Shown in pieces: positions 1 through 64,000 of a stretch of 64,000 nucleotides of DNA. Numbering within the stretch: the first letter of the stretch is position 1; each line of letters begins with the position of its first letter. Origin of the DNA: an uncultured Gammaproteobacteria bacterium (GTDB lineage: Bacteria; Pseudomonadota; Gammaproteobacteria; SZUA-140). Made by a program: the position numbers and the translations under genes. Below the pieces are notes generated by a model that saw only the letters and a program-made list of their open reading frames with translations, was not told the origin of the DNA and made no database searches. The stretch is taken from NCBI GenBank assembly GCA_945787155.1, contig CALZHD010000012.1, forward strand, positions 14,402-78,401, given 5' to 3'.

Positions 1-447
1 GACAGCTGCGCTCAAACCGGCATAGTTGCCAATCAACGCAGTGATGACATCACTGTCCTTTGAATCGATATAATTGGCATTCTTGCGCCCAACGGTCATC
101 GCTACCGCTTTATCGCGACACTCTATCACCAGACGACTGTAGTTATCGCCACTCACCTTGATCCCATGCCGGATGACAATCCCTTCAAAAATAGTCTCTT
201 CATCATCGTCGTAACCGGCATTGATCTTGATTACTGCGCCCGGCTTAAACTGATCAGAATTGCTGACAGGAAAATCCTGCTCTGGCATATCGCCATCCAG
301 TAGCACTATCTTTGCAAACGGCACCTTATTGATCGCCTTATTGACGTTGACAGAGACCACCTGAATCTCCTCATCTATCGCTGCGCCATCGCAAAACAGG
401 CTCAACTTAAGAACGCCACCGCCATCCAGATTTGGTGAATCCGCCAT
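1..447 (-). CDS. vgrG: eCIS central spike protein (VgrG / Afp8-like), 5' part only, runs off the window
   Basis: Not in the ORF track. Manual translation from ATG 447 is open for 149 codons: MADSPNLDGGGVLKLSLFCDG...NKVPFAKIVLLDGD...GYDDDEETIFEGIVIRHGI...IECRDKAVAMTVGRK, typical of Afp8-type spikes. It directly follows the LysM gene. Confidence 0.85.
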   Translation of the reverse strand, partial: MADSPNLDGGGVLKLSLFCDGAAIDEEIQVVSVNVNKAINKVPFAKIVLLDGDMPEQDFPVSNSDQFKPGAVIKINAGYDDDEETIFEGIVIRHGIKVSGDNYSRLVIECRDKAVAMTVGRKNANYIDSKDSDVITALIGNYAGLSAAV

Positions 448-450
448 GAA

Positions 451-1125
451 TCACCGTAGCGGAGGGAAGTGCAGTCGGGTACCTGGCTTGAGATCCCGAA
501 AGCTGGTTAAATTATTCACTCTGGCAACCTCTAAATAATAAGCGCTATCTTTATAGATCCTGTAACAGAGCAGGGGCAAAGTATCGCCCGCCTGCACCTC
601 TACATAATGAGATAGATCCGGCGATGAACGATTCGCCTGTAACGCCTCTTCTTCCTTGCTGAGAAAGCTTGAAAATGCAAGTTTGACTTTGGCACGCAGC
701 GGCTCTCCACTCGGCTTAAACAGCGTGTACTCGATAGACATTGAATCGAGTCGCCCAAAAAATATCAAACTTCCCCACAGCAGGCGGACAATATTGGTTT
801 CATGTTTATTGCCATCATACTTGTAAACGATATCACTCAATTGTTGCACCTGAGCTTTAACATCAGGAACCCCGGCCACATCCACCACACCGGTACCATC
901 AAGCACAATATCAAAATTAATCTTTTCGGCATCTACGCTGCCAAATTTTGTCTCGGCACCCGCCTGTCCTATCGCCTCTTTTTTATTGTAACTAATCGAA
1001 TGAGCATGACTATAGCTGGATGGATTCACCATCACCTCAAAAACGGTGCCTTCGTCTACTGAAATCTTACCGCCATCATCTGCACAGGGCGAGAGCGCTA
1101 ATCTTTTTTTCTCACCGTCAGACAT
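451..1125 (-). CDS. eCIS tube initiator with C-terminal LysM domain (Afp7-like)
   Basis: VNPSSYSH, WGSLIFFGRL and FKPSGEPLRAKV motifs; LysM-like VQAGDTLPLLCYRIY...LEVARVNNLTSFRDLKPGTRLHFPPL. Confidence 0.85.
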   Translation of the reverse strand: MSDGEKKRLALSPCADDGGKISVDEGTVFEVMVNPSSYSHAHSISYNKKEAIGQAGAETKFGSVDAEKINFDIVLDGTGVVDVAGVPDVKAQVQQLSDIVYKYDGNKHETNIVRLLWGSLIFFGRLDSMSIEYTLFKPSGEPLRAKVKLAFSSFLSKEEEALQANRSSPDLSHYVEVQAGDTLPLLCYRIYKDSAYYLEVARVNNLTSFRDLKPGTRLHFPPLR

Positions 1126-1133
1126 CGCTATCC

Positions 1134-1304
1134 CTAACGCTCATCACACTCTCGCAAGCACTCAACCACCAGCTCGCGACACTCTGCCATCAACTCTTCT
1201 CTGAGCGCCGAGATATCCGCCAGACTCTGTTGTTCGTTTACAAATGATGCGTGCTCTGACTGTACCGTCGACTTAATCACCAGCTGCTTGACCTCTATCG
1301 TCAT
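1134..1304 (-). CDS. DUF5908 / Afp6-like small tube-plug protein
   Basis: MTIEVKQLVIKSTV start and C-terminal LVVECLRECDER. Lies between tube and LysM genes as in Afp/PVC loci. Start chosen at ATG 1304. Confidence 0.7.
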   Translation of the reverse strand: MTIEVKQLVIKSTVQSEHASFVNEQQSLADISALREELMAECRELVVECLRECDER

Positions 1305-1308
1305 CGCG

Positions 1309-1782
1309 TCATACCACCCTGTCAAAATAGTTATAACTCAGCTCGATCTTCTCGATCGCAATCTCGTTCTTGGTTGAATTAAATCCCTCAACCTCCCAGT
1401 TCACCGGGAATGCATTCACAAACGACCATACCCGCGTCGGTTCACCCGCCTCATTCATCAGGGAGACCTCTACCGTCATCGGTTTGACCTGCTCAATCAA
1501 CTGCCCTTCCAGCACATCCTTACACCAATCCACCAGTGGAGAATCCTTAGGCGCGACACCCCGCTTCAATACCAGCTTGGGATGCTTAAGCGTTTTTGGC
1601 AGACGGTGCACAAAGCGATTTTCACCTCCTTCGGCCAGATCTTCGGTCTCCATCTCGGAACCAATACCGGAGACCTCCTGAAACGAAGTGTCAGCATTGT
1701 CCGACGTCGCCGCGAAGACCACCTTAAAATAAAAAGCGGATAGTGGGTATTCCCCGGTTTGTGACGATGATGCGGGCGCCAT
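1309..1782 (-). CDS. eCIS minor tail tube protein (T4 gp19 family, Afp5-like)
   Basis: YPLSAFYFKV, FQEVSGI, EGGENRFVHRLP, LVLKRG, WSFVNAFPVNW, IAIEKIELSY. Confidence 0.9.
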   Translation of the reverse strand: MAPASSSQTGEYPLSAFYFKVVFAATSDNADTSFQEVSGIGSEMETEDLAEGGENRFVHRLPKTLKHPKLVLKRGVAPKDSPLVDWCKDVLEGQLIEQVKPMTVEVSLMNEAGEPTRVWSFVNAFPVNWEVEGFNSTKNEIAIEKIELSYNYFDRVV

Positions 1783-1810
1783 TAAATATACTCTTATGTA
1801 AGATAATATC

Positions 1811-1849
1811 TCACTGGAGGCACGATAAACGATACCGTACCGCCAGTGA
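1811..1849 (-). other. Intercistronic stem-loop between the major and minor tube genes
   Basis: mRNA strand TCACTGG-C-GGTACG-(11 nt)-CGTGCC-T-CCAGTGA: 7 bp + mismatch + 6 bp (one G-U). No clear U-tract. Confidence 0.55.
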
Positions 1850-1861
1850 TAGAGGAACAGC

Positions 1862-2320
1862 CTAGGCGTTTGCGATCGTCACACCTTCATGAACAATTTC
1901 AATCGTCTCGATTGCCGCCTCATTGCCATCCGCCTTGAGATCGGTCCCGGTGATCTTGGTCGGCCATGCGTTCGCAAGCGTCCACACCATCGTCGGCGCC
2001 CCCGCCTCATCCAGCAAACTAATAGTCACCGGCACACGCTTGACGGTGTTCATCTTGATCTGATTAAACCAGTCCCAAAACTTGTTATCAGATTTGAACA
2101 CACCCTTCTTCATTGTGACATTGCTCGACTTCTTGATGCCCGGCATCTTGATAGTAGAAAACTCAGGACTATCACCGTGGCGATACTCGATGGGCTGTGC
2201 CTCAAGATCAAGCCCGGAAACCTCCTGAAAAGAGAGCACTTCGCTATCCCACTTCACCTGAAAATAAAACTTTGGCAACGGCCATACAGTCGTTGATTGT
2301 GCAGATCCATCATCAGCCAT
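1862..2320 (-). CDS. eCIS major tail tube protein (Afp1-like)
   Basis: WPLPKFYFQV, FQEVSGL, EYRHGDSPEFSTIKMPG, VTMKKG, WTLANAWPTK, AIETIEIVHEG. Confidence 0.92.
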   Translation of the reverse strand: MADDGSAQSTTVWPLPKFYFQVKWDSEVLSFQEVSGLDLEAQPIEYRHGDSPEFSTIKMPGIKKSSNVTMKKGVFKSDNKFWDWFNQIKMNTVKRVPVTISLLDEAGAPTMVWTLANAWPTKITGTDLKADGNEAAIETIEIVHEGVTIANA

Positions 2321-2384
2321 AACACACCTCCCTATAATTATTATTCAAAAAATATTATTTTTAATAATCTATTGAAAACTCGAA

Positions 2385-3920
2385 CTACGATTTCTGCATC
2401 TGCTGCTGGAAGGTGATCTCGATGAACTCTGCAGGACGCGAAATCGCCACCAGCACGGTCACCCGCAAGATGCCTTCGAGTATATCCTCCGATGTCATCG
2501 TTTCACCCAGACCCACATTGACACTAAAGGCATCGTCAGGGCTTGCCCCCGCCAGCCCACCTCGTTTCCAGATACCGGTCAGAAAATTGCGGATCATGCT
2601 CTTAATGGTTACCCAGGTGTTGGCGGTATTCGGCTCAAACACATAGGCCTTGGTCGCCAGTCGGATCGATTCCTCAAGCATAATCATGGTGCGACGCACA
2701 TTGACATAACGCCAGTCAAGGCTATTGCCATCAAGTGTACGTGCACCCCACACCAATGTACCCTCGCCGATAAAAGAACGGATCGCATTAATCGACTTAC
2801 CCTGCGTAGTAACATTAAGATCTTCCTGCTCATCATGCGTAATGTTGACTGCGGGTGTGACAACTGCATTCATACTGACATTGGCAGGCGCCTTCCACAC
2901 GCCACGCGTGTTATCGACCATGGTATAAATACCTGCCATCGCGGCAGCAGGAGGCAGGAGATTCAACTGCTCACGTATCTCCTTGATCAGATTGCCGTAC
3001 AATGGACTAGCCGCACGCAGGCTCTTATTCAACAGCATTTTATCGGCAATAATCTCTTCATCCGATTTATCATCCCAGGTACTGGTAATGTTATTGATCA
3101 TCTCGATCTGCTGAGTTGCTTTGGGCGTACTGTTCTCATCTGCTTGTTCACCCAGCCCTAACTCAGTACGCAGTAGTCCTTGCAATACATCGGGATTGGC
3201 AACATTTTCAAAGCCCAGTTCATTTTCCTGCACGATGGTGGTATTCACCCAGGGATAATAGGCCGTTGCAAAATCGAGATAATTGATGCCAAGCGCTGAA
3301 CGAAAATTATCAATACAATCGCCGGCAGGGTCCTGACGATCTTTCTCGCCCCCCCACACATCAAGGATCGCGACACGATTACGCATCTTACCACCACAAT
3401 GGGCCAGTGCTGTCTGTTGCACGCTGATGCTATCCGCAGCTGCCAGCAGTACTGTTTCCGGCACCACCACCATGGTAGGTTCCTGCTCTTTAACTAACAG
3501 GCCGATGCCTTTTGAAAGCTTGCCCGCCTCAACATCGTCACCGTACTTACCCACAGAGACGATATAGCACGGCCCGCCACCATTCTGAAAAAACAGCAAC
3601 ATACTATAATAAAGCAGGTATTTTCCTGCATTTTGATTTAACAGGTATTCTGTGCCAGCGAGCGTAAATGCGGCCTCTTCAAACGAATCTGCTGGTTTTT
3701 CCTCAATCGCAAAACTCGCTGACGGCGCAAAACCGAAATAGTTGTGAAACTCGGACATTGAAGTAATACGCCACGGCTTATTCGACAACGTCTTACCTTT
3801 ATTATCTGCCCTCTCTGTATAGCCGATAAAGGCCGGTACTGCTGTCGCAACTTCAACAACAGAGTTTGGAAAGGCGTTCTTTTCAACGATATAGACGCCT
3901 GGCGTTTTCATCTGTCCCAT
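2385..3920 (-). CDS. eCIS contractile tail sheath protein (gp18 family, Afp2/3/4-like)
   Basis: MKTPGVYIVEK, VATAVPAFIGYTE, FFQNGGGPCYIVSVG, YYPWV, RGVWKAPAN, WGARTL, WRYVNVRR, FEPN, RPAEFIEITFQQ. Confidence 0.95.
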   Translation of the reverse strand: MGQMKTPGVYIVEKNAFPNSVVEVATAVPAFIGYTERADNKGKTLSNKPWRITSMSEFHNYFGFAPSASFAIEEKPADSFEEAAFTLAGTEYLLNQNAGKYLLYYSMLLFFQNGGGPCYIVSVGKYGDDVEAGKLSKGIGLLVKEQEPTMVVVPETVLLAAADSISVQQTALAHCGGKMRNRVAILDVWGGEKDRQDPAGDCIDNFRSALGINYLDFATAYYPWVNTTIVQENELGFENVANPDVLQGLLRTELGLGEQADENSTPKATQQIEMINNITSTWDDKSDEEIIADKMLLNKSLRAASPLYGNLIKEIREQLNLLPPAAAMAGIYTMVDNTRGVWKAPANVSMNAVVTPAVNITHDEQEDLNVTTQGKSINAIRSFIGEGTLVWGARTLDGNSLDWRYVNVRRTMIMLEESIRLATKAYVFEPNTANTWVTIKSMIRNFLTGIWKRGGLAGASPDDAFSVNVGLGETMTSEDILEGILRVTVLVAISRPAEFIEITFQQQMQKS

Positions 3921-3940
3921 AATATCTCCCTTATATACAG

Positions 3941-4813
3941 TTAACAGTTAATATAAATTTCCGATACAACCTCGTTACTGCCGTCGATGACATCACGCCC
4001 CAGACGCGTGACCTCCGCCATTGGCAAGCGCTTGATAATTACCTTGTCACCACCGTTATCTTTTTCTCTCAACTGGAACCGATATTTTGGACTCGCTTTC
4101 AACGACAATTTCTTTGTCGTTCGAAAGGTCATCGCCTCACGCCGATCACCTACGATCTCTCTACCTGAAAACACAAACTCTGCATCACTATCAAGATCAG
4201 ATAAATAGACGTTCTCTCTAGCCACCCGCCCCAGCAGATAGTACTTCCAGAAAACCTCTCGCTCCTTAAATCTGATAACGTAGTGTTTAGGAGCGACGTC
4301 GTTATCGCCATCAACATTCTGTAGGTCTTTTTCCGAAACGCGGATATTCACCACAAAGAGTGGCGGCAAACGCTTTTCCCTATGACTAAGAACATCCGTT
4401 AGCTGGTTTGAGTCCAGTCTTGTTAGGTCGATCATAGATACATATTTGCTATCATGCAACTTGATCCAGCCATCAACGGCGTCTTCTCTACCACCGCTAT
4501 CAAACAAAAGCATGCTGTCATCCGCTTCAAGCGATGCATCTGTTCTGCTTTTAAATCCAGCGTCTTCAGTCGTTACCTTAAACACCAGATTCAGAGGCTC
4601 ATCTTTATCCTCAATGTAAAGTTGCAATGATTCCGTATCTTTTGTGTCAAACATCACTGTAATGCCACCAACAACCGGCTTTACAAGCAACCCGCCATTC
4701 CCAATCACACGCGCCGTGCTTTCAGTCGGAATAAAGTTGAGGCCAGGCGCCACGCCATCTTCATAAAAACCGTGTTCAGTCGTGACAGTAAATAGTGATA
4801 CGTAATTGGCCAT
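3941..4813 (-). CDS. Conserved eCIS protein next to the cap gene, probable cap adaptor (Alg16B-like)
   Basis: 290 aa between the DUF4255 cap and the sheath, starting LFTVTTEHGFY and containing FWKYYL and RLP. Assignment rests on position, size and recalled resemblance only. Confidence 0.5.
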   Translation of the reverse strand: MANYVSLFTVTTEHGFYEDGVAPGLNFIPTESTARVIGNGGLLVKPVVGGITVMFDTKDTESLQLYIEDKDEPLNLVFKVTTEDAGFKSRTDASLEADDSMLLFDSGGREDAVDGWIKLHDSKYVSMIDLTRLDSNQLTDVLSHREKRLPPLFVVNIRVSEKDLQNVDGDNDVAPKHYVIRFKEREVFWKYYLLGRVARENVYLSDLDSDAEFVFSGREIVGDRREAMTFRTTKKLSLKASPKYRFQLREKDNGGDKVIIKRLPMAEVTRLGRDVIDGSNEVVSEIYINC

Positions 4814-4825
4814 CTATAAGTGCTC

Positions 4826-5401
4826 CTAGTTACCCAGTAAAAACTCGGGCTCCTTCATTAGATGGCTTTGCTGTTGGATATCACCCGCATCAAATGTCAC
4901 CATCCTCACTTTATAGAGCACGGACGGCAGATACTTCCCGCCCAACATTCCCCACATACTGCTCAGATCCTGCATACTCATATTTTCGATATCGAGCATA
5001 ATCTTCTCGATGCGCTTATCCAGTGCTGGCGTATTGTGTTGATCCATCATCGGTTGACGTTGAAAAAAACTCACCGCAGTCGAGATAAATTTAAGCCCTT
5101 CGGAGTAGTTACCACCACTAAAATTTCCAGCAACCATCAAATAGAGATTAAGATAAAGTGGCGTAGTAGAGACCACAGAGCGCTCAGCGCCCGGCGCATT
5201 GAGATGCCCCTGCTGCTGCGGTGTGGTGTCTTTTTCGATGTTAACCAGGAACAGTGCGAGCTTGTTATTGACATGCACTGAGACCGTGCTATCCAGCTCC
5301 AATAGATTGGAGATCACGACCATGTCTTCACTCAGTGAAAACGTTCGCCTGATATATTGATTCAGTTCACTAGCGATATGGCCAACAGCAGCATCAATCA
5401 T
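4826..5401 (-). CDS. DUF4255 tail terminator / cap protein (Afp16/Pvc16-like)
   Basis: LALFLVNIEKD, PLYLNLYLMVAGNF, YSEGLKFIS, FFQRQP, SSMWGMLGGKYLPSVLYKVRMV. Confidence 0.88.
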   Translation of the reverse strand: MIDAAVGHIASELNQYIRRTFSLSEDMVVISNLLELDSTVSVHVNNKLALFLVNIEKDTTPQQQGHLNAPGAERSVVSTTPLYLNLYLMVAGNFSGGNYSEGLKFISTAVSFFQRQPMMDQHNTPALDKRIEKIMLDIENMSMQDLSSMWGMLGGKYLPSVLYKVRMVTFDAGDIQQQSHLMKEPEFLLGN

Positions 5402-5663
5402 GTGACCGCAGCCCCCATTCTAAAATTAGGTGTTACATTGCGCTTAGCAAGACAGATAGGTATTCCGGCAAGCACCTAATCCCAGGGGCCCATATGCAAA
5501 TTCAACGAACCAACCCTTTCAGTCTAACTAGACTTACAGATCGCTACCCGGAACGCAAAACAACAAACCTGAAGATTAACTACCTGACTACATCCATCTC
5601 ATTTAGAACAACTCAACACGCTTACTTATTATTATTTAAGATTCGATACAGAATGTCGGATTG

Positions 5664-5692
5664 AGTATAACGACTCTTTTTTTATTAGTAAA
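5664..5692 (-). promoter_or_regulatory. Candidate sigma70 promoter of the eCIS operon
   Basis: Minus strand TTTACT-17 nt-TATACT. It implies a leader of roughly 255 nt before ATG 5401. The region is AT-rich, so chance matches are possible. Confidence 0.4.
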
Positions 5693-6115
5693 CAATCCTC
5701 CAGCTTCTATCATGAACGCGGCTGATGACGTGATTTCTTCATAAACAATCATTGCATGATTGCTCTGTTATGCTATAAAAGTGGCGTATTTTTTCGCGCA
5801 CCATCAATACATACTGGAGATATCGATAATTAGCGGCGTATAGATTTGGATACCATTGACAAAAATACAAAAAGGTAATGAGTAAACCTGAGCTATGTTA
5901 ATTGTTTAAAGCAGTAATGCCTTTGTTTAGAACTAATCTAAAATCCGCACTGGAATCGATCGCCGGGCCGGCTTTGATGGTGTGGAAATACGCTGCGATC
6001 GATCTCACTAACTCCCCCGTGAAGCCGGTCTTGTAAAGGTGACCTGCATCAGAGCACCTCTATCCGATTTAAAACTGACGATCAGTAGCCTCAACGCCAA
6101 TACCACCACCGACTA

Positions 6116-6586
6116 TCATCCTGCAAACACACTGCCAGACATATATTCTATAAAAAGCACTGCCCTGACAGACTCATCCAGCATTTCGCGATCGATATAC
6201 CCGATGGCGTCTTCATGGCTTGCCACCCAGGCCTTAATCTTAGCCCCATCACCCAACACGGCTGGTGGCCGTCCGCGACCGGAGTAGACAAGGCGCGACC
6301 AGTAAACCTTGATGCGACTCAATGGCTTTTGCACAACCTTGTCGTAGAACGCTTGTTTGATCTCTCTGCCATCCTCGTGATAGACTGGCAGCAGGTGCGT
6401 GCCGTTTTCCAGCACCCTGGTTTTACCAATATAAAGACGCTTAACTTCAGTGGCAGTCACCTGCGTGACAGCACTGTTCGGGTTGACGATGATGGCGATA
6501 TCAGCCTCAGCACTCGATCCAAACACAAAACCCAGAGCAAGGATGGCAAAAAGGATTTTTACTTTTTCAAGCATTGCCATACCCAC
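6116..6586 (-). CDS. Small periplasmic binding protein (phosphate ABC substrate-binding-like)
   Basis: Signal peptide, then IAIIVNPNS, LYIGK, YWSRLVYSGRGRPP, VASHEDAIGYID. This family is commonly encoded behind porins. Confidence 0.75.
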   Translation of the reverse strand: MGMAMLEKVKILFAILALGFVFGSSAEADIAIIVNPNSAVTQVTATEVKRLYIGKTRVLENGTHLLPVYHEDGREIKQAFYDKVVQKPLSRIKVYWSRLVYSGRGRPPAVLGDGAKIKAWVASHEDAIGYIDREMLDESVRAVLFIEYMSGSVFAG

Positions 6587-7644
6587 CTAAAACACCACAT
6601 CTATAGCAAAGGAGAAGGCATTGACTCGCTCCTTACCAGGGTCCTCGGCAAACAGCCCGGCCGCCATTTCTGCCCCTGGCTCTGGGTTATCCTGCGGAGA
6701 AATACGCTGCCATTCCAGTTTCAGTGCTGTGGTGGGATTCAGCATATGCTTTACTCCCACGGCCACCGACTTTTGCCCCCAACCACTCTTCTGATCGAAA
6801 CCGGCATAGGTGACATGCGGCAGGGTATCGCCAAGATAATAGCCCAATGTAATGTATCCCGCCCGGGTACGCGCCTCCTCTTCATCATTTAGTGTTGAAA
6901 CTGCATACTCGAAGTAGCTCACAAGGCTGCCCCACTCATTGCGCATCCCAGCACTAATAATGCGCTTTGTTTGGCCATCGAGCTCATGCCCCGGCGCATC
7001 TACACGCCCCTGAGCCACACTTGTCTGAAATTCGCTGGAGTCGTTAGCCGCACCAAGTTTAACCCCGACAAGTTTTGAAATAGCCTGGTGTGATTCTCCA
7101 AATTTCACCTCTCCAAAAAAAAGGCTGCGCCAAAAAATCCCATTCACCCTCATGCCTATGCTGGGAAAAATAGAGCGCTGACCCCACTAAATGACTCAAA
7201 GGTGATGCTGGCGGAGAGTTCTTCCAGACCGTAATACTCATGTGGCGGCCTGATCCAGGGATATGCCAATCCAACATCATAATATTCAGAAACCAGATTA
7301 TTTGGGTATTTGAGCTTGCCAAATCTGAGATCAATCTGCTCAGACAAATGAAAGGAAGCAAACGCCCAGTCGAGGTTAAGCACGTAGTTCTCCTCATAAC
7401 CGGCGGCGAACAACTGCCCTTCCAGCGTCCATAACGGATTCACATCGGACACCAGATGCAGATGCAAACCGAAACGAGAATCGTCAAAGGTGCCATGCTT
7501 GTCGACAATGTCGCGATAGGTCGCTTCAGAATTAGTAATGGAATAGGCTGAGGTAAAATAACCATCCCACTTCAGATCTGCGGCAGAGGCTGCGCCACTC
7601 AGGAGTAGAACGGATAACAGCAATAGCAAGCTACATTTTTTCAC
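6587..7644 (-). pseudogene. Outer-membrane porin, split by frameshift(s)
   Basis: GTG start 7644 with signal peptide; LDWAFASF, RFGKLK and YPWIRPP motifs; C-terminal ...NAFSFAIDVVF. Coding passes through three frames (…SGVSAL / …EWDFLAQPFF / GEVKFG…), with shifts near the A5 run at 7166-7170 and the A8 run at 7115-7122. Confidence 0.75.
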
Positions 7645-7687
7645 TTCCCCCCTTTGGCAAATGATTTCATTCAGGCACCGTCTATTA

Positions 7688-10546
7688 CTATCTTGACCTG
7701 AATTCAATTAACTTAAATTGCTCGGAAGACATGTCAATGGCCTTACTGTCCTCAAGCATGCGTTCAATTTCATCTGCGGGAACAGGCTTGCTAAAGTAGA
7801 ATCCCTGCATCGACTGACAGCCGATACTTTTCAGAAAGCACAATTGTTCTTCGTTCTCGACCCCTTCGGCAATGACATCCAATCCGAGAGAGCGCCCCAT
7901 CTCCACCACAGCACGGGTAATGGCCATATCATCATTATCGTTAGGAATATCCATGACAAATGAGCGGTCAATCTTGAGGGCATCCAGTGCAAATTTCTTC
8001 AGATAACTAAGTGATGAATAGCCCGTACCAAAATCATCCAGCGAAAGAAATACCCCTATCAGCTTGAGACTTTCGAGTGTCTCCACCGCCTGATCTACCT
8101 GGTCCATCAAGATGCCCTCAGTCAGCTCCAGGTCAAGCAATTCAGCTGGCAGGCCTGTCTCAGTCAACACCTTGCTTACCAGCTTGGGCAAGTTGACATG
8201 CTTGAACTGACGCGCGGCGATATTAACCGAAACCTTGAGGGACCACCCTGCCTGGTGCCATAGCACCGCCTGGCGACAGGCCTGGTACAACACCTGCTCA
8301 CCCATCGGCACGATGAGACCGGTCTCTTCGGCAATGGGCAGAAACTTGAAGGGCGCAATCAACCCTTCCTCAGGATGCATCCAGCGAATCAGCGCTTCAA
8401 CCCCAATGATCTCACCCGACTGCAACGAGACCTGGGGTTGATAATACAAAATGAATTCATTGCGCTCCAGTCCCCGCCGAATGGAAGCCTCCATTTGAAG
8501 CGACTCGACTGCTTTTTCGTTCATGTCAGAAGAATAGAATTTGAAGTTGTTACGGCCATCCTCTTTGGCACGGTACATCGCGGTATCGGCATTCTTCAAC
8601 AGTGCATGGGGATCCTTGCCATCATGCGGGTACAGGCTGATGCCGACGCTGGAAGTCGCAACAAACTCCTCTCCAGCAAGATTGAACGGTGTTGACAGAC
8701 CTTCGATGATCTTCTTCGCCACTTGTGCTACATCCGATTTTTTACCCACATCACCGAGCATAATGACAAACTCATCCCCCCCCAGCCGTGCGATGGTATC
8801 CCCATCGCGTACACAATTGCCAAGTCGCTCCGCGACCCCCTTCAACAGCAAATCACCGACATCATGCCCAAGCGTGTCATTAATCATTTTAAAGCGATCA
8901 AGATCAAGAAAAAACACTGCCAGTAGACGGTCATTCCATGGCAATCGAGTCATCGCCTGACTCAGGCGATCGAGAAATAACATGCGATTAGGCAAGCCAG
9001 TAAGTGCATCATGGTTGGCAAGGTGATTCAGGTGCTCTTCAGCCCGTTTTCGTTCAGTAATATCCTTGGCGACAAAGACAGTTCCCCTCTTTTTTCCGTG
9101 GCTATCAAGCATCTCTGCACCTGAAATAACCACCGGAATCTTGCGCTTCTCCCTGGTCAACAAGGTGGTTTCAATATTGCTAATCACACCCTGCTTCGTC
9201 ATATCCGTGACCAATAACGCCTTGAAAAGCGCCTCTTCTTCAGCAATCAGATTATCGATGGACATACCGATTAATTCCTGCTCACTATACCCAAGCTGCC
9301 TGATGGTGGCTTCATTCACCTTGACGATGCTGGCATCTGGACTAACAACCATCAGACTATCCGCCATGGAACCAATAATATCCTCTACCTCGTGACGCGC
9401 ATCAAGCAGGGCCACCTGACTGCCATCCAGCTGATCTAGCATCTGATTAAAAGAATAGGCAAGCTCTCCCAACTCGTCCGATGATTGCCAGTGCACCCGC
9501 TCAGAGAGTTTACCCTGCTCTGAAATTTTACTGGTTACCTGAGTAAGCAGCCTGATTGGCTGGGCAAGATTACGGGCAAATAAATAGGCAACAATAAGCC
9601 CGATCAAGAGCACCACCACCCCAATCAGGATCATGGCCTGAGTCAAGCTATTAACAGGGCCGAAATAGGCATCGGCCGGAATTGCCACGAAGACACTCCA
9701 ACCAAGCTGCGGCACCATGGCGCGGGTAACAACGTTATCGCTACCGAGTAATTGATAACGCCCCAGTACGATGTCAGTAGATGACACCGCCCCCATTAGC
9801 ACCATATCGGTGTCAGTGGCATTGATTGACTGACCGAGCCAGCGGGTATCTGGGGCATGCAAGATATCCCCCTGCTCGTCGACAAGCACTATATAGCCAT
9901 TTCCACTCAACTCAATATCCTGGACGACCTGATCAAAACGACTCAAGGGAACGGTGGTCTCGATAAAACCAAGAAACTGATCAAAATAATCGATATAACG
10001 ATAACTCAGCTTTAAAACAGGCTCTCCAAGAACAGAGGAGTGGGCCGGCGAGGAGATAACAACCTGATTCGGCATGCGCTCGGCCTCGGCATAGTTGCGT
10101 GATTGACCGATATCGTGCAAATCACTGACCAGATTTCCATGGCGAAGTTTGACCTCCTCCTCACCCAGTGCATTCGCGTAAGTAATTTCGGGAAACACAT
10201 CCATGTAATTAGCGAAGTCCTGCGCCAGGACCAGCTCACTGAACGACTGGTAATATTTAGCGACAGCCTCGCTTTTCGCAAGGCGCTCAACCACATTTTT
10301 CAGGCCCACAATATCGCTACTCACCAGACTGGTCACAGCCGCCGCCGTGGCCTGAATTTCTCTCTCCTGCACAATCCTGAAATGGGACTCCATCACCCAA
10401 TAACTGGCGACACTGATGATCGCCGTCACCATCACCACAATCACCGTCTGCATCATCACCAGGCGCAGAGTGATGGAGGATTTGCGGCGAAATGCAGCAG
10501 GCATCTTTTGCGGCGATTCCACAGAAGGGGCTTTCACATCAGCCAT
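7688..10546 (-). CDS. Membrane sensor diguanylate cyclase/phosphodiesterase (Cache-HAMP-PAS-GGDEF-EAL)
   Basis: Two TM segments, HAMP DELGELAYSFNQM, PAS ending KDITERK, RDGD-x5-GGDEF (I-site present), EALIRW, DDFGTGYSSL. Confidence 0.93.
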   Translation of the reverse strand: MADVKAPSVESPQKMPAAFRRKSSITLRLVMMQTVIVVMVTAIISVASYWVMESHFRIVQEREIQATAAAVTSLVSSDIVGLKNVVERLAKSEAVAKYYQSFSELVLAQDFANYMDVFPEITYANALGEEEVKLRHGNLVSDLHDIGQSRNYAEAERMPNQVVISSPAHSSVLGEPVLKLSYRYIDYFDQFLGFIETTVPLSRFDQVVQDIELSGNGYIVLVDEQGDILHAPDTRWLGQSINATDTDMVLMGAVSSTDIVLGRYQLLGSDNVVTRAMVPQLGWSVFVAIPADAYFGPVNSLTQAMILIGVVVLLIGLIVAYLFARNLAQPIRLLTQVTSKISEQGKLSERVHWQSSDELGELAYSFNQMLDQLDGSQVALLDARHEVEDIIGSMADSLMVVSPDASIVKVNEATIRQLGYSEQELIGMSIDNLIAEEEALFKALLVTDMTKQGVISNIETTLLTREKRKIPVVISGAEMLDSHGKKRGTVFVAKDITERKRAEEHLNHLANHDALTGLPNRMLFLDRLSQAMTRLPWNDRLLAVFFLDLDRFKMINDTLGHDVGDLLLKGVAERLGNCVRDGDTIARLGGDEFVIMLGDVGKKSDVAQVAKKIIEGLSTPFNLAGEEFVATSSVGISLYPHDGKDPHALLKNADTAMYRAKEDGRNNFKFYSSDMNEKAVESLQMEASIRRGLERNEFILYYQPQVSLQSGEIIGVEALIRWMHPEEGLIAPFKFLPIAEETGLIVPMGEQVLYQACRQAVLWHQAGWSLKVSVNIAARQFKHVNLPKLVSKVLTETGLPAELLDLELTEGILMDQVDQAVETLESLKLIGVFLSLDDFGTGYSSLSYLKKFALDALKIDRSFVMDIPNDNDDMAITRAVVEMGRSLGLDVIAEGVENEEQLCFLKSIGCQSMQGFYFSKPVPADEIERMLEDSKAIDMSSEQFKLIEFRSR

Positions 10547-11339
10547 CCCGGTCTTCTACCGGTACTACACCGAAGTCCCTGATGATTTTTTTTGCCGGTT
10601 CCGAGCCAACAAAATCGATAAAATCCTTTGCTGGCCCTGTGGCTTCACCCTTGCTGATGAGATAGAACCCAGTAACATAAGGATAGCGCCCTGCAGTAAT
10701 ATTTTCTGCGCTGGCCTGAATACCATCCACCGTCAGCGCTTTCATACCAGTGCGAACCACCTCCGACATAGGCAGATAACCGAAGGTATATTGATGCTGG
10801 TTCAGGGCTGCCACCGCATCAGGAGTCGAAAAAAACCTCTTGGCCTTTGACTCCAGGCCCGCAAACCCCGGCAACTTCTTTTCCAGCACGCTGCGGGAAG
10901 AGTCACCCTTCTCCCGATCCACTGCATACAAGCGGTGGCGCGGGCCATTAAGCTGATTCCAGTTACTAATCCGCCCGGCATAGATATCCACCACCTGGGT
11001 GGACATTATATTGGTCACCCCCTCGGCGCTGGGATGAGCAACGAATACTATAGGTGCGATGGCAAAATGATATTCTACCAATCCCTTCGCTTCTGTTGGT
11101 TTGACCCGGCGAGCCGAGCGCCCCAGCCTCACCCGCCCTGCGGCAACAGCCTTGATCCCCCCCTTTGAACCAATACTGTCGGGAACCTCCACCGTTACAC
11201 CTGAATGCTCTTTTTCAAACGCCGTCGCCAGCAAACGCAACAGATTCTGGTTATCACCAGTGCCGGCAATAACAAGCGTTTCGGCACTCACACCGCTCAT
11301 GCTGAGTGATAACAAACATAATAAAGATAAAATACGCAT
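10539..11339 (-). CDS. PstS-like periplasmic substrate-binding protein, overlapping the sensor gene by 8 nt
   Basis: Signal peptide, IAGTG, SIGSKGGIKAV, DREKGDSSR, GKYP-like GRYPYV. Confidence 0.8.
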   Translation of the reverse strand: MRILSLLCLLSLSMSGVSAETLVIAGTGDNQNLLRLLATAFEKEHSGVTVEVPDSIGSKGGIKAVAAGRVRLGRSARRVKPTEAKGLVEYHFAIAPIVFVAHPSAEGVTNIMSTQVVDIYAGRISNWNQLNGPRHRLYAVDREKGDSSRSVLEKKLPGFAGLESKAKRFFSTPDAVAALNQHQYTFGYLPMSEVVRTGMKALTVDGIQASAENITAGRYPYVTGFYLISKGEATGPAKDFIDFVGSEPAKKIIRDFGVVPVEDRDG

Positions 11340-11622
11340 GACTTCTCCCTGTCAAATTGATCACTTATTAAAAATGTATCGACCGACTAAAGATAAAATA
11401 AATAAATTAAAAGCAGCATAGAGCCAAGACCGTAAAAATATCGGCGGGCAAAAATAGTCGTTTCCCGAGTTGCGCCGTTGGCGCCAGAATTACACTATCG
11501 AGGCGATTCACATTGCCGCCCGGCTTAACGTGCCATCTGTCAGCATCACTTCAAGAGAATCGATTCACAATGTGAGGGCGGATCAACGTTTGAATACTTG
11601 TTGAAAGTCTCAAACCGATGCG

Positions 11623-11961
11623 ATGGCTGTCATAGAGAAGATCGGCTCACCTCAACTGGGTGTCAACTTCGACATCGGTCACTCTCTTTTAAATCATGGA
11701 CCACCTGCTGAGACAGTGCAGATGCTAGCAGGACACATCTGGAATGTGCACGTGGTAGACATCAAGGACAACACTCACTTTCATCTTGTACCAGGCAAAG
11801 GTGATTTGCCATTTAATGAATATCTGGATGCGCTGAAAGCCAGCGGCTACCCAGACTTTTTGACACTGGAACTCTACTCCTATCCTGAAAAGCCCATAGA
11901 AGTGGGAGTACAAGGACTGGCTTATCTTTCTAATGTATTAGACGCCTTACATGAGGATTAG
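11623..11961 (+). pseudogene. C-terminal fragment of a sugar-phosphate isomerase/epimerase (AP endonuclease 2 TIM barrel)
   Basis: LGVNFDIGHS, IWNVHVVDIK, HFHLVPGKGDLPF, LTLELYSY. The N-terminal half is missing and there is an in-frame stop at 11602. Confidence 0.75.
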
Positions 11962-12187
11962 CACAGAGGCATGCTAAACACTTAAGGCTCGTCACTGTAA
12001 ATAAATACGTTTAATGGTGTGCGCGATAAACAAACGAAGAAACCGGAAGTCAATAATAGCCGTATTGGATAGCCCATGAAGCCGCCCATACTGCACTCAG
12101 CCCCCTAAAGCTTGTGGGTAATTGGACGATAATGTCTTCAATACGCACTGCCAGCCTGCGCAGAGCAAGATCTAGCGAGTCGTAAAT

Positions 12188-12868
12188 ATGGATACATTAC
12201 AAGCTCCAAAGATTGGCGAAATTCTAATCAAGGAAAACCTCACAGAAGCCTCCACAATTCAGAAGGCCCTTGACCAACAAAAATCAAGCGGCGCGATGCT
12301 CGGTGACATCCTGGTCAACGACAATATCATCTCCAAAAAGCAACTAAAAAAAGCGTTACAGATCCAGTTCAGGCACAAGCTTGCCATTGCAGTACTATCA
12401 TTCATCACCACAACGGTTATGCCAGCGTCACTTAAAGCAGGCGAATCAGCATCGCTGCTTATAACGGGTCGAGTAGCCCCAACCAGCTCAGTATCGATTA
12501 GTAGAAGCATCTCTTCAATGGCGGGTATGCCATCGAAAGACGGTATACCGAATCTTATGACCAGCATCACCGAACAGAATAATAATCAGGCAGGCTATTC
12601 CGTTCTTCTCGAAGCAAAAAGCATTGATGACAGCGGCCATCTTGAGCTTGTTAGCAAAGATGACAACAAACCCCTTCCCTATAAAATCACGTATGGCAAT
12701 AAGGATGTCTATTTTACAGAAGGTAAAGCATTGATTTCAGATGTCGCGGCATCTAAAGGTAATAAACAAGTCGAAACTAAAGAATTAAAGATTACACCTG
12801 AAATAATAGGGCATTTAGGTGATGATTACTTATCAGATACTCTAACACTGGTTATCGTTGCAAAATAA
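12188..12868 (+). CDS. Fimbrial subunit with N-terminal MshEN-like domain and internal signal peptide
   Basis: aa 8-60 form two 24-aa xLG-like motifs with a 5-aa linker. Then RHK-LAIAVLSFITTTVMPASLKA, then a domain aligning by eye with the neighbouring pilin (NNQAGYSV/NNKNGYTV, LPYKITY/LPYSMTY, SDTLTLVIVAK/ADTLTFTIAAK). Confidence 0.75.
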   Translation: MDTLQAPKIGEILIKENLTEASTIQKALDQQKSSGAMLGDILVNDNIISKKQLKKALQIQFRHKLAIAVLSFITTTVMPASLKAGESASLLITGRVAPTSSVSISRSISSMAGMPSKDGIPNLMTSITEQNNNQAGYSVLLEAKSIDDSGHLELVSKDDNKPLPYKITYGNKDVYFTEGKALISDVAASKGNKQVETKELKITPEIIGHLGDDYLSDTLTLVIVAK

Positions 12869-12999
12869 CTACCTACTCTAATTCTTTTCTAATTTTTTCG
12901 CGCAACTTACCGTTAATACAACTGAGAGCATGGAGCCAAACTGTCAGCTAGTTTTCGATTGACAGCATATCTATTTCAGATTCCCAAGGATTGACTTAT

Positions 13000-13020
13000 T
13001 ACACCTACTTTGTAGGTGTA
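13000..13020. promoter_or_regulatory. Perfect 9-bp inverted repeat upstream of the major pilin gene (operator candidate)
   Basis: TACACCTAC-TTT-GTAGGTGTA, just after TTGACT (12991-12996) and 47 nt before ATG 13068. Confidence 0.4.
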
Positions 13021-13067
13021 TTGTTTAATTTGCTATGTATTTATATTTTTAGAGGAAGATTAATGTT

Positions 13068-13577
13068 ATGAATAAAAAATCACTATCAAAAGCCTCTCTT
13101 AAACAAGCCCTCGTTGGATGTGGACTAACACTACTCACTGGTTCACTGGTGGCTGCACCAACAGGGAATGTGACGCCTGGCGGCAACATCCCTGGCATCC
13201 TTGACGTGACCTTGACTGATGATGCGGGCATTGCCGCACTGGACCTCACTATTAATGAGCCAAATAGATTGATCACGACGGTCAACGAAAGAACAAACAA
13301 CAAAAATGGTTATACCGTCACCTTGACCTCTTTGAATGGCATAACATCAGGCGTGTTCCTCGGTGCCGTGGATGCAGAGACGTTACCTTATTCGATGACC
13401 TATAACGGCGTTGCAGTCACTCTGGTCGCCGGCTCTGCAACAGTGACCGACGTTAATGCCAAGACCCTTGGCGCGGGTGTTGATAAGCCACTAAGAATTG
13501 CCTATGACGGAACATCGGTATTTCTAGCACCTGACGCTTATGCCGACACGCTCACTTTCACCATCGCCGCTAAATAG
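13068..13577 (+). CDS. Probable major fimbrial subunit of a chaperone-usher pilus
   Basis: Signal peptide, 169 aa, beta-rich, ends DAYADTLTFTIAAK, good RBS, directly upstream of chaperone and usher. Confidence 0.75.
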   Translation: MNKKSLSKASLKQALVGCGLTLLTGSLVAAPTGNVTPGGNIPGILDVTLTDDAGIAALDLTINEPNRLITTVNERTNNKNGYTVTLTSLNGITSGVFLGAVDAETLPYSMTYNGVAVTLVAGSATVTDVNAKTLGAGVDKPLRIAYDGTSVFLAPDAYADTLTFTIAAK

Positions 13578-13657
13578 CCGTATAACGTAACAGATGCAGA
13601 AGGCATTGCCCTGGCAATTTTCACAATTGCCAGGCCTGCTCAACAGAAGGAACCATC

Positions 13658-14419
13658 ATGACTCGCTCGATTGCGTTACGATTTTTTTTGGTTGCAATCA
13701 CTTTATGCATCAGCGCACCAACACATGCGTTCAAATTAATACCTATTAAGGCCGATTTTTCTCCTACTGGAAAAAATTCAACCCAGATCTTTAAACTGGA
13801 AAACGACAGCGATGTGTCGATTGCCATACAGGTATCCGCCTTAACCAGACAGGTAGATATCGATGGCAAAGAGAGCTATCAAAATGCTGATGATGATTTC
13901 ATCATTTTTCCACCCCAGATGGTGATCTCTCCTCACAAGACACAAACTGTTCGCGTGCAATGGGCAGGGGATGTTGCGCCGAGCCTTGAACTCCCATATC
14001 GACTTGTTGCAGAGCAGCTTCCAATTGCGCTTAATCGCGAAACAGCCAATGGCGCACATGTAAATATTCTCATGCGTTATCTCGGTGCGATATATATCGT
14101 CCCGGACAATGCAAAACATAGCATTGCTGTCAGTAGCATCCAAAAAGAACGACAGAAGGACGGGAGTAATGCACTGTTGCTAACGCTCGAAAACAGCGGA
14201 AGTTCCCACGCAATCCTGGGGAATCTTTCAATCCAGCTTCCCACAGGACGCGATATCAAAGGGGGCAGTGAAACAATTACATTGACGCCATCGGAACTTG
14301 ATGGAATGAACGGTGAAAATATTCTTGCCGGCCATCAACGACGCTTCTCCGTGCCTTGGCCGAATAAACTTAACGCAGTACCTGAAAAGATCGACCTGGA
14401 ATTTACACCATGGCGCTGA
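13658..14419 (+). CDS. Periplasmic fimbrial chaperone (PapD/CsuC-like)
   Basis: Signal peptide, IFKLEN, FIIFPPQMVISP, QTVRVQW, ELPYRLVAEQLP, LTLENSGSSH. Confidence 0.88.
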   Translation: MTRSIALRFFLVAITLCISAPTHAFKLIPIKADFSPTGKNSTQIFKLENDSDVSIAIQVSALTRQVDIDGKESYQNADDDFIIFPPQMVISPHKTQTVRVQWAGDVAPSLELPYRLVAEQLPIALNRETANGAHVNILMRYLGAIYIVPDNAKHSIAVSSIQKERQKDGSNALLLTLENSGSSHAILGNLSIQLPTGRDIKGGSETITLTPSELDGMNGENILAGHQRRFSVPWPNKLNAVPEKIDLEFTPWR

Positions 14420-14465
14420 TTCACTGGAGCCCTGATTCACTAGAGCTCTAATTCACTAGAGCACT
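14418..14465 (+). repeat. Three tandem 16-bp direct repeats between chaperone and usher
   Basis: GATTCACTGGAGCCCT / GATTCACTAGAGCTCT / AATTCACTAGAGCACT, contiguous with no spacers. Confidence 0.85.
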
Positions 14466-14579
14466 GGGCATTAGCAGAACATTTCATACACTTTGCCTCA
14501 TAAAATAACAATAAACAATGTTTTGGCAGACTTAAAAAATAGACTAATACAGCGTGAAGACGGGTACATTTTTCAAAAA

Positions 14580-17108
14580 ATGGGTTTTGAACAGAAAAGA
14601 ATCGAAAATCTGTTGCAATGGTTATGGATTGTAGTCCGTCAAATCACGTGCCTTGTTGTGCTTGCTAGCTCATTTAGTAGTCAGGTGTTCGCAGTAAACG
14701 ACGCACAACTGTTTGAAGAGGTTTTCGGCAAACAGCCGATCCAGAAAGATCAGCGCATATCCGTTCCGCTGATCGTTGAATCATCCCAACTGGGAAATAT
14801 CGATATCCTGATCAGCGGGCAATATGAAGTGCTTAAAATTGATACTCTCGGATTTTCTTCGAAGATCGGTCATCTGCTTCAGGAAGCGGTACTACAGAAG
14901 ATTATCGATTTATCAAACCAGTCTGATGATATCAATACGATCCCTCTACACGATTTTGGCATCGACCTATATTTCGATAATCAGGAACTCGAACTCCATG
15001 TAACCATTAGACCAGAAGCACGTAAAACCACGACAAATGCACTCTACAAACGCACTCCACCCTACCCGATATCGCAGGCCCTGGCAGTGAGTCCAGTCAG
15101 TGCTTACCTCAATATGCGCGTCGGTGTCGACTATTACCACAAATCCAATGGCCTATTCGATGGCCGTCAGCCGGCGATTGCTTCATTTGAACAGGCACTG
15201 CGTGTAAAAGACTGGGTGCTGGAAGCCGATACCCGCTACCTCGAAAAAAACAGTACTCAGTGGCAACGAGGTAATGTCAGGGTGGTTCATGATGATACTG
15301 AACGCATGTGGCGCTATGCACTCGGTGACCTCTCCTATCCTACTTCCGGTATACAGCAGTTCCAGCCAATGGCCGGCTTCACGCTCGCGCGGAATTTTTC
15401 ACTGCAGCCCTACCGCGTCACTACACCATCAGGCAATGCTGATCTATTTTTGAACAATGAATCGACAGTGGAGGTGCTGGTAAATAATAACGTTATCCGC
15501 GTACTCAGACTGCCAGCTGGATCGCATAACATCCAGGACTTTCCTTCCACCAGTGGCATTAACGATATACAACTAAGAATAACCGATAGCGTTGGTCGCA
15601 CCAAAACGGTTGAAGTCCCCTTTCTATTTGACAGCACCTTACTGACGCCCCGACTCAGCGAATATAGCTACAGCATAGGCGTGCCCTCAACAGTAGTGAA
15701 TGGCAAATATGTCTACGACGAAGACCTTCCAGGCGTTTCGCTATTTCATCGTAAAGGGATCACCCCCGAACTCACGCTGGGTGTTGGCCTGCAAGCTAAC
15801 GAGGATCAGAAAATGTTCAGCTTCGAGAGCATCTGGGCCACTCAGAACGGTACGTTTAGAGCCGACATCGGTAGCAGTCATATCCGCTCACTGGGAAGAG
15901 ATCATCGCACGCGCATGCAATACCGATACTTCGATGCAAGCCATCGCAACCAGTCGAATCATCAATGGACTTTTCAGCTTGATTATACGGGAAGGTATTA
16001 CGCAACCCTGGGTAACCTCACCCCGGACAATATTATCACCTATGATATGACCGGCAACTATAGTCGCCGTATTGGAAAAAATTCAGCAGGTGGCGTTGGC
16101 ACTAATTACCAGCTAATGCGAGGAGGACTCCCCAATGATCATAGCCTGGGACTATTCGTCCAACACTCGTTTAGTCGTGAACTGGGAAGCCGGATTAGCG
16201 TTGAGAAACAACGCAGGCGTGGTGACTACGATTACCGTGTTTTCTTAAGCCTAACCTGGACACCGCAACGAACATATCGCACCATCACCGCCACGCACGA
16301 CACACTGAACGACACTTCAAGAGTGAGCTGGGAGCAGATATCCCCCAACAAAGTTGGCGGAACAAACCTTTCACTGGGCGCTGTTAAAACGCCCGATGAG
16401 AGCACCCTGTCAGGAAGAGTCAGCCACGTCGGTTACCTCGCCGAAACAAGCCTGTCAAATAACATCGTCAATACCGACAACCCATCATCTGAAGGACATC
16501 AATTAAGCAGCCTCACGTTTGGGACCGCTCTGGTTTATGCACAAGGTGCTACATCACTGACACGGCCGGTAACAGACAGCTTTGCGATAGTCGTACCACA
16601 TGCCAACCTGGATAAAATGCAAGTGGGTGTTAACCCGTTAGGCGACCATTATGCCGCGCGCACCAATCTATTCGGCGCCGCAGTGGTACCCGATCTCACT
16701 TCCTATCTTGCACATAGCGTTAACATTGATGTGCCTAATCTTCCACTCGGTTATGATCTTGGTGATGAATCATTTGTGGTGTTACCCGCCTACAAGAGCG
16801 GCACCATTATTCATATCGGTACAGATGCCACTGTACTGCTTGGAGGCGTACTTAAACGCTCGGATGGCTCACCCATCGGCTTGCAGGCGGGTGAGCTTGT
16901 GGCGCTCGACAACCCAGAGTGGGAGCCAAAAATACTGTTTACCAATCGTAGTGGCATCTTCAGGGTCGAAGGACTGAGTCCCGGCCTCTACGAGCTGCGA
17001 ATGTTTAACGACCAGCGCCATAGCGTTAAATTCGAGGTCCCTGAGAAGAGTGCGGGCTATTACGATATAGGCGCCCTGATTTTACCCATCCAGGTTTCAC
17101 AAAAATAA
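14580..17108 (+). CDS. Outer-membrane fimbrial usher (CsuD-like)
   Basis: WQRGNVRVVHDD, ALGDL, MAGFTLARNFSLQPY, LPAGSHNIQDFP, PGVSLFHRKGIT, DSFAIV, FTNRSGIF. Start chosen at ATG 14580. Confidence 0.9.
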   Translation: MGFEQKRIENLLQWLWIVVRQITCLVVLASSFSSQVFAVNDAQLFEEVFGKQPIQKDQRISVPLIVESSQLGNIDILISGQYEVLKIDTLGFSSKIGHLLQEAVLQKIIDLSNQSDDINTIPLHDFGIDLYFDNQELELHVTIRPEARKTTTNALYKRTPPYPISQALAVSPVSAYLNMRVGVDYYHKSNGLFDGRQPAIASFEQALRVKDWVLEADTRYLEKNSTQWQRGNVRVVHDDTERMWRYALGDLSYPTSGIQQFQPMAGFTLARNFSLQPYRVTTPSGNADLFLNNESTVEVLVNNNVIRVLRLPAGSHNIQDFPSTSGINDIQLRITDSVGRTKTVEVPFLFDSTLLTPRLSEYSYSIGVPSTVVNGKYVYDEDLPGVSLFHRKGITPELTLGVGLQANEDQKMFSFESIWATQNGTFRADIGSSHIRSLGRDHRTRMQYRYFDASHRNQSNHQWTFQLDYTGRYYATLGNLTPDNIITYDMTGNYSRRIGKNSAGGVGTNYQLMRGGLPNDHSLGLFVQHSFSRELGSRISVEKQRRRGDYDYRVFLSLTWTPQRTYRTITATHDTLNDTSRVSWEQISPNKVGGTNLSLGAVKTPDESTLSGRVSHVGYLAETSLSNNIVNTDNPSSEGHQLSSLTFGTALVYAQGATSLTRPVTDSFAIVVPHANLDKMQVGVNPLGDHYAARTNLFGAAVVPDLTSYLAHSVNIDVPNLPLGYDLGDESFVVLPAYKSGTIIHIGTDATVLLGGVLKRSDGSPIGLQAGELVALDNPEWEPKILFTNRSGIFRVEGLSPGLYELRMFNDQRHSVKFEVPEKSAGYYDIGALILPIQVSQK

Positions 17109-17109
17109 C

Positions 17110-18075
17110 ATGGCTAGCATCAACCAAACCAAAGAGAGCCAGCTGCTGAAGATGATATCCATCATCACGCTCGTAGTATTCTCGCTGCTTGCATTCTCGA
17201 CTGAGGCCTGCGGACTCAGACTGAATAATATAGCTCCAGTGACATTCGGTGGCAGCACAGGCATCGGGTATGAATCCTTTGATACCACCCTCTATCCTCA
17301 GTCAGCCCCCCTGACAATAAGCAACCAGAGAAAAAATGCATGCAACTATTTTATTACTTTCAGCGAGGGGTCATCAGGAACCTATAACCGAACATTGCTC
17401 AATGGAGCCAATGTACTGAACTACCAACTCTATGACCAGGCAAGTCAGGCAAACATTTTAAAAGACCTTCCTGCTGCCACTGCCAGTGAGGTACTCAGTG
17501 GGAACTTCACCGGCAGGGGCGCTCAGCAACTAAGTTTCTTCCTCGTTATTCCTGCCGAGCAGGTTGTCAGACCGGGAACCTACACAGATACCATTACCAT
17601 GACTGCATACGAAGGTGATCCCACCAGCAGCATACAACACCGCACCAGAACTCTGACAATCTCGGCGACGGTACTGGAACAGATAGACCTCTCTTTGGTG
17701 AACCCTGGCGGCAGCTTTAATCCAGCCCTCACAGCGCGCCTGATCGATTTTGGCATATTACAGACGGGAAAATTCTCTGACTTCGACCTCAGAGTGCGCA
17801 GCAACATCGGTTATAGCATCTCGCTCAGCTCACAAAACATCGGCAATATGGCCCATATCGATCCAACCGACAGCAGTCTGATTCCCTTTTCATTTACTGC
17901 TAATAGTGTGAATGTAGACCTTAGCGGGCCAGCAGCCACCGTCATAAACACCCCTCTACCGACATCGCCACTCGGTACACCCTACCCAATGCGCGTCACC
18001 GTCGGCACTATCGGCAACGCGTCTGCTGGCGATTATCAGGATAACATTACCATTACCATCATTGCCGGGCCGTGA
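17110..18075 (+). CDS. Tip adhesin-like subunit with two spore coat U (SCPU) domains (CsuE-like)
   Basis: LNYQLYD, PGTYTDTIT and terminal AGDYQDNITITI motifs; last gene of the operon. Confidence 0.8.
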   Translation: MASINQTKESQLLKMISIITLVVFSLLAFSTEACGLRLNNIAPVTFGGSTGIGYESFDTTLYPQSAPLTISNQRKNACNYFITFSEGSSGTYNRTLLNGANVLNYQLYDQASQANILKDLPAATASEVLSGNFTGRGAQQLSFFLVIPAEQVVRPGTYTDTITMTAYEGDPTSSIQHRTRTLTISATVLEQIDLSLVNPGGSFNPALTARLIDFGILQTGKFSDFDLRVRSNIGYSISLSSQNIGNMAHIDPTDSSLIPFSFTANSVNVDLSGPAATVINTPLPTSPLGTPYPMRVTVGTIGNASAGDYQDNITITIIAGP

Positions 18076-18254
18076 TTGCCGTGCATGAATAGAACAAAGC
18101 CCCCCTTAAACAAGACGCCAGCGTGAATCTTAGAAACACCCTGTAAAACTACCGCAATGCTTCAACATTAGCCCCTTTACGTCGCTCATATGCAGTCTTT
18201 CTCACAACATGGATTCCTGACCAAAACAAACCCAGTGAAGAAACCGTGCAACAC

Positions 18255-20503
18255 CTATTTGTTACTCCCCTCGCTTGTGATGTAATCACTCAAACGCTCC
18301 AACCAACCATCCAGTCCCTGTTGATCAAGAAAAAAATCAAAACCTCCAAGACTACGCTGCAGGTTCATTAGATCAATAATGAAATCAAAAACCGCATTGG
18401 TCGCCGCTTCTTCTGCGACCAACGCGGCATTCTGTGCATCGAGCAGGTCGAGAATGGAAACCACACCGCGAGAGTAGGCATCTGTCGCCAGATCCAGATT
18501 TTTTTTCGCTGCGCTCGCGGCATCCCTGGAAAGCTGTATGGAGGGATAAGAGGCACCGATGTCGTGCAGAGCTGCTCTAATGCGTTGTTCAATACGCGCT
18601 TTAATCGCGTCGCGCTGGGTCAGGAACTGATTTAACGTGAGCCGGCTACCAGCGACACGCGCACTTCGAGCACCTCCCTCGAACAATGGCAGTGAGACAT
18701 TTACGCCTACCGACCAATCGGTATCGTCTTCTGCCGATAATCCGGCCAGGCGCTGTTCATCCATGATATGAGTCACTTCACTTTGTAACGTAACCGTCGG
18801 TGACCAGTAGGCGCGCTGGTTAACTTTGAGTTCCCGCTGGGTAGCGGACAGTAACGCTTCCATGGAGGCGAGTTCTGGCGAAGCTGACAGACCTTCAATC
18901 ACCATGAAATCACCCATAAGCGCAAAGGTGCGATCGCTGCTGACATAATCAAATAGTTCTTTACGACTGACGACCAGGCGGGGATCTTCAAGCGTAGCGG
19001 GCGCGGTGATGAACGGCTCTTTGAGTGGTCGGTGCAATAATCTATTGAGGGCATCCCGGGCCTGCCGAAGTTGCGCCTGCGCATTGAGGAGCGCCTGGCG
19101 TGAGGTGGCCAGCTGACTCTCCCAGCGATAGACCTCGGATGGATTGGCCACACCGATCTGCTGCCGATCCCTCGCCAGCTCCAGGTTGGCACGGCTGAGA
19201 TTCATGTTTTCGCGGCGGATATGAATAAAGGTTTGCGCCTTGAGCAGATTAAGGTAGGTGATGGTGGCCTCCTGGATAATGTCCAACTCCAGTTGACGCT
19301 TAAGTGCTGTTCGATTGTTTTGCAGATAGCGCTGAATCTCCACATTCGCACGTACCGCATCAGAATAAATCAGCTGTCTCAATGTGATTGCCGCCGAGGT
19401 GGATTGCTCTGCCGTTGCGCCGCTCATCACAGCACTACTGTCATCATTCAGGCGATTATGACCGAGACGGGCATCGAGTTGTGGCCTCAATCCAGCACGG
19501 GCCTGCGCCACATTACTCTCTGAATCAACACCGCTTCGCTGAGGATGTCGAAGCGGGGTGAAATACCGATCGCCCGAGCGGTAGCCATGTTGATGGTCAA
19601 ACGCCGCTTGCTCTCCATCGTGACAGGCTGATGCTCGGCCAGCTCGCCATGCAACACAGCATGTATGTTCAACGCGTTACGACGCGCCAGCCGCCGCCAG
19701 TTAGTGGCGGGGGCCTCCGCCATCAACAGTCCCTGCTCTACCAGGTGAGCATCCAGCAGACTGTAGCTGGGCAGCTTCTTCTCAATCAGGGTAGCGATCA
19801 CCTTACCCATAGCTGTGGGACTCAGGAGTCCCTGGCCGGTGACGACAACGCAGTCGACACCTGACGGCAGTCGAGCCGCCAGGTTTTCATTGCGCGTTCT
19901 CTGTTGAATAAACTGTAGTTCCGCACCTGCCGCGGCAGTCACCTCGCGGGCGCGACGGATCAATCCCGGTTGCGCCTCATAGTCAGCTTCGCTAAGAAAC
20001 ACTGCGATGTTTTTACAGTTAGCGACACTGTTCATCACCTGTAGATCGCGCACGAAATCGGCGCCACTGCTCAGATAATTGAGATGCCTGACGCCACTAC
20101 TATTGCCCTTTCTGGGCAGCCCCTGAAAATCGGCATCCATGATAAACGGCGCAAAAGTCGGTTTACGCAACGGCTGGTCAAGGGCCGCGATAACACTGGC
20201 AACATAGCCGAGCGCCAATACCATATCGACTTCGGGGTCCTGCTGCAGCTGTTGGTGGGCAGCGGCGATGCGCTTCGCTGACCAGCCACCATCGAGCTGT
20301 TTCGCCGCAGGAAAATGAACATCGAAATCGGCCTCTGTTAGCACCAGTAGTTCATTCTTGAACAACGCCATAGACCAGCCACTGTGCTCCATCGGACCAT
20401 CCGTGATAATACCGATGCTGATGACCTTCGCTGCCTGTGCGGCAGGAACCAGCCATAACAACACGATCAATAGACAGAATAGATTAAGATTAGCGCGTTT
20501 CAT
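18255..20503 (-). pseudogene. ABC substrate-binding domain-TolC fusion, broken by an internal deletion/frameshift
   Basis: ORF 19487-20503 has a signal peptide and an ABC substrate-binding fold ending INMATARAIGISP. ORF 18255-19511 is a TolC barrel lacking signal peptide and first helix (starts ESNVAQARAGLRPQL; ends YSRGVVSILDLLDAQ...). Frames overlap near 19510-19525. Confidence 0.7.
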
Positions 20504-20523
20504 CTCCTCTTCACCTCATGAGT

Positions 20524-21660
20524 TCACACTTGCGTTAATGTTACGGTCTTGCGAAAGCGCAGCAGTGCAGCAGAAAAAAACAGTGCGCCAATGGCTACCG
20601 TCGCCAGCAAATTGGGCCAGATCACCGCCACACTGGCATCACGAAACAGCACCGCCTGGGCCATGCTGACAAAATGGGTGGAAGGCACCAGCTGCATAAT
20701 CATCTGCAGTGGCACGGGCATGCTCTCCAACGGGGTGTGCGCACCGGAGAGCAGTAGCATCATCACAAACACAATCATCGCCAGCAGACCGAACTGGGGC
20801 ATGGAGCGAGCCAGCGTCGCCAGATAGATGCCCAGGGAAGTCACCGAAAAGAGATAGACGACTGTAACGAATATATAAAGCGGAATAGAACCGATAATAG
20901 CAGCGCCCAATGCACCCTGTATCACAAGGTAGAGTGACAGCGTCGCAGCCAGAATGACCACCAATCCATTGGCCCACACCTTGGCCAGTATAATCTCAAC
21001 CGGTCGTAGCGGCATCACCAGCAGATGTTCGATAGTGCCATGTTCACGTTCACGAATGAGGGCAGCACCGGTGAGCAGAATCGCCATCATGGTGATGTTA
21101 TTGGTGAGCGCCATCGCACCCTGAAACCCGGTCGCCTCCAGGTTGGGGTTGAACCTGGCGCGGGTCACAATATCGACCACAGCCAACGGTTCAACACCTC
21201 GGTCGCTATTTAGAAATGCACTCAACTCCTCGGAAATAATCTGCTGGATATAAGCAGCACCCGTGCCCGCCAGCCCCATGGCCGTGGCATCGACATTGAG
21301 CTGGATCACGGTGGGCCGCCCCGCCATCAGATCCGCCTGGAATCCAGGAGGGATATCTATGACAAAGGTGTAACGCGCCGCCTCCATACTGGCATTGATT
21401 TCATCGACCGTGATGGCCACCGGTGGCTGGAACTGGGGTTGCAGCAGAGCATCGCCGATGCGCCGCGACAATTGAGAGCGGTCTTCATCAACAATCGCCA
21501 CCGCGGCATTCACCACGCCAGTGGTCGCGTTCTGCGCCTCTTCCATCACGGAAAAGCTGAACATATAGACGATCAGGAACAGCATCACCGGATCATAACG
21601 CAGGCTGAACAGCTCTTTTATGCCCAGTTGAAAGATATTGCCGAGACATCGCTTCATCAT
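20524..21660 (-). CDS. yhhJ: ABC-2 family permease (YhhJ-like)
   Basis: LGIKELFSL, AIVDEDRSQLS, RFNPNL, REREHGTIEHLLVMP, SGAHTPLESMP. Confidence 0.85.
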   Translation of the reverse strand: MMKRCLGNIFQLGIKELFSLRYDPVMLFLIVYMFSFSVMEEAQNATTGVVNAAVAIVDEDRSQLSRRIGDALLQPQFQPPVAITVDEINASMEAARYTFVIDIPPGFQADLMAGRPTVIQLNVDATAMGLAGTGAAYIQQIISEELSAFLNSDRGVEPLAVVDIVTRARFNPNLEATGFQGAMALTNNITMMAILLTGAALIREREHGTIEHLLVMPLRPVEIILAKVWANGLVVILAATLSLYLVIQGALGAAIIGSIPLYIFVTVVYLFSVTSLGIYLATLARSMPQFGLLAMIVFVMMLLLSGAHTPLESMPVPLQMIMQLVPSTHFVSMAQAVLFRDASVAVIWPNLLATVAIGALFFSAALLRFRKTVTLTQV

Positions 21661-21795
21661 CAACTCGCATGGCTTAGCAAAATGGCGTGAGCAGACAAAT
21701 GCGTGTGGCAACCTGTCAATGATGAATCCTGCATTGTATCTTCTCTCCCTGCTTTAACTTTTAATCTTCAATAGACGACTGGTGAAAAATGCACT

Positions 21796-24525
21796 CTATT
21801 GCTCCTGTCTCTTCAACAGGGTCAACCCCAGCACCAGGTAGATGAAACTCAACAAGGCAATCATCGCAAAGTTGAACAGCAAACTTTCAAACCCCAACGA
21901 TTTGGTGAATGTGCCTAAACTGATCTGCTGGAAATAACTGCTGGGAAATATCTGGGCGAATACCTGAGCGCCAGGCGTGAGCGAAGCCACCGGGGCAAAA
22001 AGACCGGCAAAGCTAATGGCCGGCACCGTGGTAATAATCGCAGTGCCAAAAATCGCGGCGATCTGGGTCTTCATAAAGGATGACATCAATAGTCCCAGCC
22101 CGGTAGTGGCGATCACATAGAGCAGTCCGCCCGCCAGCAGGGCGGCACCACTGCCTTTAATCGGCACCTCGAACAGAACAACAGCCAGCAGCACCAGGGT
22201 AGCGAAGTTGATCAAAGCAATGATGATGTAGGGAAATTGTTTGCCCAGCAGAAACTCCAGACCACTCACTGGCGTGGCGTAAAAATTGGTGATTGAGCCC
22301 ATCTCTTTTTCGCGCACTACACCGGCAGCGGTCATCATCGCGGGAATCCAGATCAGCAGCATCATGATGGTGCCCGGCACGATGGAGTAGACACTCTTGA
22401 AATCCTGGTTGTAGCGGAAACGGGTTTCAATGGTCACGGGCGCGGCCTGCCGAGAATGGCCAGGCTCACTGCGCAGTTGTTGTTCAAGGTAAGATTGATG
22501 TACACCGAAAATGTAGCCACGTGCCGTTTCGGCACGAAACGGCACGGTACCATCGAGCCAGATCCCCACCTCTGGCTGACGGCCGCGTTTGATGGCCTTG
22601 CCGAATCCTGGCGGAATTTCGATGGCGAAGGTCAACTGCGCCTTACGTAAACGATCATCCAGCGCGCGATAATCATGCAGCGGCGGACCTTGCTTAAAAT
22701 AGCGCGAACCGGCGAAATTCTCCAGGTATTGACGACTTTCCGGGGTTTGATCACGATCAAGCACTGCATAGTCTATATCTTCGACATCAAAGGTGATGCC
22801 GTAGCCAAAGGCGATCATAAGTATAATCGGACCCAACAATGCGAAGGCGATACGAATCGGATCGCGCGCAATCTCCAGGCTTTCACGACGAGCATAGGCC
22901 CAGCCACGGCGAGGGTCAAAGGCCGCATTACGAGGTCTGGGTTGTGACGCTCCATGCTGAGCGGGAAGTTGCGGCGGCGTCTCTGCTTCAACCACGTTAT
23001 CTCCAGCGGCTTCCTCCAGGTAGTCGATAAAGGCCTCTTCAAGATTGTTGGCGCCGCGAGCCTTTATCAACGCTGGCGGTGTATCCTGTGCCAGCACTCG
23101 ACCGGCATGCATGAGCGAGATGCGGTCGCAGCGTTCCGCCTCGCTCATGAAATGGGTGGAGATAAAAATGGTAACGCCTTCGTCACGAGAGAGCTGCACC
23201 AGCAGTTGCCAGAATTGATCGCGGGCCACTGGATCGACCCCAGAGGTGGGTTCGTCGAGGATCAACATCTCAGGGCCATGGATCACCGCCACTGCCAGCG
23301 ATAATCGCTGCCGCACACCCAGCGGTAATTTTTCTGCCAGCTCATCGATCACTTCAGTCAGTCCGAAACGCTCGACCATCTCCATCACCCGTGCCTCAAT
23401 TTGCGACCGGGGCAACTGAAAGATACGCGCGTGCAGTGCCAGGTTCTGACGCACCGTCAGCTCACTATAAAGCGAGAAGGCCTGAGACATATAGCCGACC
23501 CGGCGGCGTAGATCAACCTCCCGGGCATCGGCAAGCTGACCGAACAGCCGAGCCTCACCCGCAGAGCTCGGCAGCAAACCGGTGAGCATCTTCATGGTGG
23601 TGGTCTTGCCACAACCGTTGGAGCCGAGAAAACCGAAAATTTCACCGCGCTCAATGCGAAAACTAACGCGATCGACCGCAACAAATTCACCAAAGCGACG
23701 GGTGAGACCGTCGGCCTCAATGGCCGCGTCTCCACTCTGGGCTTGACGGGGGGGAATAGTCACGGCCTGATGGCGACCGCGTTTTTCCACTGGCAGCAGT
23801 GAGATAAAGGCCGCCTCCAGGCTATCGCTGCCGGCGCGGGATTTCAATTCCGCAGGCGTGCCGCTGGCCAGTACTTTGCCTGCGTCCATCGCCACCAGCC
23901 AGTCAAAGCGTTCGGCCTCGTCCATATAGGCGGTAGCGACAATCACACTCATGCCTTCGCGGCGACCACGAATGCGCTCGATCAGCTGCCAGAACTGTCG
24001 CCGCGACAGGGGGTCAACACCAGTAGTAGGCTCATCCAGAATCAACAAATCGGGATCGTGAATCAGGGCACAGCACAGCCCCAGCTTCTGCTTCATGCCA
24101 CCAGAAAGCTTGGCGGCAGGCCGATCAGCAAAGGGCGCAAGACCGGTGGCCGCGAGCAACTCATGGATACGCCAGGCCCGTTGCGCCTTACTATGGCCAA
24201 ACAGGCGACCGAAAAAATCCACGTTCTCGAACACCGACAACGTCATATAGAGATTGCGCCCCAACCCCTGCGGCATATAGGCAATCCGCGGCCCGACCAC
24301 CATACGGTTCAAACCACGATGCATGTCACGACCAAGCACCTGCACTGAGCCGTACTGGATCTTGCGGACCCCGGCAATCAAGGCCAGCAATGTAGATTTA
24401 CCCACCCCGTCGGGACCGATCAATCCCGCCATCCTGCCCGCCGGAATCTCCAGCGCTACATCGTCTAGCGCCACGCTGTTTTTATAGCGGTGGCTGAGTT
24501 CAGCGACACGGGCGATGATTTTCAT
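21796..24525 (-). CDS. rbbA: Ribosome-associated ATPase / ABC transporter RbbA
   Basis: Two NBDs ([16 protein letters not shown]; [16 protein letters not shown]) plus a permease domain with [12 protein letters not shown]. Confidence 0.92.
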
Positions 24526-24561
24526 TGATTAGATCCCACTCGATTCAGCCCCCAGGCAATA

Positions 24562-25560
24562 TCAATCCCCTTCCTTCCCAATCTGCAAATTATCAGGCCA
24601 CTCACTGTCAGCTTCGAGACGGATATAGGCGACACCGGGTATACCGGTTTTTGCCAACGCTGCATGTGCCTTGAGGAATTCAGCATCAAGTTGAACCTTA
24701 AGGCGGAACATCAGCTTTTCACGTTCGCTACGCGTCTCCACTTCCTTGGGGGTAAATTGTGCCCGCGGGGCAACAAAGAAAACGTTAGCGGCGATAACAA
24801 CATCGGGGATACCATCGAGCACCACGCGGGCTTCGGCACCGAGGCCAACTTTGGCCACATCCTGCATAGGAAGAAAAAGGGTCATATAGATATCGGTAGG
24901 GTCAAGTACCGTCAGCACCTTACCGCCACCGGGCAGTACTTCGCCGGGTTCGGCCAAACGATACAGTACCCGACCGCCAATGGGTGAGCGCAACACGCTG
25001 TCATCAAGCTGGGTTTTTATCAACTCGGCGTTGGCAATCGCCGCTTCGATGGCGGCTTCCGCATTGGAGAGCTGAGCCTGCGCCGCCGCCAATGTCGCCT
25101 TAGCCGTTTCCACCGCGGTCTCATCGCGCTGCAATTGTTCCAACGAGATCGCATCATTCTCGTAGAGCCCCTTAGAGCGCTCCATATCTTTTAGCGTCAG
25201 GGACAATTCACTTTTACGCTGGGCGATCACTGCTATCGCGAAATGCTTCTCCTGTTCAGTACGTCGCACCTCGGCTTGAGAGCGGCGCAGCTGTGCTTCA
25301 AGCTCTCTTGTCTCTATCCGCGCAAGGATCTGATTGAGTTCAACCTGATCACCCTCTTTAACAAACACCTGCTCAAGCCGTCCGCCGAACTTAGCAGTGA
25401 TATCAACCTCGGTGGCTTCGGTACGTCCGTTGCCCGACACAAAACCTTCAGGGAGTTCAGGCTGGCGCATCTGCGCCAACACATAAGCGACAGCCACCAC
25501 AGTGACCACCGCCAAAACAATCAGAATAGTTTTCGATTTCGACGCGATACTTTTCACCAT
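24562..25560 (-). CDS. HlyD-family periplasmic adaptor (YhiI-like)
   Basis: N-terminal TM, SGNGRTEATEVDI, LRSPIGGRV, AQFTPKEVETRSEREKLMFR, GIPGVAY. Confidence 0.9.
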   Translation of the reverse strand: MVKSIASKSKTILIVLAVVTVVAVAYVLAQMRQPELPEGFVSGNGRTEATEVDITAKFGGRLEQVFVKEGDQVELNQILARIETRELEAQLRRSQAEVRRTEQEKHFAIAVIAQRKSELSLTLKDMERSKGLYENDAISLEQLQRDETAVETAKATLAAAQAQLSNAEAAIEAAIANAELIKTQLDDSVLRSPIGGRVLYRLAEPGEVLPGGGKVLTVLDPTDIYMTLFLPMQDVAKVGLGAEARVVLDGIPDVVIAANVFFVAPRAQFTPKEVETRSEREKLMFRLKVQLDAEFLKAHAALAKTGIPGVAYIRLEADSEWPDNLQIGKEGD

Positions 25561-26070
25561 AGACCTTCCTTGATGACTGTGACGGCCTGGAACAATAGTT
25601 ACCGCCCAGAACAATATTCGCCACAACTAAGCTACGTTTTTATACTACACCCCTCAGCACTATAATCACAGCCGATACTGCCAGCACAAACGGATATATT
25701 TTGCATGACAGGAATTTGAACTTAAAACTGATGAAGCGCGCAACCACAACCAGCAAGAGAAATGCGATTACCGATAGCGCGTAGACACAAGTAGTTATAC
25801 AAAAATATGACAGCAGCTAAAACAGGCGCTTCACTAAACACCAGGACATTACCAACGATACCTATCATTGATTAATAATGAAGATAAAAATACAAAAAGA
25901 CTGGGTAGAAAAACAGAAATTCAATATAAAAAGTGCACTGTCAACTTACCGGAACCTCCAGGCTTGTAGTAAAAACCGAATGCCTGACATCATATTCCGA
26001 TAACGAGTTAATAAACTTCGTTTGGGATTTATTACGCTTTGAACTTGTTAAGTCGACAGTGCCAAAATTT

Positions 26071-26131
26071 CAAATAAAAAATCCCCGGCACTTTCGCACC
26101 GAGGGTTTTGGATATGGCACCCCCAAGGGGA
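26071..26131 (-). repeat. Distal att-like direct repeat: degenerate tRNA-Glu 3' end plus terminator
   Basis: CAAATAAAAAATCCCCGGCACTTTCGCACCGAGGGTTTTGGATATGGCACCCCCAAGGGGA matches 37491-37551 at 53 of 61 positions, ungapped (counted by hand). Confidence 0.9.
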
Positions 26132-26329
26132 GACGATAGATGGCCTGTTTTTGTAGCGTACCAGAGACATACACCGAACGTTGCTTCGAGATTCGCACCT
26201 GCTCTACCAATCCTGAGTGGTAAGTTAAAAGAATCACCTGTATCTTCTGAGTAAGTTGTACCGCAGCAATGAGCACTGCTTCGGAGCGTTCACCATCGAA
26301 ATCCACAAGAATGTCACCCATGATAAAAG

Positions 26330-26575
26330 GCATCGACTGCGAGTTACTGTATTTCTTCTCGGCAGCGCCAAACGCAAAATAGATAAAAAATAATGGAAAA
26401 AAGAACGGCCCAACCGAAGCATTCCAAATAAAAATCAACCATGCCCAGCACTGTTCACTCGCTACCAAGTTTGCACATAACCATAGCCCAGAGGAAGCAA
26501 GCACCAATGTGATGCCAGTTTTCTTCCCGCCGTACCAATCCGACAACATAATTGGCGCGATAGAACACCAACGAA
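26330..26575 (-). pseudogene. Degenerate copy of the membrane domain of the adjacent diguanylate cyclase
   Basis: SLVFY.APIMLSDWYGGKKTG resembles SLFYIGPIMLAVWYGGHRQG, and WNASV resembles WNTVV. Frame is broken and there is no catalytic domain. Boundaries approximate. Confidence 0.55.
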
Positions 26576-26579
26576 ATTG

Positions 26580-27436
26580 TCATTTATTATTTGAAGAGAC
26601 AATATGACAAATATTATTTTTGCCCGATTTCTTAACCTTATACATTAAGTCATCTGCCATTTTTACCATTTCACGTATATTCACTAGCGGCTCAAGATAA
26701 GTCACAACACCAATGCTAAATGTAACCGGCCAGCCGTTCGCCCGCATCGCACTCAAGAGGCTGACATGTAGCTTTTCTATCACTTTTTTTGAGGTAGACT
26801 CCTTCATTGAAGGAAAGAAAATAGCAAACTCATCACCGCCCAATCGCGCAGCCATATCAGACTCACGCAAACTCGATTTAAGCACTTCACCGACACATTG
26901 CAATAACTCATCGCCCACCAAATGGCCATTAGTGTCATTAACGTATTTGAAATTATCGAGATCGAGATAGGCGATGGTAAAGATTTCGGGATAACGCCTG
27001 ACTCTCATGCACTCCCTCTCCAGCTGTTCAAGGAAAAAACGGCGATTAACTAAACCGGTAAGCGGATCAGTGGAAGCCAGATTTTCCAGTGTTGTAACCT
27101 TATCTCTGACCGATAGCAACAATTCCATAACCAACATAAAAAAGGCCAGTCTAACAACCGTGTTCCAAACCAACGTTAAGTTATGGGAATACTCCCTTCC
27201 CATAGCTACTTCAGAAATCAACCAAATAGCCGCAGAAAAAAAGATGCCACCAAACCCTGACGATGGCCTCCGTACCAAACCGCCAACATAATCGGCCCAA
27301 TATAAAACAGCGAGAAAGAAAGCTCAGGGCCACTGAAATAGTCAACGATTCCCAGAAGAAATACCGAAAAAAGAAGCACCGACAACCGAAGACGGCTATT
27401 TACTTCTCCAAGATAGTTGTCGATGCCCCTTAGCAT
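26580..27436 (-). pseudogene. Membrane-anchored diguanylate cyclase (GGDEF), frameshifted
   Basis: N-terminal ORF 27218-27436 joins ORF 26580-27278 if one base is added to the A7 run at 27236-27242 (…VASFFSAAIW…). RESD-x5-GGDEF is intact. Confidence 0.8.
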
Positions 27437-27680
27437 TACATAGCCCAGCTCACTTATGCTTAAACAAGAGTATGACTGTTATCCCCCGTAAATAATCAGG
27501 CTTGAAACTAATCCTATAGAACCAACAATTGACACCAGAAATAACGCTACTGTCTGTAGATTTTTTTTGCTCATTTGTTTGCCTCCTCATAGTATCGAGT
27601 TAACACGTTTTAACAGAAGAAATATGAACTATGAGAAACTTTTCAAGTGAAAGATCCCATATTCTTTTATCCGTCGTTCG

Positions 27681-27708
27681 CTTGAAAACCAAACACCCGA
27701 CACTATAT
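27681..27708 (+). promoter_or_regulatory. Sigma32 (RpoH)-like promoter of ibpA
   Basis: CTTGAA-14 nt-CACTATAT versus consensus CTTGAA-N13-17-CCCCATnT, upstream of an sHsp gene. Confidence 0.7.
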
Positions 27709-27765
27709 TTTTTAATGCAGGAATTGGGGCTAATAAGCGCATTACCTGACTACTATTGTTAACTT

Positions 27766-27795
27766 TAATATTGCTTATCAGGAGGATATGTCATG
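27766..27795 (+). promoter_or_regulatory. ROSE-like RNA thermometer hairpin covering the ibpA Shine-Dalgarno
   Basis: TTGCT-TATC-AGGAG (27771-27784) matches the U(U/C)GCU-opposite-AGGA ROSE signature. An upstream hairpin CAGG...CCTG is also present. Confidence 0.6.
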
Positions 27796-28266
27796 ACAAC
27801 TATCGACTTAACACCACTGTATCGCAACACTGTAGGCTTTGATCGTCTGGCCTCTCTCTTGGATAACGCGTTTAGAACGGAACAAAACCCTACCAGCTAC
27901 CCTCCCTACGATATAGATGCGCTGGATGAACATCGCTATGCCATCTCTCTGGCAGTGGCGGGATTTAAACAGAACGAACTGGATATCCAGGTTGAACGCG
28001 GCATGCTCACCGTCAAAGGGAAAAAAGCGGAAGATAAAAGCAAACACAGCTATCTCTACCAGGGTATCACCACCCGCGCTTTTGAACGGAAATTCAATTT
28101 AGCGGATCATGTCGAAATTACTGGTGCCAAGCTTGATAACGGCTTGCTCACCATCGAATTAAAACATGAACTACCTGAGGTGATGAAACCCAAACATATT
28201 GAGATCAACACTGAGGACTCAAATGTACTTGAGCACAAGTCAAATTCTAACGAACAGGCCGCTTAA
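27793..28266 (+). CDS. ibpA: Small heat-shock protein, IbpA family
   Basis: MTTIDLTPLYRNTVGFDRL, SYPPYDI, LAVAGF, YLYQGITTRAFERKFNLADHV, NGLLTI. Confidence 0.93.
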   Translation: MTTIDLTPLYRNTVGFDRLASLLDNAFRTEQNPTSYPPYDIDALDEHRYAISLAVAGFKQNELDIQVERGMLTVKGKKAEDKSKHSYLYQGITTRAFERKFNLADHVEITGAKLDNGLLTIELKHELPEVMKPKHIEINTEDSNVLEHKSNSNEQAA

Positions 28267-28275
28267 TCGACTCTT

Positions 28276-28310
28276 GGAGGAGTGGAGTTAATCATCCCTC
28301 CTCCTTTCTT
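28276..28310 (+). terminator. Hairpin plus T-rich tract between ibpA and the second hsp20
   Basis: GGAGGAG-T-GGA...TCC-CTCCTCC followed by TTTCTT. Confidence 0.5.
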
Positions 28311-28338
28311 CCACAAGTAGAGATAAGGAGTTCAAACC

Positions 28339-28905
28339 ATGGACATGAAAAAACTCAACCCCTGGAACTGGTTTAAGCATGAAGAAAGGCAAGATAAAAA
28401 AGAGACGATTCCCGTAAAACATGGTGAGCACTTGCAGCCCCATCATCCCGTGACTAACATGATGCAATTGCACCGCGAAATTGATCGGCTATTTGATGAT
28501 ACCTTTCGTGGCTTTCCTTCGCTTAGCCACGCCCCGCTATGGAAGCAAATGATGAGTGACGATTTTATGCCCACCTTCCGGGCAAACGTTAACGTTGCAA
28601 GTGATGATGGGCAGTACACCATTACATTAGAAGCGCCGGGCATGGAGCAAAAAGATTTATCGATCGAGCTTAAGAATCACGCCCTGTTTATCAAAGGCAA
28701 TAAACAACAGGAGCAAGAGGAAAAAGATCAACATTTCTACCGGGTTGAACGACACTACGGTTCGTTTGAGCGAGTACTCGCCATTCCTGATGATGGTAAC
28801 GCGGATGAAATTAGCGCTTCGATGAAAAACGGAGTATTAACCCTCACGATTCCTCGCCAGGAGTTACCAAAACCCGATATTAAACAAATAGAAATAAATA
28901 ACTAA
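28339..28905 (+). CDS. Hsp20/alpha-crystallin family protein
   Basis: KKLNPWNWFKHEE, LHREIDRLFD, LEAPGM, FYRVERHYGSFERVLAIP, KNGVLTLTIP. Confidence 0.93.
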   Translation: MDMKKLNPWNWFKHEERQDKKETIPVKHGEHLQPHHPVTNMMQLHREIDRLFDDTFRGFPSLSHAPLWKQMMSDDFMPTFRANVNVASDDGQYTITLEAPGMEQKDLSIELKNHALFIKGNKQQEQEEKDQHFYRVERHYGSFERVLAIPDDGNADEISASMKNGVLTLTIPRQELPKPDIKQIEINN

Positions 28906-28927
28906 GTCAACGACATATTTCTAAGAT

Positions 28928-28958
28928 CAGGCCCCGCCCAGTACGGGGCTTGTTCTTT
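28928..28958 (+). terminator. Intrinsic terminator
   Basis: CAGGCCCCG-(7 nt)-CGGGGCTTG followed by TTCTTT, downstream of hsp20. Confidence 0.65.
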
Positions 28959-29009
28959 ATAGCCTATCAATGCCAATATCAACTTAGGTTTAACGAATGG
29001 GGAATAACG

Positions 29010-29537
29010 ATGACGTCACAAAGCGACAAACAGAGCAATAACAATGACAACCTCACCCAAGGCTACGAAAAGTTACTTAAAAGAGTGGAGAAAACACTCT
29101 CTTCTGTCACCGAGCATACTGAAGATACTTTAAGCCAAGCGCTCGGCAAGGCGAAAGAGAGGGCAATTGAACTGGAGGAGTTAACGCAGGAAGAGGCGGA
29201 TAAAGTACATGAGTTCGTTACCCGCGACCTCTATTCTGCCGGGTTGCATCTGGTAGAAGAAGAGAGAGACGTCGCCGATTGGCTTCGCCTTAACCTGTTA
29301 CTTATTGAAAAAAAATTATTGCACCGGTTCACTGCGCTTTCACAGGCAGCGAAGTTGGAGCTTAATCACCTGAATAAGGCCAAACAAAGATTTGATGAGT
29401 GGCAAACCGGAGAGGTAACGACCATTGGCACACTCTCATGTAAAAGCTGCGGCGAACAGATTCAATTTAAACACACTGGCCGCATCCCCCCCTGCCCGAA
29501 ATGCCATGCAACCCTTTTCGAGCGGGTAAAGAGTTAA
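29010..29537 (+). CDS. Zinc-ribbon-containing protein (DUF1451-like)
   Basis: Helical N-terminus, then WQTGEVTTIGTLSCKSCG...IPPCPKCHATLFER. Confidence 0.8.
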   Translation: MTSQSDKQSNNNDNLTQGYEKLLKRVEKTLSSVTEHTEDTLSQALGKAKERAIELEELTQEEADKVHEFVTRDLYSAGLHLVEEERDVADWLRLNLLLIEKKLLHRFTALSQAAKLELNHLNKAKQRFDEWQTGEVTTIGTLSCKSCGEQIQFKHTGRIPPCPKCHATLFERVKS

Positions 29538-29545
29538 ACTCAATA

Positions 29546-29580
29546 CACAAAGAACCTCGCTTAATGCGGGGTTCTTTGTG
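29546..29580. terminator. Bidirectional terminator between convergent genes
   Basis: CACAAAGAACCTCGC-TTAAT-GCGGGGTTCTTTGTG, 15-bp stem with one wobble/mismatch. Confidence 0.85.
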
Positions 29581-29587
29581 ATAAGCG

Positions 29588-30083
29588 CTATTCGATCTTA
29601 ATGTTGCGCCGCTTGGTTTCTTCCATCTTGGGCAAAGTCAGCTCAAGCAAGCCATCTTTAAATTTAGCCACTGTATCTGAGGTGTTCACGTTTGCAGGCA
29701 AACGTAGGGTGCGGGTAAACTCCCCCGTACTCAGTTCACGATGTTGATATTCACCTTCTTCTTTCACCTCTTCATGCTTGGTTGAGGCTTTGATGGTCAG
29801 TGTATCATCGGAGACGGTGACCTCCAGGTCGTCCTTACTCACACCCGGTAACTCAGCCTTAACCACCACCTCCTTATCCCGATCAATCACATCCACCCTG
29901 GGTGTGCGCCCCTCAAAGGCGGGTTTGAAATCCGGCCAGGGCGAACGAAGACGAAACGGGCTCATCCAACCACCACGATCGAAAAATTGCCCCATCATCT
30001 GCTCCATCTCGTCGAATGGAGACATAACCCGCTGGTTTTGTCTCTTTTGAAACGGACACCTCTTTTTTATCATCGTCAGACAT
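29588..30083 (-). pseudogene. Third Hsp20, frameshifted near the N-terminus
   Basis: AAGGAG RBS precedes ATG 30083 (MSDDDKKEVSVSKETKPA), which is out of frame with the body (RVMSPFDEMEQ...PRVDVID...AELPGV...GEFTRTLRLP...DGLLELTLPK). Shift near 30028-30033. Confidence 0.75.
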
Positions 30084-30149
30084 ATTGTTCTCCTTTTCTA
30101 TTGAATAAGAACTACTCCAAATTAATTATAGCTATCGCCAGGGTTTTAG

Positions 30150-31612
30150 CTACCGCCAACTCAGCACCACGTAGCGCGACATACCTCGATCACTTACCAA
30201 TAGTAGTACACGCTTGTCGCCACTGCGCTTTTTTACCGCCCGCTGGAAGTCTGCAATGGAATTCACGTCCATCTTATTTACCTGAAGAATCACAGTACCG
30301 TTACGTATACCTGCCATGGCGGCGACTGAGCCCGGTTTTACCTCTGTTACGACGACACCCTGGCCCGCCTTGGCATCGAACTGACGCGCCAGGTCAGCTG
30401 TTAGGGTTTGCACTGTCAAACCCAGCTCATCGGCGGTTCCAGTTGACGCACTGGCAGCCACCTGACCGTCTTCCAGGGTCCCTATATTGACGTTAATCAC
30501 CTTGCGTTTTCCGTTACGAATGACCGTAAGATTAGAAGCCGTACCCGGAGGGGTCAGTGCAACACGGTTGCGAAAATCGGCCACCTCGGTGATTTTTTCG
30601 CCCTGATAACGCACAATCAGGTCACCGACCTTCAACCCCGCCTTTTCTGCCGGTGAGTCTTCAGACACCTGGGCCACCAAAATGCCTTTCTTCTCATCAA
30701 TATCAAATGACTCCGCCAATTCGGGCGTCATATTCTGGATCACGATGCCGAGATAACCACGCGTGACTTCGCCACTGTCGATCAGTTGATCAGCAATGTT
30801 TTTAGCCAGATTGACGGGAATAGCGAAACCGACCCCCATGTAACCGCCACTACGGGAGAAGATAGCCGTGTTGATACCGACCACCTCGCCATCCAGGTTC
30901 AGCAAAGGACCGCCGGAGTTACCAGGGTTAATGGCTGCGTCGGTCTGAATAAAATCTTCATAGTCATTGATGCCCAATCCACTACGCCCCTTTGCGCTCA
31001 CAACCCCCACCGTCAGGGTGTGGCTCAAACCGAAGGGATTACCCACGGCCACGACCCATTCGCCGACTTCGAGATTGGCGGAGTTGCCCATGGGCAGTGC
31101 CAGATGCTCGCTATCCTCTATTTCCAGTATGGCGATATCGGATTTAGGGTCGGCGCCGGTTATCTTGGCCTCTAACTCCCGCCCATCCTGGAAGGTAACG
31201 CGAATCTTATCTGCGCCTTCCACCACATGATTATTGGTCAGGATGTAACTGGTATCCGACAACATCCCCTTATCAATCTTAAAGACAAAACCTGAGCCTT
31301 GCCCCATCACCCGGCGTTCCGGCTGATGCTGACGTTGATTGGGAAAACCGGGGAAACGGTCGCCAAAGAAACGTTTAATAAATCATCACCAAAGGGGGAC
31401 TGAAATGGCGAGAAAGGAATGCCCTTCTGTACGCTCTCCACCTGAATAAACACCACCGAAGGTGAGACCTCCCTGGCAACCGAGGCAAAGGCCTTGCTGG
31501 TCTGACGTAGGTTGGCGATCCCCCCATCCTCGACAGCGTGAAGAGGCGCGCTCAACAAAGGAAAACACAACAAAAAAGGAAGAAAAAACAATAATTTCCT
31601 ATGCGACATCAC
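30150..31612 (-). pseudogene. degP: DegP/DegQ serine endoprotease with two PDZ domains, frameshifted
   Basis: Signal peptide and VSPSVVFI in ORF 31307-31612; GQGSGF, TNNHV, SDIA and GNSGG in ORF 30150-31310. One added base near 31374-31383 restores …DDLFKRFFGDRFPG…. Confidence 0.85.
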
Positions 31613-31727
31613 AATAAACTCCTAATCCGTAGCCAGTCTAAAGTTACACAAAATTTTTTAATTTTTCCGACAGCTGCTTTGTTTTTATTGCAGTTAAAAA
31701 GTTCCAACTACCTCGATAATTTTATTC

Positions 31728-31754
31728 ATAGGGATTATTTTCAGGTATTTCAAC
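31728..31754 (-). promoter_or_regulatory. Sigma32-like promoter of degP
   Basis: Minus strand GTTGAA-15 nt-CCCTAT. Confidence 0.55.
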
Positions 31755-31815
31755 GGGAATAATTTAGCCTGAACTTTTCTGTTTTAGGCCGGTCATTAAT
31801 TTCGAAAAGATAGGG

Positions 31816-31839
31816 GTTGAAAACAAAAAAATCGCCCAT
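31816..31839 (+). promoter_or_regulatory. Sigma32-like promoter of the Gld-like ABC operon
   Basis: GTTGAA-12 nt-GCCCAT. The spacer is one short of consensus but contains an A7 run. Confidence 0.5.
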
Positions 31840-32005
31840 AACTTTCATCAAACTTACATTCTGTTCAATGGAGGGGGCTGTTCCCCGGACACATATAAAG
31901 GAGATTTGAACGCCATGTTAACGCTCTATCCCTCAGTTTTTCTCGGTCGTATACAACGCCTCTATAAATCTTAATTTATTCATTGTTTTTGATTGGAGGT
32001 GCTCC

Positions 32006-32191
32006 ATGCGTCCATTTGATAACAAGCCTGGCCAGCCATTCCAAAAGGCGGGCACGACTGCGTCCGGCAGCCTGGCCGTCGCACAATTTTTAAGCCACTC
32101 AGTCCAATATTTCAATCTACCGGCAGAGGGCTTAACTCAACTCAAACATAGTCAAAAAAAGATCAACAATCCAAGGAGTAATCATGATTAA
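32006..32191 (+). CDS. Candidate 61-aa protein of unknown function
   Basis: GGAGG RBS 6 nt before the ATG; stop overlaps the start of the ABC ATPase. No family recognised. Confidence 0.35.
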   Translation: MRPFDNKPGQPFQKAGTTASGSLAVAQFLSHSVQYFNLPAEGLTQLKHSQKKINNPRSNHD

Positions 32192-33128
32192 GATTGACAA
32201 CCTTAAACGTGCCTACGGTGACTTTATGGCCGTCGATAACGTCAGCTTTTCCATTGAGAAAGGCGAGATCGTCGGCCTACTGGGTCACAATGGTGCAGGT
32301 AAAACCACCATTATGAAGATGCTTAGCGGCTACCTGGAACCCAGCGCTGGAAGCATTGAAATTGATGAGATGGATATCGCCAAACAACGTAGTGCAGTGC
32401 AACAGCGCATCGGTTATCTGCCTGAGTCATTACCCATCTATCCTGAAATGAGTGTGGCGGACTATCTCGACTACGCCGCCAGACTCAAAGGCCTCAGCGG
32501 TGATGAAGCAAGAAATGAAATTCGCCGTGCCGTTAAGGCCACCGATATCAGCGTAAAACTGTTAGCCCCCATTGCCACACTGTCTCGGGGATACAAGCAA
32601 CGCGTTGGCGTCGCACAGGCCATATTGGGCACTCCTAAACTACTCATTCTTGACGAACCCACCAATGGACTTGATCCCACCCAAACACAGCTGATGCGCG
32701 AGTTAATCAAAGAGATTGCCAAGGATGCCACAGTCATCCTCTCCACTCATATCATGCAAGAGGTGGATGCACTGTGTGACCGGGTATTGATTATGCGTGC
32801 GGGTGAGCTGGCAGTAGATGCTAAGTTAGCCACGCTGCGTCAAAGCAAAAACTTGCTACTTCATACCAACCTTAGCGATATAAAACGATTAGCCAGTCAA
32901 CCTGGCATTGAAAAGGTCGAAGCAATAGACGGACATGATAACTACTGCTATCGCTTGCAGTTAAAAGAGGTGTTAGATGCTAGCGGTGTTGCTAATACCT
33001 TGGCAAAAACCTTGATCGAAAATGGTCACGATATTTATGAATTAAAACGCGAACAACGTGACCTGGAGAGCGTCTTCCGCGAAGTCAATGAACAATCGAA
33101 TCAGCAGGAGGTGAGCCATGCCGCTTGA
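32184..33128 (+). CDS. ABC transporter ATP-binding protein (GldA-like)
   Basis: GHNGAGKTT, LSRGYKQRVG, LILDEPTNGLDP, STH. Confidence 0.92.
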   Translation: MIKIDNLKRAYGDFMAVDNVSFSIEKGEIVGLLGHNGAGKTTIMKMLSGYLEPSAGSIEIDEMDIAKQRSAVQQRIGYLPESLPIYPEMSVADYLDYAARLKGLSGDEARNEIRRAVKATDISVKLLAPIATLSRGYKQRVGVAQAILGTPKLLILDEPTNGLDPTQTQLMRELIKEIAKDATVILSTHIMQEVDALCDRVLIMRAGELAVDAKLATLRQSKNLLLHTNLSDIKRLASQPGIEKVEAIDGHDNYCYRLQLKEVLDASGVANTLAKTLIENGHDIYELKREQRDLESVFREVNEQSNQQEVSHAA

Positions 33129-36000
33129 TACCACCATGCGACGCATCACGGCCAAAGAACTGACACTATTTTTCAGCTCGCCGGTCGCCTACCTATTTCT
33201 TGGCACCTTTGCGGCAATCACGCTGTTTATCTTCTTCTGGGGCGAAACCTTCTTTGCCCGAAATATTGCCGATGTGCGCCCGCTGTTTGAGTGGATGCCG
33301 GTTCTACTGATTTTTCTCACCAGTGCGCTGACCATGCGTATGTGGAGTGAAGAGCGTCGTAGCGGCACACTGGAACATGTACTCACTCAACCGCTAGCCA
33401 TCTGGCGATTTGTGGTTGCCAAGTTTCTCGCCTGCTTTGCCCTATTGGCGATTGCATTGATTGTTACCTTGCCGCTGCCTATTACCGTTTCCTTAATTGG
33501 CGATCTGGATTGGGGGCCGGTGTGGAGCGGTTATCTCGCCACGCTACTATTGGGTGCGGCCTATCTCGCTGTTGGACTGTTTGTGTCTGCCCGGAGTGAC
33601 AATCAAATCGTCAGTTTGATTAGCGCCACCGCCGTGTGTGGATTGTTGTATCTAGTCGGTGCGCCTGCGATTACTGATTTTTTTGGCAATCAGGCCGGTG
33701 AGTGGCTACGTTCATTAGGGACTGGCGCACGCTTTGATGACATCACCCGTGGCGTGATTGATCTGCGTGATTTTGTTTATTACCTCAGCCTCATCGCCAT
33801 CTTCCTTAGCCTAAACACCTTCAGCCTGGAGAAAGAGCGCTGGGCTGCAACGGGTGACAAAGGCCATCATCGCAACTGGCGTATTGGTAGCACCTTGCTG
33901 ATCGCAAATGCCATTGCCATCAACCTGTGGCTTGGGCAGATCAATGTTCTGCGTATGGATACCACTGAAGGCAAGCTCTACTCCATCTCTGATGCTACGC
34001 GAGGCTACCTCAATCAACTCCAGGAACCGCTGTTGATTCGCGGTTATTTCAGCAGCAAAACCCACCCTCTACTCTCGCCTCTAGTACCCCAGGTGCGTAA
34101 TCTGATTAGTGAATATGAGGTTGCGGGTAATGGACATGTGCGGATTGAATTTATCGACCCCATGAATGATCCGGAGCAAGAGGAGCTAGCCAACCAGAAA
34201 TACGGTATTCAACCCGTCCCTTTTCAGGTGGCAGACCGTTACCAGGCCTCGCTGGTAAACTCTTACTTCAACATACTGGTGGAGTACGGTGACGAGTTCC
34301 AGGTCTTAGGCTTCCGTGACCTAATCGAGGTTAAGTCGCAAAGCGAAGCAGATATCGATGTTCAACTACGTAACCCGGAGTACGACATCACCCGCGCGGT
34401 CAAGAAAGTACTGTTGGCCTATCAATCTGGTGGCAATTTATTTGATACCGTAAAAGGTGATCTGGATTTTACAGCGTATATTTCCGCCGATGAAAAACTG
34501 CCTCAACAGCTGGCAGACTTCAAGAATGAAGTTAACAAAGTAGTGGGTGAAGTCAAGGCGCAAGCCAATGGCCGCCTGAACGTCACGTTTATTGAACCCG
34601 AATCTAATGGCGGGCAAGTGGCACAACAGATTCTCTCCGACTACGGTTTTCAACCCATGGTCGCCAGCCTGTTTGATGCCAATCAATTTTATTTCTACCT
34701 AACCCTCAAACAAGGTGAGCAAGTGGTGCAGATCCCATTGGGGGACTTCAGCGCAGCTAACTTTGAATTGGCCCTGGAATCGGGCATCAAACGTTTTGCC
34801 AGCGGCTTCACCAAAACGGTCGCCTTTGTTGCGCCCACAGTCGATCCTCAAATGGCGCGCTTTGGAATGGGCGGTCCGCAGTTCAGTCAGCTGGAACAGG
34901 TATTGGGTGCCGACCTCAACGTGAAACGAGAAGATCTTAGTGATGGTCGTATCGACAGCGAAGCCGATGTATTGTTGTTAGCCGCGCCTAAGAACCTTGA
35001 CGAGAAACAGCTCTTTGCCGTGGATCAATTTCTGATGCGCGGCGGCACGGTGATTGCCGCCACATCACCTTTCAGCGCTGATCTGAGCCGTAATAACCTC
35101 AATATGCAGCCCCATAGCAGCGGTCTGGAGCAATGGATGCAGCACCATGGCCTGAAGATTGATGATCAGCTACTGTTAGACTCACAAAACAGCGCCTTTC
35201 CGCTACCAGTGACGCGTCAGGCGGGTGCCTTCCGCTTTCAGGAGATGCGGATGGTTGACTACCCTTACTTTGCTGATCTACGTGGTGAGGGTTTAAATCA
35301 GACCAATCCTATCACCAGCGGCCTTAACCAGTTGAGCATGACCTGGGCATCTCCCATTGTCGTGAACAGTGAAAAAAACAGGGCGCGTCAAATTACCGAG
35401 CTATTGCACAGTTCGAATCAGGCATGACTTTCCAGTTCGCTTAACGTCACACCGAAAATTGACAGCACAGGTCGTAGTACTTTCCCTCCATCAGGAAATA
35501 AAGATCGCTATCTACTTGGCGCAATTACGCAAGGTCGCTTTAGCTCCTACTTTTCAGGTCAAGCGTCACCTTTACTAGCCAGTGATACGGAAGCGACAGT
35601 CGACACTAACAATGAAACGGACATCAATAAGGAGAATATCATTAGCAGTGTCATCGAACACTCACCTGAATCGGCTCGCCTTATACTGTTCGCCTCCAAT
35701 GACTTCCTCAATGACCAGGTCATACAGTTAGCGGGAGCCAACACAGGTAGTCAGTACCTTAATAGCCTGCAACTGATGGCCAATACGGTTGACTGGTCTC
35801 TAGAAGAGCAAGGTCTGCTCAGCATCCGATCCCGAGGGCACTTTAATCGCACCCTGCCCCCTATGGAACAGGATCAACAACTCTACTGGGAAAGCGGTAA
35901 CTATGTCGTAGCCGCTTCAATGCTAACGGCATTGGCAGTGTTGGTGAGTTATCGACGCAAACATAAAGCCAAACGTTATTTTGAAGAATTGAACGCTTAA
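33118..36000 (+). pseudogene. GldF-GldG-like permease/auxiliary fusion, interrupted by an in-frame TGA
   Basis: KELTLFFSSPVAY, MRMWSEERRSGTLE and RMDTTEGKLYSIS motifs. After TGA 35425-35427 the same frame stays open to TAA 36000 (LSSSLNV...ILFASNDFL...ANTVDWSLEEQGLLSIRSRG...TM). Confidence 0.85.
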
Positions 36001-36013
36001 GGGAGGCAAATTA

Positions 36014-37003
36014 ATGAATCGTTTTAATCAATTCCTGGCTGTTACCCTGTCAGTGCAAATCGTCATTGCAGGGGGGATCTATTTCGACAACCAGGCATCA
36101 ACAGCAGATCAAACACAGATGGCCCTACTCAGCACTGAAAAAAGCCAGATCAACCAGATAACCATTGAAGACAGCGATGGCAAACAGACCGTGTTGAGTA
36201 AAATAGAAGGAAAGTGGCTGCTGCCTGACTATCACCAGCTGCCAGCAAATCAGAGCAAGGTGCTCGATATGCTCAATACACTTGAGACCACCAAAAGTGG
36301 CTGGCCTGTGGCCACCACTGAATCCGGTCGTGAACGTTTTGAAGTCGCTGATAAAAACTTTCAAAAGCGAGTGGTGTTAAGCCAGGATGATGAAAAACTT
36401 CAAACACTCTACCTTGGAACATCACCCGGCTTTCGCCAACTGCATGTGCGCCGAGCTAATGAAGAGGAAGCCTATGCAGTCAAACTCAACAGCCACGACT
36501 TTCCCTCCGAAAACAATAACTGGCTGGATCAAACGCTGCTGCAACCCAAAGGAGATATCACCAGCTTGGAAGGGCCAGACTACGCCTTTATCAAGCAAGC
36601 GGGGCAATGGCAACCGAGTGCGGAAGAAGGTAAGGCTGTGAGTGATGAGATAGAAAAGATCACTAACACCCTCACCCATATCAACATTCAAGGCGCAGAG
36701 GAAAAAACAGAGCATGAAGCCGCCTACCAACTCACCGTAAAAGCGGCAGGCGATACACTCAACTATCATTTTTTCAAAGACGATGAAAACTATTATCTCA
36801 GTCGAGATGATTATGCTCAGGCTTTTAAAATCAACCAGTCGGATTACGATAAAATTACGGGGCAAACCGCAATGCAGTTAATCAAACCTGTCGAGGCTGA
36901 AGAGCTGAGCACCATCGTTGACAGTGAAAATAATGAGGCAGGAAATCAGAATCTAAACAAATCTAGCTCAGAACAGGAGACAACAAAAAACAAAAACAGT
37001 TAA
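36014..37003 (+). CDS. DUF4340 domain protein
   Basis: N-terminal TM, WLLPDYHQLPAN, RFEVA, LYLGTSPGFRQLHVR, NWLDQTLL. Usual partner of Gld-like ABC operons. Confidence 0.82.
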   Translation: MNRFNQFLAVTLSVQIVIAGGIYFDNQASTADQTQMALLSTEKSQINQITIEDSDGKQTVLSKIEGKWLLPDYHQLPANQSKVLDMLNTLETTKSGWPVATTESGRERFEVADKNFQKRVVLSQDDEKLQTLYLGTSPGFRQLHVRRANEEEAYAVKLNSHDFPSENNNWLDQTLLQPKGDITSLEGPDYAFIKQAGQWQPSAEEGKAVSDEIEKITNTLTHINIQGAEEKTEHEAAYQLTVKAAGDTLNYHFFKDDENYYLSRDDYAQAFKINQSDYDKITGQTAMQLIKPVEAEELSTIVDSENNEAGNQNLNKSSSEQETTKNKNS

Positions 37004-37026
37004 ATCAAAAATGTTTAGTTTCACCC

Positions 37027-37051
37027 GCTGGGGCGTATTTTCCGCCCCAGC
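37027..37051 (+). terminator. GC-rich hairpin after the DUF4340 gene
   Basis: GCTGGGGCG-(7 nt)-CGCCCCAGC; weak U-tract. Confidence 0.55.
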
Positions 37052-37328
37052 TATTCAAGTAAACGTAGCGCCTATCCCCCGAGGTAAATGCTTCGCACTG
37101 CACTAGGACCATGACGTAATAGCAAGCGGTTTCTATTTGTAGAAAAGCGCTTAAGTGCTTCTCTTAAGCAGACTGTATTCCCAATATAGATATCCATCTA
37201 AAATAGTGACGTTGATTTATCCAACACCTCAGTATAGATAGTTGATCACCTTCCTTAGTTGTAGCATTCTACCCGGCGGGTTCGATTACCCCTGACTCAC
37301 TAAACACCACCCTTCAAACTCCAGACAT

Positions 37329-37354
37329 AAAAAACCGAGCTCAAACAATCGGTT
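37329..37354 (-). terminator. Terminator following the internal tRNA-end copy
   Basis: Minus strand AACCGA-(10 nt)-TCGGTT-TTTT. Confidence 0.55.
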
Positions 37355-37363
37355 ATCTTATAA

Positions 37364-37460
37364 TGGCGTCCCCAAGGGGATTGACTCAGGCCATCCATGG
37401 CCTTCGCCCTTCGGGCAGCCTTCGGCTGTCCAAATTTGCTTCCCGCAAATTTGTCGAACC
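37364..37460 (-). repeat. Copy of the tRNA-Glu 3' end with a 72-nt four-hairpin insertion in the T-loop
   Basis: TGGCGTCCCCAAGGGGATT (37364-37382) is identical to 37535-37553; then a 72-nt insert; then CGAACC (37455-37460) resumes the T-loop. Confidence 0.85.
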
Positions 37461-37495
37461 TAAGGGGGGCGAGATAACCCTTAAAAACAACAAAT

Positions 37496-37529
37496 AAAAA
37501 ACCCCCGGCGCTATCGCACCGGGGGTTTT
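37496..37529 (-). terminator. Intrinsic terminator of the tRNA transcript
   Basis: Minus strand AAAACCCCCGG-(10 nt)-CCGGGGGTTTTT. Confidence 0.85.
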
Positions 37530-37534
37530 GTATT

Positions 37535-37611
37535 TGGCGTCCCCAAGGGGATTCGAACCCCTGTTACCGCCGTGAAAGGGCGGTGTCCTAGGCCGTCTAG
37601 ACGATGGGGAC
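37535..37611 (-). tRNA. tRNA-Glu (TTC)
   Basis: GTCCCCATCGTCTAGACGGCCTAGGACACCGCCCTTTCACGGCGGTAACAGGGGTTCGAATCCCCTTGGGGACGCCA, with encoded CCA. Confidence 0.97.
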
Positions 37612-37662
37612 GGATAGGCACTTCTCGTTTCGCTGATTTGCTAAGATCCGGATTACAGAATC

Positions 37663-37738
37663 TGGTGGAGCTAGGCGGGATCGAACCGCCGACCTCTACA
37701 CTGCCAGTGTAGCGCTCTCCCAGCTGAGCTATAGCCCC
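37663..37738 (-). tRNA. tRNA-Ala (GGC)
   Basis: GGGGCTATAGCTCAGCTGGGAGAGCGCTACACTGGCAGTGTAGAGGTCGGCGGTTCGATCCCGCCTAGCTCCACCA. Confidence 0.97.
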
Positions 37739-39110
37739 TCAAAAGCGAAGGCACACGCTCACGGCCGATCAGGAACAGTGTCTTATCAATCGATGGTGAA
37801 ACGGTACCACCGGTGACGGCCACACGCAGCGGCTGCGCTAGTTTTCCGAGCTTCAGCTCCTGCGCTTCTGCAGTCGTCTTAACTGTCTCGTGAGTACTTT
37901 CTGGTGTCCACTCATCGAGGGCCGCAAGATTATCCCGTAACGCACTCAATCCCGCCCGAATCGCTGGCTTAAGCTGCTTGGCAACGGCCTTCTCATCATA
38001 GATCTCGATATCTTTGTAGAAATAAATGCTCGCTTCGGCCATCTCGACCAGGGTCTTGCAGCGCTCCTGCTGCACCTTGACCAACTCAATCAGGTCCGGT
38101 CCCTTCGTTGGATCGATATCAAGGTTACCGAGGTGCCAGCTGAGGTGATGTGCGATATGCTCCGGTGGGCTCTCTTTAATATAGTGCTGATTGAGCCACA
38201 GCAGCTTGCCAGTGTTAAAGGCAGAGGCGGAGCTGTTGATATCTTCGACATCAAACAGATTAATCATCTCATCAACACTAAAGATCTCCTGATCACCATG
38301 CGACCAACCCAGTCGCACCAGATAGTTGAGCAGCGCCTCCGGCAGGTAACCCTCTTCACGATACTGCATCACGCTGACCGCCCCGTGACGCTTGGAGAGA
38401 CGTTTACCATCATCACCGAGAATCATCGGCACATGGGCATAGATCGGTGCAAAGCCACCGAGTGCCTCAAGAATATTGAGCTGACGTGGGGTATTGTTGA
38501 GATGGTCATCACCACGAATCACGTGCGACATTTGCATATCAAGATCATCAACAACAACGGTTAAGTTATAGGTCGGACTACCATCAGAACGCGCGATGAT
38601 GAGATCATCCAGCTCACTGTTATTAAATACCACACGGCCACGCACCAGATCTTTTACCGTCACTGACCCTTCAGTCGGATTACGAAAACGCACTACCGGA
38701 CTACCACCCTCAGCAGGCGGTGCTGTCAGGTCTCGACAACAACCGTCATAACGTGGCTTCTGCTTGTTAGCCATCTGGTCGGCACGCAGCGTCTCCAGTC
38801 GCTCTTTAGAGCAGTAGCAGTAATAGGCCTTATTTTCATCAAGCAACTTATGGATCACCTCCTGGTAGCGATCCATCCGTTCGGTCTGACGGAAAGGGCC
38901 TTCATCATATTCAAGCCCCAACCAGGTCATTCCCTCAAGAATAGCGTTAACTGATTCCGCCGTGGAACGTTCAAGATCAGTATCTTCGATACGCAGAACA
39001 AAGCGTCCGCCATGCTTGCGTGCATACAACCAGGAATAGAGTGCGGTGCGGGCCCCACCGACATGCAAGTAACCTGTCGGGCTGGGGGCAAAACGTGTAC
39101 GTGTAGTCAT
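37671..39110 (-). CDS. gltX: Glutamate--tRNA ligase; 3' end aberrant, frame runs into tRNA-Ala
   Basis: [46 protein letters not shown]. Start at ATG 39110. Confidence 0.95.
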
Positions 39111-39592
39111 AATCTCCGAAATATCATCAAACCAGAGGGGATATTCTAACAGTTTGGTAAAAAAAAACAGTCTCATTTAACGCTTGTTGCCCTTCAATCC
39201 CAGAGGCATTTTATAAATCCCTTATATAATCAGGCAATTATTCTGACAAATGGCCCCCTTCCGCCAACATAGTAAGCAGCGAATTTACCTTCCCAACGGC
39301 ATAGACCAGCCAGACACAGCACTACTTTCACCCCCAATGCGATTCTATTGCCGCCGTAATACAGCGACAAACAGGCAAAGCTTTTTTAAAGAATCGCTTT
39401 CAGGAGCCGCTTTATTCTATAAGCGACTATGCGTCAAATTACCGCATTTTTGTTTGTAGATTAACTGACGATGAATATCAGAAGAGACCGAGAATATGGC
39501 ATATAAAACATATTATAATCAGCACCCTTTTGGTAAATTGCAATAGAGCGAACATCTGATCACAGACACTATCAGTCCGTAGCGATCAAATA

Positions 39593-40303
39593 ATGAAAGA
39601 CCTTCACATCTACTATCGTTTCCAGTCATCTGATGGTAAGGAGCAAACCTTTAACCTGATCCTGGACGCCCACACGCTAGCACAGACTGGCCCGGTGACG
39701 GAACCTCCCGCTGCCTGGACACAACTCGAATTCCACCAATGCCCAAACTGTCCATTAAAAGCCAGTGAACACCCATACTGTCCCGTCGCCCTTAATTTAC
39801 AAACGCTGGAAAATGGTTTCGCAGACATGTGGTCTTATGATGAACTAAGCATGGAGGTCACGATGCCTGAGCGTACTGTCTCTGGCTCCACCACAGCTCA
39901 GAAAGGCGCCTCTTCACTATTGGGCCTGATGATGGCGACCAGCGGCTGTCCTCACACCGTTCATTTTAAACCCATGGCCCGCTTCCATCTGCCGTTGGCA
40001 AGCGAGGAAGATACGATCTACCGTGCAAGCTCCATGTACCTGCTGGCCCAATACTATATGAACAAAGATGGACAGAAAGCAGGGCTAGACCTGAATGGCC
40101 TGCTTGAACTCTATCAACAGATGCGAATAATCAACAGTTCTTTGGCAGAACGACTGCGTACCACCAGTCAAAAGGACACGGCCATCAATGCAGTCATACT
40201 GCTGGATCTTCTCGCAAAGACCCTGCCTTACTGCATCGATGACAATATGTCCGAGATACGATACCTATTCGAGCCGTTTTTATCCCCTACGACATCGAAA
40301 TAA
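39593..40303 (+). CDS. Cys-rich conserved protein (DUF6901-like)
   Basis: WTQLEFHQCPNCPL...HPYCPVA, SLLGLMMATSGCPHT, FKPMARFHLPLAS. Confidence 0.65.
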   Translation: MKDLHIYYRFQSSDGKEQTFNLILDAHTLAQTGPVTEPPAAWTQLEFHQCPNCPLKASEHPYCPVALNLQTLENGFADMWSYDELSMEVTMPERTVSGSTTAQKGASSLLGLMMATSGCPHTVHFKPMARFHLPLASEEDTIYRASSMYLLAQYYMNKDGQKAGLDLNGLLELYQQMRIINSSLAERLRTTSQKDTAINAVILLDLLAKTLPYCIDDNMSEIRYLFEPFLSPTTSK

Positions 40304-40311
40304 CTGGATAA

Positions 40312-42567
40312 TCATACGATCACCTGCGGCCCAAGTACGCGCAATACCTCATCGACAGTGGTCTCTCCCTCGCCAATCTTAATCCTCGCATCCTCAACCA
40401 ATGAGGTAATACCCTCTTTTTCTGCAAGGCGCTTGATCTGCAAAATACTTGCACTGGAAGAGATTAGGTGACGCATATGTTCGCTAGGGATCAACAGTTC
40501 ATATAGTCCGACGCGGCCTGAATAACCACTCTCATTGCACTCAGAACACCCTTTTCCTTTAAAAAACTTCATCTCTGCTGACTGAAAACTGGACCCCAAG
40601 CGATGCAGTTTACCCGCTGGTGGCGTCACTGGTTCGCTGCAATGTTCACAAATCTTGCGCACCAGACGCTGTGCGATCACCGCCTCCAAGGCCGAGGCGA
40701 TCACATACGGCTTCAGCCCCAGATCAAACAGACGCGCAATTGAGGCCACAGCAGAATTAGTATGCAAGGTTGAATAGACCAGATGCCCTGTTAGCGCCGA
40801 ATGAAATGCAACCTCAGCTGTTTCAAAATCGCGTATCTCCCCAATCAGAATTACATCGGGATCCTGACGCAAGATGGCACGCAGCACTGCCGCAAAATCG
40901 AGTCCGATGCGCTCCTTGATCATCACCTGCCCCGCAATATCGAGGTAATACTCGACTGGATCCTCAATCGTGACATAGTTTTTTTCTGGACTGGCATTAG
41001 AGTTCAACATCGAATAGAGGGTAGTGGTCTTACCACTGCCAGTCGGCCCGGTTGTCAATATGATCCCTTGCGGCTTACTGGTGACATCCACAATCCTGGC
41101 GAGGCTTTGGGCTGAAAGACCCAACTGACCCAGTCCCTGCACAGAGGCGTTGCGATCCAACAGCCGCATAACAATCTTCTCACCATTTATTGTTGGCAGT
41201 GTGGAGATACGCAGATCGATTATACGCATCGGCGTTTTTACAGTGATGCGGCCATCCTGCGGACGCCGCCGCTCGGTGATATCCAGTTCAGCCATCACCT
41301 TGATACGCGCGACCAGCGACATGTGAAGATTATGCGGTACCTGAATTTTGTCCTGCAGTATCCCATCTATCCTGTAGCCCACCACGACATTTTTAGTCCG
41401 CGGATGAATATGGATATCGCTAGCCCCAAGCCGTACTGCCTCCAGCATGATTGAATTCACCAGGCGAATGGCCGGTGGTTCATCAGTCCCATGCAACAGC
41501 TCTTCAAGCGATATACTATCCTCATCCTCGATAACAATCTCGATCCCCTCATAGGGATCGTTTGTTGCCACAAAGGCCGTCAGATCCTCGAATGCAGCCT
41601 CGTCACCGCCATAGACTTCACTGATCTTTTTTCTGATGTCGGCAACATTGGCCATCACGGCCTCAATCTCAAGGCCCGCAGTAAACTTCAGGTCATCGAT
41701 CAAACCTGTATCCATCGGATCCGCCATCACCAGGGTCAGGCGGCGACCCTCCTGCCTGATCGGCAATACGCACTGACGGTTACACAGGGTGCGTGGTAGT
41801 AATGCAGCAATAGCAGGATCGACCTGAATCTCACTCAGTGCCACCTCTTCTATCATAAGCTCCTTACTCAGGATCTCGCGGATCTTTTTTTCACTTACCC
41901 AGTCATGCTCCAGTATCAACTTAAAAACAGGTTCCTTACGAACCTGCTGCTGTTTGTACAACTCCTGCACCTGCCGGTCATTGAGTAGATTTCGTTTGTT
42001 GAGCATGATCGCAAGCTGGCTGCGGTTAGTCACCGTCAGCTTCGCCAGCATGTCGATTTCGCGGCTCTTTACTTCATTATTTTTTTGCAGCAATTTATTT
42101 TTTTGCAGCAGATCATACTGCTCCAGCGCCAATGCAACGGTGATGCGCAGGTCATCATCGTTCCAAGGCTTCAGGATGAATTTATAGACAGCGCCATCCT
42201 GGATGGCCGCCATAACGGCGTTGGTATCTGCATGCCCAGTCAACATGACACGGATCATGTCTGGGTAAATCTGCCGCGCCTTACGTAACAGCTCGGCGCC
42301 ATTCATCCCTGGCATCATATAGTCAGAAATCATTAGCTGACACTGCTCCTGACCCAGTACCTCCAGCGCATCCGCACCATTTTCCGCAGTATGAATTTTA
42401 TAATTCTCGGCATGGAATACACGCCGCAAGGCCTTCAACACATTTGGCTCATCATCCACCAGAAGAATCTGGTATGGAAGCATAGCTTGATTATTACTTT
42501 CCTCTTCCCCCTCCGTCGCTGCTTGCTCTGTGGGGGCATCCGAGAAAAGCGATGCATATTGAGACAT
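40312..42567 (-). CDS. Receiver-domain-fused GspE/PilB-family secretion ATPase
   Basis: REC (ILLVDDE, ISDYMMPGM, FILKPW), then the PilB N-domain, GASDIHI, RRRPQDGR, GPTGSGKTTT, ILIGEIRD, HTN, CEHC...CSEC. Confidence 0.9.
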   Translation of the reverse strand: MSQYASLFSDAPTEQAATEGEEESNNQAMLPYQILLVDDEPNVLKALRRVFHAENYKIHTAENGADALEVLGQEQCQLMISDYMMPGMNGAELLRKARQIYPDMIRVMLTGHADTNAVMAAIQDGAVYKFILKPWNDDDLRITVALALEQYDLLQKNKLLQKNNEVKSREIDMLAKLTVTNRSQLAIMLNKRNLLNDRQVQELYKQQQVRKEPVFKLILEHDWVSEKKIREILSKELMIEEVALSEIQVDPAIAALLPRTLCNRQCVLPIRQEGRRLTLVMADPMDTGLIDDLKFTAGLEIEAVMANVADIRKKISEVYGGDEAAFEDLTAFVATNDPYEGIEIVIEDEDSISLEELLHGTDEPPAIRLVNSIMLEAVRLGASDIHIHPRTKNVVVGYRIDGILQDKIQVPHNLHMSLVARIKVMAELDITERRRPQDGRITVKTPMRIIDLRISTLPTINGEKIVMRLLDRNASVQGLGQLGLSAQSLARIVDVTSKPQGIILTTGPTGSGKTTTLYSMLNSNASPEKNYVTIEDPVEYYLDIAGQVMIKERIGLDFAAVLRAILRQDPDVILIGEIRDFETAEVAFHSALTGHLVYSTLHTNSAVASIARLFDLGLKPYVIASALEAVIAQRLVRKICEHCSEPVTPPAGKLHRLGSSFQSAEMKFFKGKGCSECNESGYSGRVGLYELLIPSEHMRHLISSSASILQIKRLAEKEGITSLVEDARIKIGEGETTVDEVLRVLGPQVIV

Positions 42568-42692
42568 ACTCTGCCACTCCGTATTGACCTTAGTACCCAG
42601 ATAACTGACTCAACGGCACCACCAAACATTACTTCAACAATATATCAGGGCTTAACAACACCCCGATCATCGTTACTGTTAAACTTGCTACG

Positions 42693-43949
42693 TCAGGACT
42701 GAACCTGGAGTGGCAACCAGAATGCTATCGTCGCCCCACTACCAGGAACGCTTTCGACTACGATATCGCCACCATAGGATTGCGCGATATCGCGACTCAC
42801 CGTCAATCCTAACCCTTTCCCTTCGCCAATCTCACGGGTCGTAAAAAAAGGCTCAAAAATTCGCTCTGAGATCGCTTCATCGACACCCGACCCACTATCA
42901 GTGATCGTTACACGCACAGAGTCCGCCGCCAGCAGACTACTTACCTGGATAGTGCCACTCTTACCACATGCCTGCCCTGCATTGCGCAGAATATTAAACA
43001 CCATCTGACTGATATTGCCCGGGTGACACTGCAACGACGGCAGATCTGCCAGCTCGAGGGTTACTGACACATCCAGGGCGATCTCCTTCTTGATCATCGT
43101 ACAGGCGTTCTTAATACAATTATTAATGTCGGCAAGTTCGTCTTCTGCCTGATCGACGCAGGAAAACCCTTTCAGGTCCTTAATAATGGTTGCGATCCGC
43201 TTAACACCATCAACACTCTCATTCAGCAAGTCGTGAAAATCCTCAACGAGAAGATCCATCTCCCCCCCCGTCCAGAGGCTCGCTATTTCGTCGCCCCCTT
43301 TTGTCTGCAACGCCTTTTGATAAAAAGCGACCAGGCTATCGAGATAGCGCCTTGAAGTGCTCAGATTGCTCCCAACAAACCCGATGGGATTATTGATCTC
43401 GTGTGCGACGCCTGCTGCCAACTGCCCCACCGACGCGTTCTTTTCTGCCTGATAGAGCGCATGCTGTGCCTTTTTAATCGTTGCCACCTGTGCATCAACC
43501 CGTTGTTCAAGCTCGCCTGCCAACTCCTTATAACGCCTCTCGGACGCCATTAACGCCGCATGTTTCTGTCGCAGTGCTTCATAATCAGACTGTACTATTT
43601 GCAGATGAATATCAGAGGCCATTAAATAACGCGCTGATCGTTGTAACAGTGTTTCCACCAGGCTGGCAGCCAGTTTGCCTCGCTCACCCACCCCCTCCGG
43701 CATCTCCAAATAGGCAACAGGCTCCAGCTCAAGTGTGATCACTTCACGCTGCAATGGGGCCGCTATCTCGCCACCAAACACAACATCGTCATCCACAGAA
43801 ACGAGCCGCGCTGGTGAGCCAAGCAGACCAATCAAGTTATCACCCAGCTTCTTGCTATCTATTCCCGATAACAACTCGTCAAGCCCCAACTCCCGATCAA
43901 AATCGGGCAGTGGCAAGACCTCACTATAATCTGTACTCATCGACGTCAT
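42693..43949 (-). CDS. Cytoplasmic sensor histidine kinase (NtrB-like)
   Basis: LAAGVAHEINNPIGF, NILRNA, DSGSG, EPFFTT, GLGL. No TM segment. Its ATG overlaps the mglA stop. Confidence 0.9.
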   Translation of the reverse strand: MTSMSTDYSEVLPLPDFDRELGLDELLSGIDSKKLGDNLIGLLGSPARLVSVDDDVVFGGEIAAPLQREVITLELEPVAYLEMPEGVGERGKLAASLVETLLQRSARYLMASDIHLQIVQSDYEALRQKHAALMASERRYKELAGELEQRVDAQVATIKKAQHALYQAEKNASVGQLAAGVAHEINNPIGFVGSNLSTSRRYLDSLVAFYQKALQTKGGDEIASLWTGGEMDLLVEDFHDLLNESVDGVKRIATIIKDLKGFSCVDQAEDELADINNCIKNACTMIKKEIALDVSVTLELADLPSLQCHPGNISQMVFNILRNAGQACGKSGTIQVSSLLAADSVRVTITDSGSGVDEAISERIFEPFFTTREIGEGKGLGLTVSRDIAQSYGGDIVVESVPGSGATIAFWLPLQVQS

Positions 43950-44620
43950 CCCAGCTCTGAATTCTGTTGCATCCCTTTACCTGTTATCCCATAGATAAAC
44001 TCATCACACTCAAGGCCATGCTTCTCCTTCAAGTCATATTGACGATCCATTCCGCTGTACACCTGGCATAACAACTCATGAAAGGTCTCCATAACGCCTT
44101 CCCTTTTCAGGGCGTTACTAAAGACCACCGGCCACGGGGTCTTGTCCCAGCGCGCCAACACCTCATCCTCTGCCTGAATCTCTGGTAGATCGCGTTTATT
44201 AAACTGCACCACCAGCGGCATGTGTTCAAAATCGAGTCCCACCCGCATCGTATTACCGGCAAGATTGTCAAACGATTCGGTGTTATTAATCGCTTGCGTA
44301 CGTTGCGAATCAGCGACAAACACCACGCCATCGGCGCGAGATAATACCGCCTTACGGGTACTGTCATGAGCCACCTGTCCCGGCACGGTGAACAACTTCA
44401 ATTTTATCATCATGCCAGAGGGAGTCTTCATACCCAGTGGAAGTAGATCAAAAAAAAGTGTGCGATCATTTTCGGTTTCGAGCACCATCATCTCACCCTT
44501 CATCTCCGGCTGTAGCAAATCATGCAGCGCCATCAAGTTGGTTGTCTTACCACTCAACGCAGGGCCATAGAACACCAGCTTTAGAGTAAGTTTATTTCGC
44601 TTCTCGTCGAACTCCGCCAT
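43946..44620 (-). CDS. mglA: MglA-family small Ras-like GTPase
   Basis: GPALSGKTTNL, ETENDRTLFFDLLP, FTVPGQ, ADGVVFVADSQ, QFNKRDLP. Confidence 0.9.
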   Translation of the reverse strand: MAEFDEKRNKLTLKLVFYGPALSGKTTNLMALHDLLQPEMKGEMMVLETENDRTLFFDLLPLGMKTPSGMMIKLKLFTVPGQVAHDSTRKAVLSRADGVVFVADSQRTQAINNTESFDNLAGNTMRVGLDFEHMPLVVQFNKRDLPEIQAEDEVLARWDKTPWPVVFSNALKREGVMETFHELLCQVYSGMDRQYDLKEKHGLECDEFIYGITGKGMQQNSELG

Positions 44621-44656
44621 AACAATACAATCACTCTTTTATTAGCCCACCACTCA

Positions 44657-45982
44657 TTACTCTTTCATCTCGATATAAAGACCTGTGCCACTTTCAGCAA
44701 TATTTGAAAGACGGCAAATTTTTTCGATCAGTGCAGAATCAAGCTGATGTCCTTTAGCCAATAACACCATACCATCCGCCGTCACCAGATCCTTTCCCAG
44801 CACCATGCCTGACTTCAGCTTGTCGGCATCCACATACCTGATAATTTTAGTACTCTTTTTCTTTTCAATTGTCAGGTATTTAACAAAGGCATCGACCACT
44901 CGCGGTGAATAACGCTTTCCCTGGTTTTTAATAATAAACTGTTCTGCCTGGGAAGCCGTCAGTTTATCCTCGAGCAACGCCCCCGTTTGCAGGGCGTCGT
45001 AATCATCTACAACGGAAAGAATACAAGCACCCAGAGGAATATCCTCCCCTTTCAAGCCGCTCGGGAATCCACTACCATCGTACCTCTCATACCGGGCACT
45101 AATGAGGCTGGCGGCCCCATGCAATAGATCCAGCGACATGAACAATCCCTCCCCCATCATCGCGTGGCTAACAATTATTTCACGCTCTTTCTTTGAGAGG
45201 CTATCAAAGGGTTTAGCGAGCAAGTCATCAGACAAACCTAACCGCCCAATGTCACTCAACAAACAAGCAAAAAGAATATCCTGAGCAGCCTTCTCCACCC
45301 CCATCGTCACGGACAGCTTGAACCCCATATCGGCAACCCGCCGCGCACGGCCAGGTTTTCGGCCACCCCGAAGTTCAATAATGCTTGAAAACATCTTAAT
45401 GGAATCTGAATAACTTTTTTTAAGCGACTCGTGAGTTCCTTCGAGCTGCTCCATAGTCTTGGACAATTCCTTTGTACGCTCCATTACCTTTTGTTCAAGC
45501 GTAGCATTAAGTGTTGTCAGCTCCTCATTCTGCTGCTGGGTTAACTTCGTCAATTGCCGCCGTTCTGCTTTCAACAATCTCTGTTCCAGCGCCCGTTGCA
45601 CATTGAATTTAAGATCACTATCTTCCCATGGTTTACTGATATAAGAATAAATATTACCTTTATTAATAGCAGCAATCGTCGATGCTATATCAGCATAGCC
45701 GGTTAACAGGATGCGCATTGTGTCAGGCCATTTCTGTGATGCCTGCGCAAAAAACTCGTCGCCACCCATCTCAGGCATTCGCATATCACAGATAATCAGA
45801 TCCACCTCCTCTCTTTCCATAATCGCAAGCCCTTCCATCGCTCTATTCGCTATCAGAATACGATAACCCAGCGGACGGAAAAGTCGACGTAATGCAGAGA
45901 GAATATTCTCTTCATCATCTATAAATAACAACGTGCCTGTTAATGGTTGTTGCTGTTCTTCAGACATAGATACTTCTTCCAT
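44657..45982 (-). CDS. Response regulator with degenerate HD-GYP domain
   Basis: REC (IICDMRMPEM), coiled coil, then LLSDIGR and RYERYDGSGFP in place of HD and HHE...GYP. Confidence 0.85.
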   Translation of the reverse strand: MEEVSMSEEQQQPLTGTLLFIDDEENILSALRRLFRPLGYRILIANRAMEGLAIMEREEVDLIICDMRMPEMGGDEFFAQASQKWPDTMRILLTGYADIASTIAAINKGNIYSYISKPWEDSDLKFNVQRALEQRLLKAERRQLTKLTQQQNEELTTLNATLEQKVMERTKELSKTMEQLEGTHESLKKSYSDSIKMFSSIIELRGGRKPGRARRVADMGFKLSVTMGVEKAAQDILFACLLSDIGRLGLSDDLLAKPFDSLSKKEREIIVSHAMMGEGLFMSLDLLHGAASLISARYERYDGSGFPSGLKGEDIPLGACILSVVDDYDALQTGALLEDKLTASQAEQFIIKNQGKRYSPRVVDAFVKYLTIEKKKSTKIIRYVDADKLKSGMVLGKDLVTADGMVLLAKGHQLDSALIEKICRLSNIAESGTGLYIEMKE

Positions 45983-46179
45983 ATAAACTTTCTAACCTAT
46001 TCCCAATTAAAATCACATGACCATCCGCTTATCTAACTTGCCACTCCTAGTTCCTCCTGGCTTGCGGTGAGCCATACGGTAAATGCGCTGCGTTTCCCAC
46101 CTTACTATTCAGCCCCTAACACTGTAATTCACATAACTGTCGCCAGGCTAATTCGATCCCTCTGGAGTACACTTCAGGC

Positions 46180-47019
46180 CTACTTTAACATGGCATCGAA
46201 CCCTGCCGCCGAACGCTCGATTTCACCCAGACAACCGGTGATCATCCGCATATCAATCCCCAGGCGCTCCATGGCATCATGATTGAGTCCAGGGATAACG
46301 TCATCACCTCCAGCACCTGTCTCCATACCCTTGCAAACGACATCTACAATTTGGATTAAATCGACCATAGATGAGGGCGACTTTAGATTACACACATGAT
46401 GATTGGCGATACTGTCAACAATGATTTGCGGCAACCGCCATCGCTCAGCAATCCTCGCCCCCACCAGACAGTGATCGAAACCGAGCACACGCTCCTCCGC
46501 CTCACACTTCAGGTAATCATTTTCATCGCAATACCGGATTACCTCAGCATATTCTTCACTAAAGCGAGAATCGAGCACCAGCTCTCCAATGTCATGTAAT
46601 ATCCCGACAGTAAAAGCAACCTCCTGATCCAGACCAACTTGCTTTGCCAATAGTCTCGCAGCAACACCAGCTGCTATTGAGTGGCCCCAGAATGCTTTAT
46701 GATTGAGGCGCCCACCTTCATCCCGGTCTAAATGCTGGATAATCCCAATAGCAATCACAATACTGCGAATCGTATTGACGCCAAGCACCAGACAGGCCTC
46801 CTTGATACCATGCACTTGTCCGGATAAACCATAGAATGATGAATTCGCAACCGCGAGGATACGGGCAGTCATGACTGGATCCTGGGCAATTTTCTGCTCC
46901 AGAATAAAAAAATCGACCGTCTTACAATCAAGATCACTAATAACATCAGTCACGACAACGGGCAGCGAGGGAATTTTGTTGAGCTCCCGTTCTATCTGTT
47001 CAAGATCGATCGTCACCAC
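46180..47019 (-). CDS. HDOD domain protein
   Basis: IPSLP, IAQDPVMTARILAVANSSFYG, LGVNTIR, FWGHS, LHDIG, RWRLP. Confidence 0.9.
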   Translation of the reverse strand: MVTIDLEQIERELNKIPSLPVVVTDVISDLDCKTVDFFILEQKIAQDPVMTARILAVANSSFYGLSGQVHGIKEACLVLGVNTIRSIVIAIGIIQHLDRDEGGRLNHKAFWGHSIAAGVAARLLAKQVGLDQEVAFTVGILHDIGELVLDSRFSEEYAEVIRYCDENDYLKCEAEERVLGFDHCLVGARIAERWRLPQIIVDSIANHHVCNLKSPSSMVDLIQIVDVVCKGMETGAGGDDVIPGLNHDAMERLGIDMRMITGCLGEIERSAAGFDAMLK

Positions 47020-47171
47020 AAATACTCCTTGCAGTAAATAATTACTCCTGGCATATAGCGCTGTATTTGCGGAGCTCCCGTAACAATCGGTCTGATACCA
47101 TGCTCACCACAGTCATCACTAACCAACTTCTCATCAGGCTGTACCGTATCAAATATAACGCCAGGCACCAT
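47013..47171 (-). CDS. 52-aa ORF overlapping both neighbours (absent from the ORF track)
   Basis: MVPGVIFDTVQPDEKLVSDDCGEHGIRPIVTGAPQIQRYMPGVIIYCKEYLW. TGATG overlap upstream; stop overlaps the HDOD GTG start. Confidence 0.4.
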   Translation of the reverse strand: MVPGVIFDTVQPDEKLVSDDCGEHGIRPIVTGAPQIQRYMPGVIIYCKEYLW

Positions 47172-47986
47172 CACAGTCCTTCCTCCCTGGCAATAAATGC
47201 AAGCACCGATCCTTTTGACATCGATGACTGCCCCATACGAGATAAAATCACCTTAATCTCACCAACGCCGTCCAGCTCCCCCTCCCAGTTTCTTACCTTT
47301 TCCTCATCCATCTCCATACGACAAAATTCATTCAACTGAGGCGGAAGAACCTCATCACCCAGCATACCGATCAAACCACCGCCCCTCGGACTCAATAACT
47401 CATGTGCTTTTTTATTGGCAATAGCGATAATGTTATCATCACCCATCCCGATAACGCCGACAGGCAGGATTTCCAGCACTTCTTGAGAAACCTGTAAGAG
47501 CTTAAAATTGAGCTTCGCATACTTTTCAAGATCTTCATTTGCCTGCGTCAGAGATTCATTCGAATCTCGTAACTCAGTCGCCAGACGTTCATTTTCACGC
47601 ACCAGTTCATAACTCTTGAAGGCCTCTGCAATGTTTTCTCGTAACAAGTTACCGTCCCACGGCTTTGTCAGAAATTTATAGATAGCCCCTCTGTTTATCG
47701 CGTCAGTAACCGATCCAAGTTCGGTATATCCACTCAGCATAATACGAACGGTTTCGGGATAAAGCTCTTTTACTTTACTGAGAAACTCGACACCGCTCAT
47801 CTCAGGCATACGCTGATCCGAGACAATGACACCAACACGGTTCTCTTGCAGAAGTTCTAACCCCTCTTTACCGCCGCCTGCGGTCAAAATTCGATACCCA
47901 TCCCTGCGACAGAGACGCTTCAACGCTCGAAGGACATTTTCTTCATCATCGACCAGCAGAAGAGTTCTTTCGTTGACAGCCATCAT
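47171..47986 (-). CDS. Response regulator with C-terminal PAS-like region
   Basis: LLLVDDEENV, IVSDQRMPEM, FLTKPW, coiled coil, LPVGVIG. Confidence 0.85.
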   Translation of the reverse strand: MMAVNERTLLLVDDEENVLRALKRLCRRDGYRILTAGGGKEGLELLQENRVGVIVSDQRMPEMSGVEFLSKVKELYPETVRIMLSGYTELGSVTDAINRGAIYKFLTKPWDGNLLRENIAEAFKSYELVRENERLATELRDSNESLTQANEDLEKYAKLNFKLLQVSQEVLEILPVGVIGMGDDNIIAIANKKAHELLSPRGGGLIGMLGDEVLPPQLNEFCRMEMDEEKVRNWEGELDGVGEIKVILSRMGQSSMSKGSVLAFIAREEGL

Positions 47987-48553
47987 CAGAAATCGCTAAG
48001 GACAACAAAGGAAGCCGAAATGTTGTTTGCTAGCACTCTGAAACCTGTCGAAAAATAGATGCTCCGGAGAGCACCAAAGCCAGACAAACATAAGATGTAA
48101 TCCCTGCTCTTCATACCATATTCCCTTGTACTTCCAATCATTTAACTCTTGATGAATAAAGACCAGCGCACTGCAGTACTTTTCCTACAATACGTTCATT
48201 AAATTCACATATTAAGTAGTCAGATGCACGCTATGTAATATTATTTATCGGCGCTAGTGGCAGGCGACTTAAGATTATTTATTATTGTGTATGAGATGAC
48301 ATCCTGATAACGCATGCCTAGACCGAACATAGAGATGATCTTGCGCTCAATCTCATCTGCCAGAGACGTTGCATTTTCCTTGATCAACAGCGGCTCGAAA
48401 GCACCCGCTCAATCAGAGGAAGAGCCTGATTATTAATATTAACTTGATTCTAAACCAGCATGATTATGAGCCCATGCCAGCTTGCTCTCGTTTTAATTTT
48501 ACGTAAAACTTGCCATCCAGATTTTCATTGATCTTATGAAAAGAAACCTAAGG

Positions 48554-49810
48554 TCAATCTTTTGTCTTCACCTCACTCTGACGCACCGGCAGCCAAACCT
48601 TAAACGATGTTCCTTCGCCCTCCTTACTATTCACATCTATGCGACCTCCGTGTTTTTTTACTATACCGTAAGACAGTGACAACCCTAAACCAGTACCTTC
48701 ACCGATCGGTTTGCTTGTATAAAACGGATCAAAGATCTTGCTTAATTGATCCTCTGCTATACCTTTACCTGTGTCGACAAACTCGACCCAGACTTCTTCT
48801 TTCTCCTGTCCGGTGCGGACAATAATCGTACCGCGCTCCTCTATCGCGTGGGCGGCATTCACGAAGAGGTTCAAGAATACTTGATTGAGCTGGGAAGGAA
48901 AGCATTCAACTTCTGGAAGCTCACCATATTGCTTTATCACTTCTGCTTTATATTTAATCTCATTGTTAACGATATTTAAAGTACTACTAATTCCTTTGTG
49001 AAGATCCACCCATTGCCAATCGGGTGTATCAACATGAGAGAAGTCTTTTAAGTCCTTCACAATTTGTTGAACTCGTGTAACACCTTCTTGCGACTCGATT
49101 ATGAGGGATTTAATATCCCCCTTAAGAAACTCGAGGTCTAATTTTTCTTTTATATCCAGGATAATTGTTTTCAAATTGACATCAGAAATTTTAGATTCCG
49201 CTTGTTCATAGGCGTCGACAAGCTCAAATAATCCAGAAATATACTCATCAAGAGTGCCTATATTTGAATATATATAGCCGACCGGGTTGTTAATCTCATG
49301 CGCTACACCGGCAGCAAGCTGGCCGATGGAAGCCATCTTTTCCGATTGAACAAGTTGTTCCTGTGCATCCTGGAGCTCTTTCAATAGAAGTTCTTGTTTT
49401 TCTACAGCACGTTTTTTATCAAATTCTGCATTGTGCAGACGGATTAATTGATTCACGATGCGTGATAGAATTTCTGGTGTTAAATCCTCTTTGGATAAAT
49501 AATCAGAGGCGCCTGTTTTCATCATTTCCACCGCTAGCCGCATATCGCTTTGCCCTGTAAGCATCACGATCGGACTATCAACCCCAGCGGCTCGTAAAGT
49601 GCGAAGTACTTCCAGACCATTGTTATCCGGCAACTGATAGTCCAGAAAAATACAATCAAAATATTGTTGTTGAGAGACTTCGACCCCTTCCTCGCCGCTC
49701 GTCACTTCGCAAACTTCAGTTTCTATCTCAGACTTTTTCAGCGCACGCATTAACGTCATTCGGTCGACGTCGTCATCATCAATGATTAAAATATTAGTGG
49801 GTTCGAACAT
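48554..49810 (-). CDS. Hybrid receiver-histidine kinase
   Basis: REC (FLDYQLPD), EKMASIGQLAAGVAHEINNP, NLFVNA, DTGKG, GTGLGL. Confidence 0.92.
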   Translation of the reverse strand: MFEPTNILIIDDDDVDRMTLMRALKKSEIETEVCEVTSGEEGVEVSQQQYFDCIFLDYQLPDNNGLEVLRTLRAAGVDSPIVMLTGQSDMRLAVEMMKTGASDYLSKEDLTPEILSRIVNQLIRLHNAEFDKKRAVEKQELLLKELQDAQEQLVQSEKMASIGQLAAGVAHEINNPVGYIYSNIGTLDEYISGLFELVDAYEQAESKISDVNLKTIILDIKEKLDLEFLKGDIKSLIIESQEGVTRVQQIVKDLKDFSHVDTPDWQWVDLHKGISSTLNIVNNEIKYKAEVIKQYGELPEVECFPSQLNQVFLNLFVNAAHAIEERGTIIVRTGQEKEEVWVEFVDTGKGIAEDQLSKIFDPFYTSKPIGEGTGLGLSLSYGIVKKHGGRIDVNSKEGEGTSFKVWLPVRQSEVKTKD

Positions 49811-49992
49811 GAGTTATTTCTACCAAAATAATTTTTACCCGACAGTCTGTTCCGCAGTTTACTCAAGCCCGCTTTTACCCGGCCGCCGACTTCAGTCACC
49901 GTGAGTTGTATGCCGTGCGCCTTAAGAAGACGGCGCACACTCATGCGATCCACGTCATCGTTATCAATAAGCAGCATATTGATTTTTTCCAT
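49786..49992 (-). pseudogene. Truncated receiver-domain fragment
   Basis: INMLLIDNDDVDRMSVRRLL...LTVTEV resembles the next gene's TNILIIDDDDVDRMTLMRAL...TEVCEV. Similarity stops after about 36 aa, before the phospho-Asp. Confidence 0.7.
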
Positions 49993-50014
49993 TTTGGAGC
50001 TGGCAATCGCTGCC

Positions 50015-50440
50015 TTAGGGCATCTCCATTAGATTCCAGTACATGTCCAGGGTAGTCACCGCTTCGATAAATTTTTCCGGCTGAACGGGTTTCAAGACAT
50101 AACCAGCTACATTCAGGTCGTAGGCTGCGACCTTGTCACGATCTTCATCAGAGGTGGTTAGAACGACTACGCTAATACCCTTCAAGTCTGGATCCGCCCG
50201 TAACGCTTGCAGAAATTCGATTCCGTTCATCTTAGGCATATTGATATCCAATAAAATTATCTTGGGCGTTGGAATAGTCTTTTCGACGCCCTCGCCGCGC
50301 AACATCGCCAGCGCCTCAAGGCCGTTCTCGGCGCGATAAAGCGGGTTAGTTATCTTGACCTTTTTGAATGCCCTCTGGACATTCACGGCATCAATTTCAT
50401 CATCTTCTACTAATAGAATAGTCACGCTTTTGTCCATCAT
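50015..50440 (-). CDS. Single-domain response regulator (Rcp1-like)
   Basis: ILLVEDDEIDA, ILLDINMPKMNG, VVVLTTSDEDRD, GYVLKPV. Confidence 0.92.
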   Translation of the reverse strand: MMDKSVTILLVEDDEIDAVNVQRAFKKVKITNPLYRAENGLEALAMLRGEGVEKTIPTPKIILLDINMPKMNGIEFLQALRADPDLKGISVVVLTTSDEDRDKVAAYDLNVAGYVLKPVQPEKFIEAVTTLDMYWNLMEMP

Positions 50441-52590
50441 GCTGCTTCGTTCTCCGTTATGTACTTGGGCCAGGTAAAACTAAAACACGCGCCCTCTCCT
50501 TCTTCTGACTCCAGAATGATCTCGCCACCATTCTCTTCGACAATCCTTTTAACCAACGTTAGCCCAACCCCCGTGCTTTCAACCTTGTCACGTGCGTTCA
50601 GCGTCTTAAAAATTTCGAATACCTTGCCATGATCCGCGGGCGCTATTCCAGGACCATTATCATGAACGTTAAATTGATAAAACTTACCCATATCTGTCAC
50701 GCTCACATCCGCCTCACCGCCTTCTTCGCGACGGTATTTAATAGCGTTGCTAATGAGGTTGGCAAAGACCTGACTCAAGCGCACCTTATTGGCAGGCACG
50801 GCAGGCATATTGTCAGCGATGCTAATAGAAAATCCCTCGGGTACCGGCATTGAGTCAACGACATCACCCAGCAACTGCTGAACATTGACTTCCTGGACAT
50901 CTTCCTCGACACGGCCAATGCGAGAGAACTCAAGCATTCCATTGATCAACCCTTCCATGCGCAGCACTCGCGCACGCATCAAGTTAAGATTGTTTCTACT
51001 ATCTTCATCAATCTTATCTTCGTTGTCTTCTTCTATCCATTGGGCAAGATTAGAAATGGCGCGCAATGGCGCTTTCAAATCATGAGACACTACGTAAGCA
51101 AACTGGTCCAGCTCCTTATTAGACTTTTCCAACTCTCGGTTTTTCTCGAGCAAAGTCGCCTCTGCCAGCATAAGAGCGCTGATATCTTTGACCAAACATA
51201 CAGCCCCTATAAGATTACCCCCATCATCGTGAAGCAGCGCTCGTGATAAATACACCGATAACCTTGTTCCATCCCTGGCGACTAAGGATGTCTCACGGCT
51301 ATAATTTTGCTGCTGGTAGTCAGCGCTTAAATCCCGGATATCGTCAACAATGCTTTCATCCATAAAATCTGACAATTGCTTGCTCTGAAATTCTTCGTCG
51401 CTATAGCCCAACATGGTTGATGCCGCTTGATTAACTCGCGTGATATCACCATTCTCGTTAAGTACGAATAAGGCATCACCCATCGATGCCAGGATTTTCT
51501 CCACATAGTTCTTAGAAACGGTGGTCTTACTCAACGCCTTACCCATACCATTAAATGTAGTAGCCAGCACCCCAAGCTCATCTTTACTCTTTATATCCAC
51601 GCGTGCATCAAGATTGCCGCGCCCCATATTTTCAGCCGCTTTTTTCAGCGCCTCGATAGGTCGAGATAACCCCGCCGCCAGGGTGCTACCTATAAAGATT
51701 ACGATGATGAGTGCAAAACCAGACATCATCGCGGTCGAACCTCTGGCATTGGCAAGATCTTTATGTATCTGGGGCGCTTCTTCAGTGATGATCAGCGCTC
51801 CGAAAAATTTTCCCGCTAACGACATTAAAGGGCTAGCCACAACAACATGATGAACTCCATGCAATATCTCCCGCCTGACCAGGTAGGCATCAGACCCACA
51901 ATTTATGTCGATCTCATGCTTACATTTCTCCGCCAATTGGCTCGAAAATTGCCGCCCCCACTCATACTCGATATCGTGGTCATTTGCAGCAGTGAGCACA
52001 CCTGAGTCAGCATCAAACAGAGACACAGTTACATTGAGGCTGAGTTGTTGCAGGAACTTCTTATCCAACACATAGGCGCCATGCATGTAACCTATAGGAA
52101 CTTTCTTGCGTGTAATGAGCGAAGCTTTGTGTATCTCGTATTCCTGCATATCTGAATTAAACCAAAGCACGGCCGTCTTCGGCATGCCTTCAGTTTTATG
52201 CATGCTGTGAGCGCTATACGGAGAGTCTTTATTCAGGGTCGAGAAGACTAACTTACCATTCAAGTCAATCACTTCGAGATACGATAAGCCCACCTTCGTT
52301 CGCGCCTCTGGCAATATACGTGCTAAATCCTGTACGCTCTCCAGTTCAGCCGCATAGTAACTGGCTTTAATTAAAGCGGAATCATTGGCTAAAAAATGGA
52401 TATAATTTTCGGCGGAAGCAGTCAACCTCTCGATCTCGCTCTGCACCACATCTAAGCGAGACTTATTATTGTCTTCGTATGACTTAAGAATCGCCTCTGA
52501 CATCTTGGCGTCGTGCATGTAGCTAATAAAAGCCAATGGTACCAGCACCACTAATAAGAATGCCGCAATTAGCTTATATCTAATTTTCAT
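50437..52590 (-). CDS. Membrane sensor histidine kinase (Cache-like, HAMP, PAS, HisKA)
   Basis: Two TM segments, DELGVLATTFN, FAYVVSHDLKAPLRAI, NLISNA, DNGPG, GVGL. Confidence 0.92.
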   Translation of the reverse strand: MKIRYKLIAAFLLVVLVPLAFISYMHDAKMSEAILKSYEDNNKSRLDVVQSEIERLTASAENYIHFLANDSALIKASYYAAELESVQDLARILPEARTKVGLSYLEVIDLNGKLVFSTLNKDSPYSAHSMHKTEGMPKTAVLWFNSDMQEYEIHKASLITRKKVPIGYMHGAYVLDKKFLQQLSLNVTVSLFDADSGVLTAANDHDIEYEWGRQFSSQLAEKCKHEIDINCGSDAYLVRREILHGVHHVVVASPLMSLAGKFFGALIITEEAPQIHKDLANARGSTAMMSGFALIIVIFIGSTLAAGLSRPIEALKKAAENMGRGNLDARVDIKSKDELGVLATTFNGMGKALSKTTVSKNYVEKILASMGDALFVLNENGDITRVNQAASTMLGYSDEEFQSKQLSDFMDESIVDDIRDLSADYQQQNYSRETSLVARDGTRLSVYLSRALLHDDGGNLIGAVCLVKDISALMLAEATLLEKNRELEKSNKELDQFAYVVSHDLKAPLRAISNLAQWIEEDNEDKIDEDSRNNLNLMRARVLRMEGLINGMLEFSRIGRVEEDVQEVNVQQLLGDVVDSMPVPEGFSISIADNMPAVPANKVRLSQVFANLISNAIKYRREEGGEADVSVTDMGKFYQFNVHDNGPGIAPADHGKVFEIFKTLNARDKVESTGVGLTLVKRIVEENGGEIILESEEGEGACFSFTWPKYITENEAA

Positions 52591-52632
52591 CTACTTCGTT
52601 TCGAATATGAACATAAATTAATCACTTATGTT

Positions 52633-53574
52633 TTATTCAAAGTCGATAAAGCCAGCATTCTTTGCCGCGGCTTCCATCTCGCGAATGTCGTCATAATTGC
52701 TATCATCTGGTGCTGTAAACTGTTTCATTAATGCTTTATCAAGTACGGCTCGACCTTCTACGCTTTGATGCATGATAAGTAGCTCCCCCTGTAGTGCCTT
52801 TCGGATGCCAGGGTCCGCTTTGCTGCTGATCACAACAGGCGGTATACCTGCTCCGCCGGGATGAAGGTGCTCGATTATCTTGACGTTCAGGGCGTCTAAG
52901 TCACCAAGACTCCGATCGTAGTCGAGTACCAGTGAATCCACTGAGCTTGCATCTACGATTCCGCGGGCAACGAGACGTATGGACTCCTCGTGGGAACCGG
53001 AGACAACCACCTTCGAAAAATAGTCCTGCCAGCTTTTCGCGCCCAACTGGACTAATTTATAGCGCGGCATGTTGTATCCGGAGTTGCTTGCCATGTCGTT
53101 AAAAGAATAAGTCTTGCCCTTAAGGTCAGACCAATTACTGATGTCAGAATCCTTGCGGACAATGGTGTAGGAATAATACTTACCTGGGACATCTTCGTAA
53201 CCCTTTGCATCGGGAAAGCGCTCAGCGCTCATCGCCATCACAGGGATTGCCAGCAGCTCGTATTTACCCTCTGCATATTTGTGCACATAAGGCAAACCAC
53301 AAACATAGCCGACCTGTATAATGCCCGAATCCAGCATTTCATCAGATTCGTCATAACTTAGCCCCGAGACCACAGACATATCCCAACCTAATCGCTTGCC
53401 AAGATAATCTGCAATTTCTTTGTAGATTGGCATTCCTTTGTCCGATACGAAGGCGGCGGTCACCACCATCTTTACTTGCTTTGGTTCAGCCTTCGCGATT
53501 GCTCCGCAAGCAAAAAAAGTTAACAAAATAGCAAAAAAACCTGTGAAAATTTTGCGCTGCTTTAAATAAACCAT
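52633..53574 (-). CDS. PhnD-family periplasmic substrate-binding protein
   Basis: Signal peptide, VGYVCGLPYV, YYSYTIVRKDS, DLKGKTYSFND...SNSGY, GSHEESI, ASSVDSLV. Confidence 0.82.
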   Translation of the reverse strand: MVYLKQRKIFTGFFAILLTFFACGAIAKAEPKQVKMVVTAAFVSDKGMPIYKEIADYLGKRLGWDMSVVSGLSYDESDEMLDSGIIQVGYVCGLPYVHKYAEGKYELLAIPVMAMSAERFPDAKGYEDVPGKYYSYTIVRKDSDISNWSDLKGKTYSFNDMASNSGYNMPRYKLVQLGAKSWQDYFSKVVVSGSHEESIRLVARGIVDASSVDSLVLDYDRSLGDLDALNVKIIEHLHPGGAGIPPVVISSKADPGIRKALQGELLIMHQSVEGRAVLDKALMKQFTAPDDSNYDDIREMEAAAKNAGFIDFE

Positions 53575-53835
53575 GTCATTACCCTTATTAAACCTGATGA
53601 CTCAAATCCGGTATCGTCCTGCGTCGGTAATTCTTTAACTATCGGACACAGGCCTTTCCCATCAACCAAAAGGGTAATAATCGCAGCAATATCATGCCGT
53701 TAAACTTTCTAACTGCGAAGTTTCGGTGCTTGAAGGTATGCGCTTGATAGTTTGCGGAAAGCCCGTCAGCCGATCGACGACAGAAATCTATCTCTCTTCA
53801 AGGAATATGAGAACGGTTACGGTTAACGCTAAAAT

Positions 53836-55581
53836 TCAGAGATACATCGGGGCAAGGAGTGGCTGGGCGCTGCCAGATTCAGGCTTCTGCTGAGACAATT
53901 CACGCTCAAATGCCTCCCACATCACAGCACCATCCCAGCCACCTGCTCCCATGGCAGTAACTCGGCTATAGAGCCGTTGGTTCAAACCGGTTATCTCAAC
54001 ACGTAGCGGCTCGCTAACACGTTGCGCAAGCTTGCCCAGTGAACCTGGCGGGTGAGTGGGCCAACAGACGGCGCCCCAGCCCAATAGCGCCTCTTTTGCA
54101 GCGGAGGCATCATTGCCAAGACACGCTGCGCGCACCATTTTTTTAGCTGCGCTGAAATCAACCGCCTGTGGTTGCAATCCAGACACATCCTTGAGATCAA
54201 CAGCACGACGTGACACCTGCCACGCAATCACCGTCAGCAACCACCCCAACCCCAGCAACACACTCGCAATGCGCCAGGTATAGTCATTATCATTCAGCGA
54301 TGAAGTCATCATCGCCGCAGGTGCTAGCGCCGTCATACCCTGCCCTTCGGACACAGGACCCGCTATCTCTGCACCACTATTCGACTGCGCAGCCGCTGCC
54401 ACCCGCAGCGTACGTGCCGGCAGACGCGCCACCTCACGCTGGCCACTTTTGCTGTTCCACCACGGAACTTCAATCGCTGGCAGTCGATATTCACCGGCCT
54501 GCGTTGGGATGAGTGCGATCTTCTCCTGACGCACTCCGATCAATGTCTCCTGTTTTTTATCATTCAACTGCTTCGCCTGATCGGGATAGGCCTTTACTCC
54601 ATCCGGCATCGAAGGCGTTAATGTCGGCAGTTGTGCAGCTGTCAATCCATCGGCGATCAATGTCAATGTCCACGTTAGCGGTTCTCCAGCAGTCACTGCC
54701 TGAGTAAGGTCTACTCCCGCTGGCCACTCCTCGATCAGTTTCACTTCACGTGCAGGCAACCACTGCTGCGGGTCTTCGCCGGCAGGTACCCCCTTCACAT
54801 CGAGTGTTACCTCCGAGGAATGCACCCTCTGAATCGGCCCACCCTGTTCAAACACATCGAACATGCCGCGCGTACGATTGACCACCTGCCCCTCAAAGGT
54901 CAGCGGTGCAATCGTGAATCGTCCACTCTGCTGCGGAAAGATCGCATAACTACGCTCCAGCACCACATAACGACGCCCGTCACGCGTGGTCTCGAATTCA
55001 CGATCTTCACCCAGCTTCTCTATCACCGCATCGGTATCACTGATCACCGGCTCCGACAACCGTGCATTGGCGACATTAACCGCGCGAAACAGACGCGCTT
55101 TATAAATCACCTGTGACTGGACATAGGCAGTACCAGCCTCGCTGCTGGACTCGGCACTGACTTCAATAAAGAGCATCGTATTACTGGCCGCGGTCGTCGG
55201 TGCAGCCGCCTCAGTGACACCAATCACCAACGACTGGCTTTTATCTTTGCCAAACAAAACTTGTGGCACCACCAGGCGCCCACTACGCTTCGGCATCAAC
55301 ACCACTGTCCACTGACGAGACTGCGACACCTGCCCGTTTACGATCTGCATTGTTGTCCCCTGGCTCTGATGCATAATCTCGAACGCCTGCTCCAGTACCT
55401 TGAAATCAGGATCACCATCAACCGCGCCATCGGCCTCAAAGGTCAAACGGAACGACTCGTTCATCGCCACCGGATTGCGATCACTCTGCACCTTGATTGT
55501 TGCCGCCGACACTGGCGGTGAGAACAGCAACATCATCCCGCACAACCACCACAACATCACTCTGTTTTCAAACATCACCAT
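53836..55581 (-). CDS. batD: BatD-family protein
   Basis: QSDRNPVAMNESF, AYVQSQV, YAIFPQQSG, WLPA, AGEPLTWTL, KAYPDQ, YRLPAIEVPWWN. Confidence 0.88.
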   Translation of the reverse strand: MVMFENRVMLWWLCGMMLLFSPPVSAATIKVQSDRNPVAMNESFRLTFEADGAVDGDPDFKVLEQAFEIMHQSQGTTMQIVNGQVSQSRQWTVVLMPKRSGRLVVPQVLFGKDKSQSLVIGVTEAAAPTTAASNTMLFIEVSAESSSEAGTAYVQSQVIYKARLFRAVNVANARLSEPVISDTDAVIEKLGEDREFETTRDGRRYVVLERSYAIFPQQSGRFTIAPLTFEGQVVNRTRGMFDVFEQGGPIQRVHSSEVTLDVKGVPAGEDPQQWLPAREVKLIEEWPAGVDLTQAVTAGEPLTWTLTLIADGLTAAQLPTLTPSMPDGVKAYPDQAKQLNDKKQETLIGVRQEKIALIPTQAGEYRLPAIEVPWWNSKSGQREVARLPARTLRVAAAAQSNSGAEIAGPVSEGQGMTALAPAAMMTSSLNDNDYTWRIASVLLGLGWLLTVIAWQVSRRAVDLKDVSGLQPQAVDFSAAKKMVRAACLGNDASAAKEALLGWGAVCWPTHPPGSLGKLAQRVSEPLRVEITGLNQRLYSRVTAMGAGGWDGAVMWEAFERELSQQKPESGSAQPLLAPMYL

Positions 55582-57539
55582 GACTCATCCTCAATACGCG
55601 GCTGGCCACCACTGCGGTTTTTCGCGCGTTGCGATTGATACTGAAATTTGCGCCGTAACAGACCACCGGGATCATCGGGAATGCGACGCAACCACTGATC
55701 ATTGGCCTGCTGAATCTCGGCCTGCGCCTCACTCAACTCACTGGCGCTGGCGGCAGCCGCCTCATCTGATTGAGCCTCACCCTCGTCCGCAGCCGACTGC
55801 GCCGCCTCCTGCGCCTCATCACCAGACTCATCGCTACCCTCGGACATCTGACGATCCTGATCATCATTAGACTCATCTTGCTGATCGCCATTTTCACCCT
55901 GCGATGACTGCGACGGCTGAGGCTCATCTTCCGTGTCTCCAGTAGCAGATGAAGAAGCCTCATTCGTCTGAGGCTCATTCGACTGGGCATCATCTGACTC
56001 ACCCGACTGAGGCTGCCCCTGTTGCGAATCACCTTGCTGCGCTTCACCCTGTTGTGACGGCTCGCCCTCATCCCCATCCGAATCGGATGAATCAGGTGAA
56101 TCGGATTGCGCATTATCAGATTGCTGCTGCAACTGCTGCTGCACCAGCTCACGGTTGTATTTTGCATCTTCATGTTGCGGCTGCAGGCTTAGCACCTGAT
56201 CATAGGCATCGATTGCTGCCTGCCACTGCTTTAACTGCGCATATGCATTGCCCTTATTATAAAGTGCCTCTGCATTCTCGATGCCATCCAGCGCATCAAT
56301 GGTTTGTTGATAATCACCCTTGCGATAGTTCGCCGCGGCTTGCCACTCTTTATTATTAAACAACGCTGCCGCCTGTGTCACATCATCGTTTTCAAACGCG
56401 CGTGCGGCGCGCTGATCAGGGGTCGACCAGAGATCATCCCACCACGACGCACTGTTCTCCGCCGCTTGTGCACTCCCGGGCGACACTATCATCAATGGCG
56501 ACACCACCAGACAGACTAGCAACAGATGTCCACGACGAAAGGCTATCAGCACCAGCGGCAATAACAGCAACAGCAACCACGGCCCCTCTTCTCGCCATTG
56601 ATCGGCCTTAAATCCTTGCGATGCCTCCAGCGCCACCTCACTCTCAGGCGATGTCCCCGCCAGCAGTGACGTAATATCACGATCATCCACCCGCATCGAC
56701 TGATAATGACCGCCACCCTGTTGCGCCAGCTCACGCAGTGCCGCCTCATCCAGCCGCGGAATCACGATCGCGCCACTACGATCCTTTAAAAAGCCGCCAT
56801 CAGGCAGCACAATCGGTGCACCTGCGGCATCACCAACCCCAAGTATCGACAATCGATAACCCGTCTGTTTCAGTATCTCGATAGAGCTTTGCAGTGCATC
56901 TGCAGGGACCTTCTCAAGGCCGTCAGAAATCAATAGCAGATCACCACGCGCTGCGCCTGCCTGTACTAATAACTGCTGTGCCATATCGATCGCCAGATCC
57001 GGACGACTCCCCTGCTGCGGCATCAATGTTGTCTCCAGCGAACCGACCTGCGCCACGATGGTCTCGGCATCTTCGGTCAAAGGCGAAACGATAAACGCAT
57101 CTGCAGCATAAACAATCAACGCCGACTGCCCCTCTTTACGCTGCTTAAGGATATCGATCAACTTGAGCCGTGCGCGCGTCAGTCGCGTCGGTCGTACATC
57201 GGTAGCATCCATTGAGCGAGACAGATCCAGCAACAACACCAGTGCCGACTGGTCACGAAAGACGGGCTGCTCCAGCTGTTTCCATGCCGGCCCAGCCAGC
57301 GCGATGATCGCTAGCAAACCTACCAGCCCAACCAGCAACAACATCCCTCGTCGCTGACCAGCACCGCTTTCACTGATCAACAGATGAGGCAACAACGCTG
57401 CATCACAGACCGCTTGCCAACGACGACTCTGCAATCGAATACGTCGCAGATACCACAGTATTAATAGCAGCAACGGCAACAACAACCACCACCACGGACG
57501 CAGAAAATGAAACCCCTGGATCATCTCATCAAGATTCAT
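55575..57539 (-). CDS. batB: VWA + TPR protein (BatB/BatC-like) with a Q/S/D/E-rich linker
   Basis: FHFLRPWW, LAGPAW, DLSRSM, YAADAFIVSPLTED, TPR (YNKGNAYAQ), terminal WLRRIPDDPGGLLRRKF. Confidence 0.88.
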   Translation of the reverse strand: MNLDEMIQGFHFLRPWWWLLLPLLLLILWYLRRIRLQSRRWQAVCDAALLPHLLISESGAGQRRGMLLLVGLVGLLAIIALAGPAWKQLEQPVFRDQSALVLLLDLSRSMDATDVRPTRLTRARLKLIDILKQRKEGQSALIVYAADAFIVSPLTEDAETIVAQVGSLETTLMPQQGSRPDLAIDMAQQLLVQAGAARGDLLLISDGLEKVPADALQSSIEILKQTGYRLSILGVGDAAGAPIVLPDGGFLKDRSGAIVIPRLDEAALRELAQQGGGHYQSMRVDDRDITSLLAGTSPESEVALEASQGFKADQWREEGPWLLLLLLPLVLIAFRRGHLLLVCLVVSPLMIVSPGSAQAAENSASWWDDLWSTPDQRAARAFENDDVTQAAALFNNKEWQAAANYRKGDYQQTIDALDGIENAEALYNKGNAYAQLKQWQAAIDAYDQVLSLQPQHEDAKYNRELVQQQLQQQSDNAQSDSPDSSDSDGDEGEPSQQGEAQQGDSQQGQPQSGESDDAQSNEPQTNEASSSATGDTEDEPQPSQSSQGENGDQQDESNDDQDRQMSEGSDESGDEAQEAAQSAADEGEAQSDEAAAASASELSEAQAEIQQANDQWLRRIPDDPGGLLRRKFQYQSQRAKNRSGGQPRIEDESW

Positions 57540-58546
57540 GTTGCCCTCTGCACACGAACCTGACGCAACAACAGTAGCGATGTAATCAGCATCGCGGACG
57601 CCAATGGCCACGGATAGAGTGAGCGACGTGGACGAAAAAATTGTTTCTCCTGCTCCACCGGCTCCAGCTCATCAAGCAGTTGATAGATCTTTTCCAGCTG
57701 TTGTAGATCACGTGCGCGAAAATAACGCCCACCGCTGGTGGTAGCAATAGCAGTCAGGGTCTCTTCATCAAGGTCGGTCGATGGGTTAACGCGACGTGTA
57801 CCAAATAGCGAACGTACCAACATCTCATCGGCACCGATGCCGACGGTATAGATTTTCAGCCCTTCACTGGCGGCCAACTCTGCCGCTTTTAGTGGCTCGA
57901 TCTCACCCGCAGTATTAGCGCCGTCAGTCAGTAAAATAAGCACCCGGCTGGCACTGCTATCTTCGCGTAGTCGTTTAACCGCCAGACCAATGGCGTCCCC
58001 GATCGCCGTCTCCTGCCCGGCAAGGCCGATCACCGCCTCATCGAGCAATGTCTTGACCGTGGTGCGATCAAAGGTCAGTGGTGTTTGCAGATAGGCCTGT
58101 CGTCCAAACAGGATCAGCCCGACACGATCGCCAATACGGCGTTCGATAAACTCACCCGCCACCAGCTGCGTCGCCACCAGGCGATTGACCATACGCCCTT
58201 TCCACTCGAAATCTTCAACCTCCATACTGCCGGAGAGATCGACGGCCAGCATCAGGTCGCGACCACTGACGGGCAACTCAACCGCTTCGCCCTGCCACTG
58301 TGGACGCGCGCAGGCAATCACCAGCAACGCCCAGGCCAGCAAGGCGAACCATAATACCCAGCGGACACCCGCAAGCGTGTGAGATGTTGCAGTGCCGGGC
58401 GCGCTAAAGTCCTCAAGAAACGGTACTCGCAGCACTGCATCATTGACACTCGCCGCCGGCGGCACCAGCCAACGCACCAACAGCGGCAACGGCAATAACA
58501 ACAGCAGCCATGGCCATTCGAATTGCAGCGCGAGATCGCTCATCAT
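57536..58546 (-). CDS. batA: VWA domain protein (BatA-like)
   Basis: ARPQW, DLMLAVDLSGSM, DRVGLILFG, TAIGDAIGLA, LLTDGAN, GGRYFRARD. Confidence 0.9.
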   Translation of the reverse strand: MMSDLALQFEWPWLLLLLPLPLLVRWLVPPAASVNDAVLRVPFLEDFSAPGTATSHTLAGVRWVLWFALLAWALLVIACARPQWQGEAVELPVSGRDLMLAVDLSGSMEVEDFEWKGRMVNRLVATQLVAGEFIERRIGDRVGLILFGRQAYLQTPLTFDRTTVKTLLDEAVIGLAGQETAIGDAIGLAVKRLREDSSASRVLILLTDGANTAGEIEPLKAAELAASEGLKIYTVGIGADEMLVRSLFGTRRVNPSTDLDEETLTAIATTSGGRYFRARDLQQLEKIYQLLDELEPVEQEKQFFRPRRSLYPWPLASAMLITSLLLLRQVRVQRAT

Positions 58547-59055
58547 CGACCCGGTCCCCGCTTTAGCGCAGGCAGCTCGCTGAGCCACTCGCCACACAGT
58601 GCGTGCAGCGCCTGCACATCACCGTCAACCTGCTGTCGATAAGGGGCATCCAGCAACAGACGACCAACACCTTCACTGAAAGGGTTGAACTGTGACAACG
58701 AATGCGTCCGATCAAGATAACGTAACCACGCCTCACCACTAAGACCGGCCACCACTTCACGCGGGTAATAGCTAAGACAGACTCGACGTAACAAAATAGA
58801 TAACCCCTGCACCAATCGATTCACATCTTGCTGCTGCTGAAACTCTGCCATCAAACGTTGCCACTCTGCCAGTGCGGCCACACGTACCTGCGCCTCGGCT
58901 TTGCGCCGTTGCCACCACCACACCAGCGCCACACAAACAGTGATCGATCCTAGCAACCACCACCAACCCGGCGCCAGTGGCCACCACGAAATCGCCTCGG
59001 GCAGATGGATGTCTCGCAGAGGTAACTCAACAGCCGTCATCGCATCATCCATCAT
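58543..59055 (-). CDS. DUF4381 family protein
   Basis: LPLRDIHLPEAISWWPLAPGWW, LSGEAWLRYLD. Confidence 0.88.
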   Translation of the reverse strand: MMDDAMTAVELPLRDIHLPEAISWWPLAPGWWWLLGSITVCVALVWWWQRRKAEAQVRVAALAEWQRLMAEFQQQQDVNRLVQGLSILLRRVCLSYYPREVVAGLSGEAWLRYLDRTHSLSQFNPFSEGVGRLLLDAPYRQQVDGDVQALHALCGEWLSELPALKRGPGR

Positions 59056-60086
59056 GCCGCCCCACGCATTCCTAAGCCGTCGCGCAATCTACCGGCTAAC
59101 GACTGCGTCGTGGCGCAGGGAATAAAACAGATGCCGTGACGATGACAGAGTGTTTGCAACGCATCGCGTCGTGCAATGAAGCGCTGATGATATGTTGCGC
59201 GCGCGCTTGCCACAGTGGTATCAAGCACCATCGTCTGTTCACCATCCCCCACACGATAGAGCCCTGCGGGTGGCAAGGTCGACTCCAGTTCATCATAAAT
59301 AAAAAACATCACCACATCATTGTGTCGCGCTAGTTGAGAGAGATGCAGTTCACAACGATCATCGACTTCACGAAAGTCACTCAACAGTACTACCAGACTG
59401 CCCGGACGTGCTACTCGTCGCAGACGTAGCAGTGATTGCAATGCAGCCTCGCTTGCTGCGATGGCATCATGCTGCTGAGCTTTTGCCTGCAACCATGCCG
59501 CTTGCTCCTGCTCTACTAAACGCTGAATAAGATGCAGCACCGCATGTTTACTTCCCTGAGGACGCAACTCCTCGTGCTGCTGTTCTGAAAAGATAAGCCC
59601 ACCGACACGATCGCCCTGCTTCACCGCCGCCCACCCCAGCAGTGCCGCGGCGCGCGCTGCAATCACAGACTTAAAGGCACCACGGGTCGCAAAAAACATC
59701 GAGCGACGGTTGTCGACCCACAGTAACACCGCGCGCTCACGCTCTTCACGAAACAGTTTAGTGTGTGGTTTTCCACTGCGTGCCATCACGCGCCAGTCGA
59801 GCGTGCGCACATCGTCTCCCGCTTGATAGGGACGCACTTCATCAAACTCCATTCCACGACCACGAAACGATGACAGATACTGCCCACTCTGCACCGCCCG
59901 CACCTTTAATGCCGTCAGCGACAGCGTTGCCGCCTGACGATGCAATGCGATCAATGATTTTTTGTCGATGCGTATCGGATTAAAGGATGTTTCATCATCC
60001 ACAGATGCTGTAGACGAGGCAGACTCGTCAGCAAGATCATGTCGCGACGTTCTTCGACCCAACAGTTGTGACAGACGTTTCAACAC
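59052..60086 (-). CDS. DUF58 family protein
   Basis: FRGRGMEFDEVRPYQAGDDVRTLDWRV, EERER, LLSDF. Confidence 0.9.
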   Translation of the reverse strand: MLKRLSQLLGRRTSRHDLADESASSTASVDDETSFNPIRIDKKSLIALHRQAATLSLTALKVRAVQSGQYLSSFRGRGMEFDEVRPYQAGDDVRTLDWRVMARSGKPHTKLFREERERAVLLWVDNRRSMFFATRGAFKSVIAARAAALLGWAAVKQGDRVGGLIFSEQQHEELRPQGSKHAVLHLIQRLVEQEQAAWLQAKAQQHDAIAASEAALQSLLRLRRVARPGSLVVLLSDFREVDDRCELHLSQLARHNDVVMFFIYDELESTLPPAGLYRVGDGEQTMVLDTTVASARATYHQRFIARRDALQTLCHRHGICFIPCATTQSLAGRLRDGLGMRGAA

Positions 60087-60104
60087 AGCGGTATCAGGAT
60101 GACT

Positions 60105-61088
60105 TTATGGCACAGCGATACGGGCAATCAACGCTTCAATAAAGCGATCCGGCGTAATCCCATCTGCTTCCGCCTCGTAGCTCAATAAAATACGATGACG
60201 CAGCACATCATAAGCGACCGACTGCACGTCTTCAGGACCAACAAAATCACGGCCATCGAGCCAGGCGTGGGCGCGCGCACAACGATCCAGTGCGATTGTC
60301 GCCCGTGGACTGCCGCCATATTGCAACCAACGGCCCAGCTGCTCATCGTAGGCCGAGGGGTTGCGCGTCGCGAGCACGATCTGCATCAGGTACTCTTCGA
60401 TATTTTCCGCCATGTAAACTTCAAGCACCTCACGGCGCGCGGCAAACAGCGCTTCCTGAGTCACCATCGGCGCTATCGTTGACGTGTGAGTAATCGCGTC
60501 TCGCGCCTCGCCTCTTGCAAGATGCAGGATCTCACGCTCTGCGGCCGCATCGGGATAATCGATATTCACATGCATCAGAAAACGATCCAGCTGTGCCTCG
60601 GGCAGTGGATAGGTTCCCTCCTGCTCAATCGGGTTCTGGGTCGCCATCACCAAGAAAAGCGCTGGCAGTTTATAGGTCACAGAGCCTACCGTGATCTGAC
60701 GTTCGGCCATCGCCTCCAGTAGTGCCGACTGCACCTTGGCCGGGGCACGGTTGATCTCGTCCGCGAGAATCAGATTATGAAACAGCGGCCCCTGCTGAAA
60801 GGTAAAGGAACCATCCTGCGGTCGAAATATTTCGGTACCTGTGAGGTCTGCGGGCAGCAGGTCTGGGGTGAACTGCACACGGTGAAAGTCACCTTCAATG
60901 CCCTCACCCAGCACCTTGATGGCACGCGTCTTGGCAAGCCCAGGAGCACCCTCAACCAGTAGATGCCCATCCGCTAGCAAAGCAATCAATAAACGATTGA
61001 CCAACAGAGGCTGCCCTATGATATGTTGACTGATCGTTTGATAAAGCTGCTGAATACTCTGCTGATGAGACATAACTACCCTTGTCAT
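60105..61088 (-). CDS. moxR: MoxR-family AAA+ ATPase
   Basis: GAPGLAKT, QFTPDLLPAD, ADEINRAPAKVQSALLEAM, ATQNPIEQEGTYPLPEAQLDRF, GGSPRA. Confidence 0.93.
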   Translation of the reverse strand: MTRVVMSHQQSIQQLYQTISQHIIGQPLLVNRLLIALLADGHLLVEGAPGLAKTRAIKVLGEGIEGDFHRVQFTPDLLPADLTGTEIFRPQDGSFTFQQGPLFHNLILADEINRAPAKVQSALLEAMAERQITVGSVTYKLPALFLVMATQNPIEQEGTYPLPEAQLDRFLMHVNIDYPDAAAEREILHLARGEARDAITHTSTIAPMVTQEALFAARREVLEVYMAENIEEYLMQIVLATRNPSAYDEQLGRWLQYGGSPRATIALDRCARAHAWLDGRDFVGPEDVQSVAYDVLRHRILLSYEAEADGITPDRFIEALIARIAVP

Positions 61089-61161
61089 AATTTAGGCTTG
61101 AACTAAAGCCGATATTTTAAGAACTCTAACCATTTTTGCCAAGTATGAGGTGCTACGGTGA

Positions 61162-61791
61162 TCACTTGCTTAACACGGCCATCGCCGCATTAATCATCTG
61201 CAACCGTGAGGTGTCACCCCCACGGTCAGGGTGATGCTCCATCGCCAGGCGACGGTAATGCTGCTTGATCGTGACCACATCCAGTACAGCACCGACCGGA
61301 TCACTCAGCCCCAGCACTTCCAGTGCCTGGCGACGCCGTTCCGAGCCATTCAGACGCGCCCAGAACTTGTTTAGCATCTGCTCCACTTCCAGTGCCGTGG
61401 TCTGCTCCAATTGTGCGCTGTCGAGATAGTAGTCACGCAACGCGTCGACGCCACTCAGCCGATTTTTTTCACTCTGTTGGACATTGTACGGACGCAATAT
61501 TACCAACAGCGGGCTGATCTCAAGCAAACCGCTCTGCTGCTCCCACAGGCGATCGCGCAGACGATACAAGGCGTTGAAGAGTCGAAAGTGAGCACAGAAA
61601 AGGGGAAAAGTATCACGCAGTTGTGAGATATCGAAGCGGCTATCGCCCATCTCAAACAACGCCGCAAAGAGATCGTATTCGCTTAAGCCAGTCGGATGAG
61701 TGCGCAAAAGGATCAGCAGCTGTTCGCCAAGCTCATCCGCGTGTCCTTCCGTGACAGGCGCTGGCATAACCTCCTTGTCATGCCCACCCAT
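61162..61791 (-). CDS. DnaJ-related protein with C-terminal J domain
   Basis: LSEYDL, LFCAHFRLFNALYRL, LRDYYLD, IKQHYRRLAMEHHPDRGG. Confidence 0.88.
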   Translation of the reverse strand: MGGHDKEVMPAPVTEGHADELGEQLLILLRTHPTGLSEYDLFAALFEMGDSRFDISQLRDTFPLFCAHFRLFNALYRLRDRLWEQQSGLLEISPLLVILRPYNVQQSEKNRLSGVDALRDYYLDSAQLEQTTALEVEQMLNKFWARLNGSERRRQALEVLGLSDPVGAVLDVVTIKQHYRRLAMEHHPDRGGDTSRLQMINAAMAVLSK

Positions 61792-61819
61792 GATATATGA
61801 GGACCCGTAATCCGAACGG

Positions 61820-62497
61820 TTACTGAACCTTCAGTAGCTCAACATCAAACATCAACGTTGCATTCGGACCGATATCACCACCTGCACCACGTGAGCCATA
61901 GGCCAGATCTGAAGGGATGAAGAGCTGCCACTTGGCACCTTCTTTCATCAATTGCAGCGCCTCAGTCCAGCCTTTGATAACCCCGCCCACAGGGAAGGTG
62001 GCGGGCTCACCACGACGATGAGAACTATCAAATTCCTGACCATTAATCAGCGTGCCACGATAGTGAACCGAGACGGTATCTTCTGCGGTTGGCTGCTTGC
62101 CAGTGCCCGCCGTGATGACTTTATACTGCAACCCACTTGGCAGCTCGGTAACACCTTTTTTGTTCTTGTTCTCAGCCAGGAATTTCACGCCTTCCTCTTT
62201 ATTAGCATTTCCCGCTAACTCTTTTTTGGCCGTCTCACGTTTCTGATAATCAGCAAACAACGTCTGCATTTCCTCTACCGTCAATTGTGGCTGCTTGTCA
62301 GAGAGAATATCTTTGATCGCCATCCCCACTGATCCCGCATCAATATCCATACCATTACGTTTCAGGTCCTGACCAATCTGGACCCCCACCGCATAGCTAA
62401 ATTTCTGTTTTTCACTCTCAAGCCCACCATCAGCCGCAGACGCCACAGATATAGATGAAGCCATCAACAGCGATGTAAAAAGAACCCTGGATTTCAT
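61820..62497 (-). CDS. FKBP-type peptidyl-prolyl isomerase (FkpA/FklB/Mip family)
   Basis: Signal peptide, KFSYAVG, LPSGLQY, VHYRGTL, FDSS, VIKGWTEALQLM, IPSDLAYG, FDVELL. Confidence 0.93.
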   Translation of the reverse strand: MKSRVLFTSLLMASSISVASAADGGLESEKQKFSYAVGVQIGQDLKRNGMDIDAGSVGMAIKDILSDKQPQLTVEEMQTLFADYQKRETAKKELAGNANKEEGVKFLAENKNKKGVTELPSGLQYKVITAGTGKQPTAEDTVSVHYRGTLINGQEFDSSHRRGEPATFPVGGVIKGWTEALQLMKEGAKWQLFIPSDLAYGSRGAGGDIGPNATLMFDVELLKVQ

Positions 62498-62553
62498 ATC
62501 TTTCCTCGTAATAATAAGTGTTGTGTCTTGCGCTCAAACACGATTATGCAGAT

Positions 62554-62582
62554 AAAAAAAAGGGATAGGATTTACCTACCCC
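62554..62582 (-). terminator. Strong intrinsic terminator
   Basis: Minus strand GGGGTAGG-TAAAT-CCTATCCC-T8. Confidence 0.85.
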
Positions 62583-62657
62583 CATCTAGCGTGCACTCCG
62601 TGCTGAGTCTCCATTTCCGTTACTCTGAACTTGTTCTTCCATGAGAAGCCTTTGATA
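62554..62657 (-). ncRNA. Candidate CsrA/RsmA-sequestering small RNA (about 100 nt)
   Basis: Lies between a consensus-like promoter and a strong terminator. Four ANGGA motifs sit in predicted hairpin loops. Confidence 0.55.
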
Positions 62658-62663
62658 GACATA

Positions 62664-62692
62664 GTTATACTCCCCCAGACTACAGCCGTCAA
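62664..62692 (-). promoter_or_regulatory. Sigma70 promoter
   Basis: TTGACG-17 nt-TATAAC. The -35 lies within a 10-bp-period direct repeat, GTCAAATC x2 (62688-62705). Confidence 0.7.
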
Positions 62693-62874
62693 ATCCTGTC
62701 AAATCGGCGCTTTCAGACTACTTTCAAATGCCAAAAGCACCTACTCAGAACAAGCATATTTACCCTGCCATTCCAGCCAGACAATATTTTTGTGGTCAAA
62801 TACCAATCCCATTTGTACACTCCACAGACATAACTGTAGACCACAACATCAACAAGGCAATCAAGGAGGTAATC

Positions 62875-63690
62875 ATGACAAAAAAGACGTTTGTTGGAAC
62901 ATTCTGCAAAGCCTCACTTCTCGCATGCTGTGTCACAACTAATGCAACCGCTGCCACCGCCCCTTCTGTTGATGAGATCATCAACCAGTGCTACTACAAA
63001 TACGCAGGGGATGACCAGCGCTCGCACATGCAGATCACCCTCAAAGCGGCCGGCGGAAAATCACAAGTGAGCGAATATACCCGACTGTGGAAGAATTACA
63101 GCGGCCGCGGCGGTGTCGTCGACAAGGTACTCCTCTTCACCGATATTCCACTCAAAGACAGAGGACTGGCCTTTATGCGCTGGGGACACACCGGTGACAG
63201 CGGCCAGGCAACCGAACAGTGGATCTACCTGCCCGATCTAAGAAAAGTACGCCGCCTTACCCCGCGTGATCCCGAGACCAAAGAGTGGATCATCAAAGAT
63301 GAAGACCTGCGACTGCGCGAACCCCACGAGGATCATCACACCTTTGTCGGTGAAAAATCATCTGATGGCAATGCCTACTATGTGGTTGAGTTCAAGCCGA
63401 GCGACGACCCGGTCTACAGCAAGCGCACCTTCTGGTTCAACAAAAAGGATAATGCCGACGAGTGCTCACTGTACAAGGTCGACTTTTACGATAAACGCGG
63501 AGAAAAGACCAAACAGCAGTTCATCGAATGGCGTCGCAAGGGCAAAGCGTGGATATGGGATAAGGTCGTGATCGAAGATACTAACAGCGACGCCTACATT
63601 CACTACGACATGAAAAAAGTTGAGGTCAATGTTGGACTGGATGATGCGCTATTCACACAGCGCTCGATGCAAAAAGGATACTCTCAGTAG
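62875..63690 (+). CDS. Outer-membrane lipoprotein-sorting (LolA-like) protein
   Basis: GGAGG RBS, signal peptide, KVLLFTD, RGLAFM, EQWIYLPDLRKVRR, LYKVDFYDKRG, LDDALFTQRSM. Confidence 0.8.
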   Translation: MTKKTFVGTFCKASLLACCVTTNATAATAPSVDEIINQCYYKYAGDDQRSHMQITLKAAGGKSQVSEYTRLWKNYSGRGGVVDKVLLFTDIPLKDRGLAFMRWGHTGDSGQATEQWIYLPDLRKVRRLTPRDPETKEWIIKDEDLRLREPHEDHHTFVGEKSSDGNAYYVVEFKPSDDPVYSKRTFWFNKKDNADECSLYKVDFYDKRGEKTKQQFIEWRRKGKAWIWDKVVIEDTNSDAYIHYDMKKVEVNVGLDDALFTQRSMQKGYSQ

Positions 63691-63700
63691 AGACCTATCA

Positions 63701-64000
63701 CTAGCGGTACAGCGCCTCAAATCCTGAGGGACTGAATCCATTCATGCGTTTTTTACCCACCAGAATAATCGGCACGCCAGTGCCGTTCAAAGCCTTGTAA
63801 TCCTCGCGCCCCTTGCTGGTGGTCTCGGTATCATACTCGACAAATGGGATCCCTTTCGCCTTAAAATAACGACGCGCTTTTTTACAGTAGCCACACCATG
63901 TTGTGCTATACATCACCACTTTACCCCGTCGGGTATCGGGGGTGAAGGATGCTTCAAAGGGAACGATCTCTGATGAGGTGTAACTATTGATCCTGACTTC
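63701..64000 (-). CDS. Glutaredoxin-family (NrdH-like) protein, 3' part; 5' end outside the window
   Basis: Frame open from 64000: EVRINSY...VVMYSTTWCGYCKKARRYF...YDTE...GTGVPIILVG...GFSP. Confidence 0.85.
   Translation of the reverse strand, partial: EVRINSYTSSEIVPFEASFTPDTRRGKVVMYSTTWCGYCKKARRYFKAKGIPFVEYDTETTSKGREDYKALNGTGVPIILVGKKRMNGFSPSGFEALYR

Follow-up and report, generated by a model that had tools for sequence, protein, structure and literature searches.

The window, i.e., the whole stretch of 64,000 nucleotides from an uncultured Gammaproteobacteria bacterium that was analysed here, encodes within a chaperone-usher operon a protein with a three-part layout: an MshEN_N module (aa 8-60), a signal-peptide-like segment (61-84) and a pilin part (85-226). 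That is, a domain of the c-di-GMP-receptor type stands in front of the putative export signal of a pilus subunit. We propose, at about even odds, that the product is a pre-pilin of an archaic (SCPU/Csu-type) system and that c-di-GMP in the cytoplasm gates the step at which this pre-pilin is exported, processed or released. The arrangement of a 24+5+24 MshEN motif ahead of a signal peptide and a pilin had been pointed out in a preliminary description of the window, and the open reading frame translates exactly as quoted there. Table 1 lists the features of the gene and of its surroundings.

Table 1. Features of the fused gene and its neighbourhood in the window.
Feature	Position	Strand	Basis
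dCache-HAMP-PAS-GGDEF-EAL protein (c-di-GMP turnover)	7688..10546	-	Pfam; 1.6 kb upstream, divergent
Fused gene, 226 aa + stop	12188..12868	+	ORF, ATG start
MshEN_N 24+5+24 c-di-GMP-binding-type motif, aa 8-60, predicted cytoplasmic four-helix module	12209..12367	+	NF053729, PDB matches, AF2
Signal-peptide-like segment, aa 61-84	12368..12439	+	Column alignment with non-fused paralogues
Predicted N-terminal donor strand, aa 85-99, GESASLLITGRVAPT	12440..12484	+	Alternating hydrophobics with Gly
Pilin beta-sandwich, aa 100-226, ending in DTLTLVIVAK F-strand motif	12485..12865	+	Foldseek, neighbour identity
Terminator-like hairpin and T-rich tract between fused gene and next pilin gene	13000..13020	+	Pattern scan
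Ordinary pilin, 169 aa, short signal peptide, strong AGAGGAAG Shine-Dalgarno	13068..13577	+	
Periplasmic PapD-like chaperone	13658..14419	+	PF00345 PapD_N, E 7.9e-8
Outer-membrane usher	14493..17108	+	PF00577 Usher, E 1.8e-21
Two-domain tip subunit with SCPU domain	17110..18075	+	PF05229 SCPU, E 9.1e-15

Judged by its sequence, the N-terminal module truly belongs to the MshEN_N family, and its 24+5+24 motif is far beyond chance. The first 24-residue half (aa 8-31, KIGEILIKENLTEASTIQKALDQQ) is joined to the second (aa 37-60, MLGDILVNDNIISKKQLKKALQIQ) by the five-residue linker KSSGA (aa 32-36). Against the NCBIfam model NF053729 ('c-di-GMP_motif, MshE-related'; 53 positions, curated cut-off 38 bits), aa 8-60 score 49.1 bits (E 3.6e-13) over positions 1-53 of 53. 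An HMM check of this kind had been proposed for both MshEN and T2SSE_N, and only its first half came out positive: in a Pfam scan of the fused protein, PF05157 (T2SSE_N) has no match. The same scan returned nothing significant at all, with DUF4388 as a sub-threshold hit only, such that the domain became visible only with NCBIfam, and the family may be without a name because Pfam alone gives no significant match. Given the roughly 60 residues before the hydrophobic segment, there is no room for a T2SSE_N1 subdomain. When searched against the PDB, the single fused protein finds the N-terminal domains of PilF, PilB and MshE (E 3.5e-8 to 1.4e-4), and the family profile finds V. cholerae MshE (5htl) with E 1.4e-15 and PilF with E 5.5e-27. 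The AF2 model places helices at residues 9-15, 21-34, 38-44 and 50-76 (pLDDT about 93-96), i.e., it predicts a four-helix module.

We also compared the module with the relaxed motif that applies to both halves, [RKPN]hGxxhhxx[GAS]hhxxxxhxxxhxx[QNKRYWST] (Wang et al. 2016, PMC5013675). The window copy agrees at 18/22 checked positions and does not match the pattern as a whole. The deviating positions are N17 and N46, which replace the two loop glycines, M37, which replaces the second Arg, and T19, which falls on a hydrophobic motif position; the first Arg is replaced by K8. The substitutions claimed earlier (Arg to K/M, loop Gly to N) are thus all present. Kept are the guanine-contacting positions I9/G10, I24, L28, Q31, L38/G39, L53, L57 and Q60. 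Eight other family members satisfy the relaxed motif at 22/22 positions, and the nearest relatives (P0002-4, P0006, P0007) likewise have no turn glycines. Close relatives of the window copy carry Asn or other residues in place of these glycines and share the Met in place of the second Arg. At the level of sequence, the family fits the relaxed MshEN motif and the window copy is a divergent member; c-di-GMP binding is putative throughout the family. Replacing Gly by Leu/Ile at MshEN turns sharply lowers c-di-GMP binding, and degenerate, non-binding MshEN domains exist, e.g., in XpsE and PA4526 (both Wang et al. 2016, PMC5013675).

Such degenerate domains, the four deviating positions of the window copy and the missing turn glycines of its nearest relatives speak for a first alternative, namely that MshEN in the window clade lost c-di-GMP binding, such that only the canonical members would be receptors. 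We regard this loss as possible, if on the improbable side, and are similarly doubtful about the other roles it would leave to the domain, i.e., protein-protein contact, oligomerisation or an extended, ESPR-like n-region by which export is slowed or targeted. Two observations argue against such a loss: the residues at the guanine-contacting positions are retained, and the HMM score lies above the curated cut-off. So does selection, since the codons of aa 1-60 show a dN/dS of 0.12 in comparison with two orthologues, i.e., purifying selection, as well as the location of a GGDEF-EAL gene 1.6 kb upstream. Furthermore, Asn is the residue best suited to stand in for Gly in turns. It is also found at the first turn position of a solved PilB N-terminal domain ('LVRNNII', 5zfr).

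Directly after MshEN, the protein continues with an n-region FRHK, a 14-residue h-region LAIAVLSFITTTVM and a c-region PASLKA|G with a predicted signal peptidase I site after A84, in agreement with the stretch of RHK, hydrophobic core and SLKA|G reported before. Residues 61-84 align column for column with non-fused paralogues, namely with their short classic signal peptides and AxA sites. Among 26 aligned fused members, position -1 is Ala in 24 and position -3 small or aliphatic in 25, and a helix breaker located around -6 to -4 is aligned with that of the short-signal pilins. By these sequence rules, signal peptidase likely cleaves the fused precursor, whose peptidase site and donor-strand motif both fall in the same columns as in ordinary pilins with a short signal. 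The hydrophobic segment is the most conserved part of the fused gene (96% aa identity vs 68% elsewhere, dN/dS 0.03), while the neighbouring pilin shows the usual opposite trend, i.e., its signal peptide is less conserved than its mature part. This suggests a special role of the segment. In the AF2 model, helix 4 of MshEN continues straight into it as one helix. An extension of 60 residues ahead of a Sec signal is atypical.

The C-terminal part shares 29% identity (E 1e-12) with the product of the ORF at 13068..13577, which bears out its earlier description as a paralogue of the neighbouring pilin. For the predicted model, nearly all of the top 50 Foldseek matches in the PDB are chaperone-usher pilus subunits or adhesins (CfaB, Caf1, SafA, PsaA, DraE, CupE, FimA), with best E-values from 2.8e-5 upward and a probability of about 1.0, i.e., an Ig-like pilin fold is predicted. 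The donor strand of the window protein, SLLITGRVAP, follows the family consensus LxLxGxVxP that is common to non-fused pilins; G94 and V96 are almost invariant across the family alignment, and residues 77-98 are disordered in the AF2 monomer model (pLDDT <50). The C-terminal DTLT.. F-strand motif is retained as well. With regard to PF05229 (SCPU), the Pfam scan gave a match for the tip subunit only; neither the fused protein nor the pilin next to it was matched.

The family was revealed by an exhaustive phmmer search, while a word-indexed protein search gave only 5 close relatives. About 20 divergent clusters (50% level) show the full MshEN_N-segment-pilin architecture. A close-clade alignment search found only three loci, which come from two MAGs of uncultured Gammaproteobacteria, and in addition an MshEN match that is unrelated. 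The preliminary description had proposed to look for the architecture near other usher operons, and it does recur there in distant lineages, among them several uncultured bacteria: the fusion lies beside SCPU-type chaperone/usher genes in 8 of the 10 distinct contexts examined. PapD_N, Usher and SCPU genes adjoin it in the window and at loci L001-3, L004/5, L008, L009 and L011-16. Two members are located away from chaperone-usher genes, i.e., P0165, which adjoins ExoD/AsmA, and P0046, which adjoins a large sensor protein. L004, L011 and L012 carry the fusion without any other small pilin ORF, and we infer that in such loci the fibre is built from the fused protein. A terminator or anchor subunit (PapH/FimI-like) was also considered and rejected, as no positive evidence was found for it and these same loci contradict it.

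A related family combines two to three MshEN copies, (MshEN)x2-3, with a hydrophobic segment and a beta domain, and is also found inside such operons. At L021 and L022, an (MshEN)x3 relative is flanked by the pilin genes on one side and, on the other, by the chaperone gene, which it directly precedes. Using hhalign, the (MshEN)x2-3 family aligns to the fused-pilin family with 99.5% probability over 140 columns, and it is only via this alignment that the (MshEN)x3 periplasmic domain is termed pilin-related here. A Foldseek search with the (MshEN)x3 family model gave no significant match; the weak ones include FlhE and several pilins.

Within the window, the ordinary pilin is probably the major subunit of the operon and the fused subunit probably a low-abundance, regulated one beside it. 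The mature part of the ordinary pilin is nearly identical in L001, with a less conserved signal peptide. Its earlier designation as 'major pilin' is plausible for the window, given its strong Shine-Dalgarno and its higher conservation, and does not extend to the loci that have no small pilin other than the fusion. The SCPU tip domain marks the system as archaic/Csu-like. The hairpin behind the fused gene has an energy of -11.7 kcal/mol (z = -4.4) in the window and is strong only there; its counterparts at two orthologous loci are weak and do not reach significance. Counts from the promoter/terminator pattern scan were not above shuffled expectation. The GGDEF-EAL protein could act as a local c-di-GMP source. 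Its gene sits in an insert of about 5.3 kb that L001, an orthologous locus, lacks, such that the link to the fused gene is suggestive only. The borders of the insert showed neither a target-site duplication nor terminal inverted repeats.

The operon context and the properties of the hydrophobic segment also bear on a second alternative, i.e., an uncleaved bitopic inner-membrane regulator in which a signal anchor tethers the pilin-like domain and the latter binds the chaperone or another subunit. We consider such an anchored protein unlikely, and are equally sceptical about its presumed action, in which c-di-GMP would alter that interaction in the inside-out manner of LapD/Alg44 and the protein would titrate or release the chaperone instead of serving as a fibre subunit. 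The segment is far better conserved than a generic signal peptide and forms a continuous helix with MshEN helix 4 in the AF2 model, as would suit an anchor. In addition, the window operon has an ordinary, better-conserved pilin with a strong ribosome binding site, so that the fused protein need not be structural, and the (MshEN)x3 relative of L021 and L022 lies right before the chaperone gene. On the other hand, the h-region has just 14 hydrophobic residues followed by a helix breaker, and the Ala at -1 (24/26) and the small or aliphatic residue at -3 (25/26) stand in the cleavage columns of the short-signal pilins, where an anchor has no need for them. The donor-strand and F-strand motifs are retained, and in L004, L011 and L012 a fibre would require the release of the fused protein, the only small pilin of these loci.

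An artefact, for which the weak Shine-Dalgarno ahead of the ATG at 12188 and the metagenomic origin of the assemblies could be cited, is effectively refuted and next to impossible: a wrong start codon (MshEN not made) is ruled out by the dN/dS of about 0.12 over aa 1-60, by an MshEN motif that is preserved at the protein level even among family members only 25-40% identical, and by the in-frame Met codons downstream, of which there are only two (M37 and M78) that would leave half a motif or no signal peptide, while a chimeric join is ruled out by finding the same fused gene with the same operon in at least 4 independent assemblies from several samples, including orthologues of 70-85% identity. 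None of the three outcomes that had been named beforehand as refutations and can be judged from sequence, i.e., a downstream start, a chimeric join or a fusion unique to this assembly, therefore holds, the last also in view of the approximately 20 clusters.

The gated pre-pilin we propose could work as follows. Its Sec signal peptide carries a 60-residue, predictedly cytoplasmic MshEN_N ahead of the positively charged n-region, and Sec would insert the protein N-in/C-out, such that MshEN remains in the cytoplasm and may bind c-di-GMP there. Occupancy of MshEN would alter the directly attached hydrophobic segment in its conformation, its position or its oligomeric state, and this change would control the translocation and/or the signal-peptidase release of the pilin domain. 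Once freed, the pilin would be delivered by the chaperone to the usher, i.e., c-di-GMP would license pilus assembly post-translationally. By analogy with other adhesins, high c-di-GMP would be expected to promote release. Only tentatively do we put forward the most specific form of this idea, in which a c-di-GMP receptor in a cleavable signal peptide decides on pilin translocation or release and the cleaved MshEN-signal stub could report export flux. If true, it would provide a direct, fast post-translational switch for chaperone-usher pili, and the principle would reach the (MshEN)x2-3 relatives in other archaic chaperone-usher operons.

Chaperone-usher pili rank among the major adhesins and biofilm factors. 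In textbook models, they have no cytoplasmic component, and both the energy and the order of assembly come from periplasmic folding. Known c-di-GMP control of these pili is transcriptional, e.g., via MrkH. The conserved family, in which the precursor of a subunit contains a c-di-GMP-receptor-type domain, suggests that the second messenger could act on fibre assembly directly and post-translationally. To our knowledge, there is no earlier case of a ligand-binding domain that precedes a Sec signal peptide and serves regulation, and this would be the first if our reading is true. No description of the MshEN-pilin architecture was found in the literature on MshEN, signal peptides, spore coat protein U and c-di-GMP/chaperone-usher systems or among the architectures tabulated in the founding MshEN paper, which agrees with its having been called undescribed at the outset. 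The MshEN receptor family would gain a new output class, and dozens of unnamed 'hypothetical proteins' in metagenomes a likely role. Precursor vs mature pilin at high and low c-di-GMP offers a simple, testable system.

Among known systems, the ATPases MshE, PilB and PilF share the 24+5+24 motif and the predicted four-helix module as well as the link between c-di-GMP and surface fibres (Wang et al. 2016, PMC5013675). There, however, the domain sits together with T2SSE_N1 on a cytoplasmic motor ATPase, whereas the fused pilin has MshEN_N only, placed on an exported substrate of a pathway without ATPase or known cytoplasmic component. Fusions of MshEN_N to envelope enzymes, i.e., NfrB (GT2-MshEN), EpsG and the Acaryochloris MshEN_N-Peptidase_M23 'NlpD' (Wang et al. 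2016, PMC5013675, Suppl. Table 4), resemble the fused pilin in that MshEN_N appears as a portable c-di-GMP input on proteins at or beyond the inner membrane. None of the architectures listed by Wang et al. (2016) is a pilin, a chaperone-usher protein or an MshEN_N before a cleavable signal peptide.

In terms of operon content, i.e., pilin(s), PapD-like chaperone, usher and SCPU two-domain tip, the Csu (Acinetobacter) and CupE (Pseudomonas) systems match, and the likeness extends to the fold of the pilin, its N-terminal donor strand and the Y.DTLT motif at its C-terminus. Unlike the fused pilin, their subunits have ordinary signal peptides of 20-30 residues. The known regulation of archaic chaperone-usher pili is transcriptional or by phase variation, and a literature search for other modes of their regulation gave nothing beyond these two. 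The ESPR of autotransporters and TPS proteins likewise extends a Sec signal at the N-terminus and presumably modulates translocation, but it is short (about 25 aa), unstructured and ligand-free, and has no sequence relation to the fused protein according to Pfam. MrkH, a PilZ-type protein, also places a chaperone-usher fimbria (Klebsiella type 3) under c-di-GMP control; it acts on mrkA transcription, whereas here the receptor-type domain lies within the subunit polypeptide. Finally, in Alg44 (PilZ-TM-periplasmic domain) and LapD, one membrane segment connects a cytoplasmic c-di-GMP receptor to a periplasmic domain, through which the export or assembly of a surface product is controlled. Both are stable membrane proteins with unrelated receptor folds (PilZ and degenerate EAL, respectively), while the periplasmic part of the fused protein is itself homologous to fibre subunits, and its peptidase site is conserved.

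The fused gene is one open reading frame whose translation agrees exactly with that of the preliminary description, and the 24+5+24 repeat spacing reported there was found in it (see the table). The remainder of the protein aligns with the product of the next ORF, i.e., the ordinary pilin, at 29% identity (E 1e-12), which bears out the proposed paralogy. By membership, the C-terminal part belongs to the chaperone-usher pilins of SCPU-type systems, though it stays below the Pfam SCPU threshold. The genes that follow the fused gene in the window correspond to an archaic, Csu/CupE-like chaperone-usher system.

Features of the window and of related loci (L-numbers, loci from other assemblies)
Feature	Position	Strand	Remarks
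Contractile-injection-system genes	451-5401	-	just upstream; sheath, gp19-type tube proteins, CIS_tube, Pvc16_N
AP_endonuc_2 pieces	5895-6125 and 11464-11943		split by ~5.3 kb insert (comparison with L001)
~5.3 kb insert			three unknown ORFs, dCache-HAMP-PAS-GGDEF-EAL gene (7688-10546), PBP-like gene (10539-11339)
Fused ORF	12188..12868	+	ATG start, 226 aa
Repeats, fused protein	aa 8-31 and aa 37-60		two 24-residue repeats, 5-residue linker KSSGA between
Signal-peptide-like stretch, fused protein			FRHK, 14-residue hydrophobic core LAIAVLSFITTTVM, PASLKA|G
Alternating stretch, fused protein	aa 85-99		GESASLLITGRVAPT; hydrophobic residues alternating about one Gly
Hairpin and T-rich tract	13000-13020		between fused and ordinary pilin genes; 9-bp stem, -11.7 kcal/mol, z -4.4
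Ordinary pilin	13068..13577		169 aa
PapD_N chaperone	13658-14419		downstream of fused gene; Pfam
Usher	14493-17108		downstream of fused gene; Pfam
Two-domain SCPU subunit	17110-18075		downstream of fused gene; Pfam
Efflux-type cluster	18255-25626	-	directly downstream of pilus operon; outer-membrane OEP protein, unknown 338-aa protein, two ABC-2 permease/ATPase genes, HlyD-family adaptor
(MshEN)x3 proteins P0171, P0172	L021:8001-9137 and L022:5368-6474		inside SCPU-type operons
Ushers with C-terminal OmpA domain	L013:1318-4728 and L015:1275-4619		1114-1136 aa

A Pfam scan of the fused protein yielded no significant match, PF05157 included, and the protein has no room for a T2SSE_N1 part. The NCBIfam model NF053729 ('c-di-GMP_motif, MshE-related', 53 positions) spans aa 8-60 end to end with 49.1 bits (E 3.6e-13), i.e., above its curated cut-off of 38 bits, as expected from the earlier MshEN call. 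Searching solved structures with the single protein retrieved the N-terminal domains of Thermus PilF, PilB and V. cholerae MshE (E 3.5e-8 to 1.4e-4); with the family profile, E fell to 5.5e-27 for PilF and to 1.4e-15 for 5htl, the MshE domain with bound c-di-GMP. AlphaFold2 folds aa 9-76 into four helices (pLDDT about 94-96), the fourth of which (50-76) runs into the hydrophobic segment without a break. The NF053729 hit, the structure matches and the four-helix model thus identify the module as an MshEN_N subdomain.

Starting from what the data establish, i.e., the architecture, its translation and conservation, the linkage to chaperone-usher genes and the kept peptidase site, donor strand and pilin fold, we infer a general model of c-di-GMP-gated pre-pilin export or cleavage. 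The pre-protein would be inserted N-in via Sec with MshEN on the cytoplasmic side; MshEN would bind c-di-GMP, and its occupancy would change the attached signal segment. Translocation and/or signal-peptidase cleavage, and hence handover to chaperone and usher, would thereby become c-di-GMP-dependent. We give this model about an even chance. The gating proposed in the preliminary description appears plausible and in part supported, and the underlying observation of an MshEN-type module before a chaperone-usher pilin is confirmed by NF053729, conservation and independent assemblies.

A possible, if rather doubtful, reading is that the MshEN of the window clade no longer binds c-di-GMP; it overlaps with the general model as well as with the tethered regulator considered below. 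The window protein meets 18/22 positions of the relaxed motif of Wang et al. 2016 (PMC5013675) and retains the guanine-contacting positions I9, G10, I24, L28, Q31, L38, G39, L53, L57 and Q60. The first Arg is replaced by K8, which the motif permits, the second by M37, and T19 fails a hydrophobic position. The two turn glycines, which are required for the helix turns and whose exchange for Leu or Ile cuts binding strongly (Wang et al. 2016, PMC5013675), are N17 and N46. Asn is a plausible substitute there and also occupies the first turn position in a solved PilB N-domain ('LVRNNII'). A fully canonical motif (22/22) was found in eight of the family members checked, e.g., RIGEVLVSLGLISRSQLQLALAEQ-RDTGE-RLGEALVRLGFIRRKDLNLVLSEQ. 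By membership the window copy carries a divergent MshEN_N domain, and its c-di-GMP binding is putative.

With regard to the signal segment, non-fused paralogues have textbook signal peptides (e.g., MKKLIALALLAIAPVAFA|GTTATLTISGTVAP), and in the alignment of fused and non-fused proteins the hydrophobic cores, helix breaker, AxA site and LxLxGxV motif fall in identical columns. Of the 26 fused members, 24 have Ala and one has Gly at position -1, and 25 carry a small or aliphatic residue at -3. With 13-15 residues, the core has the usual length of a cleaved signal and is short for a stable membrane anchor. The fused protein shares the C-terminal F-strand motif Y.DTLTLVIVAK with ordinary pilins, and aa 77-98 are disordered in the AlphaFold2 monomer model, as a donor strand would be. 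The aligned AxA site, short core, F-strand motif and disordered donor strand argue that the pilin domain would be released by a cut after A84 and be able to polymerise. An uncleaved, tethered regulator (LapD/Alg44-like) we hold to be unlikely. The high conservation of aa 61-84, the most conserved part of the fused gene (96% identity vs 68% elsewhere; dN/dS 0.03), is at odds with a plain signal peptide; in the neighbouring ordinary pilin, the mature part is better conserved than the signal peptide. These residues therefore probably have a sequence-specific role. They prolong MshEN helix 4, which places its final binding residues (L53, L57, Q60) at a distance of one to three helical turns from the membrane. 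For gated export, this junction would, judging from the model, be a natural place to couple ligand binding with signal-peptide position or packing.

Artefacts are ruled out: a mis-called start by the dN/dS of 0.12 in codons 1-60, similar to 0.12-0.22 in the pilin part (orthologues in loci L017, 85% aa identity, and L001, 70%), and by an MshEN motif kept at protein level in relatives with just 25-40% identity; a chimeric join by the identical order of fused gene and pilin-chaperone-usher-SCPU genes in several independent assemblies. The relatives from the genome scan are the uncultured Gammaproteobacteria MAGs FO_M_Gamma_031 and 032.1.

An exhaustive phmmer search (1.84 billion representatives) gave 484 matches at E ≤ 0.001, most confined to the MshEN part; full-length matches (roughly 220-245 aa) form about 20 clusters at 50% identity. 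Their source records say 'hypothetical protein' or leave them nameless. The architecture recurs beside other usher genes, where the preliminary description suggested looking: the fused gene comes first in a pilin-chaperone-usher-SCPU operon in the window, L001-3 and L009, follows usher and SCPU in L008, and is divergent from chaperone-usher-SCPU in L004/5, L011/12 and L013-16. The L013 and L015 ushers have an unusual architecture with a peptidoglycan-binding OmpA domain. Two members have no chaperone-usher genes within reach: P0165 (L006/L007) has ExoD/AsmA beside it, and P0046 (contig JGI 3300078620) shares 4 bases with the start of a giant, 2211-aa CHASE-GAF-PAS multi-domain sensor gene, whose dedicated partner it may be. 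The 182-aa pilin paralogue P0029, also from the phmmer search, has an N-terminus (..RKILVERGLAS..) resembling a half-MshEN remnant before its signal peptide, and represents either a fusion that has decayed or a wrongly called start.

Islands L004, L011 and L012 contain no further small pilin ORF, such that, if any fibre is made there, its shaft has to be built from the fused protein. In the window, the fused gene has a weak Shine-Dalgarno site and is followed by the hairpin, while the ordinary pilin has a strong AGAGGAAG site and shows almost no variation between relatives; the fused subunit is thus probably a minor, regulated one here. The hairpin, whose equivalents in L017 and L001 are weak, may be an attenuator setting the ratio of fused to ordinary subunit. 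In the signal peptide of the ordinary pilin (13068-13160), the most evident AxA site, VAA|P, would leave Pro at +1, a residue that signal peptidase I does not tolerate there; a cut after LTG is therefore more likely, judging from the sequence. Its LVGC resembles a lipobox but is too near the charged n-region.

Many of the MshEN matches belong to a second, unnamed family of 350-400-aa proteins in which two or three MshEN motifs precede a hydrophobic segment and a beta domain of ~140 aa (at least 36 clusters among the sequences retrieved). Operon context was looked up for two members, P0171 and P0172, and the gene order is SCPU pilin, SCPU pilin, (MshEN)x3 protein, chaperone, usher, SCPU. Both families align in hhalign with 99.5% probability over 140 columns, covering the MshEN module, hydrophobic segment, donor-strand-like stretch and first beta strands. 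The AlphaFold2 model of the (MshEN)x3 family is confident (pLDDT 87) and shows three modules of four helices each, a long helix and, behind a disordered linker, a beta sandwich; Foldseek found no significant match to it. Given these operons and the relation of the families, MshEN membrane proteins recur with archaic chaperone-usher operons, and their association is not a one-lineage peculiarity.

The AP_endonuc_2 gene (xylose-isomerase-like TIM barrel) upstream is intact in L001 (284 aa). The insert that splits it in the window showed neither a target-site duplication nor terminal repeats. The inserted GGDEF-EAL gene encodes a c-di-GMP turnover enzyme and lies 1.6 kb upstream of the fused gene; a functional tie is only suggestive because the gene is missing from L001. 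The contractile-injection-system genes were identified via 83% nucleotide identity to L001 and the Pfam families recorded there.

The founding MshEN paper (PMC5013675) lists T2SSE ATPases, GT2 glycosyltransferases (NfrB), REC, HD-GYP, CheX, AAA_31 (EpsG), CheA and Peptidase_M23 architectures; its table contains no pilin or chaperone-usher protein. A full-text literature search also found no account of an MshEN-pilin fusion, in line with the earlier statement that no description was known. The closest parallels in mode of action are Alg44 and LapD, in which one membrane segment links a cytoplasmic c-di-GMP receptor to an assembly step in the periplasm, and the ESPR extensions found on autotransporter signal peptides, although neither shares sequence kinship with the fused protein. 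The domain architecture of the latter is new, and its mode of regulation probably is too, both made of known parts.

What the first reader, a model, noticed from the sequence alone, without database searches (positions are those of the whole stretch)
26071..37551. Integrase-less heat-shock island at tRNA-Glu, delimited by 61-bp direct repeats
Seen: 26071-26131 and 37491-37551 match at 53 of 61 nt, each comprising the tRNA 3' end and its terminator. The distal copy has a weakened stem. Cargo is three sHsps, a zinc-ribbon protein, DegP, a Gld-like ABC system and a GGDEF; no recombinase ORF lies between the repeats. Established: tRNA 3' ends are standard integration sites; the known mobile heat-tolerance locus (LHR/tLST) carries ClpG and other genes not present here. 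Inference: an old, immobilised stress-tolerance island of a different composition.
Basis: partly seen in the sequence, partly recalled or inferred. Interest (0 to 1): 0.7.

Follow-up and report, generated by a model that had tools for sequence, protein, structure and literature searches.

The report
Integrase-less stress-gene island at tRNA-Glu
An 11-kb stretch carrying heat-shock and envelope-stress genes sits behind a tRNA-Glu gene between leftover integration-site repeats but has no recombinase, so it is most likely a decayed genomic island of a known kind, and its cargo is an ordinary conserved gene cluster of related marine bacteria.

Summary
The repeat is real: 53/61 as reported, 60/73 when extended, with no comparable match in 100 shuffles. 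There is also a third copy. A perfect 19-nt copy of the tRNA-Glu 3' end lies at 37364-37382, 152 bp from the tRNA.

The island therefore runs 26115-37382, inside a three-site array: tRNA, a 152-bp remnant, copy 2, the island, copy 3 and a native-like terminator. No tested ORF in the 64-kb window has an integrase domain.

**For integration and transfer**
- The closest genome (GltX 94%) has a different, defence-type island at the same tRNA-Glu.
- The terminator next to copy 3 matches that genome's terminator best.
- In one steel metagenome the cargo is 91-96% identical, while the rest of the window is only about 80-88%.
- Homology there stops exactly at copy 2.
- The inner arm of copy 3 recurs in three different contigs of that metagenome.

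**Against a special mobile heat locus**
- The same gene order recurs in at least ten related metagenomic loci.
- None of those loci has a tRNA-Glu or the 19-nt fragment, and none was scanned for integrases.
- GC content is unremarkable.
- No empty site was found.

It is not tLST, because ClpG and most tLST modules are absent.

Verdict: a decayed island of the cis-mobilizable-element (CIME) type, of moderate-to-low interest.

The parts
37535..37611 (-). tRNA-Glu(UUC), the target gene. Its last 19 nt (37535-37553) are att copy 1. It lies downstream of gltX (about 37740-39110) and tRNA-Ala(GGC) (37663-37738).
   Evidence: ARAGORN; Rfam tRNA, 60.1 bits.
37498..37529 (-). Intrinsic terminator directly after the tRNA (14-bp stem plus T-run). 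It is part of the 73-nt repeat.
   Evidence: alignment A4.
37383..37534 (.). 152-bp segment between the tRNA and att copy 2. It has no ORF of note and is read as the remnant of a second element in a tandem array.
   Evidence: Its only internal similarity is the terminator.
37364..37382 (-). att copy 2, a 19/19 perfect copy of the tRNA-Glu 3' end (T-loop AAT to CCA). This is the true tRNA-proximal boundary of the island.
   Evidence: The homologous contig in metagenome X1 stops matching exactly here and continues with unrelated sequence.
37004..37363 (.). Non-coding right arm of the island, with a weak hairpin plus T-run next to copy 2. It is about 92% conserved in X1.
   Evidence: the repeat finder family D11.
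36014..37003 (+). DUF4340 protein, the last gene of the ABC operon.
   Evidence: Pfam PF14238, 1.5e-20. It follows the GldFG-like gene in every related locus.
33118..35994 (+). GldF-like ABC-2 permease fused to a GldG-like auxiliary domain (about 958 aa). It is interrupted by an in-frame TGA at 35425-35427 that replaces a conserved Trp.
   Evidence: X1 has TGG at this codon.
32184..33128 (+). GldA-like ABC ATPase.
   Evidence: TIGR03522 scores 281 bits, below the 402.6-bit cut-off.
31816..31842 (+). Sigma-32-like promoter (GTTGAAA...GCCCATAAC) upstream of a conserved small ORF (32006-32191) and the ABC operon.
   Evidence: Conserved in all five aligned loci; L081 reads CTTGAAAACC-N-TCCCTAT. 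This is a motif match only.
31699..31705 (-). Sigma-E-like -35 element (GGAACTT on the minus strand) upstream of DegP.
   Evidence: Conserved in four of five aligned loci. This is a motif match only.
30150..31612 (-). DegP/DegQ-family serine protease, split into two frames near 31340-31427.
   Evidence: The homologues in L088, L084 and L081 are intact at 487-489 aa.
29588..30073 (-). sHsp3 (HSP20).
29010..29537 (+). DUF1451 zinc-ribbon protein.
   Evidence: Pfam PF07295, 4.6e-41; NF008261.
28339..28905 (+). sHsp2 (HSP20, 188 aa). It is 47.7% identical over its full length to the sHsp20 next to clpK in tLST on Klebsiella plasmids.
27793..28266 (+). sHsp1, IbpA/IbpB-like HSP20.
27681..27709 (+). 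Sigma-32-like promoter upstream of sHsp1 (CTTGAAA...CACTATAT).
   Evidence: L081 has CTTGAA...CCCATAT at the same place.
26580..27278 (-). Small membrane-anchored GGDEF diguanylate cyclase. It is specific to the window's version of the island.
   Evidence: It is not part of the block shared with L081, L084 or L088.
26175..26387 (-). Remnant (the last 65 or so codons) of a roughly 1,165-aa AAA_27/SMC_N ATPase, lying inside the spurious ORF 26070-26549. It is a scar of an internal deletion.
   Evidence: Residues 55-125 of the ORF match positions about 1090-1155 of proteins about 1165 aa long.
26137..26181 (.). Inner arm next to att copy 3. Three different contigs of metagenome X1 share it, with different flanks on both sides.
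26115..26136 (-). att copy 3, a degenerate tRNA-Glu 3' end (18/22). It shows no similarity to the 5' part of the tRNA.
   Evidence: In the shuffle test 709 of 1000 shuffles reached the observed score.
26064..26114 (-). Native-like tRNA-Glu terminator, displaced to the far end of the island (9-bp stem at 26083-26104).
   Evidence: It matches the L001 terminator at 34/38, against 30/38 for the window's tRNA-adjacent terminator.

Best explanation
The segment 26115-37382 is a decayed genomic island integrated site-specifically at the 3' end (T-loop to CCA) of tRNA-Glu(UUC). The host is an uncultured marine gammaproteobacterium whose nearest genome is Thiotrichaceae bacterium NORP103.

**Structure.** It is one unit of a tandem array: tRNA (att1), a 152-bp remnant, att2, the island, att3, and the original terminator. 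It has kept its att sites but lost its integrase. That is the definition of a cis-mobilizable element (CIME).

**Integration (inferred).** A tyrosine-type integrase recombined an element-borne copy of the tRNA end with the tRNA T-loop region. This displaced the native tRNA end and terminator to position 26.1 kb. Internal deletions then removed the recombination genes. The truncated AAA_27 ATPase is one visible scar of such a deletion. A second element later integrated at the tRNA and was reduced to 152 bp.

**Cargo.** The cargo is a conserved stress cluster:
- two sHsp genes and a YbeL-like gene behind a sigma-32-like promoter;
- sHsp3 and DegP behind a sigma-E-like promoter;
- a GldA/GldFG-like ABC system plus DUF4340 behind a second conserved sigma-32-like promoter.

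In related bacteria this cluster is ordinary chromosomal DNA. Here it travelled between lineages as part of the island. Its presumed role is handling misfolded cytoplasmic and envelope proteins under heat or envelope stress.

**Shown versus inferred.** Shown: the repeats, the gene content, the synteny elsewhere, and the discordance in identity. Inferred: the integrase mechanism, the order of events, and the promoter function.
For: - **Three copies.** There are three copies of the same 19-22 nt tRNA-Glu 3' end, each followed by a hairpin and T-run. Copy 3 has no trace of the rest of the tRNA.
- **Displaced terminator.** The terminator at copy 3 matches the orthologous L001 terminator at 34/38, better than the tRNA-adjacent one at 30/38. 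That is what a displaced native attB side should look like.
- **Different island in the nearest genome.** L001 (GltX 94% aa) carries a defence island at the same tRNA-Glu. L039 carries type I restriction-modification genes plus a PIN-domain gene.
- **Absent from close relatives.** No NCBI-derived homologue exceeds 61% (DUF1451) or 56% (DUF4340), although close NCBI relatives of the host exist.
- **Identity discordance.** In metagenome X1 the cargo 28882-37381 is 91-96% identical at depth 8.5-10. No contig reaches 95% on the other 40 kb examined, and the long pieces there are about 80-88%.
- **Sharp boundary.** X1 homology ends at 37381, inside att2, and continues as unrelated sequence.
- **Shared arm.** The att3 core plus inner arm (26114-26181) occurs in three X1 contigs with different flanks.
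- **Deletion scar.** The AAA_27 ATPase is reduced to its last 65 or so codons.
- **No integrase.** No integrase domain was found in any tested ORF of the window.
- **Promoter motifs.** Sigma-32-like and sigma-E-like motifs are conserved across 72-92% identical loci.
Against: - No empty tRNA-Glu-to-left-flank allele was found. The left flank (HlyD/RbbA operon) has different upstream neighbours in every relative, and homology with the closest one ends at 25747, not at the repeat.
- The cargo order is a widespread chromosomal neighbourhood with no tRNA-Glu and no att fragment. That includes a 761-kb contig. Those loci were not scanned for integrases.
- GC content is 0.472 against 0.499, which is not distinctive.
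- Copy 3 differs from the tRNA by an AC-to-GT change in the acceptor segment. A freshly displaced native end would not show that.
- The repeat extends about 50 nt beyond the tRNA, further than a minimal att core.
- Linking X1 contigs to a single organism rests on similar depth only.
- The left boundary has no comparator.
- Frameshifts also occur outside the island, in the OEP gene at about 19523. Gene damage is therefore not specific to the island and may be assembly error.
Confidence: 0.6

Rival explanations
1. The stress cluster is ancestral chromosomal DNA that always lay downstream of tRNA-Glu in this lineage. The tRNA-end copies are scars left by other elements that integrated and were later lost on either side of it. 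On this view the cargo itself was never mobile.
For: The same gene order is a conserved, non-island neighbourhood in many related loci. GC content is ordinary. No empty site was found. The 152-bp unit shows that other elements did come and go at this tRNA.
Against: The closest genome by GltX has no such cluster at the site. No close NCBI homologue of DUF1451 or DUF4340 exists. The cargo is 91-96% identical in X1 while the surrounding genome is about 80-88%. X1 homology ends exactly at att2. The native-like terminator lies beyond the cargo, not next to the tRNA.
Confidence: 0.2
2. The repeats come from a non-site-specific duplication, or from a second tRNA-Glu gene that was later truncated. They have nothing to do with integration.
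For: The long repeat includes the terminator, about 50 nt beyond the tRNA. A segmental duplication would copy that.
Against: Two independent extra copies both stop at the same place in the tRNA, 19-22 nt from the 3' end in the T-loop. There is no residual similarity to the tRNA 5' part, with 709 of 1000 shuffles reaching the observed score. Neither ARAGORN nor Rfam detects a pseudo-tRNA. The same core plus arm recurs in three contexts in X1.
Confidence: 0.07
3. The island is still mobile. It is moved in trans or in cis by an integrase encoded elsewhere in the genome, or by an incoming element of the same att family, and it is currently spreading among steel-biofilm gammaproteobacteria.
For: att2 is a perfect 19/19 copy. 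Both arms are conserved in X1, and the att3 arm occurs in three contexts there. The cargo is 91-96% identical across genomes whose core is about 80-88% identical.
Against: No integrase is found in 64 kb. att3 has 4 mismatches in 22 nt. No reads from the source sample were available to look for circles or empty sites.
Confidence: 0.13

Closest known systems
Cis-mobilizable elements (CIMEs) and tandem accretion arrays of integrative elements, for example ICESt1/CIME in Streptococcus thermophilus. The definition is quoted in PMC5704250 and cites Pavlovic 2004 and Bellanger 2011.
   Same: The element is flanked by attL and attR repeats that include the 3' end of the target gene. It has no integrase or transfer genes. 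It sits in tandem with the remnant of another element and so shares an internal att site. It shows scars of internal deletion.
   Different: The target is tRNA-Glu in a marine gammaproteobacterium. No ICE or IME relative and no cognate integrase has been identified. No remnant of a conjugation module is visible. Mobilisation is untested.
Classical tRNA-linked genomic islands and P4-type integrase elements that recombine in the T-loop to 3' end of tRNA genes. The T-loop sublocation comes from my own knowledge of Williams 2002, which I did not read here.
   Same: The identity block runs from the T-loop to CCA. The native 3' end and terminator are displaced to the distal end. The same tRNA carries different islands in relatives: a phosphorothioation-type defence island in L001 and type I restriction-modification genes in L039.
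   Different: There is no integrase next to the tRNA-proximal end. Base composition is not atypical. The repeat extends about 50 nt beyond the tRNA.
[quoted passage not shown]
   Same: It is a horizontally moved cluster of proteostasis genes with several sHsps, a DegP and a diguanylate cyclase. sHsp2 is 47.7% identical over its full length to the sHsp20 next to clpK. A sister locus (L081) also has a PsiE that is 55% identical to PsiE-GI, plus an M48/HtpX-like protease.
   Different: The tLST core dna(orf1)-shsp20-clpG is incomplete, since ClpG/ClpK and orf1 are missing. There is no YfdX/HdeD module and no Trx, KefB or FtsH. DegP shows no special relationship to DegP-GI. GC is 47% against about 61%. 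The unit is bounded by tRNA att repeats rather than by IS or Tn7. It carries an ABC/DUF4340 operon and a DUF1451 gene that tLST lacks.
ibpAB-type sigma-32 heat-shock operons and sigma-E-controlled degP of Enterobacteria.
   Same: sHsp1 is IbpA/IbpB-like (1e-46 and 1e-40, below the equivalog cut-offs). CTTGAAA...CCCATAT-type motifs lie upstream of sHsp1 and of the ABC operon. A GGAACTT motif lies upstream of DegP.
   Different: All these genes are clustered together with a GldA/F/G-like ABC system. The regulation is inferred from motifs only.

Membership tests
tRNA-integrated genomic island (tyrosine-integrase type) | Lies directly at the 3' end of a tRNA gene | tested here: met
   tRNA-Glu is at 37535-37611. 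The island begins 152 bp beyond it, at att copy 2.
tRNA-integrated genomic island (tyrosine-integrase type) | Bounded by direct repeats that contain the tRNA 3' end | tested here: met
   Copies lie at 37535-37553, 37364-37382 (19/19) and 26115-26136 (18/22). No comparable match occurred in 100 shuffles.
tRNA-integrated genomic island (tyrosine-integrase type) | Encodes its own integrase, usually next to the tRNA-proximal end | tested here: not met
   No recombinase Pfam domain was found in the island ORFs or in 20 other ORFs of the window. The 360-bp and 152-bp junction segments hold only ORFs of 44 aa or less.
tRNA-integrated genomic island (tyrosine-integrase type) | Absent from the same site in close relatives (empty or differently occupied site) | tested here: inconclusive
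   L001 (GltX 94%) has a different island at the same tRNA-Glu. No truly empty site joined to the window's left flank was found.
tRNA-integrated genomic island (tyrosine-integrase type) | Evidence of horizontal transfer | tested here: met
   The cargo is 91-96% identical in X1, against about 80-88% for the rest of the window. GC alone is uninformative.
Cis-mobilizable element (CIME) | Retains attL and attR | tested here: met
   att2 and att3 flank the cargo.
Cis-mobilizable element (CIME) | [quoted passage not shown] | tested here: met
Cis-mobilizable element (CIME) | Derived by decay from an ICE or IME | tested here: inconclusive
   An internal deletion is shown by the remnant of the AAA_27 ATPase. 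No remnant of a conjugation or mobilisation gene was found.
Cis-mobilizable element (CIME) | Can be excised or transferred together with an accreted element that has the cognate integrase | not testable with these tools
   No reads of the source population were available. The three-site tandem layout is compatible with this feature.
tLST / LHR | Core dna(orf1, MerR-like)-shsp20-clpG/clpK | tested here: not met
   Only an sHsp20 homologue is present, at 47.7% identity. No Clp/AAA+ disaggregase or orf1 is among the island ORFs. The core definition is from PMC8290217.
tLST / LHR | Cell-envelope module (YfdX1, YfdX2, HdeD) and oxidative module (Trx, KefB, PsiE, M48, DegP) | tested here: not met
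   Only a DegP is present. Its best plasmid matches are generic DegQ genes at 44-48%, not tLST DegP. PsiE and M48 occur in the sister locus L081, not in the window.
tLST / LHR | GC of about 61% and flanking IS or Tn7 | tested here: not met
   GC is 0.472, and no transposase lies in the window's island.
Gliding-motility ABC transporter GldA/GldF/GldG (Bacteroidota equivalogs) | Scores above the NCBIfam equivalog cut-offs | tested here: not met
   GldA scores 281 against a cut-off of 402.6. GldF scores 177 against 288.5. GldG scores 99.9 against 389.85. These are homologues, not equivalogs.
Sigma-32 heat-shock regulon member | CTTGAAA-N13-15-CCCCATNT promoter; heat induction | tested here: inconclusive
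   Conserved motif matches lie upstream of sHsp1 and of the ABC operon. No expression data exist.

The most novel reading that the evidence does not exclude
The two conserved arms belong to a still-circulating family of elements that target the tRNA-Glu T-loop in marine steel- and sediment-associated gammaproteobacteria. These elements move an integrase-less, sigma-32-controlled proteostasis-plus-ABC cluster between lineages, in cis or in trans. This cluster family has an sHsp20 48% identical to the tLST sHsp20 and, in sister loci, a PsiE 55% identical to PsiE-GI, an M48 protease and a DegP. It would then be an environmental relative of the modules from which the clinically and food-relevant tLST was assembled. 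The origin of tLST is still unknown (PMC8290217).
Probability: 0.12. Interest if true: 0.6.

Novelty: new member of a known kind. Interest (0 to 1): 0.35.

Why it matters
If the reading is right, this is a clean natural example in an uncultured marine gammaproteobacterium. An ordinary chromosomal stress cluster became part of a tRNA-linked island and was passed between lineages. It persists as an att-flanked, integrase-less unit that an incoming element could move again.

It also flags two further points. First, a gene neighbourhood links small heat-shock proteins and DegP to a GldA/F/G-like ABC system and DUF4340 under apparent sigma-32 control, and I found no description of it. That gives a testable hint about the function of those poorly understood ABC and DUF4340 genes. 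Second, the cluster shows distant homology to several tLST components.

None of this changes current concepts. The architecture is a known kind and the cargo genes are common.

Tried and rejected
**Searches that returned nothing**
- An exact look-up of sHsp1 and of the window's DUF1451 protein found neither on record.
- A metagenome scan with DUF4340 found no relatives.
- Four exact-pattern scans of viral contigs for the att arms gave no hits. A phage origin therefore has no support.
- The sequencing-run search for the host's gltX region found no run. Only one steel metagenome holds part of the island. Reads of the source population could not be checked for circle or empty-site junctions.
- blastn-short of the 152-bp, 360-bp and left-junction segments against all loci found no dispersed repeat.

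**Empty-site search**
- The search through HlyD orthologues showed different upstream genes in every relative and no tRNA.

**Ideas tested and rejected or left undecided**
- A cryptic or pseudo-tRNA at copy 3, or in the 37.0-37.5 kb spacer, is rejected. ARAGORN and Rfam find nothing, and the alignment score is at shuffle level.
- GC and GC3 are not informative as an island signal.
- A special tie between this DegP and tLST DegP is rejected.
- Taking the broken genes as proof of an old, decaying island is not accepted. A gene outside the island (OEP, about 19523) is frameshifted too, so assembly error cannot be excluded.

Full report
**1. Observation**

tRNA-Glu(UUC) lies at 37535-37611 and tRNA-Ala(GGC) at 37663-37738. 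Both are on the minus strand, directly downstream of gltX.

The reported repeat is exact: 26071-26131 and 37491-37551 agree at 53 of 61 positions. Ungapped extension gives 26064-26136 against 37484-37556, 60 of 73. A degenerate 39-nt terminator pattern built from the two copies found only those two copies, with none in 100 shuffles. The 19-nt tRNA-end pattern found two sites against 0.04 expected.

The tRNA-side copy is the last part of the tRNA plus a terminator with a 14-bp stem. The far copy is a degenerate tRNA end (18/22) plus a terminator with a 9-bp stem.

Position 37364-37382 is 19/19 identical to the tRNA 3' end (AATCCCCTTGGGGACGCCA on the tRNA strand). It is followed by a weaker hairpin and T-run.

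Read on the minus strand, the order is:
- tRNA (att1);
- terminator;
- a 152-bp segment;
- att2;
- the 11.2-kb island;
- att3;
- terminator.

Copy 3 is not a pseudo-tRNA. Upstream of its 22 nt there is no similarity to the tRNA 5' part, since 709 of 1000 shuffles score at least as well. Rfam and ARAGORN find nothing. Both extra copies stop at the same point, in the T-loop.

**2. Gene content**

Pfam and NCBIfam give the following genes.

| Coordinates | Strand | Gene |
|---|---|---|
| 26580-27278 | - | small GGDEF protein |
| 27793-28266 | + | IbpA-like sHsp1 |
| 28339-28905 | + | sHsp2 |
| 29010-29537 | + | DUF1451 zinc-ribbon protein |
| 29588-30073 | - | sHsp3 |
| 30150-31612 | - | Do-family protease (DegP/DegQ type) |
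| 32184-33128 | + | GldA-like ATPase |
| 33118-35994 | + | GldF-GldG-like fusion |
| 36014-37003 | + | DUF4340 |

The Gld matches are all below the equivalog cut-offs.

Two of these genes are damaged:
- DegP changes frame near 31340-31427, whereas its homologues are intact at 487-489 aa.
- GldFG has a single TGG-to-TGA change at a conserved Trp (35425-35427). The related strain in run X1 has TGG.

A gene outside the island, an OEP gene at about 19523, is also frameshifted. The damage is therefore not specific to the island and could be assembly error.

The ORF at 26070-26549 is spurious. Its C-terminus is the translated repeat. Its residues 55-125 match the last 65 or so residues of AAA_27/SMC_N ATPases about 1,165 aa long. 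More than 3 kb of that gene must have been deleted inside the island, next to att3.

No recombinase domain occurs in the island. None occurs in the short ORFs of the junctions or in 20 further ORFs on both sides.

**3. Relatives at the tRNA-Glu site**

A genome scan with GltX gave 80 loci. The closest are L001 (Thiotrichaceae bacterium NORP103, 94% aa, 82% nt) and L002 (91% aa).

L001 has gltX, tRNA-Ala and tRNA-Glu followed by a similar terminator. Beyond that it carries DUF4007, a large ATPase, a PAPS-reductase-like gene, a DndB-like gene and a GmrSD-like gene. This is a phosphorothioation-type defence island. It has none of the window's cargo and none of its left flank. L039 has type I restriction-modification genes and a PIN-domain gene after its tRNA-Glu. 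The site is therefore a variable hotspot.

The 38 nt after CCA compare as follows:

| Pair | Matches |
|---|---|
| copy 3 and L001 | 34/38 |
| copy 3 and the window's tRNA-adjacent terminator | 32/38 |
| L001 and the window's tRNA-adjacent terminator | 30/38 |

The first 17 nt after CCA are identical between copy 3 and L001. This fits copy 3 plus its terminator being the displaced native attB side. The margin is small.

No empty site was found. HlyD orthologues at 77-88% nt have other genes upstream, and homology with the closest one stops at 25747.

**4. The cargo elsewhere**

Homologues of DUF1451 and DUF4340 led to several loci with the same order.

| Locus | Identity to window | Content |
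|---|---|---|
| L081/L082/L100 | 72-73% nt, proteins 68-87% | PsiE, sHsp, sHsp, DUF1451, M48 protease, sHsp fragment, MerR, DnaJ, DegP, ABC ATPase, GldFG (960 aa), DUF4340 |
| L084 | 85% nt | sHsp1 up to the first 25 codons of the ABC ATPase, then diverges |
| L088 (run X1) | 92% nt | begins to match at 28882 and lacks sHsp1 and sHsp2 at that point |

L081 is flanked by IS3-type fragments and an HsdM gene.

More distant loci keep DegP divergent from the ABC-GldFG-DUF4340 operon. These include L093, L095, L097, L101, L104, L108, L114 and L121. They often also have an sHsp, PsiE or DUF1451. Their chromosomal surroundings differ, and L101 lies on a 761-kb contig.

None of these loci has a tRNA-Glu or the 19-nt fragment.

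DUF1451 also occurs alone, next to mfd and rapA, in L085.

The cluster is therefore a conserved neighbourhood in this group of gammaproteobacteria, not a dedicated mobile locus. Its link to tRNA-Glu is peculiar to the window and X1 lineage.

**5. Evidence for transfer**

Only one public run holds near-identical words: X1, a steel metagenome. The identity of its contigs to the window differs sharply by region.

| Window region | X1 contigs | Identity |
|---|---|---|
| 28882-37381 (cargo) | depth 8.5-10 | 91-96% |
| 2-22 kb | long pieces at depth 9-11 | about 80-88%; none reaches 95% |
| 41-61 kb | long pieces at depth 9-11 | about 80-88%; none reaches 95% |
| gltX | essentially uncovered at 85% or more | - |

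The X1 contig that covers the right arm matches up to 37381, which is 18 nt into att2. It then continues with GCGACCTTA. That is neither the window's sequence nor the tRNA.

Three different X1 contigs share 41-62 nt covering the att3 core plus the inner arm (26114-26181). Their flanks differ on both sides, and one of them has an intact TGGCGT core.

Both island ends therefore behave as conserved, portable arms.

NCBI-derived proteins include no DUF1451 homologue above 61% and no DUF4340 homologue above 56%. Yet NCBI MAGs with 91-94% GltX or 93% HlyD exist. This suggests that the host's closest sequenced relatives lack the cluster, although MAGs are incomplete.

GC content is 0.472 against 0.499, which is uninformative. 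It would fit exchange among related lineages.

**6. Function**

Aligning the DegP-ABC intergenic region of five loci (72-92% nt identity) shows three conserved features:
- a sigma-32-like promoter (TTGAAA...CCCATA; in L081 CTTGAAAACC...TCCCTAT), which lies ahead of a small ORF and the ABC operon;
- a GGAACTT (sigma-E -35 type) motif on the DegP strand in four of the five loci;
- a second GAACTTTTC motif on the plus strand.

Upstream of sHsp1, CTTGAA...C(A/C)C(T/A)ATAT is shared with L081.

These are motif matches, not expression data. They make the whole block, ABC system included, a plausible heat and envelope-stress unit.

**7. Comparison with known systems**

[quoted passage not shown] Such elements are often found in tandem with other elements after accretion (PMC5704250). 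Derivation from an ICE or IME, and actual mobilisation, remain untested.

It is not tLST. The tLST core is dna(orf1)-shsp20-clpG, its GC is about 61%, and it is flanked by IS or Tn7 (PMC8290217). Here only an sHsp20 homologue is present, at 47.7% identity to the one beside clpK. DegP has no special affinity to the tLST DegP.

Sister locus L081 adds a PsiE that is 55% identical to PsiE-GI, and an M48 protease. This is a distant compositional echo of tLST and nothing more.

**8. Verdict**

The island reading is partly supported.

The att architecture, the differently occupied site in the nearest genome, the identity discordance and the sharp homology end at att2 all favour a site-specifically integrated, horizontally acquired unit that now lacks an integrase. 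I put this at about 0.6.

- 'Old' is not shown.
- The boundary and the number of att sites needed correction.
- The cargo is a common conserved cluster rather than a new kind of mobile heat-tolerance locus.

This is a new member of a known kind. Interest is 0.35.

Noticed in passing
window 37740-37760 (gltX 3' end / tRNA-Ala junction): Compared with L001 and L002, the window lacks 96 nt. The missing stretch holds the last 19 or so codons and the stop of gltX, plus a TTGACA-N17-TAAAGT-type promoter in front of tRNA-Ala. As a result the gltX ORF reads into the tRNA-Ala gene (stop at 37671). This is either a real deletion, which would make the tRNAs depend on gltX transcription, or an assembly fault.
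   Followed up: partly
window 18255-20503: The outer-membrane factor gene of the HlyD/RbbA-like efflux operon is split into two frames at about 19523, whereas it is intact at 782 aa in L090. Together with DegP and GldFG, that makes three broken genes in 64 kb. The cause is either an error-prone assembly or real pseudogenisation.
   Followed up: partly
window 39200-54400: About 15 kb to the right of gltX is missing from L001 and only partly present in L002. It holds an MshE-like T2SSE ATPase with a receiver domain, several histidine kinases, HD-GYP/HDOD proteins and DUF6901. This is a second variable region flanking the same gltX-tRNA locus.
   Followed up: partly
window 31855-31915 and 31916-32191: Between the sigma-32-like promoter and the ABC operon, all five aligned loci keep three features: a GGGG-N-CCCCGG hairpin, a strong AAGGAGA ribosome-binding site with a very short ORF, and a second small ORF of 52-61 aa. 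This could be a leader or thermosensor-type control element. That idea is speculative.
   Followed up: no
L081 1-8400 and 19890-20520: In the 58-kb JGI contig the homologous cluster is bracketed by IS3-family transposase fragments, a 178-aa GroEL fragment, a CHASE-PAS-GGDEF-EAL protein and an HsdM gene. That region also looks island-like, but with IS rather than tRNA boundaries. Its PsiE is 55% identical to tLST PsiE-GI.
   Followed up: partly
L001 12335-20835: The nearest genome carries DUF4007, a 1,130-aa ATPase, a PAPS-reductase-like gene, a DndB-like gene and a GmrSD-like gene directly after its tRNA-Glu. This is an Ssp/Dnd-type phosphorothioation defence island by domain content.
   Followed up: partly
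window 19000-25600: The HlyD-RbbA-ABC2-OEP operon left of the island has a clearly higher GC (0.54-0.60) than the rest of the window (about 0.50). Its HlyD is 82-85% identical to proteins in many different metagenomes. It may itself have been acquired horizontally.
   Followed up: no
window 26185-26215 (minus strand): The sequence CTCAGGATTGGTAGAGCAGG resembles a tRNA D-arm, but no tRNA model scores here. It may be another tRNA scrap or a chance match.
   Followed up: partly
window 2385-3920: A phage-tail-sheath-like gene lies here, indicating a contractile injection system or a prophage remnant. A chaperone-usher pilus cluster (PapD, usher, SCPU) lies at 12-18 kb.
   Followed up: no

Follow-up and report, generated by a model that had tools for sequence, protein, structure and literature searches.

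Does the intergenic DNA upstream of a Mip/FkpA-like FKBP gene encode a small RNA of the Csr/Rsm type, as a first-pass annotation of this locus had proposed, or does it serve the gene beside it? The window, meaning the whole stretch of 64,000 nucleotides that was analyzed, lies on contig C12 of a 3.19-Mb assembly (G000; 210 contigs, 94.6% complete). The FKBP gene (61820-62497, minus strand) encodes 225 amino acids with the Pfam domains FKBP_N and FKBP_C (7e-32 and 4e-27), and the N-terminus of the protein is a hydrophobic segment resembling a signal peptide. On the far side of the 377-nucleotide intergenic region (62498-62874) is a divergent LolA-like gene (62875-63690, plus strand). A glutaredoxin gene and a DnaJ-related gene form the outer flanks of this pair. 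We found that the intergenic region holds a conserved noncoding unit that is linked to the FKBP gene, in a genome that encodes CsrA; transcription, CsrA binding, the mode of action in trans or in cis, and read-through are what we infer from its sequence.

The features of the element all read on the minus strand. A promoter is predicted from a −35 hexamer TTGACG (62692-62687) and, 17 nucleotides past it, a −10 hexamer TATAAC (62669-62664), as read in the first-pass annotation. The −35 hexamer is the same in all 14 distinct full copies recovered from the genus, as is GAGTATAACT at the −10, and a diverged copy from another genus (genome G014) carries TTGACT and TATAAA. Our consensus promoter scan did not call this promoter because its −10 ends in C and not in T. 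The start inferred from the −10 (±2 nucleotides) and the end of the U tract delimit a predicted small RNA of about 104 nucleotides (62554-62657). It finishes in an intrinsic terminator identified by the terminator scan (62583-62554), which reads GGGGGTAGG-TAAAT-CCTATCCCT followed by T8. The T8 tract had been recognized before; the stem, previously counted as 8 bp, has 9 bp and encloses a loop of 5 nucleotides. A repeat overlapping the −35 had also been likened to a CpxR/OmpR-type box. The direct repeat TTGAC-N5-TTGAC is present (62702-62687), with TTGACA at 62702-62697 as its upstream copy, but that copy is peculiar to the window: in the alignment, the relatives carry TTTGYT there, with TTTG alone common.

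Two further observations concern the DNA around the promoter. The −10 is without the canonical last T in all 15 copies, and a G-rich GGGRGAG spacer just upstream of it is kept within the genus. Together these may be signs that something other than plain sigma-70, be it another sigma factor or a regulator, acts here. We rejected a sigma-32 or plus-strand promoter behind the GGGRGAG spacer, since the spacer is kept at one of the two copies in genome G002 (copy b) despite a different divergent neighbor. About 120 nucleotides upstream of the −35 (~62790-62810, minus-strand reading), a CAAAATAATRTGG-like stretch is kept in most genus copies, while the LolA-like/RNA intergenic DNA surrounding it is otherwise poorly conserved. 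This stretch may be part of the promoter of the LolA-like gene.

Homologues were sought with BLAST, two covariance models (R1 and R2) and an exact-pattern scan. Seven of the 10 genus genomes carry the element, G002 in two copies, and so do 12 metagenome contigs, giving the 14 distinct full copies. The records bearing it are metagenome-assembled genomes from hydrothermal and subseafloor samples, and their labels read Gammaproteobacteria, Thiotrichaceae, Chromatiaceae or Chromatiales. Scores were 107-111 bits for the window and 101.9-129.5 (R1) or 105.8-122.7 bits (R2) for the genus copies. The copy in G014, which belongs to another genus of the same family, was spotted by eye upstream of an FKBP orthologue and scored 59 bits with R2 (E = 1e-8). 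Across 36 genomes of the family and order and 400 genomes of the class, R1 and R2 gave no credible match beyond the genus (g1) and G014, and the nine remaining genera of the family and order yielded no credible copy. The remaining candidates were discarded: matches in G333, G041 and G008:C54 were bare terminators or fragments, a pattern match in L069 fell by chance inside a 704-amino-acid ORF, a match in L064 covered part of the model only, and a second weak match in L070 (975-1076) covered only a terminator-like region. With a range this narrow, one genus plus one genome of another, the element is therefore not a core part of the Csr system.

Within the alignment, conservation sets in sharply at the −35 and finishes at the U tract. 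Identity is 0.47 upstream of the −35, 0.82 in the promoter, 0.79 in the RNA body and 0.88 in the terminator, followed by 0.66 in the spacer and 0.74 at the start of the FKBP coding sequence; the RNA body is thus more conserved than the 5′ coding region of the gene next to it. Inside the body, conservation follows the GGA motifs and not a reading frame: the GGA columns are unchanged in 12 of 12 cases across 14 sequences, compared to 21 of the 61 other body columns (Fisher p = 1.9e-5), and the enrichment stands at p = 3e-5 when G014 is added. The G014 copy retains CAUGGAAG, AACGGA, a GGA displaced by 1 base and GCAUGGAAUGC, and little else in it can be aligned.

The four GGA triplets were found at the positions given for them earlier (62640-62638, 62618-62616, 62612-62610 and 62599-62597), each in an A-N-GGA context (AUGGA, ACGGA, AUGGA and ACGGA) and with spacings of 22, 6 and 13 nucleotides. 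Motif 1 is AUGGA within CAUGGAAG (62638-62642), and its GGA is unchanged in all 15 sequences. Motif 2 is ACGGA (62616-62620); AACGGA is likewise unchanged in 15 of 15, in the context UAACGGAA in the 14 genus copies and CAACGGAU in G014. Motif 3, AUGGA in an R-U-GGA-R setting (62610-62614), keeps its GGA throughout the genus and is shifted by 1 base in G014 (GGGGGAG). Motif 4 sits in the hairpin GCA-CGGAG-UGC (62593-62603), whose three outer pairs are kept in 14 or 15 of the 15 sequences. At the fourth position, the pair varies among C-G, U-G and U-A, and 3 sequences lack pairing there. We take the CACGGA of motif 4 to resemble an RsmE/hcnA-type site.

Each GGA had been described as lying in a predicted loop, which is true only in a loose sense. 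Pairing in the 15-sequence alignment is kept at 73% in hairpin 1 (UCU/AGR), 73-83% in hairpin 2, 93% in hairpin 3 and 97.5% in the terminator. However, the ensemble unpaired probabilities of GGAs 1 to 4 in the window are 0.25, 0.84, 0.68 and 0.98, and among homologues the accessibility of the GGAs runs from 0.01 to 0.99, with inconsistent predicted folds. Motif 2 is the only one steadily predicted to be open (unpaired 0.65-0.99 within the genus). For the three hairpins and the terminator together, 88% of cells can pair versus 43-61% in slid controls, a comparison biased toward structure because the structure was taken from the window's own sequence. Double-sided changes were seen in four pairs of the 15-sequence alignment, one each, with no hairpin showing more than one and hairpin 3 showing one; in the terminator stem, an A-U pair has become G-C in G014. 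RNAalifold gave steady support to hairpin 3 and the terminator alone and counted zero double-sided changes within the genus, and the window RNA folds no better than shuffled versions of it (z = −0.6). On these models, the RNA resembles a purine-rich platform of loose structure, in which one small conserved hairpin (GCA-NGGAN-UGC) and a strong terminator stand out.

We examined the genome for the other components of a Csr system. A single copy of CsrA is encoded (G000:C96; PF02599, 90.9 bits), and every one of the 10 genus genomes has a CsrA. Over 60 residues, the protein of G000 shares 82% identity with E. coli CsrA, and its N-terminal 44 residues are nearly identical. Also encoded are Hfq, with 88% identity to its E. 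coli counterpart, and a UvrY/GacA-like regulator, with 55%. The Rfam models for CsrB, CsrC, RsmX, RsmY and PrrB_RsmZ gave no match to the 701 nucleotides around the element even at an E value of ≤10, and an Rfam scan of the window at gathering level returned two tRNAs and otherwise no match. The first-pass annotation had seen no GacA box, and we agree: the GacA-type box TGTAAGN6CTTACA had 0 matches at ≤3 mismatches within 1.5 kb on each side.

Clusters of at least four ANGGA motifs within 80 nucleotides number 36 on both strands of the 3.19-Mb genome, and 8 of these are mostly noncoding; given this rarity and the conservation of the whole unit, the element is no mere chance pattern. Among the other mostly noncoding clusters, at least two, and possibly three, belong to CsrB-like or RsmZ-like RNAs. 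The strongest, on contig C18, marks a CsrB-like RNA of about 270 nucleotides, whose ACAAGGAUGU-type repeats supply at least 12 GGA; it scores 24.6 bits with the Rfam CsrB model (E = 5.7e-4), short of the gathering threshold. In tandem after it comes an RsmZ-like RNA of about 105 nucleotides with five GGA (PrrB_RsmZ, 18.3 bits). Both are unannotated (C18 ~26510-25830, minus strand; L071:2003-1344), each has a separate terminator and a TGTAGGAAT half-box 150-200 nucleotides upstream, and the tandem locus is kept in at least four other genomes of the genus (G001, G003, G004 and G006). A third noncoding GGA cluster, on contig C124 (362-427, minus strand; L072), reads aacaaGGAtaaGGAggtgacaaGGAcagg...GGA and has no Rfam match at an E value of ≤1; it may be a further CsrA-binding RNA or leader. 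Since the genome already has canonical sponges, the candidate RNA would, if it is a sponge, therefore be an extra, differently regulated one of low capacity. The original description as a Csr/Rsm-type small RNA is thus upheld insofar as the element is unannotated, noncoding, organized from a predicted promoter to a terminator and conserved at its GGAs in a genome with CsrA, but it has no Rfam match and the canonical RNAs lie elsewhere.

How does the element compare with RNAs that are known to bind proteins of this family? The canonical sponges RsmX, RsmY, RsmZ, CsrB and CsrC (RF02144, RF00195, RF00166, RF00018 and RF00084) are likewise noncoding, with a promoter of their own, as is predicted for the element, and an intrinsic terminator; in them too, repeated A(N)GGA is the only strongly conserved part, and a CsrA homologue is encoded. 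The element differs in having four motifs, a count at the bottom of the range for a sponge, where the family has 5-22, and in lacking both a model match and a GacA/UvrY box. Moreover, presentation of its motifs in hairpins is poorly supported, and the genome's own sponges are on another contig. RsmV and RsmW of Pseudomonas aeruginosa are minor, GacA-independent RNAs that sequester RsmA/RsmF and are without a GacA box. The element resembles them in being small, in having few GGA sites and no GacA box, and in coexisting with canonical RsmY/RsmZ-type sponges. It differs in showing no similarity by sequence or Rfam model, in reaching about half the 192 nucleotides of RsmV and in being strictly tied to a downstream FKBP gene, and its CsrA binding is a prediction. 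McaS of E. coli is a dual-function small RNA of 95 nucleotides that binds CsrA via GGA loops. The element is similar to it in its comparable size, few GGA motifs and U-tailed terminator, but it has no homology to McaS, and short-word BLAST found no base-pairing targets in the genome.

Our preferred reading, which we put forward as possible and hold tentatively, is that the element specifies a small Gac-independent CsrA-binding RNA of the RsmV/RsmW kind and that read-through of its terminator also feeds the FKBP gene. The RNA would be the product of a discrete gene, about 104 nucleotides long, that has a sigma-70-type promoter of its own (TTGACG-17-TATAAC) and stops at a strong intrinsic terminator. 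The four A(N)GGA motifs would account for its function, one of them lying in a hairpin of 3-4 bp and the rest in purine-rich RNA with weak structure. At these motifs, the RNA would most likely bind CsrA dimers, at most two per molecule. It would be of the RsmV/RsmW/McaS type and operate alongside the genome's own canonical CsrB-like and RsmZ-like RNAs. Part of the transcripts would probably pass the terminator and yield FKBP mRNA whose leader bears the GGA sites. Such read-through is suggested because the gene is within 60 nucleotides and no sigma-70 promoter was seen between them.

CsrA binding appears to be the most economical mechanism for the GGA conservation because the motif type fits, CsrA is encoded and no part of the body is as conserved as the GGAs. 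This reading is favored by the retention of promoter, motifs and terminator in 15 copies and by the rarity of ANGGA clusters in noncoding DNA of the genome. That the RNA is a discrete one is favored by the compensatory change in the terminator together with the lack of an antiterminator, and by an RNA that stayed intact beside a frameshifted FKBP gene in G002 (cassette a, below). The RsmV RNA of P. aeruginosa is a working sponge with four consensus sites (bioRxiv 10.1101/315341), which counts for a four-site sponge. Several results weigh the other way. There is no match to an Rfam Csr/Rsm family, the sites are only four and have U or C at the −1 base as opposed to the ACAAGGAUGU of the genome's own CsrB-like RNA, and both structure and GGA accessibility are inconsistent among homologues. 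The missing last T of the −10 in every copy also counts against our preferred reading, and so does the fact that the element is never found apart from the FKBP gene, which fits a role in cis at least equally well.

This linkage is strict. In all 15 cases, an FKBP orthologue in the same orientation lies downstream of the RNA, at about 60 nucleotides in the genus and about 130 nucleotides in G014, while the upstream neighbor varies: a LolA-like gene in the genus, a polysaccharide deacetylase gene in G014 and a co-oriented gene of 339 amino acids at G002 copy b. G002 has two copies of the RNA-FKBP unit, duplicated as a whole. The two cassettes are 4 kb apart on the same strand of L054 (NVTY02000029.1; 770-1570 and 4826-5610). 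In the one adjoining the LolA-like gene (cassette a), the FKBP gene has a 1-nucleotide deletion at about codon 192, either a frameshift or an assembly error, and the RNA is intact. With respect to the neighbors, most genera of the family have the polysaccharide deacetylase gene (MYHHFGE motif) in divergent orientation next to the FKBP gene (L032-L047; in G014, L075 271-1380, minus strand). The deacetylase gene is the ancestral divergent neighbor, and the LolA-like gene in the window's genus reflects a rearrangement in which the RNA-FKBP pair was kept together.

The linkage speaks for the alternative that we regard as somewhat unlikely but the best placed of the rivals, namely, that the element acts in cis as the 5′ leader of the FKBP message, an idea already raised in the first-pass annotation as an attenuated leader. 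In that case, the FKBP gene would be transcribed from the promoter at 62692-62664, the terminator would act as an attenuator, possibly a regulated one, and the short RNA would be a by-product. The GGAs, along with the GGA of the Shine-Dalgarno (SD) region, would be sites for CsrA or another factor that sets read-through, translation or stability of the FKBP mRNA. The 15 of 15 co-oriented copies, 60-130 nucleotides from the gene in three neighborhoods, and the joint duplication in G002 agree with this. Adjacency at 60 nucleotides, however, by itself makes co-inheritance likely, and FKBP orthologues are kept without the element in nine other genera. In G001, G005 and G007, the RNA, the FKBP gene and the DnaJ-related neighbor are all absent; this co-absence is uninformative because the DnaJ-related gene is missing too and the region is perhaps unassembled.

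We then inspected the interval between the RNA and the gene. The spacer from the terminator to the FKBP start (62498-62548, minus strand; identity 0.66) contains the SD sequence GAGGA at 62507-62503, and a GGA is found within the SD region of 13 of the 14 genus copies, as a leader bound by CsrA would have it. Neither the promoter scan nor an eye check of the alignment revealed a sigma-70-like promoter in this spacer, which also speaks for a leader. Right after the U tract, on the other hand, is an ATCTG (62549-62553, minus strand) that is shared by 12 of the 14 genus copies. In a genus without the RNA, an ATCTG(A/C)TACCATAGCA box occurs at the same distance, 56-58 nucleotides before the FKBP ATG. 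The gene's own start signals may therefore persist there, with ATCTG as a possible promoter or operator, and this stands against the leader reading; a weak or non-sigma-70 FKBP promoter around ATCTG is conceivable. Related boxes were noted elsewhere, with TACCATAGC recurring in another genus and CATCATAGC in G014 (loci compared: L036-L038 and L042). A sigma-E-type FKBP promoter at ATCTG was tried and rejected, as its −35 would lie within the variable loop of the terminator and no clear consensus emerged from the DNA upstream of the genome's own rpoE.

The terminator argues further against an attenuator. It is strong (9 bp plus U8) and conserved, and neither RNAalifold nor the alignment revealed a conserved antiterminator pairing. 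The only complementary segments, UUUCUCAU and AUGAGGGG, show no covariation: the partner AUGAG varies freely, whereas CUCAU is fixed, and the 3′ partner is poorly conserved. No part of the RNA varies more than the segment between hairpin 3 and the terminator. Both CsrA action at terminator-bearing leaders and titration of CsrA by leaders have precedents: among the CsrA-targeted leaders are the Legionella thi leader and gap operon, with CsrA titration or termination control (PMC5338858). The element is like such leaders (Salmonella fim 5′ UTR, E. coli pgaA, Legionella thi/gap) in its same-strand upstream GGAs, internal terminator and SD GGA; it is unlike them in that its terminator is strong and has no visible alternative fold. 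The earlier suggestion of an attenuated leader thus agrees with an element never found apart from the FKBP gene, but not with the lack of a conserved antiterminator.

We also considered a trans-acting small RNA unrelated to CsrA, a reading that we think unlikely. Such an RNA would pair with targets in the Hfq-dependent manner through the seed UAACGGAARUGGAA or would be the ligand of a different RNA-binding protein. Its anatomy would be that of enterobacterial small RNAs, with its own promoter, a length of about 100 nucleotides, a terminator and a U tail able to bind Hfq. The Hfq encoded in this genome, 88% identical to that of E. coli, is consistent with this, as is a conserved core of 17 nucleotides that is predicted to be single stranded. 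However, short-word BLAST of the RNA against the genome gave matches at chance level, the longest being 12-mers with E values of ~10. In addition, conservation is punctate, centered on four separate GGAs and not on a contiguous seed.

It is highly improbable that the region functions at the level of DNA, as operators or promoter of the FKBP or LolA-like genes with incidental look-alikes of a promoter and a terminator: the divergent intergenic position would suit this and repeated RYGGAR motifs could in principle be protein-binding half-sites, but the terminator stem shows a compensatory change beside a fixed U8, conservation runs from the −35 exactly to the U tract, the motif spacings (22, 6 and 13 nucleotides) have no helical phasing, and the orientation to the FKBP gene is held when the divergent neighbor changes. 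A 28-amino-acid ORF does open at ATG 62662, with GGGGGAG 9-10 nucleotides upstream, but the suggestion that the element encodes this peptide is refuted by the comparative data, in that the ATG is missing in 5 of the 14 genus copies (ACTAC.., ACTATA..), 1-2-nucleotide indels break the frame among copies, the ATG and putative SD are inside the promoter and hence untranscribed from it, and none of the shorter internal ORFs is conserved.

Taken together, we favor a discrete small RNA with some read-through over a pure leader, and then over a CsrA-independent small RNA. One specific extension of the preferred reading would unite the sponge with the leader. In this dual-output unit, which we consider quite unlikely, a single promoter would give rise both to a CsrA-titrating small RNA and to a read-through FKBP mRNA, encoding a periplasmic Mip-like prolyl isomerase, with the same CsrA sites in its leader, making the element sponge and target at once.

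The element is a plausible candidate addition to the CsrA-binding small RNAs, with an unusual fixed partner in the Mip-like chaperone gene. Given the narrow clade and evidence confined to sequence signals, its general importance is moderate. Should it fail to bind CsrA, it would still be a cleanly delimited, conserved orphan small RNA or leader with no Rfam family. If it does bind CsrA, it would constitute a lineage-specific, Gac-independent input to the Csr system in uncultured marine and hydrothermal Gammaproteobacteria and a compact four-site example of how such RNAs originate and persist. We know of no case of CsrA control of a Mip/FkpA-type FKBP gene, and the coupling to such a chaperone gene would, if true, connect Csr with envelope protein folding in a way not reported before. 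If the dual-output unit is also true, envelope protein folding would be wired directly into the Csr network.
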